Translations under genes and position numbers: made by a program | Origin: an uncultured Candidatus Saccharibacteria bacterium | GTDB taxonomy: Bacteria; Patescibacteriota; Minisyncoccia; Phycocordibacterales; Phycocordibacteraceae | Assembly (NCBI GenBank): GCA_964569655.1 | Contig: CAZMTN010000002.1 | Span: 70,197 to 134,196, forward strand | Length of the DNA stretch: 64,000 nucleotides | Reading direction: 5' to 3' | In this document: positions 1-64,000 of the stretch, piece after piece | Layout of the letters: each line of letters starts with the position of its first letter | Position numbering within the stretch: the stretch's first letter is position 1 | The notes under the pieces: model-generated | Database searches by the model: none | Seen by the model: the letters and a program-made list of their open reading frames with translations, nothing else | Told to the model about the DNA's origin: nothing

Positions 1-614
1 TCCTCGGCTACGCGAACGGGGATGCGCGGCGCGCGCTCGGCATGATCGACGGCGCCATCGCGCTCTACGGGGAAGTGACGATGGAGACTTTGAATAAGGC
101 GCTCGAGTCGCCGCACCTGCGCTACGACAAGAAGGGCGAGGAGCACTACGACACTATCAGCGCGTTCATAAAATCCATGCGCGCATCGCAGCCGGATGCC
201 GCGCTCTACTATCTCGCCCGCATGGTGGAAGCGGGGGAGGACCCGCTCTTCATCGCGCGCAGGATGGTCGTGTTCGCGTCGGAGGATATCGGCGTCGCGG
301 ACGTAAACGCGCTCCCGCTCGCGAACGCGGTCTTCCGCGCCTGCGAGACCATCGGCTACCCGGAGTGCGCCATCAACCTCGCGCACGGCGTCGCGTATCT
401 CGCGGAGGCGCCGAAGGGCCGCAAGTCATACGACGCATATTTCGAAGCCGTCGATGACGTCACCGGATACGGCAACCTCCCGGTACCCAAGAAGCTCCGC
501 AACGCACCCACCAAGCTCATGAAGAATCTCGGCTATAAGAAGGGGTACGAGATGTACGACAAAGAATCGTACCTGCCGGATACATTGAAAGATAAGAAGT
601 ACTACAAGGACTAG
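1..614 (+). CDS. rarA: Replication-associated recombination protein A (RarA/MgsA), C-terminal part; 5' end lies outside the window
   Basis: The in-frame translation upstream of the first ATG reads LGYANGDARRAL, a RarA hallmark, and continues through FASEDIG...NLAHGVAYLA. The frame is open from base 3. Confidence 0.8.
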   Translation, partial: LGYANGDARRALGMIDGAIALYGEVTMETLNKALESPHLRYDKKGEEHYDTISAFIKSMRASQPDAALYYLARMVEAGEDPLFIARRMVVFASEDIGVADVNALPLANAVFRACETIGYPECAINLAHGVAYLAEAPKGRKSYDAYFEAVDDVTGYGNLPVPKKLRNAPTKLMKNLGYKKGYEMYDKESYLPDTLKDKKYYKD

Positions 615-650
615 CGGATTCCGCGGCCCTCGGGTAAGGTTCAGAGCATC

Positions 651-1217
651 ATGCGTATCGGCATCTCAGGCGCCCGCGGCAGCTTCTCCGAGGAAGCGGC
701 GCGCATCTATGTGCGGGAAGGGAAGATAGAGGATCACGAGCTGGTGTATCTCACGTTCGTGGAGCAGGTGCTCGAGGCGCTCGAGAACGGCGAGATAGAC
801 ACCGGCATCTTCGCCATCGAGAACAGCAACGGCGGCGTCGTGACCGAATACCTGCCGGCCATCGGGAAGCACCGCTTCGGCATAGAGAAGATCTTCGAAA
901 TGAAGGTAGACCATATGCTGCTCGCGAAGAAAGACGCGAAGCGCGAAGACGTGAAGAAGATCGTCTCGCAGAACCAAGCGCTCCGGCAGTGCCGCGCATA
1001 CCTGCGCCGCGTGTGGCCAACGGCTGAAGTCATCGAATACATCGACACCGCGACTGCGGCGAAGGATCTCCACGAAGGGAAGCTCGGAAATGATGCAGCG
1101 GTGATCGCATCGCGCGCGACCGCAGAGCTCTACGATCTCCAAATCATGGAGGAAGGCGTGCAGGATATGAAATTCAACTTCACTACGTTCATCGTCGGGA
1201 AGAAGCTCCCAGATTGA
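651..1217 (+). CDS. Prephenate dehydratase catalytic (PDT) domain protein, 188 aa, with no ACT regulatory domain
   Basis: The N-terminus IGISGARGSFSEEAA matches the PDT signature (GPxGTFSEEA), and a TxF motif (NFTTF) sits near the C-terminus. The length covers only the PDT domain. Confidence 0.55.
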   Translation: MRIGISGARGSFSEEAARIYVREGKIEDHELVYLTFVEQVLEALENGEIDTGIFAIENSNGGVVTEYLPAIGKHRFGIEKIFEMKVDHMLLAKKDAKREDVKKIVSQNQALRQCRAYLRRVWPTAEVIEYIDTATAAKDLHEGKLGNDAAVIASRATAELYDLQIMEEGVQDMKFNFTTFIVGKKLPD

Positions 1218-1269
1218 GAAACTGATTCCGTTCAGGTAGGGTAGGTGAGGACCAGCACAGGAGATACGC

Positions 1270-1785
1270 ATGGGCTTCCGCCTGCACGACCGGCTGACGC
1301 TCGCATCGAGCCAGTTCGAGATACATCACTTCGATACCGTTTCGCTCGAATACACAGACCAGCGCGCAGTCTACCGCGCGTACCGCATGCTCTCGAGGCT
1401 TCCGGAGAATTCGGTGGTCTGCGCGAGCAAGGACCTGATCGTCGGGTTCGCGGCCGGAGCCAACAATCCGTACGCGGCATGCGAGGAGGCATGGGACTCC
1501 GTCTTCGATTCGCTGAGGACCTGGGGCGAATCCGTCCCGTACCGGATGGCTGCGGCGGTGAACTTCTCCGCGCATCGGGGGAACACCCAGGCGCTCGGAG
1601 CAATCGGGGCGCATGTGCTCATCTCCAGCGAGAACCTGGACGGCGTGTGGAGGGACCAGTTCCTCAGAGACTGGCTCGGGAAGCAGCACGAGCCCCAGGC
1701 CCACCCGCGCATCTATATCGAGCGCAAGTGGAATCTCAATCGGGCGAAGGAAAGGAAAGACCAAGAAAAGCGCGGCACTCTGTGA
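1270..1785 (+). CDS. Hypothetical protein (171 aa)
   Basis: Balanced amino-acid composition, and AGGAGA lies 7 nt upstream of the ATG. The competing ORFs 1189..1764(-) and 1245..1826(+) are Arg/Pro-rich and look like off-frame artefacts. Confidence 0.4.
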   Translation: MGFRLHDRLTLASSQFEIHHFDTVSLEYTDQRAVYRAYRMLSRLPENSVVCASKDLIVGFAAGANNPYAACEEAWDSVFDSLRTWGESVPYRMAAAVNFSAHRGNTQALGAIGAHVLISSENLDGVWRDQFLRDWLGKQHEPQAHPRIYIERKWNLNRAKERKDQEKRGTL

Positions 1786-1803
1786 GGGGTGCCGTTTCCT
1801 TAT

Positions 1804-1832
1804 TTGACGTGCCCCTCCGCACCTGATTAGAT
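1804..1832 (+). promoter_or_regulatory. Putative sigma70-type promoter (TTGACG-17 nt-TTAGAT) followed by a strong RBS (AGGAGGAAGTA ATG) for the 1860 gene
   Basis: Hexamers read directly from the sequence; the spacer is 17 nt. Confidence 0.3.
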
Positions 1833-1859
1833 GGCCGCAGCTCTTTACAGGAGGAAGTA

Positions 1860-2303
1860 ATGCAGATGAAGCGAGGGCGGCCGAGACTGCCGAGACCCGA
1901 AAAGCCGACGCCAGCCCCGGCCTTCACGAATAAGGAGCTGGACCTGACGCGCCCGAAGGGCTTCAAGCCGAAGCCGATACACCCAGGCATCGGTCCTATG
2001 TTCTACGAGATCCTGCATCGGAAGCGCGCGGAGCAGGCGAGAGCAAAAGCGGAACTGGACGCTCAGCCGAAGGACGACTCTGGTTCGTTCCGGAAGCGGG
2101 AGATCGTGGTCACGTACTGGGATGAGTATGTGAGGCGCCTCTGTTCGACTGCCGTCCGACCCGACCTCTTCGTGAGGCTGTGGCAGGAAGGGCGGCTCGA
2201 GCATCAGCTCACGGGCAAGTCTCCTCCCGAAACCTACCCGAGTCTGGCAGAAGCCCAGGCAAGCGCCTGGGAAGAACGCACGTCCCGCGGCAACCACTGG
2301 TAG
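1860..2303 (+). CDS. Hypothetical basic protein (147 aa)
   Basis: A strong Shine-Dalgarno (AGGAGG) sits 6 nt upstream, an intrinsic terminator follows, and the composition is balanced. Confidence 0.55.
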   Translation: MQMKRGRPRLPRPEKPTPAPAFTNKELDLTRPKGFKPKPIHPGIGPMFYEILHRKRAEQARAKAELDAQPKDDSGSFRKREIVVTYWDEYVRRLCSTAVRPDLFVRLWQEGRLEHQLTGKSPPETYPSLAEAQASAWEERTSRGNHW

Positions 2304-2315
2304 ATCAAGCAAAAG

Positions 2316-2352
2316 AAAAGCGGCGCCCCTCACGGAGCGCCGCTTTTTCCTT
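2316..2352. terminator. Bidirectional intrinsic terminator between convergent genes
   Basis: GC hairpin AGCGGCGCC-CCTCACGGA-GCGCCGCT followed by TTTTTCC. It lies between the 1860 gene (+) and hup (-). Confidence 0.6.
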
Positions 2353-2360
2353 TGTCTACA

Positions 2361-2633
2361 CTATTTAACCGCGTCTTTGAGCGCCTTTGCCGGGCGGAAC
2401 TTCGGGGTGCGGGTAGCCGCGATGCGGATGGACTCGCCGGTGCGCGGGTTGCGTCCCTGGCGTGCCGGGCGGGCCTTCGCGACGAAGATGCCGAGGCCGG
2501 CTACGGATACCTCCTCTCCCTTCGAGAGAGCGTCGGTAACCGAGGAAATAAAGGTCTCTACGGCACGTTCCGCGTCTGCTTTGGTTGAGCCGAGGACGCC
2601 GTGCACTTTCTCTACGATATCTGCCTTGTTCAT
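2361..2633 (-). CDS. hup: DNA-binding protein HU (90 aa)
   Basis: MNKADIVEKV...GLGIFVAKARPARQGRNPRTGESIRIAATRTPKFRPAKALKDAV is the canonical HU/IHF family. The start is placed at an internal Met of the longer listed ORF. Confidence 0.9.
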   Translation of the reverse strand: MNKADIVEKVHGVLGSTKADAERAVETFISSVTDALSKGEEVSVAGLGIFVAKARPARQGRNPRTGESIRIAATRTPKFRPAKALKDAVK

Positions 2634-2770
2634 AGATAGGTTCGTTAGGGCTAATCTCCCAACCGAGGTGACGGGTGTGGGTATGTAAAAAGTATAGAAA
2701 ACCAGGGTTTTTGCGCAATAGCCCTGGACAAAGGGGAGAGGATAGGGCGAAATCACGATTTCCTGCAATA

Positions 2771-2806
2771 AAAAGAAAAAGCCCGCTGTAAAGCGAGCTT
2801 TTATAA
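2771..2806 (-). terminator. Putative intrinsic terminator (minus strand) downstream of the 2825..2965 small gene
   Basis: On the minus strand, the hairpin AAGCTCGC-TTTACA-GCGGGCTT is followed by TTTTTCTTTTT. Confidence 0.4.
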
Positions 2807-2824
2807 TGAACAGAAAGATCGGAG

Positions 2825-2965
2825 CTAGGTAGCGATGCGGGGCTTGAGCCGCACATCGCGCACCTGCTTCGAGCCTGAGGCGATATCCTTGCGGATCTGG
2901 CTTACCAGATGTTCGCCGAGTGCCAGCAGGTCTTCGATCGAAGCCCTTCGGGTATTAGTACGCAT
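2825..2965 (-). CDS. Small hypothetical protein (46 aa; MRTNTRRASIEDLL...)
   Basis: CAGGAG lies 7 nt upstream of the ATG, after a 9-bp GC hairpin (GGGCGGCGG/CCGCCGCCC at ~2987-3016). Short and unsupported by homology. Confidence 0.25.
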   Translation of the reverse strand: MRTNTRRASIEDLLALGEHLVSQIRKDIASGSKQVRDVRLKPRIAT

Positions 2966-3018
2966 ACCGTTCTCCTGGTGGGAGGGCGGCGGAAGCTTTC
3001 GCTCCCGCCGCCCCACGG

Positions 3019-3501
3019 TTAGTTGAGGACGTCCTGCACCTTGCGGGACTGATCGCCGGCTTTCACGTCGGAAATGACCGCCGTGAGGATGCGCGACGTC
3101 TCCGGACCCGCCGCCTTGACCAGCTGCTGCAGCTTCTGCAGCTTGGCCTCGGTGGTGACGTCGCCCTTCGGCGCCTGCGGCTTCGCAGACGGGGCGGACG
3201 CGGACGTCTTCGCCTTGCTGCGACGCTTGCGACGCGCCTTCTTGCGCTTCGGCGCCGGGGGACGTTCGCGCTTGGTGCCGTCGGGCGACATGGTGACCAC
3301 CCAGCGACGGCCGGTGGTCTGAGCGACGACGCCCAGGCGGGACAGGTTCTGGAGGATGCGCTTCAGCATGCCCATGCTGCCGACTCCGAGCGTCGTCTTG
3401 AGGAACTTGTAGGAAGCGTCCTGGGATTTCAGGACCGCCTCCTTCGCCTTCCGGATCAGCTCTGCATTCAGGCGCTTCTTGCTATTGCGTTTCTTGGCCA
3501 T
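3019..3501 (-). CDS. Putative DNA-binding protein: FtsK-gamma-like winged helix with a lysine/arginine-rich histone-H1-like tail
   Basis: The segment ELIRKAKEAVLKSQDASYKFLKTTLGVGSMGMLKRILQNLSRLGVV follows the FtsK gamma pattern (A...V.....AS...LQR.L.IGY.RA.R.I..ME..GIV). It is followed by PPAPKRKKARRKRRSKAKTSASAPSAKPQAPK. The start is placed at MAKKR. Confidence 0.5.
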   Translation of the reverse strand: MAKKRNSKKRLNAELIRKAKEAVLKSQDASYKFLKTTLGVGSMGMLKRILQNLSRLGVVAQTTGRRWVVTMSPDGTKRERPPAPKRKKARRKRRSKAKTSASAPSAKPQAPKGDVTTEAKLQKLQQLVKAAGPETSRILTAVISDVKAGDQSRKVQDVLN

Positions 3502-3778
3502 GGGCCCTTTTCCTTTGCTTCTGTTGCTTCGGTTGCTTGGATGGCTCGTCTGACGGTTGCCAGAATCGAGTATTGAAGGCACGCCACCCATTTCTGGTCT
3601 GGCGCAGGTCTGAAAGAAACACGCGGTCCTTTTTGGCCGGGTGCGCTTTCTCTTTCCATACGTCTGGCGAGAGAGAGAAGGTGATTGAACCTTCGACCCC
3701 TACGGCAGTCGCGATGGCATAGTCGCCGCGGTGTCCTTTGAGGACCTCGCTGACAACTCCTTTCAGGCTTTGGGTCAC
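3482..3778 (-). CDS. Hypothetical protein (98 aa)
   Basis: A perfect SD (AGGAGG) lies 7 nt upstream of the ATG, and a near-consensus promoter sits further upstream. It overlaps the next gene by 20 nt. Confidence 0.5.
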   Translation of the reverse strand: MTQSLKGVVSEVLKGHRGDYAIATAVGVEGSITFSLSPDVWKEKAHPAKKDRVFLSDLRQTRNGWRAFNTRFWQPSDEPSKQPKQQKQRKRAHGQETQ

Positions 3779-3826
3779 ATAGCTCCTCCTTATGCGTACT
3801 GGGTGAGGATCTTCTGATCCAGGAGC

Positions 3827-3855
3827 AGTATAATATACTTATTCGTATATGTCAA
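3827..3855 (-). promoter_or_regulatory. Near-consensus sigma70 promoter (TTGACA-17 nt-TATACT) on the minus strand
   Basis: The reverse complement of 3827-3855 reads TTGACAtatacgaataagtatatTATACT. It lies immediately after the terminator T-tract of the upstream operon. Confidence 0.55.
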
Positions 3856-3889
3856 TAAAAACAGGCCCTACGCGTTAGCGCAGGGCCTG
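3853..3889 (-). terminator. Intrinsic terminator of the GHKL-ATPase operon
   Basis: On the minus strand, CAGGCCCT-GCGCTAACGCGT-AGGGCCTG is followed by TTTTTATT. Confidence 0.6.
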
Positions 3890-3917
3890 GTCTCTAGATA
3901 ATGTACAGGAGGTGCAA

Positions 3918-5522
3918 CTAGCTCTTACGCGGCCCGAAGCCCTGGGTGAACGCGGGGCTTTCCTTCAAGATCAGCACGGTCGGATCGATCAGCTTCTTCA
4001 GGAACGGGCGCACATACGTACGCTCCGCTTCCGGCATCAGCTCGATCGTGATCGCATGCGTCGCAATGACTTCCTGCAGACGCATAATGTCGCGATCATT
4101 CCGGTCGCACGCAACCCACTTGGGATGCGTGATGTTGAAGAACAGCGTCACGGTCTTCAGGTCGAACCGCCAGAGGTCTTCGCTGTCCATCTCCACGTGG
4201 GAGAAGTTCAGCCCCTGGTTGCCGCTCCGCACCATGGTCCGCTGCCGGCCGTTCTCCGGTGGAGCAGGCGGCACCGGGCGTACTTTCGGAGTAGGCGGCA
4301 CCGGCTCCGGACGCACTTTGGGAGTGGACGGCTCCGGACGCACCTTCGGAGACGCGTCATTGGAGTCATCGTCCGCATCACTGCGGCCGGCGTCACCATG
4401 ACGGAGGATGCCGGCAAGCTCGGGGTCGCCCTCGAAGAGCTTTTTCAAGTTCTCGAGAGAACGGCGGCCCAGATCCTGCAGGCGCTCTGCGGCGTTCGAG
4501 TTCTGAGCGCGTTCGATATGTTCGCGCCCCGTCTTCTCGAACCATGCGGTCAGCTGTACGCACAGGTCGATCAGCCGGTCATCCTCGGCGAAGGTCTTCC
4601 GGTTCGCTTCCAAGGTGATCTTCGAATGGAGGATCTCTCCTTCGAAGGTTCCCGACAGGAAAGCTTCCTTCACTTCCTTCTCCAAGAAATCCAGGCTCTC
4701 GAGCTGCTTCGCGAACTGCTTGAACGGCACGCGGAAGGCGTTATTTTCAACGCCGACCAGCACCTCGCCTTTGCGCTTGTCGGAACGCGGAACGACGAAC
4801 AGACGGATCGTCGTCGTTCCCATGCCGCTTGCGACCTTCTCTTCCGGCATGCGTTTCCCGGCGAAGTCACTCGCCCGGATCTGCACCGCCTCGAGCAAAG
4901 CCCCCGTCGCGTCGATCTCGTCGACCCACACGACCGCCTTCCGCTCGCGCATCGCAACCGCGAAGTTCGAGAGGATTTCCTGGCGCAGCTCGGCCACATC
5001 GAACCGGCCGATCTGACGATCGTCCGTGTACTTGATGATGCGAAGCTCGGACATCCATTGCTGGACGCCGTGCTCCTGGCCTTTCTTGGGAATGAGCACG
5101 TCCCGCACCACCTTCTCGAACGGCACTTCCACGTCGGACATCTTCTTGATGTCCTCGCAGATGAACCGCCACCGCCATACCTGCTTTTCCCCCTTCTCGA
5201 GGGCGCAGGTGGTGAAGGTGAACTCCCGGCACTTGCCGAGCGCCGCGATAAGGCCGATGCCGAACTGGCCCAGCTTGTCGCGGCTCTTGGTGGAGTGGCA
5301 CACGCTCTGCAGCGCGTTCTCGAACTTGGCATGCGTAACGCCCGAGCCGTTGTCGCGGATGAAGATCTCACGCTTCTTGCGGTTAATCTCGATCCCGATG
5401 ACGGTGGCGCCGGCATCAAGCCCGTTCTGGACCGCCTCTTTCACGACCTGCAAAAGACGCGGGTACTGTTGGGCAGCGAGGCCGAGTGCCGCGCCAGCCA
5501 TTAACCTGACTTTCGATCCCAT
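3918..5522 (-). CDS. GHKL (Bergerat-fold) family ATPase, MORC / HATPase_c_3-like, 534 aa, with a proline-rich repeat linker and an uncharacterised C-terminal domain
   Basis: N-box VVKEAVQNGLDAGAT, G1 box IRDNGSGV and G2 box GQFGIGL are all present. PKVRPEP is repeated three times. There is no kinase H-box or receiver domain. Confidence 0.7.
   Translation of the reverse strand: MGSKVRLMAGAALGLAAQQYPRLLQVVKEAVQNGLDAGATVIGIEINRKKREIFIRDNGSGVTHAKFENALQSVCHSTKSRDKLGQFGIGLIAALGKCREFTFTTCALEKGEKQVWRWRFICEDIKKMSDVEVPFEKVVRDVLIPKKGQEHGVQQWMSELRIIKYTDDRQIGRFDVAELRQEILSNFAVAMRERKAVVWVDEIDATGALLEAVQIRASDFAGKRMPEEKVASGMGTTTIRLFVVPRSDKRKGEVLVGVENNAFRVPFKQFAKQLESLDFLEKEVKEAFLSGTFEGEILHSKITLEANRKTFAEDDRLIDLCVQLTAWFEKTGREHIERAQNSNAAERLQDLGRRSLENLKKLFEGDPELAGILRHGDAGRSDADDDSNDASPKVRPEPSTPKVRPEPVPPTPKVRPVPPAPPENGRQRTMVRSGNQGLNFSHVEMDSEDLWRFDLKTVTLFFNITHPKWVACDRNDRDIMRLQEVIATHAITIELMPEAERTYVRPFLKKLIDPTVLILKESPAFTQGFGPRKS
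4255..4350. repeat. Imperfect tandem DNA repeat (~27-nt unit, 3 copies) encoding the PKVRPEP repeats
   Basis: The units ggcaccgggcgtactttcggagtaggc, ggcaccggctccggacgcactttgggagtggac and ggctccggacgcaccttcggagacgcg are visible in the sequence. Confidence 0.6.
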
Positions 5523-5556
5523 GTTGGGTCTCTCCTGCTAATGCTATAGGGGATGA

Positions 5557-6195
5557 TTACAGATTGTTACGCGCTCGTTCGCCGCACAGGCGCGCGAGCG
5601 AGTTCTTCAGGTTGAAGATGCCGTCGCCGCCGGACATTTTGCGGATCTCGTCGCGATCGTCAGCGGTAAACGCATCGGATAGCACGAGCTCCACGAGCGG
5701 AGCGAGGGCACTGATTTGCGCGACGAGTGATTGCTTCACCACGGTCGCGCTCTTCACTACAGGCAGCACATCCGCCTGAAGCTTCATTTCCGGCAAGTTC
5801 GCGGCCAATCGATCGAAGATTTGCATCTTTTCCTCGAGAGGCCGAACCTTGCCATGCAGGACCACGAGGGCCTGATGGTCTTGCGTATAGCCAACAGCGC
5901 TGTTGATTGCGCTGAGGGTCGTACGACCATCCGCGACCGCCCGACGAAGAGTCCGGACGGAAGGATGGATCATCGTCGGCACGTCGGATAACGTATAGCC
6001 GGCACTTTCGAGGAAACATTGCAGCTGGATCAGATTCGTTCCAGTCGGCAATGTGTCCTTCTTGAACCACCGCGACACGGTTGTGTCGAAGCTGTTCGGG
6101 TATTTCTCCCGGAAGGCAGCGACGGCTGCTCCGACAGTTGCCTTGCTTGAGACGAAGTGCCTCACGCAGGCGGCGGTTGTCCCTTTGAAGTTCAT
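5557..6195 (-). CDS. Hypothetical protein (212 aa), second gene of the GHKL operon; possibly helix-turn-helix-containing
   Basis: Co-oriented with the flanking genes, 35 nt upstream of the ATPase and 2 nt downstream of the 86-aa gene. No recognisable motif. Confidence 0.55.
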   Translation of the reverse strand: MNFKGTTAACVRHFVSSKATVGAAVAAFREKYPNSFDTTVSRWFKKDTLPTGTNLIQLQCFLESAGYTLSDVPTMIHPSVRTLRRAVADGRTTLSAINSAVGYTQDHQALVVLHGKVRPLEEKMQIFDRLAANLPEMKLQADVLPVVKSATVVKQSLVAQISALAPLVELVLSDAFTADDRDEIRKMSGGDGIFNLKNSLARLCGERARNNL

Positions 6196-6197
6196 GG

Positions 6198-6458
6198 TCA
6201 GCTCCTTGCTGAAACAGAGATGATTGACAGTTCTTGCGCACGCCAGCCTTTGTCGTGCTTCACGATTTCGGAAAGATAGACGATTTGTCCAGTCTCGATA
6301 GCCTTGTGATCTTCCTTCTTGCGGACAGTGATCGAGGTGTCGACGGTAAGGTCGAACAGCTCAGCATCAGCCTCCGAAAGGGGATAGGTCACGAAGTACC
6401 CAGGTGGGTCGACGATCTTTGCGATTCGAGCACGAAGAAGTCTCTCTTTCGTACTCAT
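6198..6458 (-). CDS. Hypothetical small protein (86 aa), first gene of the GHKL operon
   Basis: AAAGGAG lies 7 nt upstream of the ATG, directly downstream of a perfect consensus promoter. Its GC content is lower than the surroundings. Confidence 0.55.
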   Translation of the reverse strand: MSTKERLLRARIAKIVDPPGYFVTYPLSEADAELFDLTVDTSITVRKKEDHKAIETGQIVYLSEIVKHDKGWRAQELSIISVSARS

Positions 6459-6475
6459 TTCTACTCCTTTCTACT

Positions 6476-6545
6476 ATTGAGCTTTCAAAAGACGCTGCCC
6501 CGACATGGGGCAGACTGTCTATCATTATAATCAATATGTATACAA
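6476..6545 (-). promoter_or_regulatory. Perfect sigma70 consensus promoter (TTGACA-17 nt-TATAAT) with a 5'-leader hairpin plus U-tract
   Basis: The minus strand reads TTGACAtttgtatacatattgatTATAATgatagacagtCTGCCCCATGTCGGGGCAGcgtcttttg, then AAAGGAG and ATG. The hairpin can also terminate rny read-through. Confidence 0.65.
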
Positions 6546-6557
6546 ATGTCAAGTCCT

Positions 6558-8087
6558 CTAGCGAGCGAACTCTACCACGCGGTTCTCGCGGATCATGTTC
6601 ACCTTGATCTCGCCCGGATACTTGAGCTCGTCCTGGATGCGCTCCGCGATCTCGCGGGCCATCTTGTGCATGGCGAGGTCCGAGACCTTGCCCGGATTGA
6701 TGAACACGCGGATCTCGCGGCCCGCCTGGATGGCGTACGCCTTCTCGACGCCCTCGAAGGAGGACGCGATGCGTTCGAGGTCCGAGAGGCGCTCGAGGTA
6801 GCGCTCGACGGTGTCGCGGCGCGCGCCCGGGCGTCCGCCTGAGATAGCGTCCGCGGTCTGCACGATGACCGACTCCGGCGTCTCGTACGGGTATTCCTCG
6901 TGATGGGACTGCATCGCGTGGATGACGCGGACATCGATGCCGAACTTCTCGAGGATGCGGCGGCCGATCTCCACGTGGGTTCCGGATACTTCATGATCCA
7001 CGGCCTTGCCGATGTCATGGAGGAGGGCGCCGGCGCGGGCGACGTCCGCATCCGCGCCGAGCTCGGTCGCGAGCATGCCGGCGATGTGCGCCATCTCCAC
7101 CGAATGCTGGAGCACGTTCTGGCCGTAGCTGGTACGGAAATTGAGGCGGCCGAGGAGCGCGATGAGCTTCGGGTCGAGCCCGACGACCCCCGCCTCGTAG
7201 CAGGCTTCTTCGCCCTTCTGCTTGATGAGGTCGTTCATCTCCTTCTTCGTCTTCTCGATGATCTCCTCGATCTTTGCCGGCTGGATGCGGCCGTCCGCGA
7301 TGAGCTTCTCGAGCGCTACCTTCGCCACATGGCGGCGCAGCGGATCGAAGGAGGAGAGAGTGATCTTGTCCGGGACGTCGTCGATGAGGACGTCGACGCC
7401 CGTCGCGCGCTCGAAGGCCTTGATGTTGCGGCCTTCCTTTCCGATGATCTTTCCTTTGACCTCTTCGGACGGGATGGTAACCGAGAGGGTAGTGACCTCC
7501 GCGTTCACCGCGTTCCCGAGGCGATGGATGACGGCGGTCAGGATATTGCGGGCCTTCTCCTCGAAGCGCTCGCGGCCGGTAGCCTCGAGCTTCTGGATGC
7601 GGGTGAGGATGGCTTCCTCATGCGCCTTCTCGATGTCCTGCATGAGCGCGTCCTTTGCAGCAGCCTCTGAGAGACGGCCTACCTTCGCAAGCTCCGCGCG
7701 GCGTTCCTTCGCGAGCTCCTCGGCTTCCTTCTTCATGCGGCCGGCCTCGTTCTCCCGGGCCTTTACATCATCCCCGCGCTGCACGAGGCTGCGCTCGCGC
7801 TCGTCGAGGAATTCCTCCTTCTTCGCGAGGCGCTCTTCGAGCTTCCCGAGCTTCTCTACGCGCTCTTCGATAGGGGCAAGCTGCTCCGCCTCGATCTCTT
7901 CCGCCTTAGCCTGCGCCTCCTGGAGGAGCTTGTTCGCGCGCTCCTTCGCCTCGAGCATCTTCTGCTTGATCTCGATTTCCAAAGACCCGCGCTGGCCGAG
8001 CGCGATAAGAAGACGGAGCACGTATCCGAGCGCGATGCCGGCAACGCCGGACACCGCAAGCAAGATGAGTACCAGTTTGATTGACAT
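6558..8087 (-). CDS. rny: Ribonuclease Y
   Basis: N-terminal transmembrane segment, coiled coil, KH domain (IGKEGRNIKAFERATGV) and HD domain (LLHDIGKAVDHE...H). The overall architecture is that of RNase Y. Confidence 0.9.
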   Translation of the reverse strand: MSIKLVLILLAVSGVAGIALGYVLRLLIALGQRGSLEIEIKQKMLEAKERANKLLQEAQAKAEEIEAEQLAPIEERVEKLGKLEERLAKKEEFLDERERSLVQRGDDVKARENEAGRMKKEAEELAKERRAELAKVGRLSEAAAKDALMQDIEKAHEEAILTRIQKLEATGRERFEEKARNILTAVIHRLGNAVNAEVTTLSVTIPSEEVKGKIIGKEGRNIKAFERATGVDVLIDDVPDKITLSSFDPLRRHVAKVALEKLIADGRIQPAKIEEIIEKTKKEMNDLIKQKGEEACYEAGVVGLDPKLIALLGRLNFRTSYGQNVLQHSVEMAHIAGMLATELGADADVARAGALLHDIGKAVDHEVSGTHVEIGRRILEKFGIDVRVIHAMQSHHEEYPYETPESVIVQTADAISGGRPGARRDTVERYLERLSDLERIASSFEGVEKAYAIQAGREIRVFINPGKVSDLAMHKMAREIAERIQDELKYPGEIKVNMIRENRVVEFAR

Positions 8088-8233
8088 AGGCGGGTTTAGT
8101 AATAAACCCGCTCTCCCAAGGCACGGAATTTCAGAATATCGAAGTTCGGAAGGGAAGAGCGGAAGGCGGAAAGTCCTGTCGGGCAGCCGTTACTGAATAC
8201 GCTGACTTTATCACTTCTCACCGCTTTTTTCCA

Positions 8234-8262
8234 TTGACACTGATCTGTTTTTTATAGTATAA
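8234..8262 (+). promoter_or_regulatory. Putative promoter (TTGACA ... TATAGT/TATAAA region)
   Basis: A TTGACA hexamer is followed at 15-18 nt by AT-rich -10 candidates. It lies upstream of a small ORF. Confidence 0.3.
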
Positions 8263-8328
8263 ATTCCATAGACGAATTGCTCCCACGACCGCAGGGTGAT
8301 GCGGCCTGTTCCCTTCAGGGAGGAACGG

Positions 8329-8523
8329 ATGCGAACTTCGCTTAAGCTCGTCTACGCACTGCTGATGGCTATCATGCCTCCAATGAAAAAACAAAAGGAC
8401 TTCATTGTGGTGTTGGTGACCATCGCCCTCGTACTTCCGCTCGTAACCATTGCGATCGTCACGACACTTCCGTGCGGAACGTCAGGACAGCAAGCGTGCC
8501 AAGAACAGACCGTCGCCCGCTGA
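8329..8523 (+). CDS. Small hypothetical membrane protein (64 aa)
   Basis: GGGAGG lies 5 nt upstream of the ATG. There is one hydrophobic helix (FIVVLVTIALVLPLVTIAIV), and the gene is followed by a terminator. Confidence 0.3.
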   Translation: MRTSLKLVYALLMAIMPPMKKQKDFIVVLVTIALVLPLVTIAIVTTLPCGTSGQQACQEQTVAR

Positions 8524-8529
8524 AATGCA

Positions 8530-8568
8530 AAAGGCGCCCGAGACAACCCGGGCGCCTTTTTTCTTTTG
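8530..8568. terminator. Bidirectional intrinsic terminator (clpP 3' end)
   Basis: AAAGGCGCCCG-AGACAAC-CGGGCGCCTTTTTTCTTTTG, with a T-tract on both strands. Confidence 0.6.
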
Positions 8569-8573
8569 TCTGC

Positions 8574-9164
8574 TTATTTCGCCTTGAACACCTGATCGAT
8601 GAGGCCGTACTTCTTGGCTTCCTCTGAGGTCATGAAGTAGTCGCGCTCGACATCCTTCTCGATGCGGTCGAGCGGCTGGCCGGTCGCCTTCGAGAGGATC
8701 TTGTTGAGGCGGTCGCGCGTCGCGAGGATGTGCTTCGCGGTGATCTCGATGTCGGTCGCCTGGCCCTGCGCGCCGCCCCAGGGCTGGTGGATCATGACTT
8801 CCGCGTTCGGGAGCGCGTAGCGCTTTCCTTTGGCGCCCGAAGCGAGGATGACCGCCGCCGCAGATGCCGCCATGCCCACGCAGACGGTGGAGACGTCCGG
8901 CTTGATGTGGTTCATCGCGTCGAGGATGGCGAGGCCGGCCGTGACGGAGCCTCCCGGGGAGTTCACGTAGAGGGAGATGTCCTTCTTCGGATCCTCCGCC
9001 TCGAGGAAGAGGAGTTGCGCGATGACGAGGTTCGCGGTGTCATCATCGACGCCGCCGGTGAGGAACACGATGCGCTCCTTGAGGAGGCGGGAGTAGATGT
9101 CGTACGCGCGCTCGCCGAACTGCGACTTCTCGACCACCATCGGGATAAGCATAGAGTTTTTCAT
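8574..9164 (-). CDS. clpP: ATP-dependent Clp protease proteolytic subunit
   Basis: [23 protein letters not shown]...[10 protein letters not shown]...[11 protein letters not shown]...MIHQP carries the ClpP Ser-His-Asp triad context. The start is at MKNSM. Confidence 0.9.
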
Positions 9165-9214
9165 ATATGAATAAGGTAGGGCCATCGTATCCCAAACGGG
9201 GAAGGGGCGCAAAA

Positions 9215-9523
9215 CTACGGCGTCGTGGTGGCAGTCACGCCCGGGACCTCGTTTATGACCGGCGGGACGTTGTTCTTCTCGATGCGCTCGCCCCAGGAAT
9301 AGAAGGCGCCGACGACCACGATCGCGAGGATGATGATGATAGAGATGAGCGCCCCGTACGAAGCGTTCTTCTTACCGAGCTCGTGCTGCGGAGGGAGGGC
9401 GAAGTCGTGCACTTGGGGAAGGGCGGTGGGGGGCGCTACGGGAGGAGCCGGCGGCACGTAGGCCTCGGTTCCGACCGGCACGCTACTGTCTCCTGCTGAG
9501 GGCGTCGAAGATGCGGTATCCAT
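9215..9523 (-). CDS. Hypothetical single-pass membrane protein with a proline-rich N-terminus
   Basis: Transmembrane helix [17 protein letters not shown]. Co-oriented with clpP. Confidence 0.4.
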
Positions 9524-9547
9524 ATATAGGGAGTATATCAAACGAAA

Positions 9548-9576
9548 AGGCCCCGCTCTCGCGGGGCCTTTCCTTA
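9548..9576 (-). terminator. Intrinsic terminator downstream of ppa
   Basis: The hairpin AAAGGCCCCGC-TCTC-GCGGGGCCTTT is followed by T-rich sequence on the minus strand. Confidence 0.5.
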
Positions 9577-9580
9577 GGTA

Positions 9581-10105
9581 TTATTTCTTCTCTTCGTACG
9601 CTTTCCGCGCCTTCTCGAAGGCAGCGATAGCGTCGGCTTTGCCCTTGAAGCCGTGGACGGTCACCTCGTTCTCCTTGCCCTTCAGCGCCTTGTAGGTCTC
9701 GAAGAAATGCTGGATCTCCTTGAGGGTGTGCTGATTGAGGTCCTTCAAGTCCTGGACGTCGTTCCAGCGCTTGTCGTTCACCGGCACGCCGATGACCTTG
9801 TGGTCGCTCTCGCCGGAATCGGTCATCTCCATGATGCCGACCGGACGCACCTCGACGAGGATGCCGGACGGTACCGGGAAGGTAGCGAGGACGATCACGT
9901 CGAGCGCATCGCCGTCATCCCAGAGCGTCTGCGGCACGAAGCCGTATTCGCACGGGTAGGCGGCTGCGGAGAAATTGGCGCGGTCGAGCTTGATGAGGCC
10001 CGTGTCCTTGTCGATCTCGTACTTATTCGAGGATCCCTTCGGGATCTCGACGATCACGTTCATCTCTTCTGCTGAACCTGCGGGTACGTCGTGAAGTAGA
10101 TTCAT
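9581..10105 (-). CDS. ppa: Inorganic pyrophosphatase (family I)
   Basis: EIPKGSSNKYEID, DGDALDVIVL and the ppa fold motifs are present. Confidence 0.9.
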   Translation of the reverse strand: MNLLHDVPAGSAEEMNVIVEIPKGSSNKYEIDKDTGLIKLDRANFSAAAYPCEYGFVPQTLWDDGDALDVIVLATFPVPSGILVEVRPVGIMEMTDSGESDHKVIGVPVNDKRWNDVQDLKDLNQHTLKEIQHFFETYKALKGKENEVTVHGFKGKADAIAAFEKARKAYEEKK

Positions 10106-10120
10106 ATGCCTACTAGAGTA

Positions 10121-11530
10121 CTACGCCTCCTCCTTGATCTCCCCAGCGTCGGTGTCGCGGTTCTCGCGCTCATCCGCGACGGAAGCGTTCTCGGTCTTGG
10201 TGAGCTCCTCTTCCGCAGTCTTCGCGGATGACTCCTCAGCCTCGGTGACGACCTCCTCCGCTTCGGTCGGTGACACGCCTGCCTCTTCTGCCGGATCGGC
10301 AGCGTCGAGAGATGCTTCCGCTGCCTCGATCGCTTCGCTTGCAGCCTCGACGCGCGCGGCGCTCGAAGGCACGTCAGCTTCAGCGACCTCGGTGCCGCCG
10401 ACGGATACGATGTCGATGTTCCAGCCGGTGAGCTTCGCAGCAAGGCGGACGTTCTGTCCGCCGCGGCCGATGGCGAGCGACTGCTGGTCATCCGATACCT
10501 TCACTTCGGCGCGGTGATTCTCCTCGTCGAGGGTGATGTCGAGGACGGTGGCAGGGGAGAGAGCCTCCTTGATGAACGCCGCAGTGTCTTCCGACCACTC
10601 GATGATGTCGATGCGCTCGCCGCCGAGGGCCGCCATGACGGTAGAGACGCGCACGCCGCGCTGACCGACAAGCGAACCTACCGGGTCGACGTGAGAGTCG
10701 ACGGACGCGACCGCGATCTTGGTGCGGCTGCCCGGCTCGCGGGCAACGCCCTTCACTTCAATGGCTCCAGAGGCAAGCTCCGGAACCTCCATCTCGAAGA
10801 GCTGGATCAGGAAGCGCGGGTGGGAGCGGGAAAGGCGGAGGTATACGCCGCGGAATCCTTCATCCACCGCGTAGAGGTACGCGCGGATGCGCTCTCCGGG
10901 ACGGTAGCGCTCTCCGGGGATCTGCTCCTCGTACGGGATGATGCCCGTCGCGCGGCCGAGGTCGATGAACAGCGCGCCGCGCTCCATGCGCTGCACGATG
11001 CCCGATACGATCTCGCCCTTCTTGTGGCCGAATTCCTCGAGGATGGAGAGCTTCTCCGCCTCGCGGATCTTCTGGATCACCACCTGCTTCGCGGTCTGCG
11101 CGGCGATACGGCCGAAATCCTCCTGGGGCTCGAGCGGGAAGACGATCTCCTCGCCGACCTCCGCGGTGCGCTTGATGCGCTTCGCGTCCTCGACGAGCAT
11201 GTGCTTCTCCGCGTCATAGCGGGGAAGCTCGCCCTCGGCAAGCTCTACCTCGTGATGGCGGCCGTGGCCGTGCTCCGGCTCGGGCGCGAACTCCTCTCCT
11301 TCTTCAGGGAAACGGACCATGGTCCCGTCCACGACGGTCTTCACCTGCTCGAAGGACACGGTACCCGTGTTCATGTCGAGCTTCGCCCGCACGATCTGTC
11401 CGCGCTTGCCGTATTCCTTCTTGTACGCGGTGGCCATCGCGTTCTCGATCGCGTCGACCATCACTTCCTTCGTGATGCCGCGCTCCTGGAATTCGCCGAG
11501 CACCGAGTTGATTGTTTTGAGATCCAACAT
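10121..11530 (-). CDS. nusA: Transcription termination/antitermination factor NusA with a long acidic C-terminal tail
   Basis: NusA N-terminal domain, S1 domain and two KH domains (IGRGGQNVRLAAKLTGWNIDI), followed by an E/A-rich tail. Confidence 0.9.
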   Translation of the reverse strand: MLDLKTINSVLGEFQERGITKEVMVDAIENAMATAYKKEYGKRGQIVRAKLDMNTGTVSFEQVKTVVDGTMVRFPEEGEEFAPEPEHGHGRHHEVELAEGELPRYDAEKHMLVEDAKRIKRTAEVGEEIVFPLEPQEDFGRIAAQTAKQVVIQKIREAEKLSILEEFGHKKGEIVSGIVQRMERGALFIDLGRATGIIPYEEQIPGERYRPGERIRAYLYAVDEGFRGVYLRLSRSHPRFLIQLFEMEVPELASGAIEVKGVAREPGSRTKIAVASVDSHVDPVGSLVGQRGVRVSTVMAALGGERIDIIEWSEDTAAFIKEALSPATVLDITLDEENHRAEVKVSDDQQSLAIGRGGQNVRLAAKLTGWNIDIVSVGGTEVAEADVPSSAARVEAASEAIEAAEASLDAADPAEEAGVSPTEAEEVVTEAEESSAKTAEEELTKTENASVADERENRDTDAGEIKEEA

Positions 11531-11748
11531 ACTTCCGTTATTTAGTTGTACGCACGTATTAAATTGGCTTCCTAAAAAGAAATGCCCGCGGCGCGGACAT
11601 TTCAGGTACCAATAGGATACCTCTGTTGGAGGGGAAAGTCAATGTATCCCCAGGGTTTGCGCGGCACCGTGCATGGGATAAGGTGGCCCCGGAGCCGACC
11701 CTATCGGCACTCGCGAAAGCGCCCCTGAACCTTAGAAAGGAATAGCCC

Positions 11749-12486
11749 ATGAAGAACCTCATCATCCCGCGGCCAGGGGATAGCCTCCTGGACCTCAGCA
11801 AACGTTGCGACGCCCTGTATATCTGCCCAAAGGAGGGCGACAGACGCCTTGGTCTACTGGTCCCGTATGCAGGAAAGGACAAGAAGGACCGGAACCTCGT
11901 CGGTGACTTCTACTTCAACTTCCGCAGGATCGAACGGCAGCCGCTGGTGGTCGAAGCGTTCGCCGTGGCTGCCTTCAAGAAGCTCGGCAGTCTGATCGAA
12001 ACCTTCGATACCGTCTGCGGCATACCGAACGGCGGCAGGTCGTTCGGCCAGACGTTCGCGCGCATCGCCGGCAAGCAGTTCGTGTATCCGGAGAAGAAAG
12101 CGATACCCACCGAGCCGGGCAAGAAGCAGGAATACGAATGGGACCTCAGCCAATTCGATTTCGACAAGAACGAGCGTGTGGCGGTAGCGGAAGACGTCTT
12201 CAACAACTTCCAGAACACCGACAGCACGCTGGAGCAGGTCGCAAGGACCGGCGCCAAAGTCACGCTCCTGGTCGGCGCGCTCAACCGCTCGCCGACGTAC
12301 GAGATGACCTACACGCCGAAAAAGGGCCTGCTCGCGGGAACGGCGCTGCCTATCGTCGCTTCCATCCGCGAAGCTTACCCGGAGTACACCCAGGACGATC
12401 CTGCCGTCGCGGCCGATGTCGCGGCCGGCAATATCGAGTGGGAAGTGAAGAAGAACTGGGCGCGCTTGTGCGCCCTCATGCAATAG
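11749..12486 (+). CDS. Type I phosphoribosyltransferase-fold protein; divergent PyrE-like (orotate phosphoribosyltransferase-like)
   Basis: GIPNGGRSFGQTFA...PEKK resembles OPRTase, but the PRPP loop is degenerate (VAVAEDVFNNFQNT). It lies immediately upstream of pyrF. Confidence 0.45.
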   Translation: MKNLIIPRPGDSLLDLSKRCDALYICPKEGDRRLGLLVPYAGKDKKDRNLVGDFYFNFRRIERQPLVVEAFAVAAFKKLGSLIETFDTVCGIPNGGRSFGQTFARIAGKQFVYPEKKAIPTEPGKKQEYEWDLSQFDFDKNERVAVAEDVFNNFQNTDSTLEQVARTGAKVTLLVGALNRSPTYEMTYTPKKGLLAGTALPIVASIREAYPEYTQDDPAVAADVAAGNIEWEVKKNWARLCALMQ

Positions 12487-12501
12487 CAAGGAGAAGGAAG
12501 C

Positions 12502-13239
12502 ATGCGAAAAGCACTCACGCCGGCGAAACGCCTCATCGTTGCCGCCGATTTCAAGCCAGGATTCGGACAGGGGAGGGACTGGGTCCGAGGCCAGGTCCTC
12601 TCTCTTGCCGAGGAGCTTCACGGGACGGGGGTCTACCTCAAAGTGAACTCCGCCTTGCGCGCCTGCGGATACGGTCTCATCCCCGAGATCCATGCGAGGG
12701 ACTTGAAGGTCTTCGCGGACCTGAAGCTCTATGACATCGGCGAGACGCTATCCACGGACGGCGTCCTGCTGAAGGAAGCGAGGCCCGAACTGCTCACCAC
12801 GGTGTGCAGCGCTGGCGTCGTCGCCCTGAAGTACCTCAAGGAGGAACTGCCGAGTACGGAAGTGCTCGGCGTCACGGTCCTCACGAGCCTGAATGACGAG
12901 GACGCCCAAGCGATGTTCACCTGCTCGACCGAGGAGGCCGTGATGCGGCTCGCCGATGTCGCAAAGGATGCCGGCATCGACGGGCTCATCTCGTCCGGAA
13001 GGGAGCTGGCAGTGCTCCGACCGAAGTTCGGCGAGCTGTTCACGTACAACACGCCGGCCATCAGGCCGACGTGGGCCATCGTTCCGGGAGACGACCAGAA
13101 CCCGGAACGCATCATGACGCCCGCGAAGGCGATCAAAGCCGGAGCGGACCGTATCGTCGTAGGTCGGCCGATCACGAAGGCCGCCAACCGCCGAGAAGCC
13201 GTCATGCGTACCATCGAAGAGATCGCTTCGGTCATGTAA
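12502..13239 (+). CDS. pyrF: Orotidine 5'-phosphate decarboxylase
   Basis: LIVAADF, DLKLYDIGET and GADRIVVGRPITKA match the OMP decarboxylase signature residues. Confidence 0.85.
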   Translation: MRKALTPAKRLIVAADFKPGFGQGRDWVRGQVLSLAEELHGTGVYLKVNSALRACGYGLIPEIHARDLKVFADLKLYDIGETLSTDGVLLKEARPELLTTVCSAGVVALKYLKEELPSTEVLGVTVLTSLNDEDAQAMFTCSTEEAVMRLADVAKDAGIDGLISSGRELAVLRPKFGELFTYNTPAIRPTWAIVPGDDQNPERIMTPAKAIKAGADRIVVGRPITKAANRREAVMRTIEEIASVM

Positions 13240-13242
13240 CCG

Positions 13243-13330
13243 AAGCAGCAGCCCCCGCACCTAACCAGTGCGAGGGCTGTTTTTTATACAAAAAAGGCGG
13301 CAAGGATAACTCCTCGCCGCCCGTATGCTT
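13243..13330. terminator. Two back-to-back intrinsic terminators between convergent pyrF and the suhB-like gene
   Basis: CAGCCCCCGCAC...TGCGAGGGCTG + TTTTTT on the plus strand, and GGCGGCAAGG-ATAACT-CCTCGCCGCC + T-tract on the minus strand. Confidence 0.5.
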
Positions 13331-14146
13331 TTATGTGCGCCGGTTGAGGACGCTCAGGAGAGTGCTGTGCACGCCCGGAGCGCCGAACACGTGGCCGAAC
13401 ACGTTCTTCTTGCTGTAGTCGAGAGGCTTGCCTGCGAGGTCGGTGGCGATGCCGCCGGCTTCGCGGACGAGGAGATCCCCGGCGATGGTGTCGTGATGGA
13501 GCCCGCCCGGGAAGATGGACCCGCAGAACTCGCCGGACGCGACGCGAGCGTCGAAGTAGCCGATAGAGCCTAGCTGATAAATCCGGTAGCCCTGGTCCTG
13601 AAGGTACTTGCCGACGCCGCCCGGGCCGAGATACATGTTCTCGACCAGGTTCGGGTTCTTCTCGCGATCCGGCCACGACGAGATGGCGACGGCTTTCCGA
13701 TGCGGCGGCGCTTGCTGCACCGAGAGCTTCTTTCCATCCCGGTATGCGCCCTTGCCCTTAGCGGCGAGGAACGGCTTGCCGCTGCCAGGATCGCTTATCG
13801 CCGCGAGCACCGGCTCGTGCCGGACCTCGAGCGCGAACATGGAAGCGAAGACCGGGACGCGGAGCAGGAACGCTCCGGACCCGTCCATCTCGTCCATTCG
13901 GATCTTCGGTAGGTCGGGGTCGTCGCAGTCCCCGATGCACCCTTCTTCCCCGATGATGGGGATCTCCGGGAAGCGCCCCTGGAAATACGCGACCGCGTAG
14001 TGATGGACGGCCTTGTCCGCACTGGTCACGGGCGATCCGTCCTCTTTCCATTCGGTCACCGCATCTTCTGCTTCGTAATGCGTCCGCGTGATTCTTCCTG
14101 CAGTAATCGCTACTTCTTCGAAATCGTCTATCGTGGGAATCTTCAT
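13331..14146 (-). CDS. Inositol monophosphatase family protein (SuhB/CysQ-like)
   Basis: DEMDGSG (the DPIDGT-type motif) and HHDTIAGDLLVREAGG (the WDxAAG-type motif). The start is placed at MKIPT, which has a GAAGGAAGG RBS. Confidence 0.8.
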   Translation of the reverse strand: MKIPTIDDFEEVAITAGRITRTHYEAEDAVTEWKEDGSPVTSADKAVHHYAVAYFQGRFPEIPIIGEEGCIGDCDDPDLPKIRMDEMDGSGAFLLRVPVFASMFALEVRHEPVLAAISDPGSGKPFLAAKGKGAYRDGKKLSVQQAPPHRKAVAISSWPDREKNPNLVENMYLGPGGVGKYLQDQGYRIYQLGSIGYFDARVASGEFCGSIFPGGLHHDTIAGDLLVREAGGIATDLAGKPLDYSKKNVFGHVFGAPGVHSTLLSVLNRRT

Positions 14147-14294
14147 GCCCTGTCCCGCCTTCCTTCTATATGTGCTTTGAACAACGTACACCCTATAGAG
14201 GTTATACGTTTCCAATCATGAACGCTTGATGAGGGGCTGTTTTCCCCGCGTCTATCCGGGAAGAGCATACGCGCACGCTATACTTAGGTAAAAC

Positions 14295-16046
14295 ATGCAG
14301 GTCTCCGAGTCAGAACTGAAAGAATTCATCCTCGATTCGGGACTGGTGTCCCGGAAGGAGGTCGAGGACGCCGCAGCGAAGGCCGCGGAAGGGAAGCAGT
14401 CAGTAGGCGACGTGCTCGTATCCAACGGCCAGCTCACGGCTGATGCTTTGCGCCGCATCAAGGCATACGTGCTCGGCATCCCGTACGTGAACCTGAAGGA
14501 CCGGAAGATCCCGCTCGACGTGCTCTCCATGATCCCGGAGCCGATCGCGCGCACGCACTCCATCATCGCGTTCAAGAAGACCGAGACCGAGCTCGAGGTC
14601 GCGATGCTCGATACCGAGGACCTGCCCGCGATCGACTCGGTGCGCAAGAAGACCGGCCTCAAGATCCTCCCGCGCCTCACCGATGACGCGTCCGTCAAGG
14701 AGGGGCTCATCCAATACCAGAAGTCGCTGAAAGAGGAGTTCGGCGATCTCATCTCGACCGAAGCCGGGAAGCTGAACCTCGTGAAGGACACAGACGGGGA
14801 AGAGGTGTCCGGCGACGAGCTCAAGAAGATGGCGGAGGACCTGCCGATCGTGCGCATCGTGGACACGCTGCTCCGCCACGCCATCATCCAGAAGGCGTCC
14901 GACATCCACATCGAGACCATGGAGACGGAAGTGGTGGTGCGCTACCGCATCGACGGCGTGCTCCACGACGCCATGACGCTCCCGCGCGCGGCGTCTGCCG
15001 GCATCATCGCCCGCATCAAGGTGCTTTCCTCCTTGAAGCTCGACGAGAAGCGCCTCCCGCAGGACGGGCGCTTCAAGATGGAGACCGAGACCGACAAGGT
15101 CTCCTTCCGCGTGTCGCTCTTGCCGACCTACTACGGCGAGAAGGTGGTCATGCGCCTCCTTCGCGAGAGCGGGGAAGGGTTCACGCTTGACGCCTTGGGC
15201 TTCCACGGCGAATCCCGGGAGCGCATCCACGACGCCACCCGCCAGACCACGGGCCTCATCCTCATCTCCGGCCCTACCGGTTCCGGTAAGACGACGACGC
15301 TCTACACCGTGCTCGATATCCTGAACACGCCGGACGTGAACATCTCCACCATCGAGGACCCGATCGAGTACCAGATGAAGCGCGTGAACCAGACGCAGGT
15401 GAATCCCGCGATCGGCTTCTCGTTCGTGAACGGCCTGCGCGCCCTCGTGCGCCAGGACCCGGACATCATCATGGTGGGAGAGATCCGCGACGGCGAGACA
15501 GCATCGCTCGCGATCAACGCGGCGCTCACCGGCCACTTGGTGCTCTCCACCATCCATACGAATTCCGCCGCCGGCGCCATCCCGCGCCTCATGGACATGG
15601 GCGTGGAGCCGTTCCTCCTCGTCTCGACCCTGAAGGTGATCATCGGCCAGCGCCTCGTGCGCCAGCTGTGCCCGGACAAGGAGGCATACACGCTCACGAA
15701 GGAGATGCGCGACAAGGTGATGGCGAGCGATAAGTTCGACGCCGTCATGAAGGCCTTGGTCGACGAGAAGCTGGTGAAGGCGGGCACCTCGCTCGACGAG
15801 CTCCCGTTCTACCGCCCGAAGCCGAACGCGGAATGCGAGGACGGCTACTCGGGACGCATCGGCATCCACGAGGTGCTGAAAGTCTCTTCCGCCCAGCGCG
15901 ACCTCATCCTCAAGGGCGCCACCATGGACCAGATCGAAGAGCAGGCCCGCAAGGAGAAGATGCTCACCATGCTCGAGGACGGCATCTACAAGGCGGCGAA
16001 GGGGACGACCTCCATCGAGGAGGTGCTGCGCGCCGTCACCGAATAA
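14295..16046 (+). CDS. pilB: Type IV pilus assembly ATPase PilB (GspE family)
   Basis: Walker A GPTGSGKTTT, Asp box, His box, and an N-terminal GspE_N-like domain. Confidence 0.9.
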   Translation: MQVSESELKEFILDSGLVSRKEVEDAAAKAAEGKQSVGDVLVSNGQLTADALRRIKAYVLGIPYVNLKDRKIPLDVLSMIPEPIARTHSIIAFKKTETELEVAMLDTEDLPAIDSVRKKTGLKILPRLTDDASVKEGLIQYQKSLKEEFGDLISTEAGKLNLVKDTDGEEVSGDELKKMAEDLPIVRIVDTLLRHAIIQKASDIHIETMETEVVVRYRIDGVLHDAMTLPRAASAGIIARIKVLSSLKLDEKRLPQDGRFKMETETDKVSFRVSLLPTYYGEKVVMRLLRESGEGFTLDALGFHGESRERIHDATRQTTGLILISGPTGSGKTTTLYTVLDILNTPDVNISTIEDPIEYQMKRVNQTQVNPAIGFSFVNGLRALVRQDPDIIMVGEIRDGETASLAINAALTGHLVLSTIHTNSAAGAIPRLMDMGVEPFLLVSTLKVIIGQRLVRQLCPDKEAYTLTKEMRDKVMASDKFDAVMKALVDEKLVKAGTSLDELPFYRPKPNAECEDGYSGRIGIHEVLKVSSAQRDLILKGATMDQIEEQARKEKMLTMLEDGIYKAAKGTTSIEEVLRAVTE

Positions 16047-16109
16047 CCCGGTTGTCTTTATATATAAGAGGAGTAGGGTGAGGCCAGAAGAACCACTTGG
16101 GAGGTACGT

Positions 16110-16445
16110 ATGAAGACGGAGTTACTGCTGTACCCGATCGTTTCGGCCCTGCTCGTGACCGTGGTGAACCTCGCATCCCTCTTGTTCAGCGGCGAACACG
16201 CGACGCTCGAACGTTTCTTCGGGATGGCGGTGCTCTTCGCGGGCATCGGCATCCTGGCCGCGCATCCAGCGGCATTCCTGTTCGCGCTCGTCACCGGCAT
16301 CGTCTTCGTCCTCGGCGTGATCGGCATGATCGGCGGCGGATGGTTCCCGGAGAGCCTGTACCTGTGCGTTCTCGCGCTCCTTGCAAGCGTCATCCTTTTC
16401 GTCGGCAGCATCAAGCGAGAACGGTACCCCTGGATCACTGCCTAG
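16110..16445 (+). CDS. Hypothetical small polytopic membrane protein (111 aa) between pilB and pilC
   Basis: GGGAGG lies 6 nt upstream of the ATG. There are 3-4 hydrophobic helices. The opposite-strand ORF 16058..16438 looks like an artefact. Confidence 0.5.
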   Translation: MKTELLLYPIVSALLVTVVNLASLLFSGEHATLERFFGMAVLFAGIGILAAHPAAFLFALVTGIVFVLGVIGMIGGGWFPESLYLCVLALLASVILFVGSIKRERYPWITA

Positions 16446-16446
16446 C

Positions 16447-16490
16447 GAAGCGCCCCCGTCTCAACACGAGACCGCGGGGCGCTTTTCTTT
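16447..16490 (+). terminator. Intra-operon terminator-like hairpin (possible attenuator) upstream of pilC
   Basis: AGCGCCCCCG-TCTCAACACGAGAC-CGCGGGGCGC followed by TTTTCTTT. Confidence 0.4.
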
Positions 16491-16509
16491 GCATGCTACA
16501 GTTAAACGC

Positions 16510-17721
16510 ATGAAATTCCGCGTCACGTTCCGCAGCAATGACGGCGCCAAAGCTACGCGCATCGTCTCCGCAGAGTCCCGCTTCGAGATCTACGAGCAGG
16601 CGAAGAAGGAAGGCGCGACGGTAGTGAACGTGCGCGAGAATAACAGCCTTTCGGACAAGCTGAAGTCTCTGAACATAAGCTTCGGCTCGGGCGTGAAGCA
16701 GACGCAGGTCATGCAGCTTGTGAAGAACCTCTCGGCCATGCTCAAGGCCGGCCTCTCCCTCTCCCGCGCCATGTCGGTGGTAGAGCGCCAGTCCCGGGGC
16801 GCGCTCAAGGAGATCTCGCATGACCTCTCCGCGCGCATCACCGCGGGCGCTTCCTTCCACGAAGCCCTCGGCGCGCACCCCGACGTATTCTCCCCGCTCC
16901 TCATCGCCATGGCCCGCTCGGGAGAGGAGTCCGGCACCCTCTCCGAGTCGCTCGCGAACGTGGGGTACCAGATGGAGCGCACGCAGGAGCTCATCCGGAA
17001 GGTGCGCGGCGCCATGATCTACCCGGTCGTGATCCTCGTCGCGATCGTCATCGTCGCGGTGCTCATGCTCATCTACGTGGTGCCCACCCTCACCCAGACC
17101 TTCGACGAGCTCGGCGTGGAGGTCCCGACGGCGACGAAGGTCATCACTGCGATCTCCGACTTCATGGCCGCCAATTCCATACTGGTGCTCATCCTCATGG
17201 GCATATTCTTCCTCGGCGCGTACCTGTTCGCACGGTCGAAGGCCGGGAGCTCGCTCATCCTCGCGGCCGCGCTCAAGCTGCCGGTCATCGGGGAACTCGT
17301 GCGCGAGACGTATGCGGCGCGCGCTGCCCGCACGCTCGCCTCCCTCATGACGAGCGGCGTGCCGCTCGTATCAGGACTCGCCATCGCGGAGCAGGTGGTA
17401 GGCGCGCCGCCGTTCGCGAAGGTGATCGCCGACGCGCGCGAAGGCGTGCGCAAGGGCGAGGCGCTCTCGGCCGCGTTCGCCGCGAATCCGAAGCTCTATC
17501 CCATCCTCATGAGCGACATGCTCGCGGTCGGCGAGGAAACGGGGAACACCGCGCAGATGCTCGAGCAGGTGGCGACCTTCTATGAGACCGACGTGGAGCA
17601 GCGCACCAAGGACCTCTCGACCATCATCGAGCCGGTGCTCATGCTCGTCATCGGCGCCGCGGTGGGCGTGTTCGCCGTCGCCATGATCGCGCCGATCTAC
17701 TCCATCTCCGATGCGATATAA
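16510..17721 (+). CDS. pilC: Type IV pilus inner-membrane platform protein PilC (GspF family)
   Basis: T2SSF-domain repeats (LSAMLKAGLSLSRAM ... GEETGNTAQMLEQVATFYE) and three transmembrane segments. The start is at MKFRVTF, after the hairpin. Confidence 0.85.
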   Translation: MKFRVTFRSNDGAKATRIVSAESRFEIYEQAKKEGATVVNVRENNSLSDKLKSLNISFGSGVKQTQVMQLVKNLSAMLKAGLSLSRAMSVVERQSRGALKEISHDLSARITAGASFHEALGAHPDVFSPLLIAMARSGEESGTLSESLANVGYQMERTQELIRKVRGAMIYPVVILVAIVIVAVLMLIYVVPTLTQTFDELGVEVPTATKVITAISDFMAANSILVLILMGIFFLGAYLFARSKAGSSLILAAALKLPVIGELVRETYAARAARTLASLMTSGVPLVSGLAIAEQVVGAPPFAKVIADAREGVRKGEALSAAFAANPKLYPILMSDMLAVGEETGNTAQMLEQVATFYETDVEQRTKDLSTIIEPVLMLVIGAAVGVFAVAMIAPIYSISDAI

Positions 17722-18100
17722 CGGCAGCAAGCGGGGATTCACGCTCATCGAAGCGGTCATCGCGCTCTTCCTCCTCGGGCTCATCCTCCTCATCTTCCAG
17801 GGGACGCTCCGGAACATGCCGCTCATCAAGTACGCGAAGAACCAGGATATCGCGCTCAAGATCGCGAGCAGCGAGCTCGAATCGCTCCGCGCCGGCGGCT
17901 ACGCGGCGCTCCCGGTGAGCGGCTCGTTCTCTGATCCGCTCATCGCAACGCTCCCGTCGGGCGCCGGAGGCGTCTCGGTGACAACGTATAACGCGGAGAC
18001 CAAGCAGGTGACCGTGACCGTGACCTGGCGCGAAGCGGGGAAGGAGACCGACTCCTCGGTAACGCTCACGACGCTCATGACGGAGATCGGAGGGTTATAG
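17711..18100 (+). CDS. Type IV pilin-like protein (prepilin N-terminal cleavage/methylation domain)
   Basis: KRGFTLIEAVIALFLLGLIL is the class III signal peptide. Confidence 0.75.
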   Translation: MRYNGSKRGFTLIEAVIALFLLGLILLIFQGTLRNMPLIKYAKNQDIALKIASSELESLRAGGYAALPVSGSFSDPLIATLPSGAGGVSVTTYNAETKQVTVTVTWREAGKETDSSVTLTTLMTEIGGL

Positions 18101-18107
18101 TAGAGCT

Positions 18108-18650
18108 ATGCGCGGATTCACCCTCCTCGAGACCCTCATCGTCATAGCGCTCACGGTCGCCATACTCGTCGCGATCACCAATTTCTACAGCGGCTTCAAC
18201 CGCTTCTATGCATACCAGAACCTCTCGGCGAACAATGCCACGCTCACCGGCCGCGCTATCGCGGAGATAGACTCCACCGTGCTCCCGGCGTCGAGCGTGC
18301 TCTCGTCCCGCACGTTCACCATCGGGACCTATGCTTCGGGCGCGTCCGTGCTGGTGCTCGAGCTCCCCTCGACGACGAGCTCAGGCGGCATCATAAGCGG
18401 CACCTATGACTACGCCGTCTTCTACGTGAGCAACGGCACGCTCTACAAGCGCCTCGAGGCCGCCGGGTCGAGCAGCCGGACCACCGCCACCGAGCAGCTC
18501 GTCTCGGGCGTGACCTCGCTCACGTTCTCGTATGACTCCGGGGATTTCGGGAGCGTGACCAGAGTGAACACCGACCTCACGACGCAGAGCACGCACCGCG
18601 GCGGCACCGTGAATTCGCACCTCACGAGCGAAGCGTACCTCCGCAACTGA
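18108..18650 (+). CDS. Type IV pilin-like protein (prepilin N-terminal domain)
   Basis: MRGFTLLETLIVIALTVAIL. Confidence 0.75.
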   Translation: MRGFTLLETLIVIALTVAILVAITNFYSGFNRFYAYQNLSANNATLTGRAIAEIDSTVLPASSVLSSRTFTIGTYASGASVLVLELPSTTSSGGIISGTYDYAVFYVSNGTLYKRLEAAGSSSRTTATEQLVSGVTSLTFSYDSGDFGSVTRVNTDLTTQSTHRGGTVNSHLTSEAYLRN

Positions 18651-18651
18651 T

Positions 18652-20448
18652 ATGGATACCCGACCCAACGGCTACGTGCTGCTGCTCGGGATGATCTTCT
18701 TCGGCGTGTTCCTCAGCATGAGCGCCGGGCTCACGAGCTACATCACGCTCAACGCGCGGGCAGAGCGCTCGGCAGTGGCGTCGAAGCAGGCGCTCGCTTT
18801 GGCCGAGGCCGGCATCGATAAGGCGGCGTACGAGCTCAATCACAACAGCAATTACTCGGGAGAATCGAACACCGCGCTCGGCGCCGGCAGAGTGACCATC
18901 GCCGTCACCACCATCGACGCGAGCACCAAGCGCATCAGCGCGACGGCGTACGTGCCGAACGCAAGCAATCCGATCGCCATGAAGACCGCGCGCGCCAATA
19001 TCTCGATCAGCGCGGAGAATATCTCCTTCAATTACGGCGTCCAGGCAGGCGCGGGCGGATTCTTGATGACCGGCGGGTCGACTATCAACGGCAACGTCTA
19101 CTCGAACGGCGACATCAATGCGACCACCGGCGTGCGCATCACCGGCTCCGCGACCGCGGCGAACCCGCCGGCGGTTGCCGCGGATCAATCCAATAATTCG
19201 CCGACGCCCATCGGCACCTGCACCGGCTCCACCTGCCAGCACTTCGGCAATGCCGCAGCTTCGCAGGACTTCGCCCAGAGCTTCCAGATCTCTTCCGCGA
19301 CCGCCTTCGATAGCGTGCGCTTCTATATAAAGAAGACCGGCTCTCCTTCGAACGCCACCGTGCGCATCGTCGCGGACAACGCCGGCTCCCCGAGCAACAC
19401 CACGCTCCTCTCGGCGACGCTCCCGGCGTCTTCCGTCACGACGAGCTTCGGCTGGGTGAGCGTCGCGCTCCCGTCGACGCCCGTCCTCTCCGACGGCACC
19501 ACGTACTGGCTGGTCATCGACGCGGGGACAAGCACGAATAACTACTATTCCATCGGCACCAATACGGCATACGGCAGCGGCGTGGGGAAGATCGGGCAGT
19601 ACAACGGCACCTGGAACAATACTTCTCCGTCCCGCGACGGCTATTTCCAGATCTATCTCGGCGGCGGGACATCCATGATCGGCGGCAACAATTACACGAC
19701 GGGCGTCTACGTAGGCACGAACGCTTCCGATCTCGCATGGGCCAATCACGTGCAGGGCGCCACCGTCTCGGGTCCGCTCTACTGCAAGACCGGATCGTAC
19801 ACGAACAAGTCCTGCGACACTTCGAGACCGGACCCGTCACCGGCAGCCATGCCGATATCCGACAGCAACATCGACGAGTGGAAGGCAGATGCGGAAGCAG
19901 GGAGCATCCACAACGGCGACTACGCCGTAGGCTGGCAGGGCGCGACCATCGGCCCCATGAAGATCAACGGCAACCTCACGATCGGCGGCGGGGGCATACT
20001 CACCGTATCCGGCACCCTCTGGGTGACCGGGAACATCACGGTCGGCGGCGGGGGCCAGGTGCGCCTCGCGTCAAGCTACGGCACCAACGACGGCGCTATC
20101 ATCACGGACGGCATCGTGACCGTCGGCGGCGGCGCGAACTTCGCCGGGTCCGGACAAGCGGGCAGCTACCCGTTCCTCATCTCGACGAGCGCCTGCCCGA
20201 ACGCGGCCGGCTGCAGCGGCAACGAGGCGATAGACCTCTCGGGCGGCGCCGGGACCGTGGCGCTCGTGGCGCAGGACGGCACCGTCCGCATCAACGGCGG
20301 ATCGAGCCTCAAGGCCGTGACCGGGCGGCAGATCGTCATGGAGGGCGGCGCCACCCTCTACTACGACAGCGGGCTCATCAGCACCAATTTCTCCTCGGGA
20401 CCGGGCGGCTCATGGGAATTCGTCCCGGGCACATACGTCATCGACTAG
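18652..20448 (+). CDS. PilX-like large minor pilin / pilus-associated protein (598 aa) with beta-helix-like Gly/Asn-rich repeats
   Basis: The N-terminus NGYVLLLGMIFFGVFL...AERSAVASKQALALAEAGIDKA follows the PilX_N pattern. The C-terminus carries NGNLTIGGGGILTVSGTLWVTGNITVGGGG repeats. Confidence 0.6.
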   Translation: MDTRPNGYVLLLGMIFFGVFLSMSAGLTSYITLNARAERSAVASKQALALAEAGIDKAAYELNHNSNYSGESNTALGAGRVTIAVTTIDASTKRISATAYVPNASNPIAMKTARANISISAENISFNYGVQAGAGGFLMTGGSTINGNVYSNGDINATTGVRITGSATAANPPAVAADQSNNSPTPIGTCTGSTCQHFGNAAASQDFAQSFQISSATAFDSVRFYIKKTGSPSNATVRIVADNAGSPSNTTLLSATLPASSVTTSFGWVSVALPSTPVLSDGTTYWLVIDAGTSTNNYYSIGTNTAYGSGVGKIGQYNGTWNNTSPSRDGYFQIYLGGGTSMIGGNNYTTGVYVGTNASDLAWANHVQGATVSGPLYCKTGSYTNKSCDTSRPDPSPAAMPISDSNIDEWKADAEAGSIHNGDYAVGWQGATIGPMKINGNLTIGGGGILTVSGTLWVTGNITVGGGGQVRLASSYGTNDGAIITDGIVTVGGGANFAGSGQAGSYPFLISTSACPNAAGCSGNEAIDLSGGAGTVALVAQDGTVRINGGSSLKAVTGRQIVMEGGATLYYDSGLISTNFSSGPGGSWEFVPGTYVID

Positions 20449-20472
20449 CGGGGAACTGGTATCATTAGGGAT

Positions 20473-21216
20473 ATGCTCATTGTCGCCAACTGGAAGGCGT
20501 ACGTCGAAGACGTCGCCAAGGCTAAGAAGCTGTTCTCGCTCTCGAAGCGGCTCTCAAAGAACACGAAGCACAAGCTGGTGCTCTGCCCGGCCGCACCCCA
20601 TCTCGGCATCCTCGCCGCAAACAACACGTCGAAGGTAGCTCTCGGGGCGCAGGACGTGTCGCTCTCGACCGGCGGCGCCGCGACCGGAGAGGTCACGGCG
20701 AAGATGCTCGGGAAGCTCGAGGTCTCGTATGCGCTCGTCGGGCACTCGGAGCGCCGCGCGAAGGGAGAGACGGACGCTGAGGTCTCGGAGAAGATCCAGC
20801 ACCTCCTGGCCCAGGACGTGACGCCCATCCTCTGCATCGGGGAGCGGGAACGGGATGCGGGCGCAGAATACCTCTCTTTCGTACGGGCGCAAATCGCGGC
20901 CGCGCTTACGCCGCTCACGCAGAAGGAGCGCATGGAGCTCGTCATCGCGTACGAGCCCGTCTGGGCGATAGGGAAGAGCGCAGCGGACGCGCTCCCCGAG
21001 CATGAGCTCATGGAGATGGTGCTGTACATACGCAAAGTGCTCGGCGAGTATCTGCCTGGGAAGGCGCCGCTCAAGACCTCGATCCTCTACGGCGGATCCG
21101 CGGAACCCGGCAACGCGCGCAGCCTTGCGGGCGGCACGGGCATCGACGGATTCCTCATCGGGCACGCGTCGGTCGACGCGATGATGTTCGAAGAGCTCGT
21201 CGAAGCCGTCTCATAG
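20473..21216 (+). CDS. tpiA: Triosephosphate isomerase
   Basis: ANWK, GHSERR, AYEPVWAIG and ILYGGS contain the catalytic Lys/His/Glu context. Confidence 0.9.
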   Translation: MLIVANWKAYVEDVAKAKKLFSLSKRLSKNTKHKLVLCPAAPHLGILAANNTSKVALGAQDVSLSTGGAATGEVTAKMLGKLEVSYALVGHSERRAKGETDAEVSEKIQHLLAQDVTPILCIGERERDAGAEYLSFVRAQIAAALTPLTQKERMELVIAYEPVWAIGKSAADALPEHELMEMVLYIRKVLGEYLPGKAPLKTSILYGGSAEPGNARSLAGGTGIDGFLIGHASVDAMMFEELVEAVS

Positions 21217-22350
21217 ATGAGAAGCGTACGGGACATCAAGATACTCGAGGATATCCCGGTGCTGGTCCGCGCCTCGCTCAATGTGGAGATAGCGGACGGG
21301 AAGGTGACCAACGCCTTCCGCATGAAGGAGGCGCTCCCGACCATCGAGTACCTCCGGAGCCGGCGCGCGCGCATCATCCTTATCGGGCACATCACGGGCA
21401 CGGGAACCGAGACCTTGAGGCCGGTCGCGGAAGCGATGAAGCAGTTCATCCCGGATATCTCGTTCTGTCCCGTGCATACGGGGGCCGAAGCGCGCGCAGC
21501 CGTGCGCGGCCTCATGCCGGGGCAGGTGGTGATGCTCGAGAACCTGCGGCGCAGCAAGGGGGAAGGGCAGAACGACAGTGCCTTCGCGCATGCGGTGGCC
21601 GAGCTCGCGGACGTGTTCGTGCAGGACTGCTTCGACGTCCTCCACCGCGAGCACGCGTCGGTGGTGGGCATCCCGCAGATACTCCCGTCCTATGCGGGGC
21701 TCCTCGTCGAGAAGGAAGTCGCAGCGCTCACGAAGGCGCTCTCGCCTAAGGCGCCGTCCCTCGCCATCGTCGGCGGGGCGAAATTCTCCACCAAGGAGCC
21801 AGTGCTCCGGAAGCTCCTCTCTTTATATACGAACGTGTACGTGGGCGGGGCGCTCGGGAACGATTTCGTGAAGGCGCGCGGGTACGACGTAGGGAAATCA
21901 TTGGTATCGAGCGCGGATCCGAAGAAAATCAAGGAGATGGCGGGGAATCCGCGCATCGTCCTCTCAGTGGACGCGCATGTGGCGGCGCCTGGAGCGAAGA
22001 GAGATGAATCGAGAATTGCCGCGATCGATGACGTGCACCCGGATGAAGCCATTCTCGATGACGGCCCCGAGAGCGTGGAGAAGATCGCTGCGCTCCTGAA
22101 GAGCGCGAAGTCCGTGCTCTGGAACGGTCCGCTCGGGAATTACGAGAACGGATTCGTGGACGGCACCGAGGGCGTCGCACGTGCTATCGCCGCATCAGGC
22201 GCCTATGCGACCGTAGGAGGCGGGGACACCGTCGCCGCGATCGAGAAGCTCGGCGTCGCACATAAGTTCGCCTTCATCTCCACCGCCGGAGGCGCCATGC
22301 TCGAGTTCCTCTCGAAGGGAACGCTGCCGGGACTGCGCGCGCTCGGCTAG
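21217..22350 (+). CDS. pgk: Phosphoglycerate kinase
   Basis: VMLENLR, IVGGAKFSTK and VGGGDTVAA are PGK signature segments. The gene is adjacent to tpiA. Confidence 0.9.
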   Translation: MRSVRDIKILEDIPVLVRASLNVEIADGKVTNAFRMKEALPTIEYLRSRRARIILIGHITGTGTETLRPVAEAMKQFIPDISFCPVHTGAEARAAVRGLMPGQVVMLENLRRSKGEGQNDSAFAHAVAELADVFVQDCFDVLHREHASVVGIPQILPSYAGLLVEKEVAALTKALSPKAPSLAIVGGAKFSTKEPVLRKLLSLYTNVYVGGALGNDFVKARGYDVGKSLVSSADPKKIKEMAGNPRIVLSVDAHVAAPGAKRDESRIAAIDDVHPDEAILDDGPESVEKIAALLKSAKSVLWNGPLGNYENGFVDGTEGVARAIAASGAYATVGGGDTVAAIEKLGVAHKFAFISTAGGAMLEFLSKGTLPGLRALG

Positions 22351-22353
22351 CGT

Positions 22354-23142
22354 ATGAACGCTTCGCCCAAAAGGATACTGGTTGCGGGCGCGCTCCTGTG
22401 TGCTGTCCTGCTCGTTTTCGGTTGGCTGAGCGGCATAGAGCCGCGCGAGACGGATCCCGCTCTCATGCGGTTCTCGAACACCCAGGACTGGGACCCGACA
22501 CTGCTCAGGCACCTTCCCGGATCACGTACGCCCGAGAAGCGTGCGGTGACCGATGCGTACGTGAGCGCGATCGAGCTTCCGCCGCCGCCCGCAAATATGT
22601 CCGAGACGACCGCCGCTGAGTTGCAGACGCTTCATGCATACATAGAGCTGCGCGATGAGACGCGCGCAGATATCGAAGCGGAGCATCGTGGATTCGACGG
22701 CTTCCGGTTCGGCACCTATCGCCCATGGGCAGGGGAGGCGACGCAGACACGTACATTGCTTGATCACGCGCTCGGTGAGTATGCGCCGGTGATCTTCGCG
22801 TTCAAGGAACGGTTCGACCGCGTGCGCCCAAGCTATCTCGATCAGACGATCACCACTATGTTCCCTATACCGGGGCATCCAGCCTATCCGAGCGGGCACG
22901 CGGCGCAGGTGTATCTCATCGCCGGAATCCTCGCAGAGCTCGATCCTGAGAACGCGCAGGCATACTTCGCGGATGCCGTGCGTATTGCGCGCAATCGGGA
23001 GATCGCGGGAGTGCATTACCCGAGCGATAGCAGCGCGGGGGCCACGCTCGCCGCGCAATTTCTCCCGCTCTATCTTGAGACCGAGGAAGCGAGGATGCTG
23101 CTAGAGGCAGCGCGCACTGAGTGGGAGCGCCACCGGAATTAG
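22354..23142 (+). CDS. PAP2-superfamily phosphatase (class A acid phosphatase-like), membrane-anchored
   Basis: KERFDRVRPS, PSGH and ARNREIAGVHYPSD give the KxxxxxxRP / PSGH / SRxxxxxHxxxD tripartite motif. There is an N-terminal hydrophobic anchor. Confidence 0.7.
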   Translation: MNASPKRILVAGALLCAVLLVFGWLSGIEPRETDPALMRFSNTQDWDPTLLRHLPGSRTPEKRAVTDAYVSAIELPPPPANMSETTAAELQTLHAYIELRDETRADIEAEHRGFDGFRFGTYRPWAGEATQTRTLLDHALGEYAPVIFAFKERFDRVRPSYLDQTITTMFPIPGHPAYPSGHAAQVYLIAGILAELDPENAQAYFADAVRIARNREIAGVHYPSDSSAGATLAAQFLPLYLETEEARMLLEAARTEWERHRN

Positions 23143-23151
23143 AACGCCGTG

Positions 23152-23961
23152 TTAGTTTTTCGTATTTTCGGCTATTAAGTCCCGTAGTAATTCGTTCACA
23201 TCGATAGCTCTTGAGTTCTCCTGCATGAACTCAAACATCTTGAGAATCATTCTTTGGATTCCAGAGTTCTGAATCTCCAGGATCAGCTCTTCCTTAAGCG
23301 CCATCAGGTACAAGGAGTCCTTGAATACCCAGACTTGGCCGCCATGCTGAAAATATTTCTTATCCAATACGTTTACGCGTGCGGTCCGTCCCTCGAAATC
23401 ACGAGCCCAGTCTACGCCGAGCAGCCTGGTCTGTTCCTCGAACCAGCCTTCCGATGATACCGTCTCGGCGATGATGCGGTTCTTCTTTATGTCACGGTTT
23501 ACCTTGTTGGTCTCAGTCGGGGAGAACATGGCGTTCCACCCGGCTGTCGAGTTTCCTCCTTGGAAACTGTAGAAACGCTCATACTTATGCTCCGCGAACA
23601 GGTTGAGCATAAGCTTCTTGATAGCTTCAGCGCCTCGATGGATAGTCACTATCGAATCTGAGCGACCGTGAATGACTTCGCTGCCTTCGGGAATCTTAAG
23701 GAGTGAGCGCTTGAGATCGTATACAGAGCGGTCGATATCCTGTTCGTCGTTCAGGCGCCAGTGCTTGCGTCCATTGGTAATGTGCGAGGCCGCCAAACCG
23801 CGCTTCCGGAAGTTCTGGAGGGTAGCATAGACGGCCGAGCGGGAGACTCCCGTCTCCCGGGCTATCTTGAGAGGCGTATCTGCGCCATCCCGGAGGGCTA
23901 AAAGCGCCTTCTTCTCCTTGTTTGATAGCCCGAGCACCTGGAGGTCATCGTGTAGGGCCAT
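23152..23961 (-). CDS. TrmB-family transcriptional regulator
   Basis: N-terminal HTH LGLSNKEKKALLALRDGADTPLKIARETGVSRSAVYATLQNFRKRGL is TrmB-type. It sits in an island of visibly lower GC. Confidence 0.65.
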   Translation of the reverse strand: MALHDDLQVLGLSNKEKKALLALRDGADTPLKIARETGVSRSAVYATLQNFRKRGLAASHITNGRKHWRLNDEQDIDRSVYDLKRSLLKIPEGSEVIHGRSDSIVTIHRGAEAIKKLMLNLFAEHKYERFYSFQGGNSTAGWNAMFSPTETNKVNRDIKKNRIIAETVSSEGWFEEQTRLLGVDWARDFEGRTARVNVLDKKYFQHGGQVWVFKDSLYLMALKEELILEIQNSGIQRMILKMFEFMQENSRAIDVNELLRDLIAENTKN

Positions 23962-24173
23962 GAGGCTAGACTAGCAGAAACAGTCCTGTTTGTCCAGTTT
24001 TATAGACATAGTATGTGGATAAAAATACCCTTTATTTACTTTATATTATAGCCCTTGTTAGGTTTATGAAATACTAAAATATACTGTCAATGGTTCTAGG
24101 CGTATAGTTATTGCAGATCAAGCGCACATTGATAGGGCATCCCGCCCATCAAACCAACCTGAGGAGAAGTATC

Positions 24174-24842
24174 ATGGAAAGCATCGAAAAGCGGATTATC
24201 TCGGCTCATGACTGGGTCAGGACTGACGGCCGGGACTTTACGCCTCGCGGGCATAAGCCGGTGGGCGAAAGCTCAACCAGCGTAGATAAGATCTACGTCC
24301 CGTTCCTCAATACCACCTATGTGCTCGTGTTCGAAAGTTCATGGGCAACCATAGGCGGAACGAGGCAAGATGCCGTGCTCTATGCTTATGACCATCGCAG
24401 TGGCAACCGCCGTAAGGTGGATAGCCATACGATCCTCAACGGTCGTGATCCGCTGTCGAGTTTTTACCCGACAAAGATCCGAGCGGTCATAAGCTTTGTG
24501 ACGAAAGACGTACCCGCCTTTGACCACCCGTGTCCAACGGGTGAGGGGGAAATCTTTCGAGGTTGCTCTTTTGAAAGGAAGAGCAACGTACGTGTCCGTA
24601 TCTCCATGTGCAGGGAGCAGGAGGCTTCTTGCGAGATACGGGGCACGTATGCGATAGCCCACTTCAAGTCCGTCCGCCGGGGGTACTACGCGCCAGGATG
24701 GGAAGAAGAGAGCGTCGCCTCACAGCAATGGGAAACTGGTAAAGTCGAGAGCTCTGTTCTCACGAAGAGAAACATCTGTCGATTCTACAAGAAGTACCAT
24801 GCGGAGCTCCCGGCAATCGCGGGTGAGATCGGAGCGGGATGA
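24174..24842 (+). CDS. Hypothetical protein (222 aa)
   Basis: GAGGAG lies 7 nt upstream of the ATG, divergent from the TrmB gene across a very AT-rich intergenic region. A terminator follows. Confidence 0.5.
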   Translation: MESIEKRIISAHDWVRTDGRDFTPRGHKPVGESSTSVDKIYVPFLNTTYVLVFESSWATIGGTRQDAVLYAYDHRSGNRRKVDSHTILNGRDPLSSFYPTKIRAVISFVTKDVPAFDHPCPTGEGEIFRGCSFERKSNVRVRISMCREQEASCEIRGTYAIAHFKSVRRGYYAPGWEEESVASQQWETGKVESSVLTKRNICRFYKKYHAELPAIAGEIGAG

Positions 24843-24911
24843 AAACCCGCTTGGCAACAGAACCAAAAATCAAACTGCCGCGCTGGGCAGGATAAAGATA
24901 GGGCGCAAACT

Positions 24912-24950
24912 GACCGCCGGCATGAAAATGCTGGCGGTTTTCTTATTTCG
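24912..24950 (+). terminator. Intrinsic terminator
   Basis: ACCGCCGGCA-TGAAAA-TGCTGGCGGT followed by TTTTCTTATTT. Confidence 0.5.
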
Positions 24951-25407
24951 ATTCACCGCGGATTTGCTCTGCAAGAGCCGCGAGTACGGCATCGTCCGCG
25001 CGGGCGCCGTCATGCGAGGAGATATAGCCCTCGTACTGGGTGAAGTACTTGTCGCTCTTTGATTCGATCGGGCGCCATTGCTCCATATTCGCCGTGCCGT
25101 GCATCGGGAAGAGTTTCGCGTGCACGTGGTCCACGCCGAAGCCCTCGAACACCATCGCGCACCTGCCGACGTCCGGGAGCGCCTTGTCGAGGAGATTCGC
25201 CACCTGCTTGGTCGCGAGCATGAGGCTCGTGAGGACCTCGTCCGGGAGCGCGAAGGCGTAGCTCGGGTGGTGCTCCTTAGGGATGACTACCGTCACGCCC
25301 TCGGTATTCGGGAATATGGAGAGGAATGCGAGGTGATTATCGTCTTCCCAGACCGTATGAGACGGGCTCTCCTTCGAGACAATTGCGCAGAAAATGCAGT
25401 CTTTCAT
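24943..25407 (-). CDS. HIT (histidine triad) family nucleotide hydrolase/transferase
   Basis: CIFCAIV at the N-terminus and DHVHAKLFP, which is histidine-triad-like. Confidence 0.7.
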   Translation of the reverse strand: MKDCIFCAIVSKESPSHTVWEDDNHLAFLSIFPNTEGVTVVIPKEHHPSYAFALPDEVLTSLMLATKQVANLLDKALPDVGRCAMVFEGFGVDHVHAKLFPMHGTANMEQWRPIESKSDKYFTQYEGYISSHDGARADDAVLAALAEQIRGESK

Positions 25408-25450
25408 AGGGAAAGCATACCGTAATGGCGCATTTTGATACAATCGATAG

Positions 25451-27160
25451 ATGCCTGAGTTCCATGACCCCCTAGATACGGAGATCCGTACCGCGCTCGC
25501 GGAATACGACGATCTCACGGCGGCGCTCCTGGCGCGCCGGGGCATCACCACGCGCGAAGCGGCAGCCGCATTCCTCGATCCTTCCTATGAGGAGCACATC
25601 CACGACCCGCTCCTCCTCAAGAACATGCCCGAGGCGGCAGAACGCCTCGCGAAGGCTATTCGCGAGCAGGAGCACATCGCGGTTTGGAGCGACTACGACT
25701 GCGACGGCATCCCGGGCGGCGTCATCCTGCATGACTTCTTGAAGAAAGCCGGAGCGAATTTCGAGAACTACATCCCGCACCGCCACGAGGAAGGATACGG
25801 CGTGAACGAGATGGGCATCGAGAAGCTGGCCAAAGGAGGCGCGACGCTGGTTATCACGGTGGATTCGGGCATCACGGACATCGAGGCGGTCGCGCACGCG
25901 AGGAAGCTCGGCATGGACGTGATCGTCACCGATCACCACCTTCCAGGGAAAGAGCTGCCGGACGCCATCGTCGTCGATCACAAGCAGGAAGGGGAGACGT
26001 ACCCGTTCCGGGAGCTCTGCGGCGCAGCCATGGCGTGGAAGCTCGTGTGCGCGACGCTCGCCGTAGACCCCACACTCCGCGAGAAGGTGCCCGTCGGCTG
26101 GGAGAAGTGGCTCCTTGATATGGCCGGCCTCGCGACCATCGCCGACATGATGCCGCTCACCGGCGAGAACCGCGTCATCGTGAAGTACGGCCTCATGGTG
26201 CTGCGCAAATCCCCGCGCGTCGGGCTCCAGAAGCTCTGCAAGGTCATGCGGGTAAACCAGCGGTTCATCAAGGAGGACGATGTCGCGTTCATGCTCGCGC
26301 CCCGCGTGAACGCGGCAAGCCGCATGGGAGACCCGCGCGACGCGTTCACGCTCTTCACGACTTCCGACGAAGCAGAGGCGGAAGCCCTCGCGAAGAAGCT
26401 CGAAGCCGCCAACCGCGGACGACGCTCCGCAGCTGCCGCTATCACGCGAGGCGTGCACGAGAAGATCGAAGAGCGCCTCGAGCGAGGACCTCTGTCTTCG
26501 GTCATCGCGGTGGGGGACCCGGACTGGAAGCCCGCGCTTTTGGGCCTTGTCGCGAGCAACATCGCGGAGGAGTACGAGCGCCCGGTGTTCCTCTGGGGGC
26601 GCGAGGCTAACCAGACCGTGAAGGGATCCTGCCGTTCGTACGGGAACGTGCACATGGTGGAGCTCATGACCGCGGCGAAGGAGGCGTTCGTCGAATTCGG
26701 CGGGCACGCCTATTCGGGCGGCTACACGCTGCACGACGATAAGGTCTTCTTCCTCGAGGAGCACCTTTCGAACGCGCTCGCCTCGATGCCTGCACAGGAA
26801 GCGGACGAGATGGCCAAGGCGGACGTGGAGATCAGCTGCGATGAGGCGACCCTCGCGCTACTCGCGAAGCTCTCCCGCCTCGAGCCCTTCGGCATGAATA
26901 ATCCGAAGCCCGTCGTGCTGCTGCGGAGCGTCTTGCTGGACGACGTATCCTGGTTCGGGAAGAGCAGCGAGCATCTGAAGCTTTCCATACATCGCTCCTT
27001 CGATACCATCGAAGCGATCGCGTTCTTCGCGAAGCGCGAGCTCGGGAAGAAGCTCCACCTCCTCGAGAAGGGAAAGGAGGTGCATCTGCTCGTAAACCTC
27101 GAGCGGGACCAGTTCTCTAAGAAGCGCGTGCCGCGCCTGCGCATCCTCTCGATCGCCTAG
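25451..27160 (+). CDS. recJ: Single-stranded-DNA-specific exonuclease RecJ
   Basis: DHH motifs (VWSDYDCDGI, VDSGI, VTDHH) and a DHHA1 domain. Confidence 0.9.
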   Translation: MPEFHDPLDTEIRTALAEYDDLTAALLARRGITTREAAAAFLDPSYEEHIHDPLLLKNMPEAAERLAKAIREQEHIAVWSDYDCDGIPGGVILHDFLKKAGANFENYIPHRHEEGYGVNEMGIEKLAKGGATLVITVDSGITDIEAVAHARKLGMDVIVTDHHLPGKELPDAIVVDHKQEGETYPFRELCGAAMAWKLVCATLAVDPTLREKVPVGWEKWLLDMAGLATIADMMPLTGENRVIVKYGLMVLRKSPRVGLQKLCKVMRVNQRFIKEDDVAFMLAPRVNAASRMGDPRDAFTLFTTSDEAEAEALAKKLEAANRGRRSAAAAITRGVHEKIEERLERGPLSSVIAVGDPDWKPALLGLVASNIAEEYERPVFLWGREANQTVKGSCRSYGNVHMVELMTAAKEAFVEFGGHAYSGGYTLHDDKVFFLEEHLSNALASMPAQEADEMAKADVEISCDEATLALLAKLSRLEPFGMNNPKPVVLLRSVLLDDVSWFGKSSEHLKLSIHRSFDTIEAIAFFAKRELGKKLHLLEKGKEVHLLVNLERDQFSKKRVPRLRILSIA

Positions 27161-27174
27161 GGTATACTCCGCGT

Positions 27175-27591
27175 ATGAAATATCTGATCCAAGGCGACGG
27201 CGGCGCTCGAGGCAACCCGGGTCCCGCCGGCTCAGGCGCCGTGATCTACGACGAGACGGGCCAGGTCGTGGGGGAGGTCTCGAAGTTCCTCGGCCACGCG
27301 ACCAATAACGTCGCGGAATACACCGCGGTCCTCTCCGCGCTCGAGCTCCTCCTCTCCATGATAGGGAATGAAGCGAAATCAACGCACGTCGCGGTCGAGA
27401 TGGACAGCAAGCTCGTCGTCGAGCAGATGTCCGGGAAGTGGAAGATAAAGCACCCGGGACTGAAGCCGCTCGCCGCTCGCACCGGAGAACTCTCGCGCTC
27501 CTTCGCCTCGGTTTCATACAAGCACATCCCCCGCGAGAAGAACGGCGTCGCGGACGCGCTCGCCAACCAGGCGATGGACCGAGGAGCGTAG
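27175..27591 (+). CDS. rnhA: Ribonuclease H (RNase HI-type)
   Basis: DGGARGNPGPAGSGAVI...NNVAEYTAVLSALE...D carries the DEDD catalytic context of the RNase H fold. Confidence 0.8.
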   Translation: MKYLIQGDGGARGNPGPAGSGAVIYDETGQVVGEVSKFLGHATNNVAEYTAVLSALELLLSMIGNEAKSTHVAVEMDSKLVVEQMSGKWKIKHPGLKPLAARTGELSRSFASVSYKHIPREKNGVADALANQAMDRGA

Positions 27592-27594
27592 CCG

Positions 27595-29061
27595 ATGGAC
27601 TATTTTTACGCCGCTGCGTTCGGATTCGCTTCCGGAGTCATGGCGCGGTCGCTCATACTGTTCGGGTGGCCAACAATACTGTTTCCGCTCCTTATCGCCA
27701 TCGTGTGCTTCATCCTCTACCGCCTCGAGCGGCATTCTTTTTATGCGTTCGCTTCGGCGTTCCTCATAGCAGCGAGCATCGGTTCCGCGCGCACGCATCT
27801 GGCGCCGCAGCAATTGCCCGAAGCGTTCGTGCCGTACGTGGACACGGCAGTCTCCTTCGAAGGGAAGATCGTGCGCGACCCCGACATCCGAGACACCAAC
27901 CAGCACGTCGCGGTACGGATCGAAGAGGGAGGAGAAGAGACCATCGTGCTCGCGTATGCGCCCCTGTTTCCCGAGCTCGAATACGGAGAGACGGTCATTG
28001 TGTCGGGAACGTTATTGAGGCCCGAACCCTTCGATACGGACGGAGGCCGCGTCTTCCGCTACGACCGCTTCCTCGCGAAGGACGGCATCTTCGCGGTGGT
28101 CCCGCGGGCGCAGGTGGATTCGATGGCGCCGCCGGAAGGGTTAGGTTCCTGGGTATTCGGAACGTTGTACGCTGCGAAGCACCGGTTCACGGATGGCTTG
28201 CGCGCCGCGCTACCGGAGCCTTCCTCCGCGCTCGCCGAGGGGCTCCTCACGGGAGGGAAGCAAGGGCTCGGGGAAGAACTCATCGACGCGTTCACGATCG
28301 CGGGGCTCATCCAGATTGTGGTCCTGTCCGGGTACAACGTGATGATCGTCGCGGAGGCGATACTGCGGTCCCTCTCATTCCTGCCGAAGCGCTTGGCGCT
28401 TTCTGCGGCGGGCGTGGGCATCATCGCGTTCGTGGTAGCCGCAGGATCGGGTTCCGCTGCCGTACGCGCAGGCGCCATGGCGTGCATCGCGCTCTTCGCG
28501 CGCGCCACCGGCCGCACCTACGACGCCCTGCGCGGACTCCTCCTCGCCTTGGTGCTGCTTGCGCTCTGGAATCCGCTCCTTCTCGCGTACGATCCCGGGT
28601 TCCAGCTCTCCTTCGCGGCGACACTGGGCCTCATCCTTGGTACGCCGATCGTGGAGCCGTGGTTGAAGTTCATAAGAAACGACTTGTTGCGCGACGTGAC
28701 GGCGACCACCATCGCGGCGCAAATTGCGGTATTGCCGCTACTCCTCTATCTGACGGGAAACCTGTCGCTCGTATCCGTACTCGCGAACGTACTCGTGCTC
28801 CCCATGATCCCGCTCGCGATGGCGCTCGGCTTCATTGCCGGGCTCGCCGGGATGGCGTCAGCGATGATGGCGCCTCTCATAGGACTGCCGGCGCACCTCG
28901 TGCTCGCGTATATCGTATTAGTAGGGAAGTACGCGGCGTCCGTACCGCTCGCGCATGTCATCATCCCCGCGTTCCCGTTCGGAGCGGTTATCGTCGCGTA
29001 CGCGCTTATGTGGAGAGCGGCAGCGCTTTCTGGAAGCGGGCTTCGCACACGCTCCAGTTGA
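27595..29061 (+). CDS. comEC: ComEC/Rec2 DNA-internalisation channel protein (membrane competence domain only)
   Basis: DUF4131-like N-terminus plus a Competence domain (LLTGGKQGLGEELIDAFTIAGLIQIVVLSGYNVMIV), with multiple transmembrane segments. No metallo-beta-lactamase domain is present in this ORF. Confidence 0.8.
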   Translation: MDYFYAAAFGFASGVMARSLILFGWPTILFPLLIAIVCFILYRLERHSFYAFASAFLIAASIGSARTHLAPQQLPEAFVPYVDTAVSFEGKIVRDPDIRDTNQHVAVRIEEGGEETIVLAYAPLFPELEYGETVIVSGTLLRPEPFDTDGGRVFRYDRFLAKDGIFAVVPRAQVDSMAPPEGLGSWVFGTLYAAKHRFTDGLRAALPEPSSALAEGLLTGGKQGLGEELIDAFTIAGLIQIVVLSGYNVMIVAEAILRSLSFLPKRLALSAAGVGIIAFVVAAGSGSAAVRAGAMACIALFARATGRTYDALRGLLLALVLLALWNPLLLAYDPGFQLSFAATLGLILGTPIVEPWLKFIRNDLLRDVTATTIAAQIAVLPLLLYLTGNLSLVSVLANVLVLPMIPLAMALGFIAGLAGMASAMMAPLIGLPAHLVLAYIVLVGKYAASVPLAHVIIPAFPFGAVIVAYALMWRAAALSGSGLRTRSS

Positions 29062-29614
29062 GGTTCTCGAAGAACGCATCGATGTAAGCTTTCTTCTCAG
29101 CCGGCAGGTAGTCGACCATGTAGGCGTGCTCCCACAGGTCGAGGGCGAGGATGACCGGGAGCGTCGCGAGCTGGCCGAGTTCATGATCCCCGACGAACGT
29201 GGTGTGGATCTGCTCGCCGATCGGATCGAAGTAGACGACGACCCAGCCGATGCCGCGGGTTCCTGCGACTTCCTTCACGTGCGCGACAAGCCCTGCGCGA
29301 TCGCCGTACTTCTCATTGGATGCTTTCGAGAGGGCGCTCCCTTCGTCACGATCCTTAAAGCCGCCCTCGAACTGCTCGAAGTAGTACTCATGCATGCGCA
29401 TGCCGTCGAACTCGAAGCCGAGGCGGCGGCGCGTCTCCGCTATGGCGTAGGCATTGCCTTCCGCGTCCTTCTCGCGCATCTCTGCGATCTTCTCGACGAT
29501 AAGATTCACGTGCTTCACGTAGCCCTGGTAGAGCCCGAGGTGGGCGTCCACCTGTTCCTTCGAGAGCCCCTTCAGTTCCGGCAGATTGAATGTCCGCGCT
29601 TCGTATTTTTTCAT
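29006..29614 (-). CDS. sodA: Fe/Mn superoxide dismutase
   Basis: LPELKG...H, and a C-terminal DLWEHAYMVDY metal-ligand motif. Confidence 0.9.
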   Translation of the reverse strand: MKKYEARTFNLPELKGLSKEQVDAHLGLYQGYVKHVNLIVEKIAEMREKDAEGNAYAIAETRRRLGFEFDGMRMHEYYFEQFEGGFKDRDEGSALSKASNEKYGDRAGLVAHVKEVAGTRGIGWVVVYFDPIGEQIHTTFVGDHELGQLATLPVILALDLWEHAYMVDYLPAEKKAYIDAFFENLNWSVCEARFQKALPLST

Positions 29615-29676
29615 GCCCGAAGTGTACCACTCCTGTTTCGTACTTTCCCGTGAAGACGGGAGGCTAGAATGGAGGC

Positions 29677-30522
29677 ATGTACCGGTACCTGCCGCACGCG
29701 GTCTTCTGCCTCCTCCTGCTCCTCAACCTATACGTATATGCCGTACCTGCTAAACCCGAAGGGGAGCTGCGGGTCTCGGTCCTCGATATCGGGCAGGGAG
29801 ACGCCATCCTCGTCGAAGGGCCCACCGGCACGCAGATGCTCGTGGACGGCGGGCTCGGCCACGCGGTGCTCCGAGAGCTCGCGGCGGTCATGGGACCCGT
29901 GGACCGTTCCATAGATGTCGTCGTGGAATCGCATCCTGATGCCGACCACATCGGCGGATTGCCGGCCGTCTTCGATCGCTACCAGGTCTCGTACTTCCTT
30001 GAGCCGGGCGTCCATGCGGAAACGCCAGCATACGCGGCGCTCGAAGCGGCCGTGGATCATGAGCCCGGCGTGCACTGGCTCGCGGCCAGGCGCGGGATGC
30101 GCATCGATCTTGGCGGCGGAGCGCATGCGGACATACTCTTCCCTGACCGCGACCCGAGCGGCTTGGAGACGAACGACGGCTCCATCGCGATGCGCATCGA
30201 GTACGGAGAAACCTCGTTCATGCTGACCGGAGACATGCCGACGGATATAGAAGAGTGGCTAGTAGCGCTCGACGGCGAGAATCTCGAGAGCGATGTACTC
30301 AAAGCAGGGCACCATGGATCAAAGACGTCGACCGGAGCAGCATGGCTCGCGGCGGTCTCGCCGAGCGTGGTCGCGATATCCGCAGGGGAGGGGAACTCGT
30401 ACGGGCATCCGCATCCGGAGGTGGTGGAACGGATTGAAGGTAAGGGAATTGAAGTCTTGTCGACCATCGAAGAAGGGACTATCACCTTCGTGAGCGATGG
30501 GAAGAGAGTGCACCTGGAATAA
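29677..30522 (+). CDS. Metallo-beta-lactamase fold hydrolase with a signal peptide (ComEC C-terminal Lactamase_B-like)
   Basis: LDIGQGDAILVE...VDGG and HPDADHIGG (HxHxDH). There is an N-terminal signal peptide. Confidence 0.75.
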   Translation: MYRYLPHAVFCLLLLLNLYVYAVPAKPEGELRVSVLDIGQGDAILVEGPTGTQMLVDGGLGHAVLRELAAVMGPVDRSIDVVVESHPDADHIGGLPAVFDRYQVSYFLEPGVHAETPAYAALEAAVDHEPGVHWLAARRGMRIDLGGGAHADILFPDRDPSGLETNDGSIAMRIEYGETSFMLTGDMPTDIEEWLVALDGENLESDVLKAGHHGSKTSTGAAWLAAVSPSVVAISAGEGNSYGHPHPEVVERIEGKGIEVLSTIEEGTITFVSDGKRVHLE

Positions 30523-30523
30523 A

Positions 30524-30550
30524 GAAAAGGCCCCAGCGATGGGGCCTTTA
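30524..30550. terminator. Bidirectional intrinsic terminator
   Basis: AAGGCCCCAGCGATGGGGCCTT hairpin with flanking A/T runs. Confidence 0.5.
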
Positions 30551-31225
30551 AGTTGCTTTCTCCACCGCACGAGGGTTCATAAGCCTGAATTCCTCGATGA
30601 GGTCCTCGAACTCGAGGAAGAGTATACGATTATTCTCTGCTATGTCGCGATAGTGCCTGAAGTACGTCCGGAGCACGGCTGACGCCCGCTCTTCGCGCAT
30701 ATCGTCGAGCTCGAGGAGTTTGGCGTACATGTAAGACAGGCGTGCATGCACGACGTCCCAGAACTGACTGTGCTTGAAGCGTTCGTGGAACTCATCCTCC
30801 TGCAGGTCGCTGAGTGGCCAGAGACTGAGCATGTCGAGGGCGTTCTCGATATTCTCGCCGTATTCCTGGATGACCATGTCTTGATCCCAGGTATCGTAGC
30901 CGCGCCTATGTGCTACATCGCGGTTGCGCTGGCCGATCGTAAAAGCGACCGACTCCGCTTTGCGCATGCCGACGCCTCGGTTCATGAACTTCGGGTCCAC
31001 CACGCCGCGACGGATCGCGAGGATGGCGGACCGTCGGACGCGCTCGATGAGTCCGGGGCGTACGGACAGCAGCCGTTCGGTGCTGTCATGCATCCGCTCG
31101 ATGAGCTGATAATCGGGCGAATGCTCGCCGTATATTCGCGCCATCTCCTTGAGGAAGAGGTGGCGCGTCGATGCTATGTCGAGAAACCCTAGGGTGGTTC
31201 TCAGCATGAGTGCCTCCTTCTCCAT
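30548..31225 (-). CDS. Hypothetical protein (~225 aa)
   Basis: Long ORF with balanced composition between two terminators; no motif recognised. Confidence 0.45.
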   Translation of the reverse strand: MEKEALMLRTTLGFLDIASTRHLFLKEMARIYGEHSPDYQLIERMHDSTERLLSVRPGLIERVRRSAILAIRRGVVDPKFMNRGVGMRKAESVAFTIGQRNRDVAHRRGYDTWDQDMVIQEYGENIENALDMLSLWPLSDLQEDEFHERFKHSQFWDVVHARLSYMYAKLLELDDMREERASAVLRTYFRHYRDIAENNRILFLEFEDLIEEFRLMNPRAVEKAT

Positions 31226-31261
31226 GGGAACAGTCCCGCCGTGATATTGCATCACGAGAGG

Positions 31262-31298
31262 GCATATGTCAAAAAACCGCCCTTTCGGGCGGTTTCTC
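31262..31298 (-). terminator. Intrinsic terminator downstream of rpmB
   Basis: The minus strand reads AAACCGCCCGAAAGGGCGGTTTTTTTGA. Confidence 0.55.
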
Positions 31299-31300
31299 GA

Positions 31301-31543
31301 TTAGATGACTCCAGCTTTCTTCAGGGTGGCGAAGGCGCCGTTCTTCTTGATGGAGCGGAGGCCCTTCACGGATACGTCCACGATGACCGTCTTATTGATC
31401 TCCGGGACGAAGATGCGGCGCTTCTGGAGGTTGGCCTTGCGGCGGACCTTCCCGGTAGGGTTGAACTGGGTAGCGCGGGTACGGTTAGAGTACCGCCCGC
31501 CGATCTGGGTCGTCTTTCCGGTCACGATGCATTCCCTTGCCAT
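31301..31543 (-). CDS. rpmB: 50S ribosomal protein L28
   Basis: MARECIVTGKTTQIGG...KRRIFVPEINKT...VSVKGLRSIKKNG follows the L28 family pattern. Confidence 0.85.
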   Translation of the reverse strand: MARECIVTGKTTQIGGRYSNRTRATQFNPTGKVRRKANLQKRRIFVPEINKTVIVDVSVKGLRSIKKNGAFATLKKAGVI

Positions 31544-31576
31544 AGTTCCGCTATCCTAGCATGATAGGCAGTATCG

Positions 31577-32215
31577 ATGCAATCAGACCCTCTTTTCATC
31601 GCATTCCAGCTCGCTATCCTCGTCTTTTCCATCGTCATCCACGAGGTGGCCCACGGCTTCGCCGCGAATGCGCTGGGAGACCCTACCGCCAAGCTCCAGG
31701 GTCGCTTGACCCTCAATCCGGTGAAGCATATCGACCCCGTGGGCTCGATACTCATCCCGGCGTTCCTCGTGCTCTCGAGCGCCGGCATCCTCTTCGGCTG
31801 GGCAAAGCCGGTGCCGTACAACCCGTACAACCTCCGGAACCAGCGCTGGGGCGAGGCCATCGTGGCTTCTGCCGGCGGTCTCACCAACATCTTCCTCGCG
31901 GTCGTATTCGGTCTTATCGCCCGCTTCGGGGTAGGGGAGCTGCCGGATCCGTTCGTCGCTATCGCCGCCATGACCGCGTTCGTGAATCTCTTCCTCGGCC
32001 TCTTCAACCTAATCCCGATCCCGCCCCTCGACGGATACACCGTGCTGCGCGGCCTCCTCCCGTACTCCATCGGCCAGAAGCTCTATGACTTCGAGAATCG
32101 CATGCGCGGGCTCGGCATTGCGGGACTCGTTCTCATTCTTTTCGTATTCTCGTTCGTGTTCGCTGCGCCGTTCTCCTACTTCGTGCAGTATCTGTTCGCG
32201 CTGCTGGTGGGATAG
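31577..32215 (+). CDS. Site-2 protease family (peptidase M50) membrane metalloprotease
   Basis: HEVAHG (HExxH) lies in the first transmembrane helix. There are multiple transmembrane segments and an LDG motif (PPLDGY). Confidence 0.8.
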   Translation: MQSDPLFIAFQLAILVFSIVIHEVAHGFAANALGDPTAKLQGRLTLNPVKHIDPVGSILIPAFLVLSSAGILFGWAKPVPYNPYNLRNQRWGEAIVASAGGLTNIFLAVVFGLIARFGVGELPDPFVAIAAMTAFVNLFLGLFNLIPIPPLDGYTVLRGLLPYSIGQKLYDFENRMRGLGIAGLVLILFVFSFVFAAPFSYFVQYLFALLVG

Positions 32216-32226
32216 GGTTCGAATCC
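32215..32226 (+). other. tRNA T-loop-like motif GGGTTCGAATCC at the left edge of the low-GC island
   Basis: Canonical T-arm/loop sequence, but with no acceptor, D or anticodon arms around it. It overlaps the stop of the M50 gene. Confidence 0.3.
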
Positions 32227-32256
32227 AAGTACGCCAGCTCGATATATACTCTTCTC

Positions 32257-32880
32257 ATGAGCATGGTTAATCTGTCCAGGCCACTAGAGGCATTTGGATT
32301 TGTTGAACGCGAATCAAAGAACGGGAAGCAGTTGTCCTTTAAATGTGGCCGAGATTTTCTCTATTACGCTCTCAATTTTTACTTTCCTGAGAAATTCAAC
32401 GCGACGGCCATCAGCCCTAGCGAAATTGATCGCAGGAAGCTCTTTGGAATAGTAGTTCCTAAATATCTTGCGTGGACCCAGCTGCAATTTCTGCGCATGC
32501 CGTACCTTCTTAAAAAGAATGGGTTAGCGCTTTCTATCAATAATAGGAAGATATCCTCATATCTGCGCTTTGTTTTTTGGAATCTGTTTTCTCGTATTTC
32601 ATACGAAGACGCTATGCAACAGATAGAACAGTGCGTTCGAGAGAACAAGGCATGCGCCATTGATGTGCCCGTTAGTAAGAAACTGCTCAACCTGCTTGAT
32701 CACGTCATGTTTGTATATGGGTACGATGATGAATATCTATACGTATTCGACACTCTCACCGTGCCCTACGTGCGCTATGAACGTCTACGCCATGATGTTC
32801 ACTATTACCGCCTCTCAAAGAAAATAATTGAGGGAAACTGGTCTATTTTCGGAAGAGTCTGGAAGGTCAGTAGGACTTAA
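32257..32880 (+). CDS. Hypothetical protein (207 aa) in the low-GC island; possibly a papain-like (C39/BtrH-like) cysteine peptidase
   Basis: Candidate Cys (FKCGRDFLYYALN) and His (LLDHVMFVYGYDDEYLYVFD) in an arrangement reminiscent of C39-like peptidases. Weak. Confidence 0.4.
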   Translation: MSMVNLSRPLEAFGFVERESKNGKQLSFKCGRDFLYYALNFYFPEKFNATAISPSEIDRRKLFGIVVPKYLAWTQLQFLRMPYLLKKNGLALSINNRKISSYLRFVFWNLFSRISYEDAMQQIEQCVRENKACAIDVPVSKKLLNLLDHVMFVYGYDDEYLYVFDTLTVPYVRYERLRHDVHYYRLSKKIIEGNWSIFGRVWKVSRT

Positions 32881-32884
32881 TAGC

Positions 32885-32912
32885 GGTTCCCACGTCGTAC
32901 CACAGCCCCAGC
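32885..32912 (+). repeat. Island repeat copy 1 (GGTTCCCACGTCGTACCACAGCCCCAGC)
   Basis: Read in the sequence directly after the stop of the 32257 gene, preceded by ACTTAATAGCGG. Confidence 0.6.
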
Positions 32913-32960
32913 TAACAAAAAGCTCCCACCCCAACTAAGAGGTGAGAGCTTGCAAGTGTG

Positions 32961-33503
32961 CTATCCGCTTTTTATCATGTTGCCGATTCGTCCGATAAAG
33001 CCCTGCTTCTTACCGCGGCTTTGAGAGACTTTCAAATCGGTTCGTGGGACGCGGTATTCGTATTTTTGATGCAGCATGGCGATTTCCACGTCGGGGTAAA
33101 CACGAACCCACGTTCTTCGCTGAATCTTCCGCTCTCTTTCGAAGCAGGTTTTCCCGTCTTCCACAGACCCCATTGGAAGAAAGTCGGATTCGGTCAGGAC
33201 GAGGTTGTGCGTGATTGTTTCCTTGCCAAGGTCTTCATCGAAATACAACTTTCCTAACTCCATGGTGGTGTCCCAATCATAGAATTTATCAACAGATGTT
33301 GGCGGGAGAGCCGGCATGAGCGCCAACATGAATTCTTGAAGTTTGGGGGCCGCATAGATGCCGGTGTTTGGCGCGACGATGAAATCAACGGTGTGCGTCC
33401 AGTAGCCGTGGGGCTCCGGGAAATACGTCCGCTCATCAACGGCAACGATTTGAATATTTGTATTGACTTGTAATGAACTGCGCACGATAGCGAGTTTGGA
33501 CAT
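32961..33503 (-). CDS. Hypothetical protein (180 aa), low-GC island
   Basis: Clear ORF in an AT-rich context; no motif. Confidence 0.45.
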   Translation of the reverse strand: MSKLAIVRSSLQVNTNIQIVAVDERTYFPEPHGYWTHTVDFIVAPNTGIYAAPKLQEFMLALMPALPPTSVDKFYDWDTTMELGKLYFDEDLGKETITHNLVLTESDFLPMGSVEDGKTCFERERKIQRRTWVRVYPDVEIAMLHQKYEYRVPRTDLKVSQSRGKKQGFIGRIGNMIKSG

Positions 33504-33574
33504 TTCCTATGTCTCCTCTGGTTTCAGCTGAAAAAACTATAGCACGTGCAGTCAGATTTTCAATGCTTCAGAAG

Positions 33575-33603
33575 GAGTCCCGTGTCGTACCGCAGCCCCA
33601 GCA
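33575..33603 (+). repeat. Island repeat copy 2 (GAGTCCCGTGTCGTACCGCAGCCCCAGC)
   Basis: About 23 of 28 positions are identical to copy 1. It is intergenic. Confidence 0.55.
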
Positions 33604-33757
33604 CTCATGCTCGGCGGTCATCGGAAACGACACATTAAGTAAACAAAAGGTATGTGAAAGCGTTGGAATAGCGTCTAAACGGGTCAATTCGGGCTTTATA
33701 GTTTATGCCGTGAAATCGCTTCAAGTCTCAGAGAGATTTTTCCGCTATACTAGATAG

Positions 33758-34066
33758 ATGCTTAAAAGGTACGTAGAGTATTTCAGGAATAACCCGAACC
33801 ACTACTGGTTCAAGCGAAAGATTTGGGGATGGGGTTGGACGCCAGTTACGTGGCAGGGGTGGCTGACTACTTTCATGTACATCGCGTTCGTTCTGCTGCT
33901 CGCACTTAACCGTGAAGAACCAATTCCCGGAAATCCCGACTCAGGAAGCAACTTCTTGATGCTTGGACTGCCAATCATTCTCCTGACCGCTGCTTTCATT
34001 TTTATCGCTTACAAGAAGGGAGAGAAGCCAAAGTGGCAGTGGGGATTGCCTGACAAGAAAGACTAG
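33758..34066 (+). CDS. Hypothetical small membrane protein (102 aa, Trp-rich N-terminus, 2 transmembrane segments)
   Basis: Hydrophobic helices FMYIAFVLLLAL and LGLPIILLTAAFIFIAY. Confidence 0.45.
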   Translation: MLKRYVEYFRNNPNHYWFKRKIWGWGWTPVTWQGWLTTFMYIAFVLLLALNREEPIPGNPDSGSNFLMLGLPIILLTAAFIFIAYKKGEKPKWQWGLPDKKD

Positions 34067-34230
34067 AAGAATGGCTCTGGACTCGAGCCAAGGTAAGGCC
34101 TCTCGATTCTCATTGAGTATCTAGTTGCCAGCTGCTGTCATGGAGCAGCACTTTTCTGCGCCAGCCCACGTCCTGAGCGTATTCAGATTAGGCAGCTCGT
34201 CATTTTCCGGGCCTTTGATAAGGTACTGCC

Positions 34231-34845
34231 ATGAACAGCCGACAGGCAGCGAACGTCTATAACTCAGCAGCGCCTGAATATCAGGGAAGGGTAAGGAAGC
34301 TTAAGCAGATCAAGAAAGATACGACCAAGATGCTTCTCGATCTCCTTAAGCCAGGCGATCACGTACTTGATGTCGGTTGCGCCGTAGGCTACGACACTTT
34401 AATGCTGAGCAAGAAATGCAAGACATACGGTATCGAAGTCTCACCAGAGATGGTAAGAAGAGCACGGCAAAGAAACCAGGAGGCTACTATTCTTGCGGGA
34501 GATTTTCTACAATACCCGTTCAAGCAGCAATTTAACGGCATCTTCGCAAATGCGTTCATCCATCTGTTCCCATCAGGCACTGATAAATTGGTTTTAAGGA
34601 AAATGCATCGAATCCTGAAATCTGGAGGCGCTGCGTATATCTCTACGACACGTGCCAATAGGTCCAAGGAGGGATGGTATCGGAAGAAGGATTATCTTAG
34701 CGAGGAGAAGAGATTTCGAAAATATTGGACTAAGCGCGGACTCGCTCAAGCTCTGAAGGAAACTGGCTTCAGCACGGTGCAATACTCTGAAGTCACTGAC
34801 CCTTTTAATAAGCGGTTCATGATTTACCTTGTTCGTAAGAATTAA
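34231..34845 (+). CDS. Class I SAM-dependent methyltransferase
   Basis: Motif I VLDVGCAVGYDT, motif post-I YGIEVS, and LKSGG. Confidence 0.7.
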   Translation: MNSRQAANVYNSAAPEYQGRVRKLKQIKKDTTKMLLDLLKPGDHVLDVGCAVGYDTLMLSKKCKTYGIEVSPEMVRRARQRNQEATILAGDFLQYPFKQQFNGIFANAFIHLFPSGTDKLVLRKMHRILKSGGAAYISTTRANRSKEGWYRKKDYLSEEKRFRKYWTKRGLAQALKETGFSTVQYSEVTDPFNKRFMIYLVRKN

Positions 34846-34855
34846 TGGCGAATTG

Positions 34856-34913
34856 GGTTCCCACGTCATACCACAGCCCATAACTTAATAGCGGCTCCTG
34901 TCGTATCGCTTCC
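34856..34913 (+). repeat. Island repeat copy 3 (GGTTCCCACGTCATACCACAGCCCATAAC) followed by a partial fourth copy (ACTTAATAGCGGCTCCTGTCGTATCGC)
   Basis: 25 of 28 positions are identical to copy 1. The trailing ACTTAATAGCGG also matches the sequence that precedes copy 1. Confidence 0.6.
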
Positions 34914-34970
34914 GTTTCATACACACGGAACCAGCCGCTACGAAGACACGTGGGGTAGAATGAGAGGGAA

Positions 34971-36398
34971 TTGCACATGGAAGACCAGGTACCAGCAACT
35001 AATCCGCCGCAGCCCACTCCGAATCCCGCGGATCCGCCTCCTGCGCCTCCGCCGCAGACATCCGGAGACGCGCCTCCGCAGCGCGTGTTCCGCACCTACG
35101 CCTCCGACATGGCCGCGCTCGGGCAGAAACCCGCGATGCCGACGCCGAAAACGCCAGTGCCTGCTCCAGCTCCCGTGAGCGGGCCCGCATACAATCCGAG
35201 CGAAGCGCCGCGCATCGTGCTGCCCCCGAAGCCCGCGCCGTCCTCCGGATTCCTGTCCGGCGTGTTCGGCAGGAAGGATGCAGACCTGAAGGTGACCGTC
35301 CTCCCTTCATCCGCTCCTTCCGCGTGGGCGTCCGCCCCTGCATACGCGCCACCTTCGCCGAAGCCCGAGGCCGAGGACCGCGATTCGATCCTCGCGCGGC
35401 TGAAGGCGCGCGCGCCAGAACCGCTCCCGCCCCTGCCGCCCGTGTTCCCGGCGCCGAAGGTCGAAGCAGCCCCGCCGCCGCCTCCGGCCGCCGCGCCGCA
35501 AGCGGACGAGCGCCTGCGCACCTATAGCGGAGACTTCTCGACGCGCGTGGATACGCAGCAGGCTTCCGCGTTCTCGGTGCTTGCGGCGCAGTCTGACGCG
35601 CAGCCGACCCCGGCGGCAACGCTGCCGCCGAAGAAGACGGACCACACCCTCATATTCATCATCGCCGGCACGGTCCTCATCGCCGGCGGCTCGCTCGCGC
35701 TTTATTACGCCTACTCCTTCCTCAAGAGCGAAGCGCCGGTAGAGATATTCACAACGGAACCACCGTCCCTCCTCTCAGGCGAAGAGACGTTCGCGCTCTC
35801 GGGATCGGGTCCCGCGCTCATCGATGCGCTCGCGGCAGAAGTCTCAGAGCCGCTCACCATCGGCAACGTGCGCGTCGCATTCCTCGAGGTCTCAAGCACG
35901 ACACCGACAGGCGTGGTCACGGAGAAGCAGCCGGGCGGAGCGCTCATCCGCGCGATGGAGCTCCATGCCCCGGACATCCTCCTGCGCAATATCACCGACA
36001 ACAGCACAGTGGGCATCATCCGAGCAGGGGAGGACACCCGAGTGTTCTTCGTGCTCGGGACGAACTCGTACGAGCGTACCTTCGCAGGCATGCTCTCCTG
36101 GGAAGCCACCATAGAGGAAGACCTCGCCGCTTTCTACCCGGCGCATCCGGAGCCGCTGCCGGTCATCGTCGCGACGACCACCGCAAGCAGCACCGCGTCT
36201 GCCACCACCACGCCCCCGGCGCCGGCGTTCGTCCCCGGCTTCGTAGATGCGGTCGTGGGAAGCCATGACGTCCGCCTCCTCCAGGACGCGCACGGCAGGA
36301 CAGTCCTCATCTACGGCTATCGGGACCAGCGCACCCTCATCATCGCCCGGGACGAGACCGCGTTCTCGGTGCTGCTCGCCCGCGTCGGGGCACAGTAG
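34971..36398 (+). CDS. Hypothetical single-pass membrane protein with a long proline-rich N-terminal region and an extracytoplasmic C-terminal domain
   Basis: PAPPPQ... stretches; transmembrane helix LIFIIAGTVLIAGGSLALYYAYSF. Confidence 0.55.
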   Translation: MHMEDQVPATNPPQPTPNPADPPPAPPPQTSGDAPPQRVFRTYASDMAALGQKPAMPTPKTPVPAPAPVSGPAYNPSEAPRIVLPPKPAPSSGFLSGVFGRKDADLKVTVLPSSAPSAWASAPAYAPPSPKPEAEDRDSILARLKARAPEPLPPLPPVFPAPKVEAAPPPPPAAAPQADERLRTYSGDFSTRVDTQQASAFSVLAAQSDAQPTPAATLPPKKTDHTLIFIIAGTVLIAGGSLALYYAYSFLKSEAPVEIFTTEPPSLLSGEETFALSGSGPALIDALAAEVSEPLTIGNVRVAFLEVSSTTPTGVVTEKQPGGALIRAMELHAPDILLRNITDNSTVGIIRAGEDTRVFFVLGTNSYERTFAGMLSWEATIEEDLAAFYPAHPEPLPVIVATTTASSTASATTTPPAPAFVPGFVDAVVGSHDVRLLQDAHGRTVLIYGYRDQRTLIIARDETAFSVLLARVGAQ

Positions 36399-36430
36399 CG
36401 CGCAGGCAGGCAGGTGCTACGATAAGGCCC

Positions 36431-36781
36431 ATGAATACTGACGAACAAAAGGCACGGCTTACCGAGGAGAAGGCCCGGCTCGAGGGCGAGCTTTCGAGCA
36501 TCGGGCGCAGGAACCCATCGAACCCGAACGATTGGGAAGCGGTCCCGCAGGAGACCGGGCACGAGACTGACCCGAACGACGTCGCGGACAAGATCGAGGG
36601 GTACGAGGAGAACACCGCCATCCTCAAGGACCTGGAGATCCGCTACAACGACGTGAAGGCGGCGCTCGAGCGCATCGAGGCCGGCACGTACGGCACCTGT
36701 GCCGTGAGCGGGGAAGCGATCGAGGAGGACCGCCTCGCCGCGGACCCGGCAGCGAAGACTTGCAAGACTCACATGAACTAA
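36431..36781 (+). CDS. DksA/TraR-family protein (coiled coil plus a C-terminal zinc-finger-like region, only 2 Cys)
   Basis: N-terminal coiled coil, an acidic tip (DPND) and a C-terminal EAGTYGTC...KTCKTH. Confidence 0.6.
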   Translation: MNTDEQKARLTEEKARLEGELSSIGRRNPSNPNDWEAVPQETGHETDPNDVADKIEGYEENTAILKDLEIRYNDVKAALERIEAGTYGTCAVSGEAIEEDRLAADPAAKTCKTHMN

Positions 36782-36783
36782 GT

Positions 36784-37473
36784 ATGGAAACCCTTTCGAT
36801 AAAAGAGACGCTCAGGTTCGGCTGGAAGACCTTCAAGTCCCGTCCGTGGTTCTTCGCCGGTACCACGCTCGCCATCATCGTTGCGTACGAGGTGGTGCGG
36901 GCCGTCATCAACCTGGTGGGAGGCGCTGTCACCGAGTCCAATCCGGTCATCGGCTTCATCGTCATCGTCGCGGCCTCGGTAGCCTTCTACTCCCTCTACA
37001 GCATGTGCGTCATGTGGTTCAACCTCGTCGCCCATGACCACCCGCAGACGGTGAGCTTCAAGGACCTCTGGCACCCGCAGCCGTTCGTGAGCTACCTCGT
37101 CGTCTACCTTCTCGTCACCGCAGCGGTGCTCGGCGGGCTCATCCTGCTCATCATCCCGGGCATCATAGCCTCGATCATGTTCCTCTTCTCGCAGTACATC
37201 ATCCTCGAGAAGGACCTGAAGCCGGTGGACGCCATGAAGGAGAGCATGCGCATCACCAAGGGCCGCCGCTGGAAGCTCCTCGGCCTCCTCGTTGTGTACA
37301 CGCTCCTCAATATCGCAGGCGCCATTGCGCTTCTGGTCGGCCTCCTCGTCACCATCCCGGTCACCATGCTCGGCCTCGCGCATGCGTACCGTACGCTGAG
37401 CGACACCGCAGAGAAGGCAGAGCCGACCCCGGCTCCCGCGCTCCCGCCGGTATCGAGCACGGTGCTCTCATAA
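36784..37473 (+). CDS. Hypothetical polytopic membrane protein (DUF975/YciC-like architecture)
   Basis: Four or more transmembrane helices; start at METLSIK, right after the upstream stop. Confidence 0.5.
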   Translation: METLSIKETLRFGWKTFKSRPWFFAGTTLAIIVAYEVVRAVINLVGGAVTESNPVIGFIVIVAASVAFYSLYSMCVMWFNLVAHDHPQTVSFKDLWHPQPFVSYLVVYLLVTAAVLGGLILLIIPGIIASIMFLFSQYIILEKDLKPVDAMKESMRITKGRRWKLLGLLVVYTLLNIAGAIALLVGLLVTIPVTMLGLAHAYRTLSDTAEKAEPTPAPALPPVSSTVLS

Positions 37474-37515
37474 GGCAGGACAAAAGGAAAAGCAGCGGAA
37501 GAACATTCCGCTGCT
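37474..37515. terminator. Bidirectional intrinsic terminator
   Basis: AAAGCAGCGGAA-GAACA-TTCCGCTGCTTTTTT. Confidence 0.6.
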
Positions 37516-37538
37516 TTTTTCGTATTCAAGAATTGGTA

Positions 37539-37832
37539 TCAGGCAGTCTTCAGCGTCTTGGCGTCGGTCACGTTGGTGCCGACGAGCTTCATCAGGATCT
37601 CCTGAAGCCGCGCCAGATGGCCTTCGATGACTTCGGCGAGCCTAGTTGCCAAAGCCTTCAGGGCACGACGCTTCTGGACAATGGCTTCCAGAATGCTTTT
37701 GCGTTCGCCCGGGGCGATACGACCGGCGCCCATCAGGAACTGGTGCGCCAGCTGCCGCTCCTTCTTGTCCTTGCCCGTGAACTGCGAGATTTGCGTGGCG
37801 ATGTCAGCACTCTTCTGACCCTTCGACGACAT
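37539..37832 (-). CDS. Hypothetical small protein (97 aa)
   Basis: AGGGAGG lies 8 nt upstream of the ATG (MSSKGQKS). Confidence 0.45.
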   Translation of the reverse strand: MSSKGQKSADIATQISQFTGKDKKERQLAHQFLMGAGRIAPGERKSILEAIVQKRRALKALATRLAEVIEGHLARLQEILMKLVGTNVTDAKTLKTA

Positions 37833-37887
37833 GCGTATTTCCTCCCTTGAATCGAATGTGAAAAATAACAAAGCGCTGTGTTCTACA

Positions 37888-37915
37888 GCGCTCTCGAAGA
37901 TAGCACGCCCCAGGG
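37888..37915 (-). terminator. Intrinsic terminator downstream of the LysM-M23 gene
   Basis: Perfect 8-bp palindrome AGCGCTGT-GTTCTA-ACAGCGCT followed by TTGTTATTTTT on the minus strand. Confidence 0.55.
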
Positions 37916-37925
37916 AAGGGTCAAT

Positions 37926-39017
37926 CTAGTGAGGTGCGCAAGCCTTGCCGACCGCGCAAGCTGCGAACGGGTTCTTCGCGCCACGTACCTCGAAGTGGAG
38001 GTGGAAGCCCGTCGCCTCGCCGGTCTTGCCGACGTAGCCGATGAGTTCGCCCTTGCTGACGGAAGCGCCCATGGAGGCGGTGACGCCGCTCATGTGGGAG
38101 TAGAGGGTCTGGGTGCCGTTGTCGTGGGTGATGACCACGTAGTTGCCGTAGCCGCCGTTCCAGCCGCCCGTACGGGATACGATCACCTTGCCGCTTGCTG
38201 ACGCGTAGATCGGCGTGCCGGACTTCGCGCCGATGTCGATGCCGTTCCAGCCATGGACGCCCTGGGTGATGAGGCCGCCTGGGACCGGATTCGCGAAGTA
38301 GCCGTCGAGCTCGATACCCGAGCCGCCTTTGTACGGGTTCTTCTTCACGCTCGCGAGGCCGCCACCCTGCTTCGAAGAGGAGCTCGGCGCTGCCTTCACT
38401 TCGCCGCCCGGGATGATGAGCGTGGAACCGGCCGCAAGCGTCGCAGTCACGTCGGCGCCGTTGAAGGAGGCGATCTCTTCCGCATCCGCGCCGTACTTCT
38501 TCGCGAGGCTCGCGAAGGTCTCGCCCTTCTGGACCTTATGCTGGATGCCCGAGACCGGGAGGATGAGGAGCGTGTCTCCGGGATGGATGTCCTTCGAGGA
38601 CTTGAGATCGTTCGCCCAGAGGATGGTGTTCGAGGAGACCCCGAACATGCTGGCGATATCGGAAAGGGTATCGCCTGAGCGGACGGTATAGAGGGAGATC
38701 TTGCCGCTTCCGGACGGATGCTCGTCCGGCGGCGTGCCCTCGGGACCGGCTTCCGAGATAAGGGCCGAGCCCTCGCTCATGGCGATGCCGCGGCTTCCCT
38801 TATGCGGGTTCGGGTCGATATTGGTGGCTGCCTGAGCGAGGCGGAGGTTCGCATCCGGGATGACGACCGTGCCCTGAGCGGCTGCGGGGGTGGTCAAGCA
38901 TGAAAACACGCAGAAGGCGCGGAGTTCCTGAGGTATGGCGAAAACGGCAGTGCCGAGGACAAGCGCGGTCGCGAATGAGGCACCCCAAACCAAGTATGCA
39001 TTCCGATGATGGCTCAC
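37926..39017 (-). CDS. LysM-domain M23 peptidoglycan endopeptidase
   Basis: Two LysM repeats (YTVRSGDTLSDIA..., HKVQKGETFASLAKKYG) and an M23 HxH motif (GFHLHFEVR). N-terminal transmembrane/signal segment. Confidence 0.8.
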   Translation of the reverse strand: MSHHRNAYLVWGASFATALVLGTAVFAIPQELRAFCVFSCLTTPAAAQGTVVIPDANLRLAQAATNIDPNPHKGSRGIAMSEGSALISEAGPEGTPPDEHPSGSGKISLYTVRSGDTLSDIASMFGVSSNTILWANDLKSSKDIHPGDTLLILPVSGIQHKVQKGETFASLAKKYGADAEEIASFNGADVTATLAAGSTLIIPGGEVKAAPSSSSKQGGGLASVKKNPYKGGSGIELDGYFANPVPGGLITQGVHGWNGIDIGAKSGTPIYASASGKVIVSRTGGWNGGYGNYVVITHDNGTQTLYSHMSGVTASMGASVSKGELIGYVGKTGEATGFHLHFEVRGAKNPFAACAVGKACAPH

Positions 39018-39211
39018 AGTGGCGCTATCGGAAGGATGTATGTCGGATTCGATGGAAAAGGTAGGTACTTCAGTCGTTCTTCATAGTACAAAATGGCTCT
39101 ACTAAGCCATTCTTTCGTGCTTCCGTATCAGTCGATTCATCCAGTATACATGCCCCGGAAGGGGGGTCAATTAGGGGTCTAGGGGCGTGGGGAGAACATG
39201 AAATCGGCTTC

Positions 39212-41179
39212 ATGAACCCTGATTTCGGGTATTTCGCGGCCGCGCGGTATAGTTCATCTACGATGCAGTACCTCGATGGACTCAATGACCGCCAGAAGGA
39301 GGCGGTCCTCACCACCCGCGGCCCGGTTTCGGTACTCGCGGGGGCCGGATCCGGCAAGACCCGGGTGCTCACCACCCGCATCTACCACCTCATCCGGGAA
39401 GGGGTGCCGGGGAACAAGATCCTGGCCGTTACGTTCACCAACAAGGCAGCCCGCGAGATGCGGGAGCGCGTGAATGGCCTCCTCGGCGAGGGATTCGGGA
39501 GCGGTCCGTTCGTCGCGACCTTCCACGGACTGGGGAGAGAGATCCTCCAGGAGTACGGCCGCGCCATCGGCATCCCGCGCTTCTTCAGCATCTACGACCG
39601 TGACGATTCCGAGCGCGCCGTGAAGGAAGCACTGAAGAAGCTCGGCATCGATCCGAAGGAAGTGCCGCCGCGCGCCATCCTCTCGCGCATCTCGAAGGCG
39701 AAAGGGGACGGGGTCACGCTCGACGAGTTCCTCTCGAAGTTCTCGAGCGAGAGCTTCCGGTCCCGCGTCGCGGGCGACGTGTGGAAGATGTACGACGAGA
39801 CGCTCAAGAAGGAGAAGGCGGTCGACTTCGACGACCTCATGGTGCTGCCGGTGCGCCTGCTCCGCGACCACGCGGACGTGCGCGAGCTCGTGCAGGCACG
39901 CTGGGAATACATGCATGTGGACGAGTATCAGGACACCAACGTGCTCCAGAGCGAGCTCGCGTCCTTGCTGTGCGCCAAGCACCAGAACCTGCTCGTCGTC
40001 GGCGATATCGACCAGACCATCTACACCTGGCGCGGCGCGGTCATCGACAACCTCCTCTCGTTCGAGACCGCGTACCCGTCCGCGAAGACCATCGTGCTCG
40101 AGCACAACTACCGCTCGACGCAGACCATCGTCGCCGCGGCGAACCAGATCATCGAGAAGAACCGCAAGCGCAAGGAGAAGCGCTCCGTGACCGACAACGC
40201 GGACGGCGAGCCGATTACCATCCACGTGGAAGACAACGCGGAGCGCGAAGCCGCGTGGATCGCGCGCAGGATACGGCAGCTCATCCGCGAAGGGCATCCG
40301 GCAGAAGAGATCGCGGTGCTGTTCCGCACCAACTTCCAGTCCCGCGGGCTCGAGGAGGCATTGCTCCATGCCGGCGTCCCGTACAAACTGCTCGGCACCC
40401 GCTTCTTCGATCGCAAGGAGGTGAAGGACGTGCTCGCCTGGATCCGCCTCGTGCTCGAGCCATCCCGCGAATCAGACCGCATGCGCGCGGTGCAGACGCC
40501 GCCGCGCGGCATCGGGAAGGTGCTGCTCGGGAAGATGCTCGCGGGGAAGTACGAAGACATGAAGCCCGCGGAGCGCGCGAAGGCGGACGCGTTCGAGGAG
40601 ATCATCCAGAACCTCGCGCAGTCCATCGAGAGCTACGTGCCCTCCACGTTCGTGCGCGCCGTCATCGAGAAGAGCGGCCTTGCCGACCTGTTCCGGAAGG
40701 GCGGGGAAGACGACCAGGAGCGCCTCGAGAACATCAAGGAGCTGGCCACGCTCGCGTCCCGCTACGACCACTTGAGCGGACGCGAGGGCGTCTCCGCCTT
40801 CCTCGCGGACGCGGCGCTCGCGAGCGACCAGGACGAGCTCGACCGCAAGGACGAGAAGCGGGGCGTCACCCTCATGACCGTGCACGCGGCCAAGGGGCTC
40901 GAGTTCGATGCCGTGTTCATCACGGGCCTCGAGGAAGGGCTCTTCCCGCACGAAGGCATGAACGACGAGGACCGGGACGAGGAAGAGGAGCGCCGCCTCT
41001 TCTACGTCGCCGTGACGCGCGCGCGGAAGCGCCTGTTCCTCACGCTCGCGCGCGTGCGCCGCATCTACGGCACGGACTACATGTCCGAGGCGTCCTCGTT
41101 CCTGCGCGACATCGACCCGGCGCTCACCCAGATCTCCGAGAACGACGACGGGCTGCCGGTAATCGACCTCCTCTCATGA
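39212..41179 (+). CDS. pcrA: ATP-dependent DNA helicase PcrA/UvrD (superfamily 1)
   Basis: Motif I AGAGSGKTRVL, and motifs Ia, II (DEYQDTN) and VI (TVHAAKGLEFD). Confidence 0.9.
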   Translation: MNPDFGYFAAARYSSSTMQYLDGLNDRQKEAVLTTRGPVSVLAGAGSGKTRVLTTRIYHLIREGVPGNKILAVTFTNKAAREMRERVNGLLGEGFGSGPFVATFHGLGREILQEYGRAIGIPRFFSIYDRDDSERAVKEALKKLGIDPKEVPPRAILSRISKAKGDGVTLDEFLSKFSSESFRSRVAGDVWKMYDETLKKEKAVDFDDLMVLPVRLLRDHADVRELVQARWEYMHVDEYQDTNVLQSELASLLCAKHQNLLVVGDIDQTIYTWRGAVIDNLLSFETAYPSAKTIVLEHNYRSTQTIVAAANQIIEKNRKRKEKRSVTDNADGEPITIHVEDNAEREAAWIARRIRQLIREGHPAEEIAVLFRTNFQSRGLEEALLHAGVPYKLLGTRFFDRKEVKDVLAWIRLVLEPSRESDRMRAVQTPPRGIGKVLLGKMLAGKYEDMKPAERAKADAFEEIIQNLAQSIESYVPSTFVRAVIEKSGLADLFRKGGEDDQERLENIKELATLASRYDHLSGREGVSAFLADAALASDQDELDRKDEKRGVTLMTVHAAKGLEFDAVFITGLEEGLFPHEGMNDEDRDEEEERRLFYVAVTRARKRLFLTLARVRRIYGTDYMSEASSFLRDIDPALTQISENDDGLPVIDLLS

Positions 41180-41949
41180 GAGCCAAGAAATCGCTCGGGC
41201 AGAATTTCCTCATGCACGCGAAGACCGCGGAGCGCATCGCGGATGGTGCGCTAGTGACGAAAGAGGATGTGGTGCTCGAGATCGGTCCGGGCACCGGCAT
41301 GCTCACGAAGCCCCTCCTTACCCGCGCGAAGAAAGTAATCGCCGTGGAAGCGGATAGGGAACTAGCGGAGCAGCTTAAGGAAACATTCGCGAGCGAGATC
41401 TCTGAGGGCTCGTTCGAGCTCATCGAGTCAGATATCCGCGCATTCGACCCGGCCTCCATCGGGGTCCCGTACAAGCTCGTCGCGAACATCCCGTACTACA
41501 TCACGGGCGAGATCATCCGCACCTTCCTCACCACTGCTCGCAAGCCGTCCTCTATGACGCTCCTCGTGCAGAAGGAAGTCGCGGAGCGCATCTCCCGAGC
41601 GGAGAAGGGAAGCCTGCTCTCCATCGCGGTTAAGACGTACGGCACGCCGAAGTACCTCTTCACCGTGCCCCGCGGCGCCTTCGTGCCGGCCCCGAACGTC
41701 GATTCCGCGGTCATTTCCATAACCGATATCCATGCGCCATTCGAGACAAGTACTGAAGAAGAGCGATTTTTCGAGCTGCTGCGCGCCGGATTCGCGCACA
41801 AGCGCAAGTTCCTCGCGAATAACCTGTCTGAAACGGCCGAGAAAGGCGCGATCGAGGCCGCATTCGCCGCCGAGAACGTGTCGCCGAAGGCTCGAGCGGA
41901 AGATCTCGACCTCGAAACCTGGAAAAAGCTCGCAAAACGGCTCGGATAG
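41176..41949 (+). CDS. rsmA: 16S rRNA (adenine1518/1519-N6)-dimethyltransferase RsmA/KsgA
   Basis: SLGQNFL signature and SAM motif LEIGPGTG. The ATGA overlap with the pcrA stop suggests translational coupling. Confidence 0.85.
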   Translation: MRAKKSLGQNFLMHAKTAERIADGALVTKEDVVLEIGPGTGMLTKPLLTRAKKVIAVEADRELAEQLKETFASEISEGSFELIESDIRAFDPASIGVPYKLVANIPYYITGEIIRTFLTTARKPSSMTLLVQKEVAERISRAEKGSLLSIAVKTYGTPKYLFTVPRGAFVPAPNVDSAVISITDIHAPFETSTEEERFFELLRAGFAHKRKFLANNLSETAEKGAIEAAFAAENVSPKARAEDLDLETWKKLAKRLG

Positions 41950-42028
41950 GCTTCATGTAATGCACACACGGGGCGTACGAGCCTCCGTTTGGTGATACTA
42001 TTCATAGGTATCCTTCACATTCTCTACC

Positions 42029-43027
42029 GTGGCCTTACTCGATTCACGTAATCTCGTCATCTCAGGCTCGATCGTCATCGCGATGATCCTGGTTTTGGGC
42101 GCCTACATCGCTTCGGGACGCCATGTGCCGGTGCTCACCGTGAGCGCGGAATCCACCGAAGAAATCCTTAAGGAATACGCAGCGAAGGACTCCGACAAGG
42201 ACGGCCTCCCGGACTGGCAGGAAGCGCTCTACGGCACCGATCCCGAGAATCCGAATTCGGTCCGTGCGGATATCACAGACAGCCAGGCGGTTGCCCAAGG
42301 TCTCGCCACCCCTCGCTACGCGGGGCAGAGCATCCCGATCACCGCAGGAGGGGAGCCGATTTCGGTACCAGGCATCGTGGCGGCTCCTGATTCGCTCACC
42401 GAGCAGTTCTCGCGTCTTTTCTTCGAGAACTACCTCAGCACCCGCGGCAGCGAGGTGCCGTCCGCACAGGCGAGCCAGCAGTTCGTCACGAGCGCCGTGA
42501 GCGAGCTCGTCGCATCGCGCTCGCAGGTGAACGCGTACTCCGCGGAGGACATCAAGGTCAGCGGTTCGGGCGCAGGCGCGCTCCGCGCGTACGCGGCCGT
42601 TGCCGAGTCCACTATCCTGAGCCGCAATCCGGGACACGATGCCGGTACCGTAGCGTACTTCCAGGACGCGGTGCAGAAGGACGACAAAGAGGCACTCAAG
42701 AAAGTAGGGGAGATTGGCAGGGCAGTGGAGAGCGCGGCCAAAGCACTTACCCTGATCAACGTGCCGAGCGAAGCTGCTGCCGCTCACCTCACGTTCGTGA
42801 ACGCGATGGCCGGGCTCGCGAAGAGCACGCTCGACCTCGCCGCGTTCGACACCGATCCGCTGCGCGCCATGGTCGGCCTCGGGCTTTACGAGCAGAGCGT
42901 CCAGGAATACGGCGCGGCATACAAGGCCGTGTACCAGGTATTCGCGAGCGCGGGCGTGACGCTCAGTGCCGGGGAGCCGGGCTATGAGTTTTATACGTTC
43001 GCCCAATCAGCCGCTAACCTCTATTAG
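42029..43027 (+). CDS. Hypothetical membrane-anchored protein (N-terminal transmembrane segment), first gene of the T4SS-like cluster
   Basis: Transmembrane helix IVIAMILVLGAYIA. No motif. Confidence 0.5.
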   Translation: MALLDSRNLVISGSIVIAMILVLGAYIASGRHVPVLTVSAESTEEILKEYAAKDSDKDGLPDWQEALYGTDPENPNSVRADITDSQAVAQGLATPRYAGQSIPITAGGEPISVPGIVAAPDSLTEQFSRLFFENYLSTRGSEVPSAQASQQFVTSAVSELVASRSQVNAYSAEDIKVSGSGAGALRAYAAVAESTILSRNPGHDAGTVAYFQDAVQKDDKEALKKVGEIGRAVESAAKALTLINVPSEAAAAHLTFVNAMAGLAKSTLDLAAFDTDPLRAMVGLGLYEQSVQEYGAAYKAVYQVFASAGVTLSAGEPGYEFYTFAQSAANLY

Positions 43028-43029
43028 CC

Positions 43030-44499
43030 ATGAACCGCACCATCTCATTCGCGTTCGGCCTCCTGCTCATCCTCCCGATAGCGGTAACTTCCGTTCCGCG
43101 CCCGGCGCACGCCTTCATGGACGGCGGCGGATCCCTCATGCTCGTCGCGAAGGAGTACGGCCTCGACTCGGTCGCGTGGATCGTCGCGAAGCAGGCGGTG
43201 AGCGCCATGACGAGGAGCACGGTCAACTGGATCAATTCCGGATTCAACGGCTCTCCGGCGTTCATCACCAACCTCGACGAATTCCTTATGCACGTCGGCG
43301 ACGTAGCAGCGATGGCGTACATCGACGAGCTCCAGAACAATCCGTCTCTCAAATCACCCTTCCAGAACAAGATCGCTCAGACGGCGTACACGGGCTATCT
43401 CCTCGCGACGTCCGAGGACGCCTATGTGCGTCTCAATGGCTACGACCTCAACCAGGTAACCTACTACGACGAGGAATTCCTCAGAGGGAATTTCGGTCGC
43501 GGCGGATGGGACGCATGGTTCGCAGCCGCGATGCGTCCGCAGAATAATCCGTATGGCGCGCAGATGCTCGCCATGAACGGCCTCGAGGTGGCGGTGAGCG
43601 GATCGAGGAACAACCGTTTGATCGAGCTTAACTGGGGCGGGGGATTCATGTCGTGGTGCGATAACGTAGGCGCGGGCGAGACGTACGAGGACGCGGAAGG
43701 CGGAGCCATGATCGACAACAACGGCAATTTCGTCGGCACGCCGGGCTCTCCGGAGCTCGATGCGGAGGCGCAGGTGGCGGCAGGAAATTTCGTAAACACC
43801 AGCCAGCCGAATCCGGCGGAGACCTGCACGGACCAGCACGGCAACAAGGGGCAGATCAAGACGCCGGGTTCGGTGATCCGCGACCAGATCAACCATACCC
43901 TCGGCCTTTCGGGAGACCAGCTCGTCTCCGCGGACGAGCTCAATGAGATCGTCTCGGCGCTCATGTCGCAGCTCACGCAGCAGGTGATGGGCGCAGGCGG
44001 CCTCTCGGGAGTGTCGCGTTCCTCGAGCGGCGGACGATCGTATCTCGACAGGGCGGCGTCTGATCCTGCTGGAGCGCAGGCAGCAGCGGGCACCCTGGAT
44101 ACCGCCATCATCTCGTACCGGACGCAGCTCCAGGGATATGAGAGGGATTGGGAGACGCTCAATACGCAGATCGAGGCCGCATCATGCTCTAACGATCCGG
44201 TTGTGACCGGCGCGAGAGCGGATTACGCCCGCGCCCAGGCACAGATCTCGACTGCCTTCACCAGGCTCGACGAGGTTCAGAACCTCATGAGCTCCGTGAA
44301 TTCAGGGGCAGGGGGCGGGGGCGAAGCGATCGGCGTGATTGAGAGCGCAAGCAGCAAATTCCAGAGCATCATCTCGTCCCCGCCGACCGCAGCGGAGATG
44401 GCGAGGATCAACGCAGAGGCCGTTGATAATTCCAGCAGCGAGAACGGCCAGGAAACGCTCTACGTGAAGCTCGAGGAAGAGGCGCGAAGATGCAGGTAA
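43030..44499 (+). CDS. Hypothetical secreted protein (signal peptide, 489 aa)
   Basis: Signal peptide with an AHA cleavage site. Translationally tight with its neighbours. Confidence 0.5.
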   Translation: MNRTISFAFGLLLILPIAVTSVPRPAHAFMDGGGSLMLVAKEYGLDSVAWIVAKQAVSAMTRSTVNWINSGFNGSPAFITNLDEFLMHVGDVAAMAYIDELQNNPSLKSPFQNKIAQTAYTGYLLATSEDAYVRLNGYDLNQVTYYDEEFLRGNFGRGGWDAWFAAAMRPQNNPYGAQMLAMNGLEVAVSGSRNNRLIELNWGGGFMSWCDNVGAGETYEDAEGGAMIDNNGNFVGTPGSPELDAEAQVAAGNFVNTSQPNPAETCTDQHGNKGQIKTPGSVIRDQINHTLGLSGDQLVSADELNEIVSALMSQLTQQVMGAGGLSGVSRSSSGGRSYLDRAASDPAGAQAAAGTLDTAIISYRTQLQGYERDWETLNTQIEAASCSNDPVVTGARADYARAQAQISTAFTRLDEVQNLMSSVNSGAGGGGEAIGVIESASSKFQSIISSPPTAAEMARINAEAVDNSSSENGQETLYVKLEEEARRCR

Positions 44500-44505
44500 T
44501 ACGCT

Positions 44506-46737
44506 ATGGGAATCTGGAACACACTACAAACTTTCACTAAGAAGATGATGTCGGACGCCAAAGCGCGCCCGCTGTCGTTCCTTATCTTCGTAGCGGTGTT
44601 CCTTCTTTCCCCAGCAATCGCATTCGCTCAGGTAAAAACTGGCGATGCCGCGGCGTCAAACCCTTTCTCGGTCTTGGGCGACTGGACCGTAGGTGCCGCG
44701 TTCGCCGGCATCAGCTACTCCATCCTCACATTCTCGAACTTCATCCTTTACATGGCGGGGTCTCTTTTCAATTGGGTAGTGGAGTACACCGTCTTCGGGT
44801 TTGCGAACATCATCGGCGGGACCGTGGGACTCATCGCGGCATGGAGCGTACTCAGGGATATCGCTAATATCGCGCTCCTTTTCGGATTCATCTTCATCGG
44901 CGTAGCGACCATATTGGACATCCACGGATACGAGGCGAAGAAGACGCTCCCGAGACTTATCATCTTCGCCGTGCTCCTGAACTTCAGCCTCCTCGCATCG
45001 CAGATGGTCATAGATACGTCGAACATCTTTAGCGCGGCCATCTATCAGCAGGCAGGCGGGCAGGAGTGCAACGCTATAGATAAGAAAGCGTGCGCGAATA
45101 ACGGCATCTCGGGGAAGATAGCGCAGATGTCGGGGATTACTACGCTGTTCGATTTCAGCCAGAAGAGCGCTGAAACCGACGCTTCTTTCACGCGGTGGGG
45201 CATTACCTATCTCATGATGTCCGTGTTCGTAACCATCACGGCCGTGGTGCTCCTTGCAGGAGCCATCATGCTCATCATCCGAGCGGTGGTCCTGATCTTC
45301 CTCATGGTCTTGTCTCCGATAGGCTTCGCGGGCCTCGCTATCCCGCCCCTCGAGCAGCATGCGCGCACCTGGTGGAGCAAGCTCATATCCCAATCCTTCT
45401 TCGCGCCGGTTTTCCTGCTGCTGATCCTGGTAAGCATCAAGATAGCAGAGGGGATCCAGACGTCGCTCAAGGCACCGACGCTCGTGCATGCGCTCACAAG
45501 CGGGGACGTGAACACGGTCCAGGCCGTCGTCCTGTTCGCGATCTTCATCGGGTTCATGATCATGTCCTTGGTCGCGGCGCAGCGCATCGGCGCTATCGGC
45601 GCTGGATTCGCCGCGAACGCTTCGTCGGCACTCGTATACGGTTCGATGGCGTACGGCGCCAATACCGTGGTCGGCGGCGGCTCATACCTCGCTCGCAAGA
45701 CCATAGAGAGAAAGAGCAAGGGCGGGAAAGTAGCGCGCGCGGTGGTGAACTATGGATTCCGTCCGCTCGAGAACGCGAATCTCGACATGCGCAGGATGCC
45801 GGGCATGGCGGCTGCGCTCGGCGTGGGCGGAATCACGACCGGCGCGAAACCGGTAGAGCATGGCACGTTTAAGGACGTCAAGCATATATATGATGGCTTC
45901 AGGAACATGGAGACCAATAAGAGGCTGAACGCGCAGTATGACGACGAAAGGGATGCGCTTAGGCTCGAGAAGGAGGCGCATGGCCCGGGAGCGCTTTCTG
46001 CGGCCAGCCTCAAATACCTGAGCGGCCTGAGTGCGAAGGAGCTCGAAGCGCTCCACGGCATCCAGGAGGGCCTCGAGAAGCTCGCATACAACCTCTCACC
46101 TGAGCAATTCGAGGCGCTCATGAAGAGCGAGAAGCTCAGCGACATGCAGAAGGGCAAGCTGAAGGAAGGCCGCTTCGCGAAGCTCACTGGCCACGCGCAG
46201 GACGCTGCGAACGCTGCGAATCCGACAGCGAAGGCGACTGAGGTCGCGAAGGTGAAAGCTGAGCTTAAGAAGCTGAACAAGAGCGACCTCGAGAATCTCC
46301 CTGCGGCCCTCCTTGAGAAGCAAGGGGCGGGCGAGATCGTGCTCGCAGAGCTCTCCGAGAAGCAGCGCGAGGACCTCGCGGGGAGCAAGAAGCGAACTGG
46401 CGGGGAGCGGGATAACGTGCGCACCAGCAGCCCGATCGGGCTATTGGAAGAGAAGTTCAATAACGCTCCTACTCTGTCAGCTGGGGCTCGAGCGGTACGA
46501 AGTGAGATCGGCAACCTGACGCCTGCCCAGGTGGGCCAGCTGGATTCGAAGATCCTGATCCAGCCGGAAGTTTCTGAGGCGCTGACGCAACCGATCCTTA
46601 CGGAACTCCAGGAGAAGAAGAAGCTGAAGGTCAAAGAGATGAAGGCTATCGGCGACAATATTCGCAAGAGTTCCGCTGTCGCGCCGAAGCTTAAGGAGTT
46701 CGTAACTACCGGCCCAGGCGCAGCTATGTGGTCATAA
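44506..46737 (+). CDS. TrbL/VirB6-like polytopic membrane protein with a long charged coiled-coil C-terminal extension (743 aa)
   Basis: Signal-like N-terminus, 6 or more transmembrane helices in the first ~400 aa, and a K/E-rich C-terminus. It sits next to VirB4-like and VirB3-like genes. Confidence 0.55.
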   Translation: MGIWNTLQTFTKKMMSDAKARPLSFLIFVAVFLLSPAIAFAQVKTGDAAASNPFSVLGDWTVGAAFAGISYSILTFSNFILYMAGSLFNWVVEYTVFGFANIIGGTVGLIAAWSVLRDIANIALLFGFIFIGVATILDIHGYEAKKTLPRLIIFAVLLNFSLLASQMVIDTSNIFSAAIYQQAGGQECNAIDKKACANNGISGKIAQMSGITTLFDFSQKSAETDASFTRWGITYLMMSVFVTITAVVLLAGAIMLIIRAVVLIFLMVLSPIGFAGLAIPPLEQHARTWWSKLISQSFFAPVFLLLILVSIKIAEGIQTSLKAPTLVHALTSGDVNTVQAVVLFAIFIGFMIMSLVAAQRIGAIGAGFAANASSALVYGSMAYGANTVVGGGSYLARKTIERKSKGGKVARAVVNYGFRPLENANLDMRRMPGMAAALGVGGITTGAKPVEHGTFKDVKHIYDGFRNMETNKRLNAQYDDERDALRLEKEAHGPGALSAASLKYLSGLSAKELEALHGIQEGLEKLAYNLSPEQFEALMKSEKLSDMQKGKLKEGRFAKLTGHAQDAANAANPTAKATEVAKVKAELKKLNKSDLENLPAALLEKQGAGEIVLAELSEKQREDLAGSKKRTGGERDNVRTSSPIGLLEEKFNNAPTLSAGARAVRSEIGNLTPAQVGQLDSKILIQPEVSEALTQPILTELQEKKKLKVKEMKAIGDNIRKSSAVAPKLKEFVTTGPGAAMWS

Positions 46738-46740
46738 GGT

Positions 46741-47346
46741 ATGAATAACGAGATTCCTACAGAGCGCGTCCTAGAGGCATACGGAGCCGCACCGAGCTTC
46801 GTTCGCGAAGCGTTCAATGCCGAGAAGACCACCACATTCCTCGTATATCTCCGCGAGAAGTACGGGTTCCATATTGATACCGCAGGCATGCTAGGGAAGC
46901 AGGTGGGCTACCTCTTGCTCGGCCTCGTAAACCCTTCCGATTTCTACCGCGCCATCGTCGCGGCCGGCATGAGCGAGGATATCGCTAAGAAGGTGACTGA
47001 GGAGATCAACCAGAACATCTTCATGCCGCTCAATCAGGGGCTGCGCGCAAGCAACATGGAGGTAGTCCGCACTCCGCCTCCGCCTCCGCCGGCTGTTGCC
47101 CGGCCTATGCCAGCTTCCGAGCCTCCGATGGTGGTGCGTACGTTGCCTCCCCTCCAGGCGGCTCCGCCTATACCGGTGAAAGCTCCTCAGCCTGCTTCCG
47201 TACCGCCTCCGCCTCCAACGCCGCGTCCCGTTCCTCCAGTACCCGCGAATCTTCCCGGGGTGGCACCGGAGCCTAAGACGGCCATTCCGGCTCCTCGTCC
47301 GGCAAGCAAGTACGGCGCAGATCCATACCGAGAGAGCTTTGATTAG
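46741..47346 (+). CDS. Hypothetical protein with a proline-rich C-terminal half
   Basis: PPPPPPAVARP...PPPPTPRPVPPVP. Confidence 0.45.
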   Translation: MNNEIPTERVLEAYGAAPSFVREAFNAEKTTTFLVYLREKYGFHIDTAGMLGKQVGYLLLGLVNPSDFYRAIVAAGMSEDIAKKVTEEINQNIFMPLNQGLRASNMEVVRTPPPPPPAVARPMPASEPPMVVRTLPPLQAAPPIPVKAPQPASVPPPPPTPRPVPPVPANLPGVAPEPKTAIPAPRPASKYGADPYRESFD

Positions 47347-47386
47347 CCTTGTCTTGCGCGAGGGCCTTGGTACCATTCATATATAT

Positions 47387-47761
47387 ATGAGCGAATCGCC
47401 CCCGAGCAGAGAGAGCGTCTCACGGCCAGAAAGAGGAGTAGAGGGCACGCCATACACGGCACCTGTAGACGTGGCTTCGGACTCCGATAGCTCAGAACTC
47501 AGCCAAGTGCGCGCGAATCTCGAGAAGCATAAGGAGCAGCCAGCTTCGGCGAGCGGCAGTCACGGTCATGGCCACGAGAGTCCCGTGACGAAGGTCGGCA
47601 TGGTCGGATACGGCATCGTCGCCACCATGTTCTATCTCTTCTGGCAGGAGCTCAAGAAGACCAAGGGCCTGTTCGAAGGAGGCGGCGGGGGAGGCCACGG
47701 CGGAGGCGGGCACGCGAAGAAAGAAGACCACGGACACGGCGGAGGCGGGCACGGGCACTAG
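47387..47761 (+). CDS. Hypothetical small membrane protein with a His/Gly-rich C-terminal tail
   Basis: Transmembrane helix VGMVGYGIVATMFYLFW; tail GGGGGGHGGGGHAKKEDHGHGGGGHGH. Confidence 0.4.
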   Translation: MSESPPSRESVSRPERGVEGTPYTAPVDVASDSDSSELSQVRANLEKHKEQPASASGSHGHGHESPVTKVGMVGYGIVATMFYLFWQELKKTKGLFEGGGGGGHGGGGHAKKEDHGHGGGGHGH

Positions 47762-47804
47762 TTATTACCTTTTTCAATACGCACTCCTGCTATACTTATA
47801 GCTA

Positions 47805-48215
47805 ATGGAGTATCAGGTTCCTCAATTCATCGAGGTAGAGGACAAGATCTTTGGCCCATTCACGCTGAAGCAATTCATTTATATCGCCGGCGGCGCGGGC
47901 GTCACCGCCATCGCGTTCATCTACCTCCCGATGATCTTCGCGCTCCTCGTAGCGCTTCCGGTCGCGGGACTCGCCGGCGCGCTTGCGTTCTACCGGATGA
48001 ACAACAAGCCGTTCATCAACGTCATGGAGGCGTGGTTCACCTACTTCACCGGCGGGAAGCTCTATATCTGGAAGAAGGGGGACAAGGTGGCGGAAGCGAC
48101 GCCGACGGTCCAGCCCCAGGTAGAGGAGGCGCGGGCGAAGCTGAAGCTCACGCCGAACAAGCTGCATGACATCGCGTGGTCGCTCGACGTGAAGAATAGC
48201 GAGCCACAACCGTAA
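47805..48215 (+). CDS. PrgI/VirB3-like small membrane protein of type IV secretion systems
   Basis: The N-terminus QFIEVEDKIFGPFTLKQFIYIAGGAG, followed by two transmembrane helices, matches the PrgI-family pattern. It lies directly upstream of the VirB4-like genes. Confidence 0.5.
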   Translation: MEYQVPQFIEVEDKIFGPFTLKQFIYIAGGAGVTAIAFIYLPMIFALLVALPVAGLAGALAFYRMNNKPFINVMEAWFTYFTGGKLYIWKKGDKVAEATPTVQPQVEEARAKLKLTPNKLHDIAWSLDVKNSEPQP

Positions 48216-48216
48216 T

Positions 48217-48846
48217 ATGGCTACTGCAAGCGCAACCCAGTCATTCGTGCCGGTAAAGGAAGTACGCAACGGCGTCATCATCCTCAAGAACGGGGAATAC
48301 CGGGGCATCCTCATGTGCTCCTCGCTCAACTTCGCGCTCAAGTCGGAGACGGAGCAGCGCGCCATCATCGGCGGCTTCCAGAATTTCCTCAATACCCTCG
48401 ACTTCTCCGTGCAGATCAACGTGCATTCTCGCAAGATGGATCTGCGCCCGTACCTCGAACTCCTTTCCGCGCGCACGGACGCGCAACAGAGCGAGCTCAT
48501 GAAGATCCAGGTACGGGAATACATGCAGTTCGTCCGCAGCTTCTCGGACAACGCGAACATCATGACCAAGATGTTCTACATCGTCGTGCCGTACACGCCG
48601 GCGGTAGCGTCCCAGGTGAAAAGCGCGCTCCCGTTCTTCCAGAAGGAGACTTCGGCGACGCAAGGAACCACGAGCTCCTTCGACGAATACCGCGTCCAGC
48701 TCGAGCAGCGAATGTCTTTGGTCGCGAGCGGGCTCTCTTCTACGGGGCTCCGCGCGGTGATGCTCGGCACCGAGGAGGTGATCGAGCTCCTGTACCGCTC
48801 GTTCAACATCGGCGAGCTCGAGAGCCCGATCAGGCTCACCCAATAA
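48217..48846 (+). CDS. Hypothetical 209-aa protein in frame with the downstream VirB4-like ATPase; possible detached VirB4 N-terminal domain
   Basis: A single TAA at 48844-48846 separates it from the ATG at 48850 in the same reading frame. Confidence 0.5.
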   Translation: MATASATQSFVPVKEVRNGVIILKNGEYRGILMCSSLNFALKSETEQRAIIGGFQNFLNTLDFSVQINVHSRKMDLRPYLELLSARTDAQQSELMKIQVREYMQFVRSFSDNANIMTKMFYIVVPYTPAVASQVKSALPFFQKETSATQGTTSSFDEYRVQLEQRMSLVASGLSSTGLRAVMLGTEEVIELLYRSFNIGELESPIRLTQ

Positions 48847-48849
48847 CCT

Positions 48850-50664
48850 ATGTCCTTGCTTGATTTCATAAACCGAAAAAAGAAAGAGGAAGTACAGGTC
48901 ACTCCTGTGCTCCCCAAGGACATCTACGCGCAAGGTACCCTCGACCTCGCGGACACGATTGCGCCGGCGGCGCTCAAGGTTGGCGCTCGCGAGATCGAGC
49001 TCGGCCAGAAGTTCGCTCGCTCGTTCTATACGATTTCATACCCCCGCTTCCTCGCGGACAGCTGGTTCACACCGATCATCAATCTCGACAAGGTGCTCGA
49101 CATCAGCATCTTCATCCACCCGATTGAGACCGGCATGGTGCTCCGCCAGTTCCAGAAGAAGGTGGCCGAGGTACAGAGCCAGATCTCGGAGAGGGAACAG
49201 AAGGGCTTGGTCCGCGACCCGGTCCTCGATACGGCATACCAGGACCTCGAGGGGCTCCGGGACAACCTCCAGCAGGCGCAGGAGAAGCTCTTCGAAGTAG
49301 GCCTCTACCTCACGCTCTACGCGGACTCCAAGGAGGAGCTCGACAAGACGGAAGGGGAGGTGCGCGGCATCCTCGACGCCAAGCTCGTGTACACCAAGCC
49401 GGCCGTCTTCCAGCAGGAGCAGGGCTTCCGCTCCACGCTCCCGCTCGAGCTCGACGAGCTCGCGGTGCGCTCGAAGCTGAATTCCTCTCCGCTCTCGTCC
49501 ATGTTCCCGTTCGTCTCCTTCGACCTTACGAGCGACCGAGGCATCCTCTTCGGCATCAACCGCCATAACTCATCTCTCATCCTCTTCGACCGGTTCTCGC
49601 TCGAGAACTACAACTCGGTGGTCTTCGCGAAGTCCGGTTCCGGAAAGTCCTACGCGATGAAGCTCGAGATCCTACGCTCCCTCATGTTCGATACGGACGT
49701 GATCGTCATCGACCCGGAACGCGAATACGAATACCTCGCCGAAGCGACGGGCGGGCGCATGTTCAATATCTCGCTCTCGAGCGAGCACCATATCAACCCG
49801 TTCGACCTGCCTGCGGTCCGCGAGGACGAGGAGCCGGCCGATATCCTGCGCAGCAACATCATCAACCTCGTCGGGCTCTTCCGTATCATGCTCGGCGGCC
49901 TCACGCCCGAAGAGGATGCCATCGTCGACCGCGCCATCACGGAGACCTATGCCCTCAAGGACATCACGGGGGAGAGGGACTTCACCGGCGTCCAGCCGCC
50001 GCTCCTCTCGGACTTCGAGGCGGTACTCGCCGGCATGGAGGGAAGCCAGTCCCTGGTCCAGCGCCTTTCTAAATACACCCGCGGCACCTGGTCCGGCTTC
50101 ATGAACCAGCCGACCAATATCGACATCAACAAGCAGTTCATCGTCTTCTCCGTCCGCGATATGGAGGATGAATTGAAGCCGGTGGCGATGTACATCATCT
50201 CCCACTTCATCTGGAACGCGGTGCGCCGCGAACTGAAGAAGCGCCTCCTCGTGATCGATGAGGCATGGTGGATGATGAAGTCTGAGGACACGGCGTCTTT
50301 CCTGTACTCCCTCGCGAAGCGCGGACGCAAGTACTATCTTGGCGTTGCGACCGTCACCCAGGACGTGGAGGACTTCCTCGCATCCCCGTACGGCAGGCCG
50401 ATCCTCACGAACTCCTCCATCCAGATGCTCCTCAAGCAATCCCCGACGACCATCGACGTCCTCCAGAAAACGTTCAACCTCACGGAAGAGGAGAAATACC
50501 TTCTCCTCGAATCAGGAGTAGGGGAGGGCCTCTTCTTTGCTGGCCTCAAGCACGTCGCCATCAAGGTCGTCGCTTCCTACACGGAGGATCAGATCATCAC
50601 GTCGGATCCGTCCCAGCTCCTCCAGATCAAGCGCGAGAAGAGCCGGCTGGATGGCGCCGCCTAA
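48850..50664 (+). CDS. VirB4/TrbE/CagE-family type IV secretion ATPase (C-terminal ATPase portion, 604 aa)
   Basis: Walker A AKSGSGKSY, Walker B LLVIDEAWWM, and C-terminal motifs TQDVEDF. Confidence 0.85.
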   Translation: MSLLDFINRKKKEEVQVTPVLPKDIYAQGTLDLADTIAPAALKVGAREIELGQKFARSFYTISYPRFLADSWFTPIINLDKVLDISIFIHPIETGMVLRQFQKKVAEVQSQISEREQKGLVRDPVLDTAYQDLEGLRDNLQQAQEKLFEVGLYLTLYADSKEELDKTEGEVRGILDAKLVYTKPAVFQQEQGFRSTLPLELDELAVRSKLNSSPLSSMFPFVSFDLTSDRGILFGINRHNSSLILFDRFSLENYNSVVFAKSGSGKSYAMKLEILRSLMFDTDVIVIDPEREYEYLAEATGGRMFNISLSSEHHINPFDLPAVREDEEPADILRSNIINLVGLFRIMLGGLTPEEDAIVDRAITETYALKDITGERDFTGVQPPLLSDFEAVLAGMEGSQSLVQRLSKYTRGTWSGFMNQPTNIDINKQFIVFSVRDMEDELKPVAMYIISHFIWNAVRRELKKRLLVIDEAWWMMKSEDTASFLYSLAKRGRKYYLGVATVTQDVEDFLASPYGRPILTNSSIQMLLKQSPTTIDVLQKTFNLTEEEKYLLLESGVGEGLFFAGLKHVAIKVVASYTEDQIITSDPSQLLQIKREKSRLDGAA

Positions 50665-50670
50665 TCCTCT

Positions 50671-51132
50671 ATGGAACAGCAGGCAAAGGACAACGGCGCT
50701 TCGCAAGAGAAAAAGAAGCGCATCGGAAACGTTACTGCCGTCCTGATGATCTTCACGGCGGTCTTGTTCGACCTCGCGCAGGGGCTATTGTTCTTCCTGA
50801 ATCCTATCCCCGTCCTCGGGTTCATGCTCGACCTGGTAGCATCTTATTTCATCACGTTCGTCTCCGGAGCCGTATTCCTCCTCTGGTTCATGCTGTGTCG
50901 CGTGAACTACTTCGATTCCCGGTCCGCGAAGAAGTTCTTCATCGTGCTCATTGCCGGTATCGTCGAGCTCACGCCCTTCATAGACACGCTGCCCGGCATA
51001 AGCCTGGGCGTCATCGCCCTCGTCGTCCAGGTGCGTCTCGAGGACCGGAGCTCGAAGAAGGCCGTGCAGAAGCTGGCAGGACGCAAGCTCCGTCCGATGC
51101 GCGGCATTAATCCGCAGGCCCACCGTCCGTAG
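50671..51132 (+). CDS. Hypothetical small membrane protein (3-4 transmembrane segments)
   Basis: Hydrophobic helices; sits in the T4SS-like cluster. Confidence 0.45.
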   Translation: MEQQAKDNGASQEKKKRIGNVTAVLMIFTAVLFDLAQGLLFFLNPIPVLGFMLDLVASYFITFVSGAVFLLWFMLCRVNYFDSRSAKKFFIVLIAGIVELTPFIDTLPGISLGVIALVVQVRLEDRSSKKAVQKLAGRKLRPMRGINPQAHRP

Positions 51133-51159
51133 CAGGGAACAGGGCGGTATACTACAGTC

Positions 51160-52146
51160 ATGCGAAAAGCCCTGGCCTTCCTCATCATCCTTGGAGCCAC
51201 CGCCATCCTTCCCTCCTTTGCCCACGCGCAGAACCTGGGAGCTGAGCCGCTCACCATCTCGGTCAGCCCTGAATTCCCTGAGCCGTATCAGACGGTGACG
51301 GTGACGCCACGCAGTACTCTCCTGAACCTCGCGGCGAGCGCGGTAACGGTCTCCGTCAACGGGAAGGTAGTTAGCACCGGCTCTGGAGGAGCATCGACTT
51401 CGTTCCAGATGGGAGGTCCCGGCCAGACGGCTGTCGTGACGGTATCTGCGACCGGTCCGGACGGTTCTTACCAGGCATCCGTGACGCTCCGCCCTTCGAA
51501 TATATCCCTTATCGTGGAGCCGATGTCCGTGACGCACCCCCTTTATGAGGGAGGTAGCCTCCTCGCTGCCGAGGGACGCGTCCGCCTCATTGCGCTCGCC
51601 GATATGCGTTCTAGCGCCGGAACGCCAATAGCAGCCGCAAATCTCGTATATAACTGGCAGCTCGGCAACCAGCAGCTTGCCGCGCAATCCGGTATCGGCA
51701 GGTCGGTACTCACCGCCACCGGACCCCTCCTGTACCGCGATGCGACCGTCACAGTGACTGTTTCCACGCCGGACGGCAGCGCTTCAGGGCAATCGAGGAC
51801 GGTTCTCGAGCCGGTAGAGCAGCAGGTCCTCGTATACCGCAACAATCCGCTCCTCGGGCCGGACTTCAGCAAGACAATCACCGGCGAGACGAGCCTTTCG
51901 GAAGGGGAGGACTCTTTCCGCGCGGTCCCGTATTTCTTCCCGACCATGCCAAACTTCTCCTGGAGCGTAAATGGCGCGCCGAGCGGATCCGAGCAAGTGA
52001 TCACTGTCCGCTCTAACGGGGACGGCGCGGGCAGCGCCCTCTTGTCTGTGGAGGCTTCACAGCCAGGCACCTATCTGGCCGCGAGCAATTCGTTCACGGT
52101 CAGGTTCGGTGAGGACACCGGCTTATTCGATTTCTTTGGCTTATGA
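51160..52146 (+). CDS. Hypothetical secreted protein (signal peptide; Ig-like/beta-rich)
   Basis: Signal peptide ending AHAQ, then a Ser/Thr/Val-rich beta-like sequence. Confidence 0.5.
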   Translation: MRKALAFLIILGATAILPSFAHAQNLGAEPLTISVSPEFPEPYQTVTVTPRSTLLNLAASAVTVSVNGKVVSTGSGGASTSFQMGGPGQTAVVTVSATGPDGSYQASVTLRPSNISLIVEPMSVTHPLYEGGSLLAAEGRVRLIALADMRSSAGTPIAAANLVYNWQLGNQQLAAQSGIGRSVLTATGPLLYRDATVTVTVSTPDGSASGQSRTVLEPVEQQVLVYRNNPLLGPDFSKTITGETSLSEGEDSFRAVPYFFPTMPNFSWSVNGAPSGSEQVITVRSNGDGAGSALLSVEASQPGTYLAASNSFTVRFGEDTGLFDFFGL

Positions 52147-53174
52147 TGAAAGGCATGATTCCGCACGTCGCCGCCCTTACCGTGCTCTTGTTGCCGAGCG
52201 TCGCATTCGGGCAGGAGAACCTCGTCACGCTGACCAATATCCCCGGCCTCACCCAGGATATGGGCGGCGCTTCGAAGCTTCCCGAGTTCCTCAACGGCCT
52301 CTACAACTTCTGTATCGGCATCGCGGTGGTGCTCGCCGTGATCCAGCTCATCCGCGCCGGCATCGAGTACATGACGGCAGGGGGGAGCATCGGCAGCACC
52401 GAACACGCGAAGCACCTCATCACCACCTCAATCCTCGGCCTGGTGCTCGTCCTCTCTCCTTATATAGTTTTCAGCATCGTGAACCCGAGGATCCTGGACC
52501 TCGAGATCAGCGCCGACAAGCTCGAGACGACGCTGCCGACCGGGACACCGGGTGCAGCCGGGAACAATGGCGCAGAAACTACTACCGAGACGAAGGACGG
52601 CTGTAAAATTTCCACAAACGACACGACGCAGGCCAAGACGGTGACGTGCACGGGAAAGACTCCGCAGGAAGCAACGTCAAAGGCGGCGAACACCGTGAGA
52701 GGGGCGTGCGGAGCGGGAGCCCATGTCCAGGTAGGTGAAGAAGGCGATGCAAAGGGCACGAATCCGTCCAAGGATGCCGTCGGCGCGAACGGCCAGACGG
52801 TCAAAGGCACCAATACTCAGTTCGAAGCGACGGGATACTGCAGCCCGAAGAAAGGCGTGTCGCTGGTCTATTTCGGGGTGAGCACCCGCCCTTCGGTCAC
52901 GGAGGGGATAGCGATCGGGGGAGACGATCAGTACTATGCCGCTATTATCTACGGGGCAGAAGAGAATGAGAAGTGGGCCTCCGCATGCGGCAAAAAACTG
53001 CGCACTGACAGGGGAATGATATTCGATGTCAACCAGCCGAAGAACATGATCCAAGGCGGATTCCAGTGCCCGATGCAAGATGAGAAGTTCAAGCAGATGG
53101 TCCAAGGCCAGATACAGGGCAAGGGGACGGTCGGCGTCTGGTGCGCGAACGTACAGACGTACTGCGCCCAGTAA
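52143..53174 (+). CDS. VirB2/TrbC-pilin-like N-terminal domain fused to a Cys-containing extracellular domain
   Basis: A signal peptide is followed by two hydrophobic helices (LYNFCIGIAVVLAVIQLI, LITTSILGLVLVLSPYIVFSIV), the typical T4SS pilin topology. The C-terminus has 8 Cys. ATGA overlap with the upstream gene. Confidence 0.45.
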   Translation: MMKGMIPHVAALTVLLLPSVAFGQENLVTLTNIPGLTQDMGGASKLPEFLNGLYNFCIGIAVVLAVIQLIRAGIEYMTAGGSIGSTEHAKHLITTSILGLVLVLSPYIVFSIVNPRILDLEISADKLETTLPTGTPGAAGNNGAETTTETKDGCKISTNDTTQAKTVTCTGKTPQEATSKAANTVRGACGAGAHVQVGEEGDAKGTNPSKDAVGANGQTVKGTNTQFEATGYCSPKKGVSLVYFGVSTRPSVTEGIAIGGDDQYYAAIIYGAEENEKWASACGKKLRTDRGMIFDVNQPKNMIQGGFQCPMQDEKFKQMVQGQIQGKGTVGVWCANVQTYCAQ

Positions 53175-53177
53175 CGT

Positions 53178-54425
53178 ATGCAGAAAGCCCTTACCATCGC
53201 CGCAATCGTCATCGTGATGCTCGGCCTCGCGGTCGGCATCTACTTCCTGTTCTTCAGCACGGACTCGGGTCTTGTCACCGAGGACGGGCTCCCGGGAAAC
53301 AACCCCTTCGGCGGAGCGGGCGGGGAAGTGACCCCTGACGTGCTCCCGGACACGGTCACCGATACCCCTGAAGACAGCGCGGAGCAGATCGCGCCGCGCC
53401 TCGTGAAGATCGCCGCGAAGCCGGTAGCCAGGGGAGCGGTCGCGATCATCGCCACCACGACGCAGACGGTCTCCCTCGCGACCACCACAGCCACGTCTAC
53501 GCCCGAGTACCTCACCACGGTCGAGGTGCGCTACATAGACCGCGCCACGGGCAACATGTACAGCTACGCGGCTCTGGACGGCGAGACCACCCGCCTCACC
53601 AACCGCACCATCCCGGGCATCCAGGAAGCCTCATGGCTCCCGAATGGCTCCCTCGCGTATGCGCGCTACATCTCCGCGGATACGGGCAGCGAGCACATAG
53701 AGACTTACGCGCTCCCGGCGGACGGCAGCGACGGCCGCTTCCTTGCGCGCGACCTCGGCACCATCATCCCGCGCACGGACGGCAGCGTCTTCACCTTCAC
53801 CCCGAGCTCGAGCGGCTCGGTAGGCACGGTCGAGGACCCGGACGGCTCCGGCGCCGCCACGCTCTTCTCCTCCGCACTCTCTTCTATCGTACTCAAAGGC
53901 GACACGAACTTTTCCGCGCACACGAAGCCCTCTATCGAGCTCCCGGGCTACGCGTTCGTCGTAAACGGAGAGACCGGAGCATTCACCAAAGTCGTGGGGC
54001 CTATGGCAGGGCTCTCCGCTCTCATCGATCCCGCAGGGAAGCAGGTCCTCTACAGCGGCTTCACCAATGGCGCGCTGCGCCTCGCGCTCGTGAACGCGTC
54101 CACGCGCGAAGTCATCGCGCTCCCGGTGCAGACGCTCGCGGAGAAATGCGTGTGGACCCGGGACAGCCTCTCCGCGTACTGCGCGGTGCCGGTCTCGTTC
54201 CCGATCGCGAACCTTCCCGATGCCTGGTACCAGGGCACGGTGTCCTTCACGGACCGCATCTGGCGCATCGACCTTACCGCCCGCGTCGCGACGCTGGTCG
54301 CGGACCTGCCGGACCTCATCGAGGACGAGCAGATAGACGCGGTGGCGCTCACCCTCGACCCGAACGAAGGCACCCTCGTCTTCCAGAACAAGCGGGACGG
54401 CTCCCTCTGGGCCTACTCCCTTTAG
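53178..54425 (+). CDS. Hypothetical membrane-anchored protein with a beta-propeller-like (TolB/WD40-like) ectodomain
   Basis: N-terminal transmembrane segment, then repetitive beta-strand-like blocks. Confidence 0.45.
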   Translation: MQKALTIAAIVIVMLGLAVGIYFLFFSTDSGLVTEDGLPGNNPFGGAGGEVTPDVLPDTVTDTPEDSAEQIAPRLVKIAAKPVARGAVAIIATTTQTVSLATTTATSTPEYLTTVEVRYIDRATGNMYSYAALDGETTRLTNRTIPGIQEASWLPNGSLAYARYISADTGSEHIETYALPADGSDGRFLARDLGTIIPRTDGSVFTFTPSSSGSVGTVEDPDGSGAATLFSSALSSIVLKGDTNFSAHTKPSIELPGYAFVVNGETGAFTKVVGPMAGLSALIDPAGKQVLYSGFTNGALRLALVNASTREVIALPVQTLAEKCVWTRDSLSAYCAVPVSFPIANLPDAWYQGTVSFTDRIWRIDLTARVATLVADLPDLIEDEQIDAVALTLDPNEGTLVFQNKRDGSLWAYSL

Positions 54426-54429
54426 ATAA

Positions 54430-55161
54430 TTAGGCAGCCGCAGCCTTAGGGATGAGCGGCGTTCGTCGTACGAAAAGCTCCTGCACGATGGTGACGATGT
54501 TGGTGGTGATGAAATAGAGCCCGACCGCTCCGGAGAGCTGGTACGCGACGATCGCGATGATGAACGGGATCACGTAGCGCGCCTGCATGGCCATCGCGCG
54601 GCCGAAGTCCTCGGACATGGTGCTCTTCTCGGACTTTGCGGGCGTCGGCATGGAGAAGTATGCCGCCAGGTACTGCGTACCGCCGGCCAGCACCGCGAGC
54701 ACGATGCTCTTCCCGGTGATCGGGAAGATGCCGAGGAAGTCGGTGGAGATCACCGCCGGGATGGAGACGAAGGAGTAGAGGATATCCATGTTCACGCTCG
54801 GGAGCGCCTCGCCCATGAACACCCAGTAGAGGGCGAAGAGGACAGGCAGCTGGATGAGGAGCGTGAGGAAGCTCGCGAACGGGTTGATCTGGTACTTCTT
54901 GTAGAGAGCGAACATCTCCTTCGCCTGCTTCTCCTTATTATCCTTATGCTTCTCGCGGATCTCGCGCAGCTCCGGCTCCACTACCTTCATTGCGCGCTGG
55001 GTGCGCACCGCTGACAGAGAGAGCGGCAGGATGATGACCTTCACGGCCACCGTGACCGCGATGACGGCCAATCCCACGTCTCCGCCCGGCACCACCCCCA
55101 CGAAGAAGATGAGGAGGTTGTAGATCGGGTTGTAGAGGTACGTGTAGAAGAGGGAGACCAT
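54430..55161 (-). CDS. yidC: Membrane protein insertase YidC (short form)
   Basis: AVIAVTVAVKVIILPLS and QINPFASFLTLLIQLPVLFALY are characteristic segments, with 5 transmembrane helices. It lies in the rpmH-rnpA-yidC syntenic block. Confidence 0.85.
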   Translation of the reverse strand: MVSLFYTYLYNPIYNLLIFFVGVVPGGDVGLAVIAVTVAVKVIILPLSLSAVRTQRAMKVVEPELREIREKHKDNKEKQAKEMFALYKKYQINPFASFLTLLIQLPVLFALYWVFMGEALPSVNMDILYSFVSIPAVISTDFLGIFPITGKSIVLAVLAGGTQYLAAYFSMPTPAKSEKSTMSEDFGRAMAMQARYVIPFIIAIVAYQLSGAVGLYFITTNIVTIVQELFVRRTPLIPKAAAA

Positions 55162-55184
55162 GCGTGATTCCTATTGTATGCGCT

Positions 55185-55490
55185 TTAGCCGAGCGCGTGA
55201 AGGAGCTTCTCCAGTTCCTGCCTGAGGACAGGGAAGGGGAGCTTCGGGCTTCCGGCCTTAGCAAAGACTACGAGCGCAATATGGGGGTAGTCGTGGCGCG
55301 CGAGCACGCTCATGATGCGACGCTTCAGAAGATGCCGGTCCACGGCCCTGGCCGCCACCTTCTTGGACACCACCACGGCCATACCGGTCCCGGTAGACCA
55401 GGAAAGGCTCAGATGGGGACTCTGAGCCTTGCGCGCCCTCTGGAGAGCGCTGAAACCTGCCCTAGACAGCCTGCGCCGCCTGGGAAGCAT
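55185..55490 (-). CDS. rnpA: Ribonuclease P protein component
   Basis: LPRRRRLSRAGFSALQRARK and VVVSKKVAARAVDRHLLKRRI are basic RnpA motifs. It sits downstream of rpmH. Confidence 0.75.
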   Translation of the reverse strand: MLPRRRRLSRAGFSALQRARKAQSPHLSLSWSTGTGMAVVVSKKVAARAVDRHLLKRRIMSVLARHDYPHIALVVFAKAGSPKLPFPVLRQELEKLLHALG

Positions 55491-55494
55491 AGGA

Positions 55495-55638
55495 TTAGAC
55501 GACCGAGAGCTTGGCTCGGCCCTTGCGGCGGCGCTTAGCAATGATCTTCTTGCCGGAAGCGGTCTTCGTGCGGGCACGGAAGCCGTGGGTGCGGGCGCGC
55601 TTTCGCTTCTTCGGCTGGTAGGTTCGCTTCGTGGACAT
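55495..55638 (-). CDS. rpmH: 50S ribosomal protein L34
   Basis: [46 protein letters not shown]. Confidence 0.9.
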
Positions 55639-55735
55639 AGTCGGTTCGTTTAGGTGTTTTCCACAGGATACTAACAGTTTCTGCACGGAAGCACAACGCT
55701 TCCCATGCCTGGCCAGGCACGTATAATGACTCGGC

Positions 55736-57082
55736 ATGAACCGGTCCGACCCTCGTGAGCTCTGGGAACACACGCTGACGCAGGTCGAACTCTCCGTATC
55801 CCCAGCCAACTTCAACACCTGGTTCAAGGACAGCTCCATCGTGAAGATAGAGGACGGCATCGTCTACATCGGCGTGCCGAGCCAGTTCTTCCGGGACTGG
55901 TACCTGAAGAAATTCCATACGCTCCTCCTCAAGATCATCCGCCAGGTCTCCTTCGAGTACCGCAACATCGAGTACCTCATCGTGAAGGACGACCGCCGGA
56001 AGCCCCGAGAAGCCAAGCAGACCCGCGAGGACAACCGCCTCCCGCTCGACGAGTTCTATATAAATAAGAGCGATAACCTCAACCCGCGCTACACCTTCGA
56101 CACCTTCGTCGTGGGCGCCTTCAACGAGATGGCGTTCGCCGCGGCCCAAGCCATCATCCAGCGCCCTGGCATCTCCTACAACCCGCTCTTCATCTACGGG
56201 GACACCGGGAGAGGGAAGACCCACCTCACCCAGGCCATCGGGAACCAGTTCAAGAAGCAGTACCCGAACCGGAAGGTCTACTACCTGACCTCCGAGCGCT
56301 TCGTCGCCGACTGCATCGACGCCATCTCTTCAGGCGGCGCGAGCCGCTTCAAGGAGAAGTACCGCCAGTACGACCTCCTCATCATGGACGACGTCCAGTT
56401 CCTCTCGAAGAAGGAGCGCTCCGAGGAAGAGCTCTTCCACCTCTTCAATCATTTCCACGACAACAACAAGCCGATCATCTTCTCCTCGGATCGTCCGCCT
56501 GCAGCCATCCCGGACATCGCGGACAGGCTCCGGAGCCGCCTCTCGAGCGGCATGACGGTAGATATCTCGGAGCCGGATTCCGAGTCCCGCATGGCTATCG
56601 TGAGGAAGAAGGTGGCCGCCCACGGCATCACACTCTCTCCCGAGGTGATCGAATACGTCGCCACGTCGGTCTCGGGCTCCATCCGGGACCTCGAGGGCGT
56701 CATCAACTCCATCGTCTGCCACGCGCAGGTACGAGGGACCCCGCCGGACCTCGCGGAGATCCGCCAGTCGCTCCGTTCCTTCTCTCGCCCTACGAAGACC
56801 GTCTCCATCAAGAACGTAGTCTCGAAGATCGCGGAGTTCTACGGCATCGATGAGGAATCCATCTACGAGAAGACCCGCCGCAAGGAGGTGGTGCGCCCGC
56901 GCCAGGTGATCATGTACATCCTCCGCGAAGACTTCAGCGTCTCGTACCCGACCATCGGCTCTAAGCTCGGGGGAAGGGACCACACCACCGTCATCCACTC
57001 ATGCGAGAAGATAAAGCGCGAGATCACGGGAGACACCGTACTCGCGAAGGAGGTCTCAGATGTCCGCAGCCTGCTCACCTAG
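55736..57082 (+). CDS. dnaA: Chromosomal replication initiator protein DnaA
   Basis: N-terminal domain, AAA+ Walker [11 protein letters not shown], Walker B IMDDVQFL, and a C-terminal DnaA-box-binding domain. Confidence 0.95.
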
Positions 57083-57328
57083 CCTGTGGAAACCGTATGG
57101 ATAACGCTGTAAAACTGGGTGCGCGGAGCTGGGGAGAAACCAACGTTTTCCACAGCACCCGCGAAACCCTCGGATTCTTATCCTTCCTTGTTGGTGCGCT
57201 CTCCACAGGTTTTCAAAAAGTAGGTGCCGAAAGCAGGGCGTATGTAAGCGATGCGGGGGACTTTTCCTCATATACACAGAGCTCATCATGCGTACATGCA
57301 TTTTTATTAAATAGAATAAGAGAATCCT
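57083..57328. other. Putative replication origin (oriC): cluster of DnaA-box-like 9-mers plus an AT-rich unwinding element
   Basis: TGTGGAAAC (~57086), TATGGATAA (~57096), TTTTCCACA (~57146), TTATCCTTC (~57178), CTCTCCACA (~57199) and an AT-rich stretch at ~57296-57325. One extra box (TTTTCCACA, ~55657) lies upstream of dnaA. Confidence 0.55.
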
Positions 57329-58429
57329 ATGGTCATCACTGTTGAGAAGAATATCTTCAGGGAAGCTGTGCATACCGCATCCCGATTCGCTGAGCGGAAG
57401 TCAGCGACTCTTCCGGCATTGTCTGGCATCGCCATCATCGCGGGAGACGACGGCATCAAGCTCCGCGCCACCAATCTCGAGACCGGCATCGACCTCAAGG
57501 TGGACGGCTCTATCCGGAGCCAGGGCGTGGTCGTAGTCTCCGCCGCACTCCTGCGCGACATCACAAGCTCCTTCTCCGGATCCGGCTCCATTACGCTCGA
57601 GCACGCGGGGGATACGGCGGTCATAACCTCAGGCATGGGAAAGAGCACCTTGAAGACGCTCCCTTCCGAGGATTTCCCCGTCATCCCGCTCCCGCAGTCT
57701 TCCGAGACTACGCTCTCCATCGCGGGGAATCTCCTCTCCGCGCTTCTCAATAGTGTCGTCGCCTGCGCATCAACATCCTCCGTACGCCCAGAGCTCGCGA
57801 GCGTGCTCCTCGCAGGTGAGAGCGGGACCTTGAAGGCAGTCGCCTCGGACTCCTTCCGTCTCGCGGAGAAGAAGGTGACGCTCGAGAAGGCGGGGAAGCC
57901 GTTCTCTATCCTCATCCCGGCAAAGAACGCGGCAGATATCCTCCAGACGATTCCGGAGAGCGAACTCACCCTCACCATGGACGAGCACCAGTGCGCATTC
58001 TCCTGGAGCGGCGGCGTGGTCACGACCCGCCTTGTAGCCGCAAGCTATCCGGACTACACCCAGATCATCCCGAAGACCTTCGCTGCGGAGGGTACCGTGC
58101 TCAAGAAGGATTTCGAATCGGTACTGAAGCGTACCGCGGTATTCTCTGACACCTTCCAGAAGGTCCGCATCGCTTTCGACGTGAAAGCGAAGCAGATCGT
58201 CTTCGCCTCCCGCAACGCGGACGTCGGCGAGACCTCAGAAACCATCCCCGGAGCGCTGTCAGGGGAGTCTCTGGAGCTTTCCTTCAATCACCGGTACCTC
58301 GCCGCGCCACTGCCCCTAATTTCGGCAGAGAACGTCACCATCTCGCTCTCCGGCATAGGGAGGCCGCTCGTCATGCGCGGCACGGGGGACGCGTCCTTCC
58401 TCTACCTCGTGATGCCGATGAACCAATAG
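57329..58429 (+). CDS. dnaN: DNA polymerase III beta sliding clamp
   Basis: Three-domain clamp pattern with a conserved C-terminal MPM motif (LVMPMN). Confidence 0.9.
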   Translation: MVITVEKNIFREAVHTASRFAERKSATLPALSGIAIIAGDDGIKLRATNLETGIDLKVDGSIRSQGVVVVSAALLRDITSSFSGSGSITLEHAGDTAVITSGMGKSTLKTLPSEDFPVIPLPQSSETTLSIAGNLLSALLNSVVACASTSSVRPELASVLLAGESGTLKAVASDSFRLAEKKVTLEKAGKPFSILIPAKNAADILQTIPESELTLTMDEHQCAFSWSGGVVTTRLVAASYPDYTQIIPKTFAAEGTVLKKDFESVLKRTAVFSDTFQKVRIAFDVKAKQIVFASRNADVGETSETIPGALSGESLELSFNHRYLAAPLPLISAENVTISLSGIGRPLVMRGTGDASFLYLVMPMNQ

Positions 58430-58433
58430 TCCT

Positions 58434-58685
58434 ATGCGCGCTATCGGCGACCTCCTCAAGGACCATAAGATACCCGGGACGGAACTCTCCGAACTGCGGC
58501 GCACGGCAGCGGGAGCGGCGAGCGTATTTTTAAAGCATAAGATCACCGCGAAGCAGGTTTCGTACAAGAACAGCACGCTCTTCTTCGCCATCCCCTCGAT
58601 ACTGAAAATGGAGCTCATGCTCCGGCAAGCGGATCTCATCCGCGTGCTCAAGGATGCGGGCTTCGCGGTAGGGAAAATAAAATAG
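58434..58685 (+). CDS. DUF721 / DciA-like small protein downstream of dnaN
   Basis: LFFAIPSILKMELMLRQADLIRVLKDAGFAV matches the C-terminal pattern of DUF721 proteins, which are typically found next to dnaN. Confidence 0.45.
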   Translation: MRAIGDLLKDHKIPGTELSELRRTAAGAASVFLKHKITAKQVSYKNSTLFFAIPSILKMELMLRQADLIRVLKDAGFAVGKIK

Positions 58686-58687
58686 GG

Positions 58688-60793
58688 CTACTGGCCGCCG
58701 TTGATGGCTGCCCACGCCTGCACGGCGTACTCCCAGCGCACGTATTGCGGGTCATTCGCCGGATTGCGAGGCTGTCCCGCGAGCGGATTCTCCTTGCTTA
58801 CCCAGTGGAGGATATCGTGGATGCCGTCCCGGCCTGAGTAGTTGCCGAAGAGCGCCGGCGGCGCGTCCTCGGACATCGTGCGGCCCTCGCCGAAGTACTC
58901 CTGCGGGTACTTAGGGAGTATCTGCTCCATGACCGAATGCCACATCGGCGCGACGATATATCCTGCGGTCTCTTTGACCATCGGGGTAGCATCGTTATTG
59001 CCGGCCCAGACACCGAGCGCGATAGACGGCGTGTATCCGACCGTCCAAGTGTCCTTGTAGTCGTTCGTGGTACCGGTCTTCGCGGCGACGTCGTATGCGG
59101 CGAACGTCAGCGGGTTGTTGGGCGCGTAGCTCGGGATGCGCGCGCTGTTATCCGAAAGCATGTTCGAGAGGTCGTTCGCGACGCCGGCGTCGAGCACCTG
59201 GCTCTGGCGGGAAGTGAACTCCTCGAGCACATTGCCGCTCGAGTCGGTGACCGAGAGGATCCCTACCGGCGGATTGTATACGCCCTGGTTCGCGAAGGTC
59301 GCGTAGCCGGCGACGAGATCGAGGAGGCGCACCTCAGCCGCACCGAGCGCGAGCGTGAGGCCGTAGTGGCTCGGCGTGTCGAGTGTGGTCATGCCGGCGG
59401 CGGTCGCGAGATTGATCACGTTCTGGATGCCCGCGAGGTAGAGCACCTTCACCGCGGGGACGTTGATGGACTGCGCGAGCGCCGTCGTGAAGGTCATCGG
59501 GCCGCGGAACTTATCATCGTAGTTGCTCGGGGCGTAGCAAGGAGACACCTTGTTGTAGTTGTCCGCCGGAGAGCAGGACGTAGAGAACTGGGTAGGGAGG
59601 TCGAAGATGACCGTCTGCGGGGTGAAGCCCTTGGCGAGCGCCGCCGCGTACACGAACGGCTTGAAGGCTGAGCCCGGCTGGCGGAGTGCGAGCGACGCAT
59701 TGTAGTTGCCGTCGATGGTTGGGTCGAAGTAATCCTTCGAGCCGACCATGGAGAGGATCTGGCCGGTCTTCGGGTCGAGCGCGATAAGCGCCGCGTTCGT
59801 GGCGTTGAATTTGGAAAGGTTGGCGGCGGCGTACTCGGCGACGGTGGTCTCCGCGATGTGCTGGATATCGGTGTCGAGCGTGGTGACCACCTTGAAGCCG
59901 CGGCCGACGACGCCCGTGCCGTACTTCTCCTCCAGGTACTGCTCGATGAAGAAGACGAAGTGCGGCGCGATGATGCTCGACGAGCGCTGCGGGCTGAACT
60001 TCACCTCCTCGGCCTTCGCGGATGCGTGCTCGCTCTCGGTGATGTATCCGAGCTCCAGCATGCGGTTAAGTACGACATTCTTTCGGTTATCGAGCGCGGC
60101 CCGGTTGTTGCCGTACGGAGAGAAATAGGTCGGCGCCTGGGGGAGAGCGGCCAGGTACGCCGCTTCCGCGGTGGTGACCTCCTTCGCGGACTTGCCGAAG
60201 AACGCGACGCTCGCCGTCTCGACGCCGTAGTACGGGCCGCCGTACGGCGTTTCGTTGAGGTAGAACTCGAGGATCTCGTCCTTCGAGTAGCGATGCTCGA
60301 GCTTGATGGCGAGGATCATCTCGTGCACCTTGCGCACCGGCGTCTTCTTGCCGGTGAGGATGGTGTTCTTCAGTACCTGCTGGGTGATGGTGGAGCCGCC
60401 CTGGGTGTAGCCGTCCGACAGCTGGAGCACGATGAGGATGTCTTTGAGGATGGATCGGATGATGCCGCGGATGCTGATGCCGCCGTGGGTGTAGAAGCTC
60501 GCGTCCTCGATGGCGATGGTGGCATTCCTGATCTGGGGCGAGATCTCGGAGAGCGGCACTGAGTCGCGCTTCGAATCGCGGTCGAGGTCGTAGAGCACGG
60601 TCTTACCCGTGCGGTCGTAGATCTTCGTGGATTCGCTGATCTTCCGGTTCTCGAAGGCGGAGAGGTCCGGGGTCGGCGTCACGGCGATCCAGAGGAAAAC
60701 CACGCCCGCGAACACGAAGATGACGCCCGCAAGCAGGAAGGCGAGCCGGAGCAGCGGGTGCGGGTTGTGGATAGGGTGGTGCCTGCGCGACAT
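58688..60793 (-). CDS. Class A penicillin-binding protein (bifunctional glycosyltransferase/transpeptidase, PBP1A-type)
   Basis: GT51 motifs (EDASFYTHGGISIRG, GGSTITQQ) and a transpeptidase SxxK/SxN/KTG context (KTGTTND). The ATG start is 21 nt inside the listed TTG start. Confidence 0.85.
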   Translation of the reverse strand: MSRRHHPIHNPHPLLRLAFLLAGVIFVFAGVVFLWIAVTPTPDLSAFENRKISESTKIYDRTGKTVLYDLDRDSKRDSVPLSEISPQIRNATIAIEDASFYTHGGISIRGIIRSILKDILIVLQLSDGYTQGGSTITQQVLKNTILTGKKTPVRKVHEMILAIKLEHRYSKDEILEFYLNETPYGGPYYGVETASVAFFGKSAKEVTTAEAAYLAALPQAPTYFSPYGNNRAALDNRKNVVLNRMLELGYITESEHASAKAEEVKFSPQRSSSIIAPHFVFFIEQYLEEKYGTGVVGRGFKVVTTLDTDIQHIAETTVAEYAAANLSKFNATNAALIALDPKTGQILSMVGSKDYFDPTIDGNYNASLALRQPGSAFKPFVYAAALAKGFTPQTVIFDLPTQFSTSCSPADNYNKVSPCYAPSNYDDKFRGPMTFTTALAQSINVPAVKVLYLAGIQNVINLATAAGMTTLDTPSHYGLTLALGAAEVRLLDLVAGYATFANQGVYNPPVGILSVTDSSGNVLEEFTSRQSQVLDAGVANDLSNMLSDNSARIPSYAPNNPLTFAAYDVAAKTGTTNDYKDTWTVGYTPSIALGVWAGNNDATPMVKETAGYIVAPMWHSVMEQILPKYPQEYFGEGRTMSEDAPPALFGNYSGRDGIHDILHWVSKENPLAGQPRNPANDPQYVRWEYAVQAWAAINGGQ

Positions 60794-61019
60794 ATGGAGA
60801 GAATCGTAACACAAAAGCCCCTTTCGGGGCCTTCGGGCTACATCGTCTCCTCGGTTTCCTCCTCGTCCGCCGCGGTCTCGTCTAGGTCGTCGATGCCGAT
60901 TTCGACTTCTTCATCCATGTCATTTATAAAAAGGGTTTCGTCGATAAGCATAGCGGAAATATAGTTAGCGCTCCTGCGGAGCAGTCCCTAGTTTCTCCAA
61001 AACATTCGGACTTGGCAAG

Positions 61020-61505
61020 CTACCCCGCCTTTTTGTGTGGATAGCGGTGGGGCAGGGCGCAGATCGCGAGCGCGATAGCGTCGAATTCGTCGTCGAGGCG
61101 CTTCTTCTCGGGCAGGGCCACGAGCTTCGGAACCATGGACTCGACGGCCTTCTTATCTGCCGCGCCGTATCCGGTGACCGCCATCTTCACCTCCTGCGGA
61201 GAGAACTCGAGGACCGGGAGCCGTGCATTGCCGGCTGCAGCGAGGACCGCGCCGCGCGCCTCCGCCACGCCGAGCGCCGAGGTAACGCTCTTCGCGAAGA
61301 ACAGTTTCTCTATGGCGAGCACGTCCGGCTGGTAAGCTTGGATGGCTTCCCAGGTCGCGCGCGAGACTACGGCGAGGCGGGAAGCCGCGTCTCCTTTCGG
61401 CGGAATGACGCAATCGCTCCAGACGTGGGTCGGGCGGGAGGGGTCTCCCTCGAGCACCGCGATGCCCAGGCGGTCGAACCCGGGGTCAATCGCGAGTACT
61501 CTCAT
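61020..61505 (-). CDS. ruvC: Crossover junction endodeoxyribonuclease RuvC
   Basis: MRVLAIDPGFDRLGIAVLE contains the catalytic Asp context. It lies downstream of yebC, a conserved pairing. Confidence 0.85.
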   Translation of the reverse strand: MRVLAIDPGFDRLGIAVLEGDPSRPTHVWSDCVIPPKGDAASRLAVVSRATWEAIQAYQPDVLAIEKLFFAKSVTSALGVAEARGAVLAAAGNARLPVLEFSPQEVKMAVTGYGAADKKAVESMVPKLVALPEKKRLDDEFDAIALAICALPHRYPHKKAG

Positions 61506-62043
61506 AGCCGCGCGCGTTGGTGTAGACGGCCTGCACGTCGTCGTGCTCATCGAAGAGCGAGAGCAGGGCGCCGAGCTTCTCTTCCTCTTCTCCGGATACT
61601 TCCGTGAGCGGCTCCTTCGGCACGAAGCCGCCTTCCGGGAGGCGGGTGAACGCCCAGGCGGCGCTCCCCGGGGACGCGAGCTCGATCTCGTTCTTCGTCA
61701 TGATGAGCTTTATCTCTTGCGTCGTGCGGTTCCTGCTGTCGCTGAGCGCCTCGATAATGATGGCGACGCCGCTCGGGCCGTAGCATTCGTAGAGCACCTC
61801 CTCGAGGTCTCCTGCGTCCTTAGACACGCCCTTCGCGATCGCGCGCTCGATGTTGTCCTTCGGCATGTTCGCCGCCTTCGCGCGGTCGATGACGGCCTTG
61901 AGGCTCGGCGCGCTCACCGAGCCGCCGTTCTTCTTCGATTCGAGGGTGAGGAGGCGCGCGAAGCGGGAGAAGACGCGGCTACGCGCTGCGTCCGTGACGC
62001 CCTTCGCTCGCTTTATCTGCGCCCATTTAGAGTGTCCTGCCAT
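61486..62043 (-). CDS. yebC: YebC/PmpR-family transcriptional regulator
   Basis: MAGHSKWAQIKRAKG...AKAANMPKDNIERAIAKG. Confidence 0.85.
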   Translation of the reverse strand: MAGHSKWAQIKRAKGVTDAARSRVFSRFARLLTLESKKNGGSVSAPSLKAVIDRAKAANMPKDNIERAIAKGVSKDAGDLEEVLYECYGPSGVAIIIEALSDSRNRTTQEIKLIMTKNEIELASPGSAAWAFTRLPEGGFVPKEPLTEVSGEEEEKLGALLSLFDEHDDVQAVYTNARGYESTRD

Positions 62044-62105
62044 GCAGGTATGGTACCAAATCTGGGAAGGCGAATCCAAGGACCGCTATACTGTAGACTT
62101 TCACT

Positions 62106-62603
62106 ATGAATCCTGAATCAGGAAGGGGGATAGAGAATAAGCCGGAGGAAGTTTCCTTGCGCCAAGCGAAAAGCGAAGATTTGGATTTCTTGTATACAGC
62201 CTCAATCGAAGGCATGCGTCCCGTGCACGAAAGACTTAACCCTGGGGAAGTACAGGATGAGGACGCGGCTCGTGCAAAATACGAGTCCGGCTTTGATCCG
62301 GAAAAGATACAAGTCATCCAATTCAACGGGCAGGACGCTGGCCGGCTAAGGGTAGTGCGGTCCCCAGAATCCATATACGTTGGCGGCATCCAATTGCTCC
62401 CAGAATTTCAAGGAAAAGGCATAGGGACGAAGATATTCACTGATTTGAAACAGGAGTCCGATATCTCCGGCGTACCAATCGTCTTGGAGGTGCATGATGT
62501 AAACGAGGAGGCGCGGAGATTCTACGCTAGCCTAGGATTTGCCGAAGGCGACAAGATACCGAATAAAACGATTCTTACGTATAACCCTAAGAGTTCCAGC
62601 TAG
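62106..62603 (+). CDS. GNAT-family N-acetyltransferase
   Basis: Motif A QGKGIGTKI. GC content is lower than the surroundings. Confidence 0.7.
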   Translation: MNPESGRGIENKPEEVSLRQAKSEDLDFLYTASIEGMRPVHERLNPGEVQDEDAARAKYESGFDPEKIQVIQFNGQDAGRLRVVRSPESIYVGGIQLLPEFQGKGIGTKIFTDLKQESDISGVPIVLEVHDVNEEARRFYASLGFAEGDKIPNKTILTYNPKSSS

Positions 62604-62616
62604 CCCTCAAAGAAGA

Positions 62617-62650
62617 AAGGCCTCCATGAGGCCTTCGGGAAACTCCCTGG
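62617..62650 (-). terminator. Intrinsic terminator downstream of the cold-shock-like gene
   Basis: On the minus strand, AAGGCCTCATGGAGGCCTT is followed by TCTTCTTTG. Confidence 0.45.
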
Positions 62651-62661
62651 CTCTTCTCCGC

Positions 62662-62862
62662 TTACGAACGCTTGATCTGCGTCGCGTACGAGCCGTTCTT
62701 GTTGTTCACGATGTCGAAGGAGACGCGGTCGCCTTTCTTGAGGGCGGTGAAGGAGACGCCGATAAGGTCATCGGAATGGAAGAAGAGGTTCTCCTTCACG
62801 TCCGCGCGCTTGATGAATCCGGAGAGGCGCTCATTGATCTCGATAACGGTACCTGTTTTCAT
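62662..62862 (-). CDS. Cold-shock-domain-like small protein (degenerate CSD)
   Basis: MKTGTV...SGFIKRAD...FFHSDDL...GDRVSFDIV follows the CspA beta-barrel pattern but the RNP motifs are degenerate. Confidence 0.55.
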   Translation of the reverse strand: MKTGTVIEINERLSGFIKRADVKENLFFHSDDLIGVSFTALKKGDRVSFDIVNNKNGSYATQIKRS

Positions 62863-62977
62863 GGTGGGTTAGCTAGCCGAGTAAGCGCCGCATTGACTTC
62901 ATGAGTATATCACATTTTCAGGGGCTCCGCCAGGGCACCTTCCGCCCCAATCGAGGGCAGGGTAAGATAAGAGTCTT

Positions 62978-63757
62978 ATGGACTTCACCAATCAACGCAC
63001 TCGCATTATTATCGCCGCCGCGGGAGTAGTAGTGCTCGCGCTTATCGCCGTAGCCGCATGGCTCTATCAGAGCCGAGGCTATATCTTCATGCAGCCGGAG
63101 CAGCAGGTAGCGATCGGGGAGCCGGTAGACATCGTGCTCGATTTCTATACTCCATGGCTCGCCGCCGTGCAGTCGACTACCACTGACCCCTTCAAGGAAG
63201 GCCTTGCGAAGTCCCCGATCCTGAGCTTCGAGCTCAGCAAGAAAATCAGGAGCGTGAAGTTCGATCCCGCAACGAGGACGGATGCCGTGCTCTGCCAGGC
63301 AAGCGTCCCGACGCAGATCACTGCGCGCCCCGTATTCCAGGACGAAGAAAACGCGCAGGTGCTTGTCGTCTCAAGGGACAAGAACGTCACCGAACAGGCC
63401 GTCATCACGCTGACCCGCTACAACGACGGATGGTACCTGAGCGATATCCAGTGCTCCCCGGGAGAGTTCGCTCCGGAGCGCGAGTTCAGCTTCGATATGG
63501 AGGGCTTCCTCCTGAAGAGCGTCCAGGCCCCGCTTAAGACCGGCACCTGGCACCTCGTATTCGAGCAGAACGGTCAGCCGGGCCACGTGGTGCCACTCTT
63601 CTTCAACGCGGAGAGCATCTGCCAGGATTTCGACGGCAGCACCGCTGCGTGCGATAGCTCCACGTTCATCGAGCCGTCCAAGGCGCGCGTGCAGGGAGAG
63701 ATGTCTGAGACCGGCGTCACGGTGAAGCGTCTCCAGCACATCGAATGGGAGCCGTAA
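62978..63757 (+). CDS. Hypothetical membrane-anchored protein (259 aa)
   Basis: Transmembrane helix IIIAAAGVVVLALIAVAAWLY; terminator downstream. Confidence 0.5.
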   Translation: MDFTNQRTRIIIAAAGVVVLALIAVAAWLYQSRGYIFMQPEQQVAIGEPVDIVLDFYTPWLAAVQSTTTDPFKEGLAKSPILSFELSKKIRSVKFDPATRTDAVLCQASVPTQITARPVFQDEENAQVLVVSRDKNVTEQAVITLTRYNDGWYLSDIQCSPGEFAPEREFSFDMEGFLLKSVQAPLKTGTWHLVFEQNGQPGHVVPLFFNAESICQDFDGSTAACDSSTFIEPSKARVQGEMSETGVTVKRLQHIEWEP

Positions 63758-63765
63758 TCGGACCC

Positions 63766-63800
63766 GTTTGAATGAAAAAGAGGCGGCCTTTTGAGGGGCC
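63766..63800. terminator. Bidirectional intrinsic terminator
   Basis: AAAAAGAGGCGGCC-TTTTGAG-GGGCCGCCTTTTCATTTT. Confidence 0.5.
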
Positions 63801-64000
63801 GCCTTTTCATTTTCCTGTCTCTGCTCTGATACGCGCGTAAAGTGCGATCGCTTCCTGGTCATCCTCAAGCATCATTCGCGCGTCCTTGAGGTTGGTGCTT
63901 AGCGCCGCATGCTTGTATCCGAAGAACAGCGCCGCATCCTTGTCCTTCATGTGGAGCTCGGAAATGAACAGGTGCATAAGCAGGCTGCGGATATCCCTGA
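63797..64000 (-). CDS. Hypothetical protein, 3' end only; the start lies beyond the window
   Basis: Open frame on the minus strand ending ...ALYARIRAETGK-stop; balanced composition. Confidence 0.3.

Follow-up and report, generated by a model that had tools for sequence, protein, structure and literature searches.

A chromosomal type IV secretion system with a probable non-conjugative role beside the replication origin of a Patescibacteria genome

What purpose does a type IV secretion system (T4SS) serve when its genes are encoded with neither a coupling protein nor a relaxase in view? The question is raised by twelve genes (g1 to g12) on the plus strand at positions 42029-54425 of the 64-kb stretch of DNA analysed here (the window). 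All twelve open reading frames exist and lie -4 to 43 nt from their neighbours (Table 1), in agreement with the original prediction of a co-oriented, tightly packed group. The cluster begins 79 nt after the end of ksgA, which fills the space from uvrD to g1, and is followed directly by yidC, rnpA, dnaA and dnaN. It adjoins the chromosomal origin, as seen from the GC skew, which reaches its minimum at about 58 kb, and from DnaA boxes close to the consensus at positions 55657, 57096 and 57146. The GC content is even at about 0.60 and ranges from 0.585 to 0.62 over the cluster, matching the flanks. The cluster encodes a VirB6/TrbL-like protein, a PrgI/VirB3 protein, a TrsD-like VirB4 N-domain, a CD1110-type VirB4 ATPase and one VirB2-like pilin, and the remaining seven genes encode accessory proteins of the envelope or cytoplasm.

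Table 1. Coordinates and predicted features of the T4SS gene cluster and of two further genes of the window.
Gene	Position	Strand	Length	Predicted features
comEC	27595-29061			ComEC channel
ksgA	41176-41949			
g1	42029-43027	+	332 aa	N-terminal membrane anchor, TSP3-type Ca-binding repeat, ectodomain
g2	43030-44499	+	489 aa	Secreted; mostly helical conserved N-domain, C-terminal helical bundle
g3	44506-46737	+	743 aa	Extended VirB6/TrbL-like polytopic channel protein
g4	46741-47346	+	201 aa	Conserved N-domain of ~100 aa, proline-rich linker, C-terminal motif
g5	47387-47761 (ORF opens at 47339)	+	~124 aa	Low-complexity, Gly/His-rich tail
g6	47805-48215	+	136 aa	PrgI/VirB3-like small membrane protein
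g7	48217-48846	+	209 aa	TrsD-like; detached N-terminal domain of CD1110-type VirB4
g8	48850-50664	+	604 aa	VirB4-family ATPase, monoderm (MPF_FATA, CD1110) type
g9	50671-51132	+	153 aa	Small polytopic membrane protein, ~4 transmembrane segments (hydropathy)
g10	51160-52146	+	328 aa	Secreted; three tandem Ig-like beta-sandwich domains
g11	52143-53174	+	343 aa	Signal peptide, VirB2-like two-helix pilin domain, ectodomain
g12	53178-54425	+	415 aa	N-terminal membrane anchor, probable TolB/PD40-like beta-propeller

The g8 product matches the Pfam families P-loop_TraG (3e-26) and AAA_10, passes the cutoff of the NCBIfam family conju_CD1110 (377 bits; cutoff 325) and has the C-terminal domain of Thermoanaerobacter VirB4 as its nearest solved structure (4ag5, 1.6e-44). 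Both its Walker A (AKSGSGKS, residue 260) and Walker B (LLVIDEAW) motifs are intact. The preceding gene, g7, is similar to VirB4_plasma (8e-9, profile positions 102-233), conju_CD1110 (1.8e-6) and TrsD (1e-3) in NCBIfam. On the conju_CD1110 profile, g7 (positions 2-165) and g8 (positions 182-733) are complementary, and homology indicates that the N-terminal domain of VirB4 is encoded apart, as the TrsD-like g7. Among the 80 best-matching loci, g7 is present in 79 (47-71% identity) and g6, which scores above the Pfam PrgI gathering score (37.5 versus 27 bits, 3.4e-9), in 76; g6, g7 and g8 are only 1-3 nt apart. The assignment of g3 itself to VirB6 is marginal, with a Pfam TrbL match barely over the gathering score (27.0 versus 25.9 bits, 4.6e-6) and a weak NCBIfam match to TraJ, and is carried by family-wide support, TrbL being matched by 11 of 47 orthologs. 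Hydropathy places 6-7 hydrophobic segments within residues 1-360 of g3, which ends in a cytoplasmic tail of 343 aa with 29% charged residues. Homology identifies a membrane translocon composed of an extended VirB6, PrgI/VirB3 and the VirB4 ATPase. The original prediction of a T4SS-derived apparatus with a VirB4-family ATPase and a PrgI-pattern small membrane protein is borne out by these component homologies, as is the TrbL/VirB6 character of the 743-aa protein with its charged tail, on which that prediction had been made to depend.

The cluster also encodes, as judged by homology, one VirB2-like pilin (g11), with a signal peptide and two transmembrane helices in a topology that fits VirB2-like proteins (hydropathy). 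The pilin domain reaches approximately residue 115 and is followed by a hypervariable ectodomain of 228 aa containing 8 cysteines. The pilin call for the window protein is marginal, at 23.7 bits against a Pfam T4SS_pilin gathering score of 26.6, and is carried by the family as a whole, in which 46 of 51 orthologs match T4SS_pilin and 19 of 51 match TrbC/VirB2; the proposed fusion of a VirB2-topology pilin to a Cys-rich ectodomain is upheld on this basis. Alignments of g11 with its orthologs typically break off near residue 130 (median), and a search of 5.8 billion clusters yielded a single homolog over the full length (52% identity). In the 35 sequences (the window protein and orthologs) in which the boundary motif was found, the pilin extension is 164 aa long at the median and contains 5.1% cysteine, compared with 0.34% in the rest of the cluster and six flanking housekeeping proteins taken together, and the cysteine count is even in 34 extensions. 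Of 68 loci, 66 have just one copy of the pilin gene. Steric hindrance by a 228-aa ectodomain on each subunit may prevent the pilin from forming a canonical VirB2 filament.

Four of the accessory proteins (g1, g2, g10 and g12) carry a signal peptide or membrane anchor according to hydropathy, as originally proposed. The anchor of g1 spans residues 9-27 and its TSP3-type repeat approximately residues 51-87 (Pfam TSP3_bac, 0.0028); the sole PDB match of the g1 ortholog profile is to the Ca-binding repeat in a biofilm surface protein, and a local HMM detected g1 at 33 of the 43 related loci that are full-length. Immediately adjoining the VirB6-like g3, g2 is inferred to be a candidate VirB5/TraI-like pilus-associated protein. 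The DUF4141 N-terminal motif is carried by 11 of 65 members of its family, the match covering about 40 residues and exceeding the gathering score in just one member; the g2 of the window gave no DUF4141 match even at E 0.1, the segment being missing from its sequence. In g12, which contains two invariant cysteines, the ortholog profile matches 12 TolB chains in the PDB (best E 1.6e-4), and since Pfam PD40 is matched by just 2 of 63 members, the beta-propeller fold is regarded as tentative. The g4 product contains no transmembrane segment, has no match in Pfam, NCBIfam or PDB and is encoded after VirB6 in most loci examined; its C-terminal motif D-P-Y-(R)-E is invariant in an alignment of 30 orthologs, with the R nearly so. 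The fast-evolving g9 was recovered by tblastn in 14 of 80 loci and has no match in Pfam or NCBIfam. The likely start codon of g5 is ATG 47387, not TTG 47339, and the protein contains one short hydrophobic stretch (residues ~86-100) under the hydropathy threshold used. A tblastn search with g5 against the related loci returned no matches. Counterparts with an MSE..P start and Gly/His tails occupy the same position in two loci (L010 and L031) and unrelated genes are located there in the others; g5 is restricted to some lineages.

It is quite unlikely, in our assessment, that these genes do not form one machine, i.e., that the T4SS comprises PrgI-TrsD-VirB4, VirB6 and the pilin only and the other seven are unrelated envelope genes. 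Comparison of synteny among relatives showed that the order uvrD-ksgA-g1...g12-yidC-rnpA-dnaA-dnaN is kept in more than 30 species. However, gene order in these small genomes is generally frozen and synteny is equal for uvrD, ksgA, yidC and dnaA, so that adjacency alone is no proof that g1, g4, g5, g9, g10 and g12 belong to the system. Furthermore, nine loci forming one clade (L020-L036) have the g1-g2-VirB6-g4 block separated from the PrgI block, which directly follows the ComEC/M50-peptidase region, and g5 and g9 are poorly conserved. On the other hand, the operon-like packing with gaps of 1-6 nt and overlaps suggests translational coupling, the motif of a T4SS pilus-associated family occurs in some g2 family members, and the PrgI-TrsD-VirB4 core co-occurs with both g10 and g12 in 43 of 43 full-length loci, of which 42 also contain the pilin.

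An ordinary conjugation apparatus or a decaying integrative and conjugative element (ICE), with its coupling protein and relaxase encoded outside the 64-kb window, is highly improbable, even though VirB4 passes the cutoff of a conjugative family (CD1110) and VirD4 homologs are encoded elsewhere, usually far from virB4, in many Patescibacteria genomes according to a phylum-wide survey (Quinonero-Coronel 2025, PMC12102498). Among the window ORFs of at least 240 aa, no Pfam family of VirD4/coupling proteins or relaxases and no integrase was identified, and the only P-loop proteins are PilB, UvrD, VirB4 and DnaA; likewise, neither tRNA genes nor Rfam features are present in the window. Within the cluster, no VirB8-like component, no cell-wall hydrolase and none of the outer-membrane core families VirB7/9/10 were detected; the organism is monoderm according to the literature. 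The survey further reports relaxases in only 103 surveyed Patescibacteria genomes, rarely near virB4 (PMC12102498), and the coupling protein homolog of the cultivated Saccharibacterium Southlakia is not essential for epibiotic growth. The 80 best-matching loci all derive from uncultured-genome (MAG) records, every taxon-named one being Patescibacteria, and the closest relatives are Paceibacteria/Kaiserbacteria-type MAGs (75-89% VirB4 identity for the best matches), as expected from the predicted CPR origin. VirB4 identity is 74-89% across these 80 best-matching species and is higher than that of DnaA in 55 of 55 loci (median difference 20 points), and more than 40 species have the cluster in identical order at a fixed place, with ksgA on one side and yidC/dnaA on the other. 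The uniform GC content, together with the lack of a coupling protein, relaxase, integrase or tRNA in the window, points to a vertically inherited core machine rather than an ICE. The earlier view that this is not a conjugative element therefore stands, and an adjacent relaxase or VirD4, the finding named beforehand as evidence against it, was not encountered.

We consider it very probable that the locus is a chromosomal, vertically inherited Patescibacteria (CPR) T4SS of a Paceibacteria/Kaiserbacteria-like genome, derived from the MPF_FATA (CD1110/Trs/Prg-type) conjugation systems of monoderms and repurposed to serve a non-conjugative role. Origin-adjacent, non-conjugative T4SS clusters are carried by nearly all ultra-small CPR/Patescibacteria. 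Transposon sequencing showed the T4SS to be essential in Southlakia (Wang 2023, Cell; PMC10633639), the epibiotic growth of which requires T4SS genes and pilins and does not require comEC (PMC10633639, PMC12857230). The composition, phylogeny and dnaA proximity of such systems are treated in the phylum-wide survey (PMC12102498). The initial description of these loci as poorly characterised is thus outdated for those three aspects and for essentiality (PMC10633639) and remains valid for molecular function. As systems of this kind were described in 2023-2025, the locus represents a good example and not a discovery. In the available text of these papers we found no mention of a VirB4 split over two complementary reading frames, of a lone pilin whose C-terminal ectodomain is hypervariable and disulfide-rich, of secreted proteins with a Bacteroides TraI (VirB5-like) N-terminal motif or of a three-Ig-domain protein, nor of the accessory genes g1, g2, g4, g10 and g12.

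The Southlakia epibionticum system (SEML1_0006-0019) shares VirB4, TrsD, PrgI/VirB3, VirB6 and a VirB2-like pilin with the present locus and is likewise chromosomal with no relaxase or coupling protein nearby; in Paceibacteria, the T4SS adjoins dnaA/dnaN/rnpA/ksgA exactly as here (PMC12102498). In contrast, Southlakia has six short pilin genes in an array, divergent from one another, compared with one pilin with a fused hypervariable Cys-rich ectodomain here, and downstream of its virB4 are essential genes for peptidase/lysozyme proteins, whereas the present operon contains no hydrolase. Essentiality is known from this one Saccharibacterium, with its differently laid-out locus (PMC10633639). 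The MPF_FATA systems (C. difficile CTn2 CD1110, pGO1 Trs and pCF10 Prg) have PrgI, TrsD, VirB6-like and CD1110-passing VirB4 proteins in common with the cluster and similarly lack the VirB7/9/10 core. Unlike them, the present cluster has no relaxase, coupling protein (T4CP), VirB8-like (PrgL) or VirB1-like hydrolase component, includes a VirB2-like pilin and is not located on a mobile element. Similarity to Bacteroides CTnDOT-type systems (MPF_B, with VirB2-like TraE, VirB5-like TraI (DUF4141) and VirB6-like TraJ) extends to the DUF4141 motif of some g2 family members, the position of the DUF4141 gene next to traJ, as g2 adjoins g3, and the weak TraJ match of g3; the VirB4 falls short of the cutoff for the Bacteroides TraG family (65 bits; cutoff 262) and is not of that type.

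Export of effectors, in which the machine would inject proteins that manipulate or kill the host bacterium, in the manner of T4SS-delivered antibacterial toxins, is an unlikely function. The operon does encode several secreted proteins (hydropathy), exporters without a T4CP are known, e.g., Bordetella Ptl and Brucella VirB (PMC12857230), and Wang 2023 (PMC10633639) proposed that the Southlakia system 'may instead export proteins'. However, Ptl and VirB belong to diderms and have known secreted substrates, whereas no substrate is identifiable at the present locus, and no recognisable effector, toxin or immunity gene was found in or adjoining the cluster (Pfam, NCBIfam). Moreover, with the coupling protein missing, cytoplasmic substrates would have no known receptor, and Sec substrates of a monoderm leave the cell without a T4SS.

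A ComB- or Ced-like importer, which would bring host DNA, nucleotides or other macromolecules into an epibiont lacking biosynthetic pathways, is a somewhat doubtful alternative. The Helicobacter pylori ComB system is also chromosomal, comprises VirB2/3/4/6 homologs and functions without coupling protein and relaxase, and the present genome similarly encodes a ComEC channel, with comEC, recJ and type IV pilus genes all at 14-30 kb of the window. ComB is a diderm system with VirB7-10, unlike the present cluster. Import is the hypothesis favoured in PMC12102498, and VirB4 shows a weak local match to the archaeal DNA-import ATPase CedB (1.9e-9), which however spans only about 70 residues. In Southlakia, the one Patescibacterium tested, competence needs ComEC and type IV pili, yet comEC is dispensable and the T4SS essential; ComEC-dependent uptake is hence separable from T4SS essentiality, which would not act through such DNA uptake.

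We lean towards pilus-mediated attachment or penetration, possibly combined with uptake of host material, over classical effector or DNA export, because no coupling protein is encoded and Sec substrates of a monoderm are already outside the membrane. We hypothesize that the VirB4/VirB3/VirB6 complex would pull the Sec-inserted pilin from the membrane, pilin extraction being a role of VirB4 in canonical systems, and polymerise or display it at the surface, where the outward-facing, hypervariable and disulfide-rich ectodomain could recognise the host-cell surface. Conserved secreted or anchored partners, namely g2 (DUF4141/TraI-like), g10 (three Ig domains), g12 (propeller-like) and g1 (Ca-binding), may serve as tip, adaptor and wall-spanning scaffold. 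Such a machine would allow exchange by contact between the epibiont and the host bacterium that it needs for growth, and this non-conjugative T4SS is apparently needed for life on host cells.

Twelve plus-strand ORFs (g1 to g12, numbered in order) fill positions 42029-54425 with a spacing of -4 to 43 nt and a high third-position GC content (0.65-0.87). The coordinates of the cluster in the original prediction are exact and its list of twelve genes was retained, apart from the start of g5 and the stretch between uvrD and g1, both of which were corrected. The start of g5 was reassigned to ATG 47387 (MSESPP...), which is the most likely start because the proteins at the same position in two related loci (L010 and L031) begin with MSE..P. 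The 850-nt stretch from uvrD to g1 is filled by a gene encoding KsgA/RsmA, and two minus-strand ORFs in this region (41124-41489 and 41496-42005) were rejected as shadow ORFs of ksgA. A promoter/terminator consensus scan between 41 and 56 kb yielded no more sites than shuffled sequence, so that transcription-unit boundaries were drawn from gene spacing alone.

Homology shows that the cluster encodes a VirB4/VirB3/VirB6 membrane complex together with a VirB2-type pilin. The VirB4 homolog (g8), in which both Walker A and Walker B are intact, matches the Pfam families P-loop_TraG (3e-26) and AAA_10 and the NCBIfam model conju_CD1110 (377 bits, cutoff 325), and its closest solved structure is the C-domain of Thermoanaerobacter VirB4 (4ag5, 1.6e-44). 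The preceding protein, g7, which is also weakly similar to TrsD, aligns to positions 2-165 of the CD1110 profile and 102-233 of the VirB4_plasma profile, while g8 spans positions 182-733 and 292-893, respectively. g7 and g8 are complementary, non-overlapping frames, as expected for a split VirB4; in a recent phylum survey, the protein at the g7 position upstream of VirB4 is named TrsD (Quinonero-Coronel et al. 2025, PMC12102498). Furthermore, g6 encodes a PrgI/VirB3 protein scoring above the Pfam gathering score, and the 743-aa g3 is an 'extended VirB6' with six to seven hydrophobic segments followed by a 343-aa tail, of which 29% is charged. As originally proposed, g3 falls within the VirB6/TrbL family, scoring just above the gathering score of Pfam TrbL, a family matched by 11 of 47 g3 orthologs.

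The pilin g11 scores slightly below the gathering score of T4SS_pilin in the window; 46 of 51 orthologs match this family and 19 of 51 match TrbC/VirB2. Its conserved two-helix core ends at an I-N-P motif near residue 115 and is followed by a 228-aa extension. The median end point of ortholog alignments is near residue 130, and a search of 5.8 billion protein clusters turned up a single full-length homolog (52% identity). Across the 35 sequences with a located boundary motif (window protein and orthologs), the extension has a median length of 164 aa and contains 5.1% cysteine versus 0.34% in the other proteins tested (the rest of the cluster and six flanking housekeeping proteins). Cysteine counts are even in 34 of these 35 extensions, suggesting extracellular domains stabilized by disulfide bonds. 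One pilin copy is encoded in the window and likewise in 66 of 68 loci, whereas the survey describes multi-gene pilin arrays for Saccharimonadia and Microgenomatia (PMC12102498). The fused, hypervariable, Cys-rich ectodomain is a candidate host-range determinant.

The secreted 489-aa protein g2 is a member of a large family: 5,991 representatives reach E<=1e-3, of which the profile search covered the 150 closest relatives. The short Pfam DUF4141 motif is located right behind the signal peptide in 11 of 65 g2 homologs. DUF4141 proteins, which we take to be CTnDOT TraI, adjoin traJ (VirB6-like) in conjugative-transposon operons of Bacteroides, and g2 is likewise encoded directly upstream of the VirB6-like gene. 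Homology of TraI to VirB5 has been reported (PMC4027160). We therefore treat a 'VirB5-like' g2 as a lead rather than as family membership.

Accessory proteins, g2 among them, were assigned to the machine by spacing and co-occurrence, in genomes with generally frozen gene order. g1 carries a membrane anchor as well as a Ca-binding repeat of the TSP3 type, the latter being the only part of its family profile matched among PDB sequences; the g4 family profile has no match among PDB sequences. The cytoplasmic g4 combines a conserved N-domain with a proline-rich linker, whose length differs widely, and a C-terminal D-P-Y-(R)-E motif 3-5 residues from the stop; across g4 and its orthologs (L001-L072), D, P, Y and E are invariant and R is nearly so. 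This motif resembles a short peptide that docks onto some partner. The low-complexity g5 has a Gly/His tail and is found in some lineages only. Between g4 and PrgI, a small protein resembling the four-helix-bundle '23S rRNA intervening-sequence' type replaces g5 in three loci (L042 8595-8804, L043 7842-8213, L044 8513-8890), indicating a variable insertion point within the T4SS operon. g9 is small with about four transmembrane segments, and g10 is a secreted three-Ig-domain protein. At the C-terminal end of g10 lies a conserved hydrophobic motif (consensus G-I-F-G-L, which reads FFGL in the window), in a tail modeled with low confidence that may serve as a signal for sorting or interaction. 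g12 combines a membrane anchor and a probable TolB/PD40-type propeller (best E 1.6e-4 for its profile against PDB), for which support from Pfam PD40 is thin (2 of 63 family members).

No VirB8-like protein was found in the cluster and no hydrolase in the operon; possible candidates for the absent tip or wall-spanning parts are the three-Ig, propeller-like and TraI-motif proteins. A peptidase of the M23 family with two LysM domains, encoded 3 kb upstream of the cluster, was rejected as a VirB1 substitute: uvrD and ksgA separate it from the cluster, its gene is on the other strand, and the protein is similar to cell-division endopeptidases of general function (DipM, NlpD). It is kept at the corresponding position in two loci only (L005 and L006; tblastn). 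According to the 2025 survey, some VirB1 homologs bear extra M23/LysM domains, and it is mainly in Paceibacteria that VirB1 homologs accompany virB4 (PMC12102498).

Coordinates of cluster genes and neighboring features in the window
Feature	Position	Strand	Remarks
PilB-like T2SSE ATPase	14295-16046		type IV pilus/competence region
PilC-like T2SSF	16381-17721		type IV pilus/competence region
Two small ORFs	within 14295-20448		listed after PilC-like gene
598-aa 'choice-of-anchor R' protein	18652-20448
RecJ	25451-27160
ComEC	27595-29061
Metallo-beta-lactamase-fold protein	29677-30522		separate from ComEC
207-aa ORF	32257-32880		low-GC patch
180-aa ORF	32961-33503	-	low-GC patch
102-aa membrane ORF	33758-34066		low-GC patch
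204-aa ORF	34231-34845		low-GC patch; methyltransferase-like by look of sequence
475-aa protein	34971-36398		Pro/Ala-rich long N-terminal half, one transmembrane segment, C-terminal domain
M23/LysM peptidase	37926-39017	-
uvrD	39212-41179
ksgA	41176-41949
g4	46741-47346	+
g7 (TrsD-like)	48217-48846	+
g8 (VirB4)	48850-50664	+
g10 (three-Ig)	51160-52146	+
yidC	54430-55161	-	directly downstream of cluster
rnpA	55185-55577	-	downstream, after yidC
dnaA	55736-57082	+	downstream of cluster
dnaN	57329-58429	+	downstream of cluster

A scan of the VirB4 protein against one genome per GTDB species identified relatives in more than 555 species. The best 80, with identities of 74-89%, all come from records of uncultured genomes (MAGs); where a taxon is named, it always falls within Patescibacteria (Paceibacteria, Kaiserbacteria, Parcubacteria or 'Saccharibacteria'-labelled bins). 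The order uvrD-ksgA-g1-g2-VirB6-g4-(g5)-PrgI-TrsD-VirB4-g9-g10-pilin-g12-yidC-rnpA-dnaA-dnaN recurs in dozens of species. Based on HMMs, g10 and g12 are each present in 43 of 43 full-length loci, the pilin in 42 and the upstream block g1-g2-VirB6-g4 in 32-34. Nine loci forming one clade (L020-L036) carry the PrgI block immediately behind a TIM-PGK-RecJ-ComEC-M50 region, which implies that the T4SS comprises two separable modules. VirB4 identity exceeds that of DnaA (51-85% across the compared genomes) in 55 of 55 loci, with a median margin of 20 points; as the loci were selected on VirB4 similarity, the comparison is slightly biased, by less than that margin. This excess marks a core function that is inherited vertically and very strongly constrained.

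The cluster abuts the chromosomal origin, since yidC-rnpA-dnaA-dnaN, a cumulative GC skew minimum near 58 kb and three near-consensus DnaA boxes flanking dnaA adjoin it. The clustering of boxes around dnaA and the GC skew are suggestive of an origin; the total number of DnaA boxes in the whole window (7 versus 4.3 expected) is not significant. The sole perfect consensus box (TTATCCACA, 24014-24022), at a distance of 32 kb from dnaA, is flanked by a TrmB/HTH regulator gene and a 243-aa ORF without annotation and is probably a chance match. With the origin placed at about 55.6-58 kb, the operon lies to the left of dnaA/dnaN and is transcribed towards it. If replication starts at dnaA/dnaN, as GC skew and DnaA boxes suggest, the operon is head-on to the replication fork, whereas yidC and rnpA are transcribed in the direction of fork movement. 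All related loci share this gene orientation, which is relevant to the published proposal that closeness to the origin serves to raise expression. GC content is approximately 0.60 in the cluster and its flanks alike, and Rfam and tRNA scans of the whole 64-kb window gave no match. A low-GC patch (32200-34900; 0.48 versus approximately 0.60 elsewhere) may be a small acquired island, and in the L020-L036 clade the entire segment from this patch to g5 is missing at the corresponding position. The adjacent 475-aa protein, without a match in Pfam or NCBIfam, is another candidate envelope protein.

Coupling-protein, relaxase and integrase families are absent among ORFs of at least 240 aa in the 64-kb window, in which PilB, UvrD, VirB4 and DnaA are the only P-loop proteins of this size; the original prediction of a cluster without an adjacent relaxase or VirD4 thus holds for these ORFs. 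According to published work, the T4SS of the cultivated Saccharibacterium Southlakia epibionticum resembles Gram-positive conjugative T4SSs, with unusual pilins and without coupling or relaxase proteins (Wang et al. 2023, PMC10633639), and Patescibacteria rarely encode relaxases and seldom a type IV coupling protein close to virB4 (PMC12102498). Classical conjugation is very unlikely. The type IV pilus/competence genes (14295-20448 and 25451-30522) place DNA-uptake machinery 15-30 kb from the T4SS, and Southlakia genetics make ComEC-dependent DNA uptake an unlikely essential role (PMC12857230). As no coupling protein is encoded among these ORFs and Sec substrates of a monoderm are already outside the membrane, we incline to attachment or penetration, perhaps combined with uptake. 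Export of effectors and ComB/Ced-like import are live rivals.

In the proposed mechanism, VirB4 would extract the Sec-inserted pilin from the membrane and assemble it, the variable disulfide-rich ectodomain would be displayed and recognize the host, and g2, g10, g12 and g1 may act as tip, adaptor or wall-spanning parts of a structure mediating the contact-dependent exchange needed by the epibiont. A fuller version, which we consider possible but rather improbable as a whole, is a 'decorated' VirB2-type filament on a monoderm cell, built by the T4SS of this Paceibacteria lineage. Host specificity would be decided in cis by the hypervariable, disulfide-knotted ectodomain of the single major pilin, a functional counterpart of the Saccharimonadia multi-gene arrays. 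The DUF4141/TraI(VirB5)-like g2 would serve as tip or adaptor, a scaffold of three-Ig g10 and propeller-like g12 would span the wall in place of VirB8/9/10, and host macromolecules would enter via the filament structure without a coupling protein.

The survey describes a VirB4 clade that is monophyletic and akin to MPF_FATA, widespread TrsD, PrgI/VirB3, VirB6 and VirB2-like pilins in Patescibacteria, and Paceibacteria T4SSs close to dnaA, dnaN, rnpA and ksgA (PMC12102498), and a 2025 review classes these systems as a new T4SS subgroup (PMC12857230). With this component set and dnaA proximity, the window is a textbook Paceibacteria instance of a known system and adds no new kind. Modest additions, if they hold, are a VirB4 encoded in two complementary frames, a single pilin fused to a hypervariable Cys-rich ectodomain in place of arrays, the DUF4141/TraI-motif family beside VirB6, the three-Ig protein g10 and the quantified conservation of VirB4 over DnaA, none of which is mentioned in the available portions of PMC10633639 and PMC12102498. 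In Southlakia epibionticum, the T4SS cluster and pilins are essential for epibiotic growth by Tn-seq (PMC10633639). The window provides a clean, complete Paceibacteria example, and its VirB4 conservation, two-frame VirB4, fused-ectodomain pilin and conserved accessory proteins could guide experiments. Patescibacteria represent a large share of bacterial diversity and are obligate epibionts, and to our knowledge theirs is the first T4SS on which the growth of its bearer has been shown to depend. If the pilin ectodomain sets host range, it could serve for predicting or matching the hosts of CPR lineages that are uncultured.

Follow-up and report, generated by a model that had tools for sequence, protein, structure and literature searches.

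A predicted two-polypeptide VirB4 ATPase in an origin-adjacent type IV secretion operon of Patescibacteria

The window analysed here, a stretch of 64,000 nucleotides with 60% G+C from an uncultured Candidatus Saccharibacteria bacterium, encodes a type IV secretion system (T4SS) in a single tightly packed operon (Table 1). Our analysis centred on two neighbouring genes of this operon, one for a small protein and one for an ATPase. The codon TAA (48844-48846) closes the 209-aa ORF, CCT (48847-48849) follows, and the ATG at 48850 starts the 604-aa ORF; the start coordinates 48217 and 48850 both equal 1 mod 3, which places the two ORFs in one common frame. Specifically, the ATPase signatures are confined to the 604-aa ORF (Pfam domains P-loop_TraG with an E-value of 3e-26, AAA_10 and DUF87), in whose translation a Walker A-like GSGKS was seen, while the 209-aa protein is soluble, of alpha/beta type and devoid of ATPase motifs. 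Two observations of the first-pass annotation, namely that the ORFs share a frame with only TAA CCT between them and that ATPase motifs occur downstream but not upstream, are thus confirmed by the ORF coordinates and the Pfam matches, respectively.

Table 1. Features of the T4SS operon and of the adjoining origin region, with coordinates counted from the first letter of the window.
Feature	Coordinates	Strand	Supporting matches
Whole T4SS operon, 12 ORFs, tightly packed	42029..54425	+	
VirB6/TrbL-like polytopic membrane protein, 743 aa	44506..46737	+	Pfam TrbL PF04610, E 4.6e-6, 27.0 bits (cut-off 25.9)
PrgI family (VirB3-like) small membrane protein, 136 aa	47805..48215	+	Pfam PrgI PF12666, E 3.4e-9, 37.5 bits (cut-off 27)
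N-module gene, 209 aa, TrsD-like / 'TraC-like domain' protein	48217..48846	+	
Gene junction TAA-CCT-ATG (stop, 3-nt spacer, start)	48844..48852	+	
VirB4-family T4SS ATPase core, 604 aa	48850..50664	+	NCBIfam conju_CD1110, Pfam P-loop_TraG, PDB 4AG5, pSK41 TraE alignment
VirB2-like T4SS pilin-domain protein, 343 aa (weak)	52143..53174	+	Pfam T4SS_pilin PF18895, E 5.3e-5, 23.7 bits (below cut-off 26.6); TrbC E 2.7e-3
yidC	54430-55161	-	
rnpA	55185-55577	-	
dnaA	55736-57082		
dnaN	57329-58429		

The genes of the operon follow each other with gaps of 2, 6, 3, -8, 43, 1, 3, 6, 27, -4 and 3 nt in order, and the stop of the PrgI gene lies 1 nt before the 209-aa ORF. Six of the 11 junctions are in frame, three of these with an identical 3-nt gap, and four consecutive ORFs (at 48217, 48850, 50671 and 51160) all lie in one frame. 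Any pattern resembling an in-frame stop between positions 42029 and 54425 should consequently be read against these tiny gaps and frame-sharing ORFs. No Shine-Dalgarno motif was recognisable in the 25 nt upstream of any of the 12 operon genes. GC content at third codon positions (GC3) is 0.85 and 0.86 for the two ORFs, the same as in neighbouring genes, and ranges from 0.65 to 0.87 across the operon, in which all ORFs are intact. The TAA-CCT-ATG junction is likewise similar to the remaining junctions of the operon. Seven operon ORFs (332, 489, 201, 140, 153, 328 and 415 aa; within 42029-44499, 46741-47761, 50671-52146 and 53178-54425) gave no Pfam match above cut-off, with the 328-aa ORF showing a weak Cadherin-like match (E 4.9e-4), and VirB8-like and VirB1-like components were not recognisable by sequence in the operon. 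Since yidC, rnpA, dnaA and dnaN are found directly downstream, the T4SS locus is chromosomal and lies at the replication origin.

The 604-aa ORF matched the NCBIfam model conju_CD1110 with 377.4 bits (E 1.4e-112), above the curated cut-off of 325, and P-loop_TraG with 92.4 bits against a cut-off of 25.8. Among solved structures it matched the VirB4 C-terminal domain of PDB 4AG5 (E 1.6e-44) and TrwK (E 3e-6), and it gave weak Pfam matches to two N-domain models, CagE_TrbE_VirB and TraC_F_IV, at their C-terminal ends. The same operon encodes VirB3-like (PrgI) and VirB6-like (TrbL) membrane components. The 604-aa ORF is accordingly annotated here as a predicted VirB4 ATPase core that comprises the P-loop C-terminal domain and the distal portion of the N-terminal domain.

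Full-length VirB4 profiles were informative with regard to the small protein. On NF045971 (conju_CD1110, 752 positions) the 209-aa ORF covers positions 2-165 (E 1.8e-6) and the 604-aa ORF positions 182-733; on NF045975 (VirB4_plasma, 894 positions) the corresponding ranges are 102-233 (E 8e-9) and 292-893. The ORFs cover successive positions of the same VirB4 models and are therefore collinear halves. A naturally fused homologue of 797 aa (P0195) has the same layout, residues 5-213 corresponding to the small ORF and residues 226-791 to the ATPase ORF, with residues 1-28 of the ATPase ORF lacking a counterpart. Its gene follows a PrgI gene and adjoins dnaA in another patescibacterial MAG (locus L081), so that both the position of the PrgI gene and the origin neighbourhood are the same as in the window; in the staphylococcal plasmid pSK41 a weakly matching PrgI-like gene is at this position as well. 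The N-terminal part of the fused protein carries Pfam PF26593 'TraC-like', as do homologues of the small ORF: precomputed annotation lists PF26593.2 on an identical protein (P0001) and on all 120 homologues listed. With the 209-aa ORF as query, Pfam-A returned no family at E <= 0.01 or at E <= 10, a negative result that is uninformative because the PF26593 model seems to be missing from the copy used, and a profile of 86 N-family sequences found no match among PDB sequences at E <= 1.

When the fold of the small protein was compared with known structures, TrwK/VirB4 was the only strong structural match, and the fold matched is that of the VirB4 N-terminal region of a solved structure. Because the fold search left the matched TrwK residues unreported, we placed the small protein on TrwK residues ~1-190 by collinearity. 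The ATPase ORF aligns from its residue 254 with TrwK residues 445-741; this puts residue 1 of the ORF at about TrwK residue 190, so that the first ~190 residues remain for the small protein. A linker of low confidence holds the break: the tail of the small protein (residues 199-209) has a pLDDT of ~59. On these profile and model comparisons, the 209-aa ORF is a homologue of the N-terminal part of VirB4, namely of the first ~200 residues of the N-terminal domain. The alignment of both ORFs to VirB4 profiles that the first-pass annotation had proposed thus yielded collinear matches, and its suggestion that the 209-aa ORF represents the VirB4 N-terminal region is upheld by three independent lines, namely these profiles, the fused homologue and the TrwK fold match.

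For the orthologous junctions, 80 species-level genome loci with relatives of the 209-aa protein were collected and both genes were located in each; junction counts refer to the 76 loci with enough downstream DNA. The loci belong to MAGs of Paceibacteria/Patescibacteria (CPR), and amino acid identities of the 76 orthologues to the window proteins are 52-71% for the small protein and 65-90% for the ATPase. All 76 loci encode a small gene with its own stop and an ATPase gene with a separate ATG, which aligns with residue 1 of the ATPase of the window, and the fused state occurs in none of them. The stop codons of the small gene are TAA in 54 loci, TAG in 15 and TGA in seven. Frame offsets of 0, +1 and +2 were counted 28, 16 and 32 times, respectively, which means a common frame in 28 loci and different frames in 48; the 28 in-frame junctions compare with 25 expected and are indistinguishable from the one-third chance rate (binomial p = 0.54). 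The most frequent gaps are 2 nt (20 loci), 1 nt (13 loci) and 3 nt (12 loci), and 62 of the 76 fall between -4 and +12 nt, with overlaps of -1 and -4 nt among them. About ten loci carry inserts of 92-468 nt at the junction, three of them with a whole extra gene. The comparison with related genomes called for in the first-pass annotation therefore returned the two-gene state throughout, and its description of a VirB4 gene interrupted by an in-frame TAA misleads, since in an operon as compact as this one the common frame is coincidental.

The junction inserts of two loci (L006, 4637-4722, and L046, 4653-4752) form a long imperfect hairpin with arms of 24-31 nt and a 38-nt loop. In three others an ORF of ~119 aa lies inside the insert (L040, 4634-5101 with the ORF at 4678..5037, and L050 and L062 at the equivalent junction). 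The ORF of L040 encodes a '23S rRNA-intervening sequence protein' (PF05635, E 1.8e-24) and that of L062 is flanked by 37-nt inverted repeats. The inserts with the ~119-aa ORF represent an rRNA-IVS-type cassette within a protein-coding operon.

Homologues of the small protein at large numbered 4300 at E <= 1e-3. The best 120 of these are nearly all stand-alone proteins of 204-225 aa, with one outlier of 178 aa, and close relatives with 84-93% identity are likewise 208-209 aa long. In the alignment, the C terminus of the small protein of the window coincides with that of its homologues, and query coverage is 100%. Among 150 cluster representatives at 50% identity from an exhaustive HMMER search, one was fused. 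About 35 of the 150 representatives are 280-443 aa long; in three of these, relatives from other metagenomes (P0130, P0198 and P0245), the N-module is extended by a long tail of low complexity, with much Pro, Ala, Gln and Thr and without a match to the ATPase ORF.

Several explanations of the junction have to be weighed against these data. A recent nonsense mutation that is turning a ~813-aa VirB4 gene into a pseudogene, in a T4SS locus that is decaying, would fit the in-frame ORFs with only TAA and CCT between them as well as the existence of a 797-aa fused relative. It is at odds with the stop and separate ATG in 76 of 76 species-level orthologues, with the 208-209 aa length of the closest relatives and with an operon of intact ORFs and uniform GC3, and TrsD homologues are reported to be essential to a relative in culture (PMC12102498). 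The uninterrupted ORF by which a pseudogene would be recognised among its orthologues was seen in 0 of 76 loci and 1 of 150 representatives. The probability of this explanation is negligible: both fresh nonsense mutation and locus decay, raised as options in the first-pass annotation, are refuted by two-gene orthologues that include 48 with different frames. Much the same applies to its third option, a false stop created by a sequencing or assembly error, which has nothing in its favour beyond the in-frame arrangement and can practically be dismissed. The same boundary recurs in assemblies produced independently by many studies and projects and in all 76 orthologues, which refutes an error, and the small protein ends where its homologues end, at full query coverage.

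Programmed stop-codon readthrough or another form of recoding that yields a full-length fusion from the two ORFs would need a conserved frame and stop context. Reading through the in-frame TAA would indeed give a product collinear with the fused homologue, but in 48 of the 76 orthologues the genes lie in different frames, each of the three stop codons occurs, and the gaps extend from -4 to 468 nt, from overlaps to the inserts with an extra gene. Scanning the entire window with Rfam at gathering thresholds detected no RNA family, and hence no known recoding element. As a conserved feature readthrough, also named in the first-pass annotation, is refuted by the out-of-frame orthologues, and as an explanation of the window it is highly improbable; occasional background readthrough may occur but would not be conserved. 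Taken together, 76 of 76 stops and separate ATGs with frame sharing at chance level therefore rule out nonsense mutation, sequencing error and conserved readthrough. A different view would regard the 209-aa ORF as an unrelated accessory gene upstream of a complete, short VirB4 of ~600 aa. Some VirB4 proteins of monoderm bacteria are short, the orthologues are two-gene, and the small protein has neither a match in the Pfam library used nor a PDB sequence match. Against this, it matches N-terminal positions of two full-length VirB4 HMMs after which the ATPase continues, the fused homologue has the same collinear layout, TrwK/VirB4 is the one strong match by structure, and the Pfam family of the small protein is named 'TraC-like'. 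We regard an unrelated neighbour as very unlikely. The case that, according to the first-pass annotation, would have made the small ORF an ordinary separate gene, two-gene orthologues without similarity to VirB4 N termini, is found in its first half only: the orthologues are two-gene, yet the N-terminal similarity is present.

A recent study by Quinonero-Coronel et al. 2025 (PMC12102498) identified TrsD as the most abundant T4SS component in Patescibacteria, with 2,272 homologues of which 1,664 lie beside virB4, and found elsewhere only in the pGO1 subclass of monoderm T4SS. The authors called these TrsD homologues remotely homologous to the N-terminal portion of VirB4, listed the homologue of Ca. 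Southlakia epibionticum ML1, for which Wang et al. 2023 (PMC10633639) described an essential T4SS, as essential, and remarked that patescibacterial T4SS are often near the replication origin. The word TrsD is absent from the main text of Guglielmini et al. 2014 (PMC4027160). The gene pair of the window belongs to the same lineage as the patescibacterial TrsD and VirB4 pairs, as judged from the Paceibacteria/Patescibacteria MAGs in which its relatives occur, and shows the same order of PrgI, TrsD-like gene and virB4 with VirB6-like and VirB2-like pilin genes nearby; the position of the operon beside dnaA/dnaN agrees with the remark on origin proximity (PMC12102498).

Outside Patescibacteria, the closest parallel is found on pSK41/pGO1 (pGO1 subclass of MPF_FATA), where a PrgI-like gene is again followed by genes for a ~220-aa protein and a VirB4-like ATPase of ~600-670 aa; in pSK41 these are TrsD with 227 aa and TraE with 672 aa. 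Residue 10 of the window ATPase aligns with TraE residue 7 and the alignment continues end to end (E 4e-37), with a lysine-rich N terminus common to both, and in a comparison with the profile of the small protein, its residues 8-204 align with TrsD residues 33-217 (hhalign E 1.8e-4, 174 columns, probability 48%). The fission point is thus the same as in the window. Identities are low, with 15% to TrsD and 23% to TraE, the gap is 14 nt in pSK41 and 3 nt in the window, and pSK41 is a conjugative plasmid with relaxase and coupling protein whereas the window locus is chromosomal and origin-proximal. The small protein does have a TrsD-like position, being a ~200-aa protein between the genes for a PrgI/VirB3-like protein and a VirB4-like ATPase, and a near end-to-end TrsD alignment at the hhalign probability given above. 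With 18.8 bits (E 1.1e-3) on NCBIfam NF041427 TrsD/TraD it remains below the curated cut-off of 200 and is not a member by the NCBI threshold. The kinship to TrsD suggested by these alignments is remote, since 18.8 bits stand against 200 and the hhalign probability is 48%. In single-chain VirB4/TraC proteins (TrwK of R388, PDB 7O41/7O42/8RTB; the CD1110 family of Bacillota; the fused homologue P0195) the two window proteins together cover the full profile collinearly. The small protein has the fold of part of TrwK, and the ATPase corresponds to TrwK residues 445-741 and the C-terminal domain of 4AG5. The difference is that the N-terminal domain is undivided in the single-chain proteins, whereas that of the window is divided between two polypeptides.

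We therefore consider it highly probable that the two ORFs are real genes, each translated separately, of a Patescibacteria (Paceibacteria-like) T4SS on the chromosome, and that together they take the place of a single-chain VirB4. Their separation into two genes is ancient and subject to selection, as it is present in every orthologue examined, whatever the frame, and has its fission point in common with pSK41 TrsD/TraE. The gene pair is an ordinary instance of a known and already described two-polypeptide VirB4, and the first-pass annotation, which had named a two-polypeptide VirB4 as one alternative, is borne out on this point by the stop and separate ATG in all 76 orthologues and by the N-terminal homology.

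With respect to function, the R388 structure gives an indication of what the small subunit might do. [quoted passage not shown] By analogy, and given the PrgI gene immediately upstream, the small subunit probably makes the contact with the membrane-anchored VirB3/PrgI protein, holding the ATPase core in the inner-membrane complex. It would thereby tether the ATPase core to the membrane translocon and may also help to mediate the N-domain contacts between VirB4 subunits. Gaps of 1-3 nt together with the lack of recognisable Shine-Dalgarno motifs in the operon make coupling of the two halves by termination and reinitiation likely, which would supply both in roughly equal amounts.

For annotation, our results imply that no pseudogene, frameshift or recoding site should be flagged at this gene pair, and that the small ORF, usually listed as 'hypothetical protein', can be named a VirB4 N-terminal (TrsD-like / TraC-like) subunit. 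The two-gene arrangement of VirB4 is already known and no new question is raised by our result; the modest addition is firmer evidence for the homology and the break point shared with pSK41. The structural match and the natural fused homologue firm up the published remote homology between TrsD and the VirB4 N-terminal part, and a break point common to Patescibacteria and pSK41 is consistent with the proposed kinship to monoderm conjugation machines. A more far-reaching idea, which we consider rather unlikely, is that fission of VirB4 at this linker was a single ancient event common to Patescibacteria and the staphylococcal pGO1/pSK41 class, and that it is perhaps functionally exploited. If this were true, a free N-module on PrgI/VirB3 would form a stable membrane platform at which the ATPase core docks and undocks, allowing a regulated or exchangeable motor that is impossible for single-chain VirB4 systems. 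The junction inserts of 92-468 nt, including at least two hairpins and three of the 23S-rRNA-IVS type, would be in keeping with a boundary at which separate processing of the mRNA for the two halves is tolerated or used.
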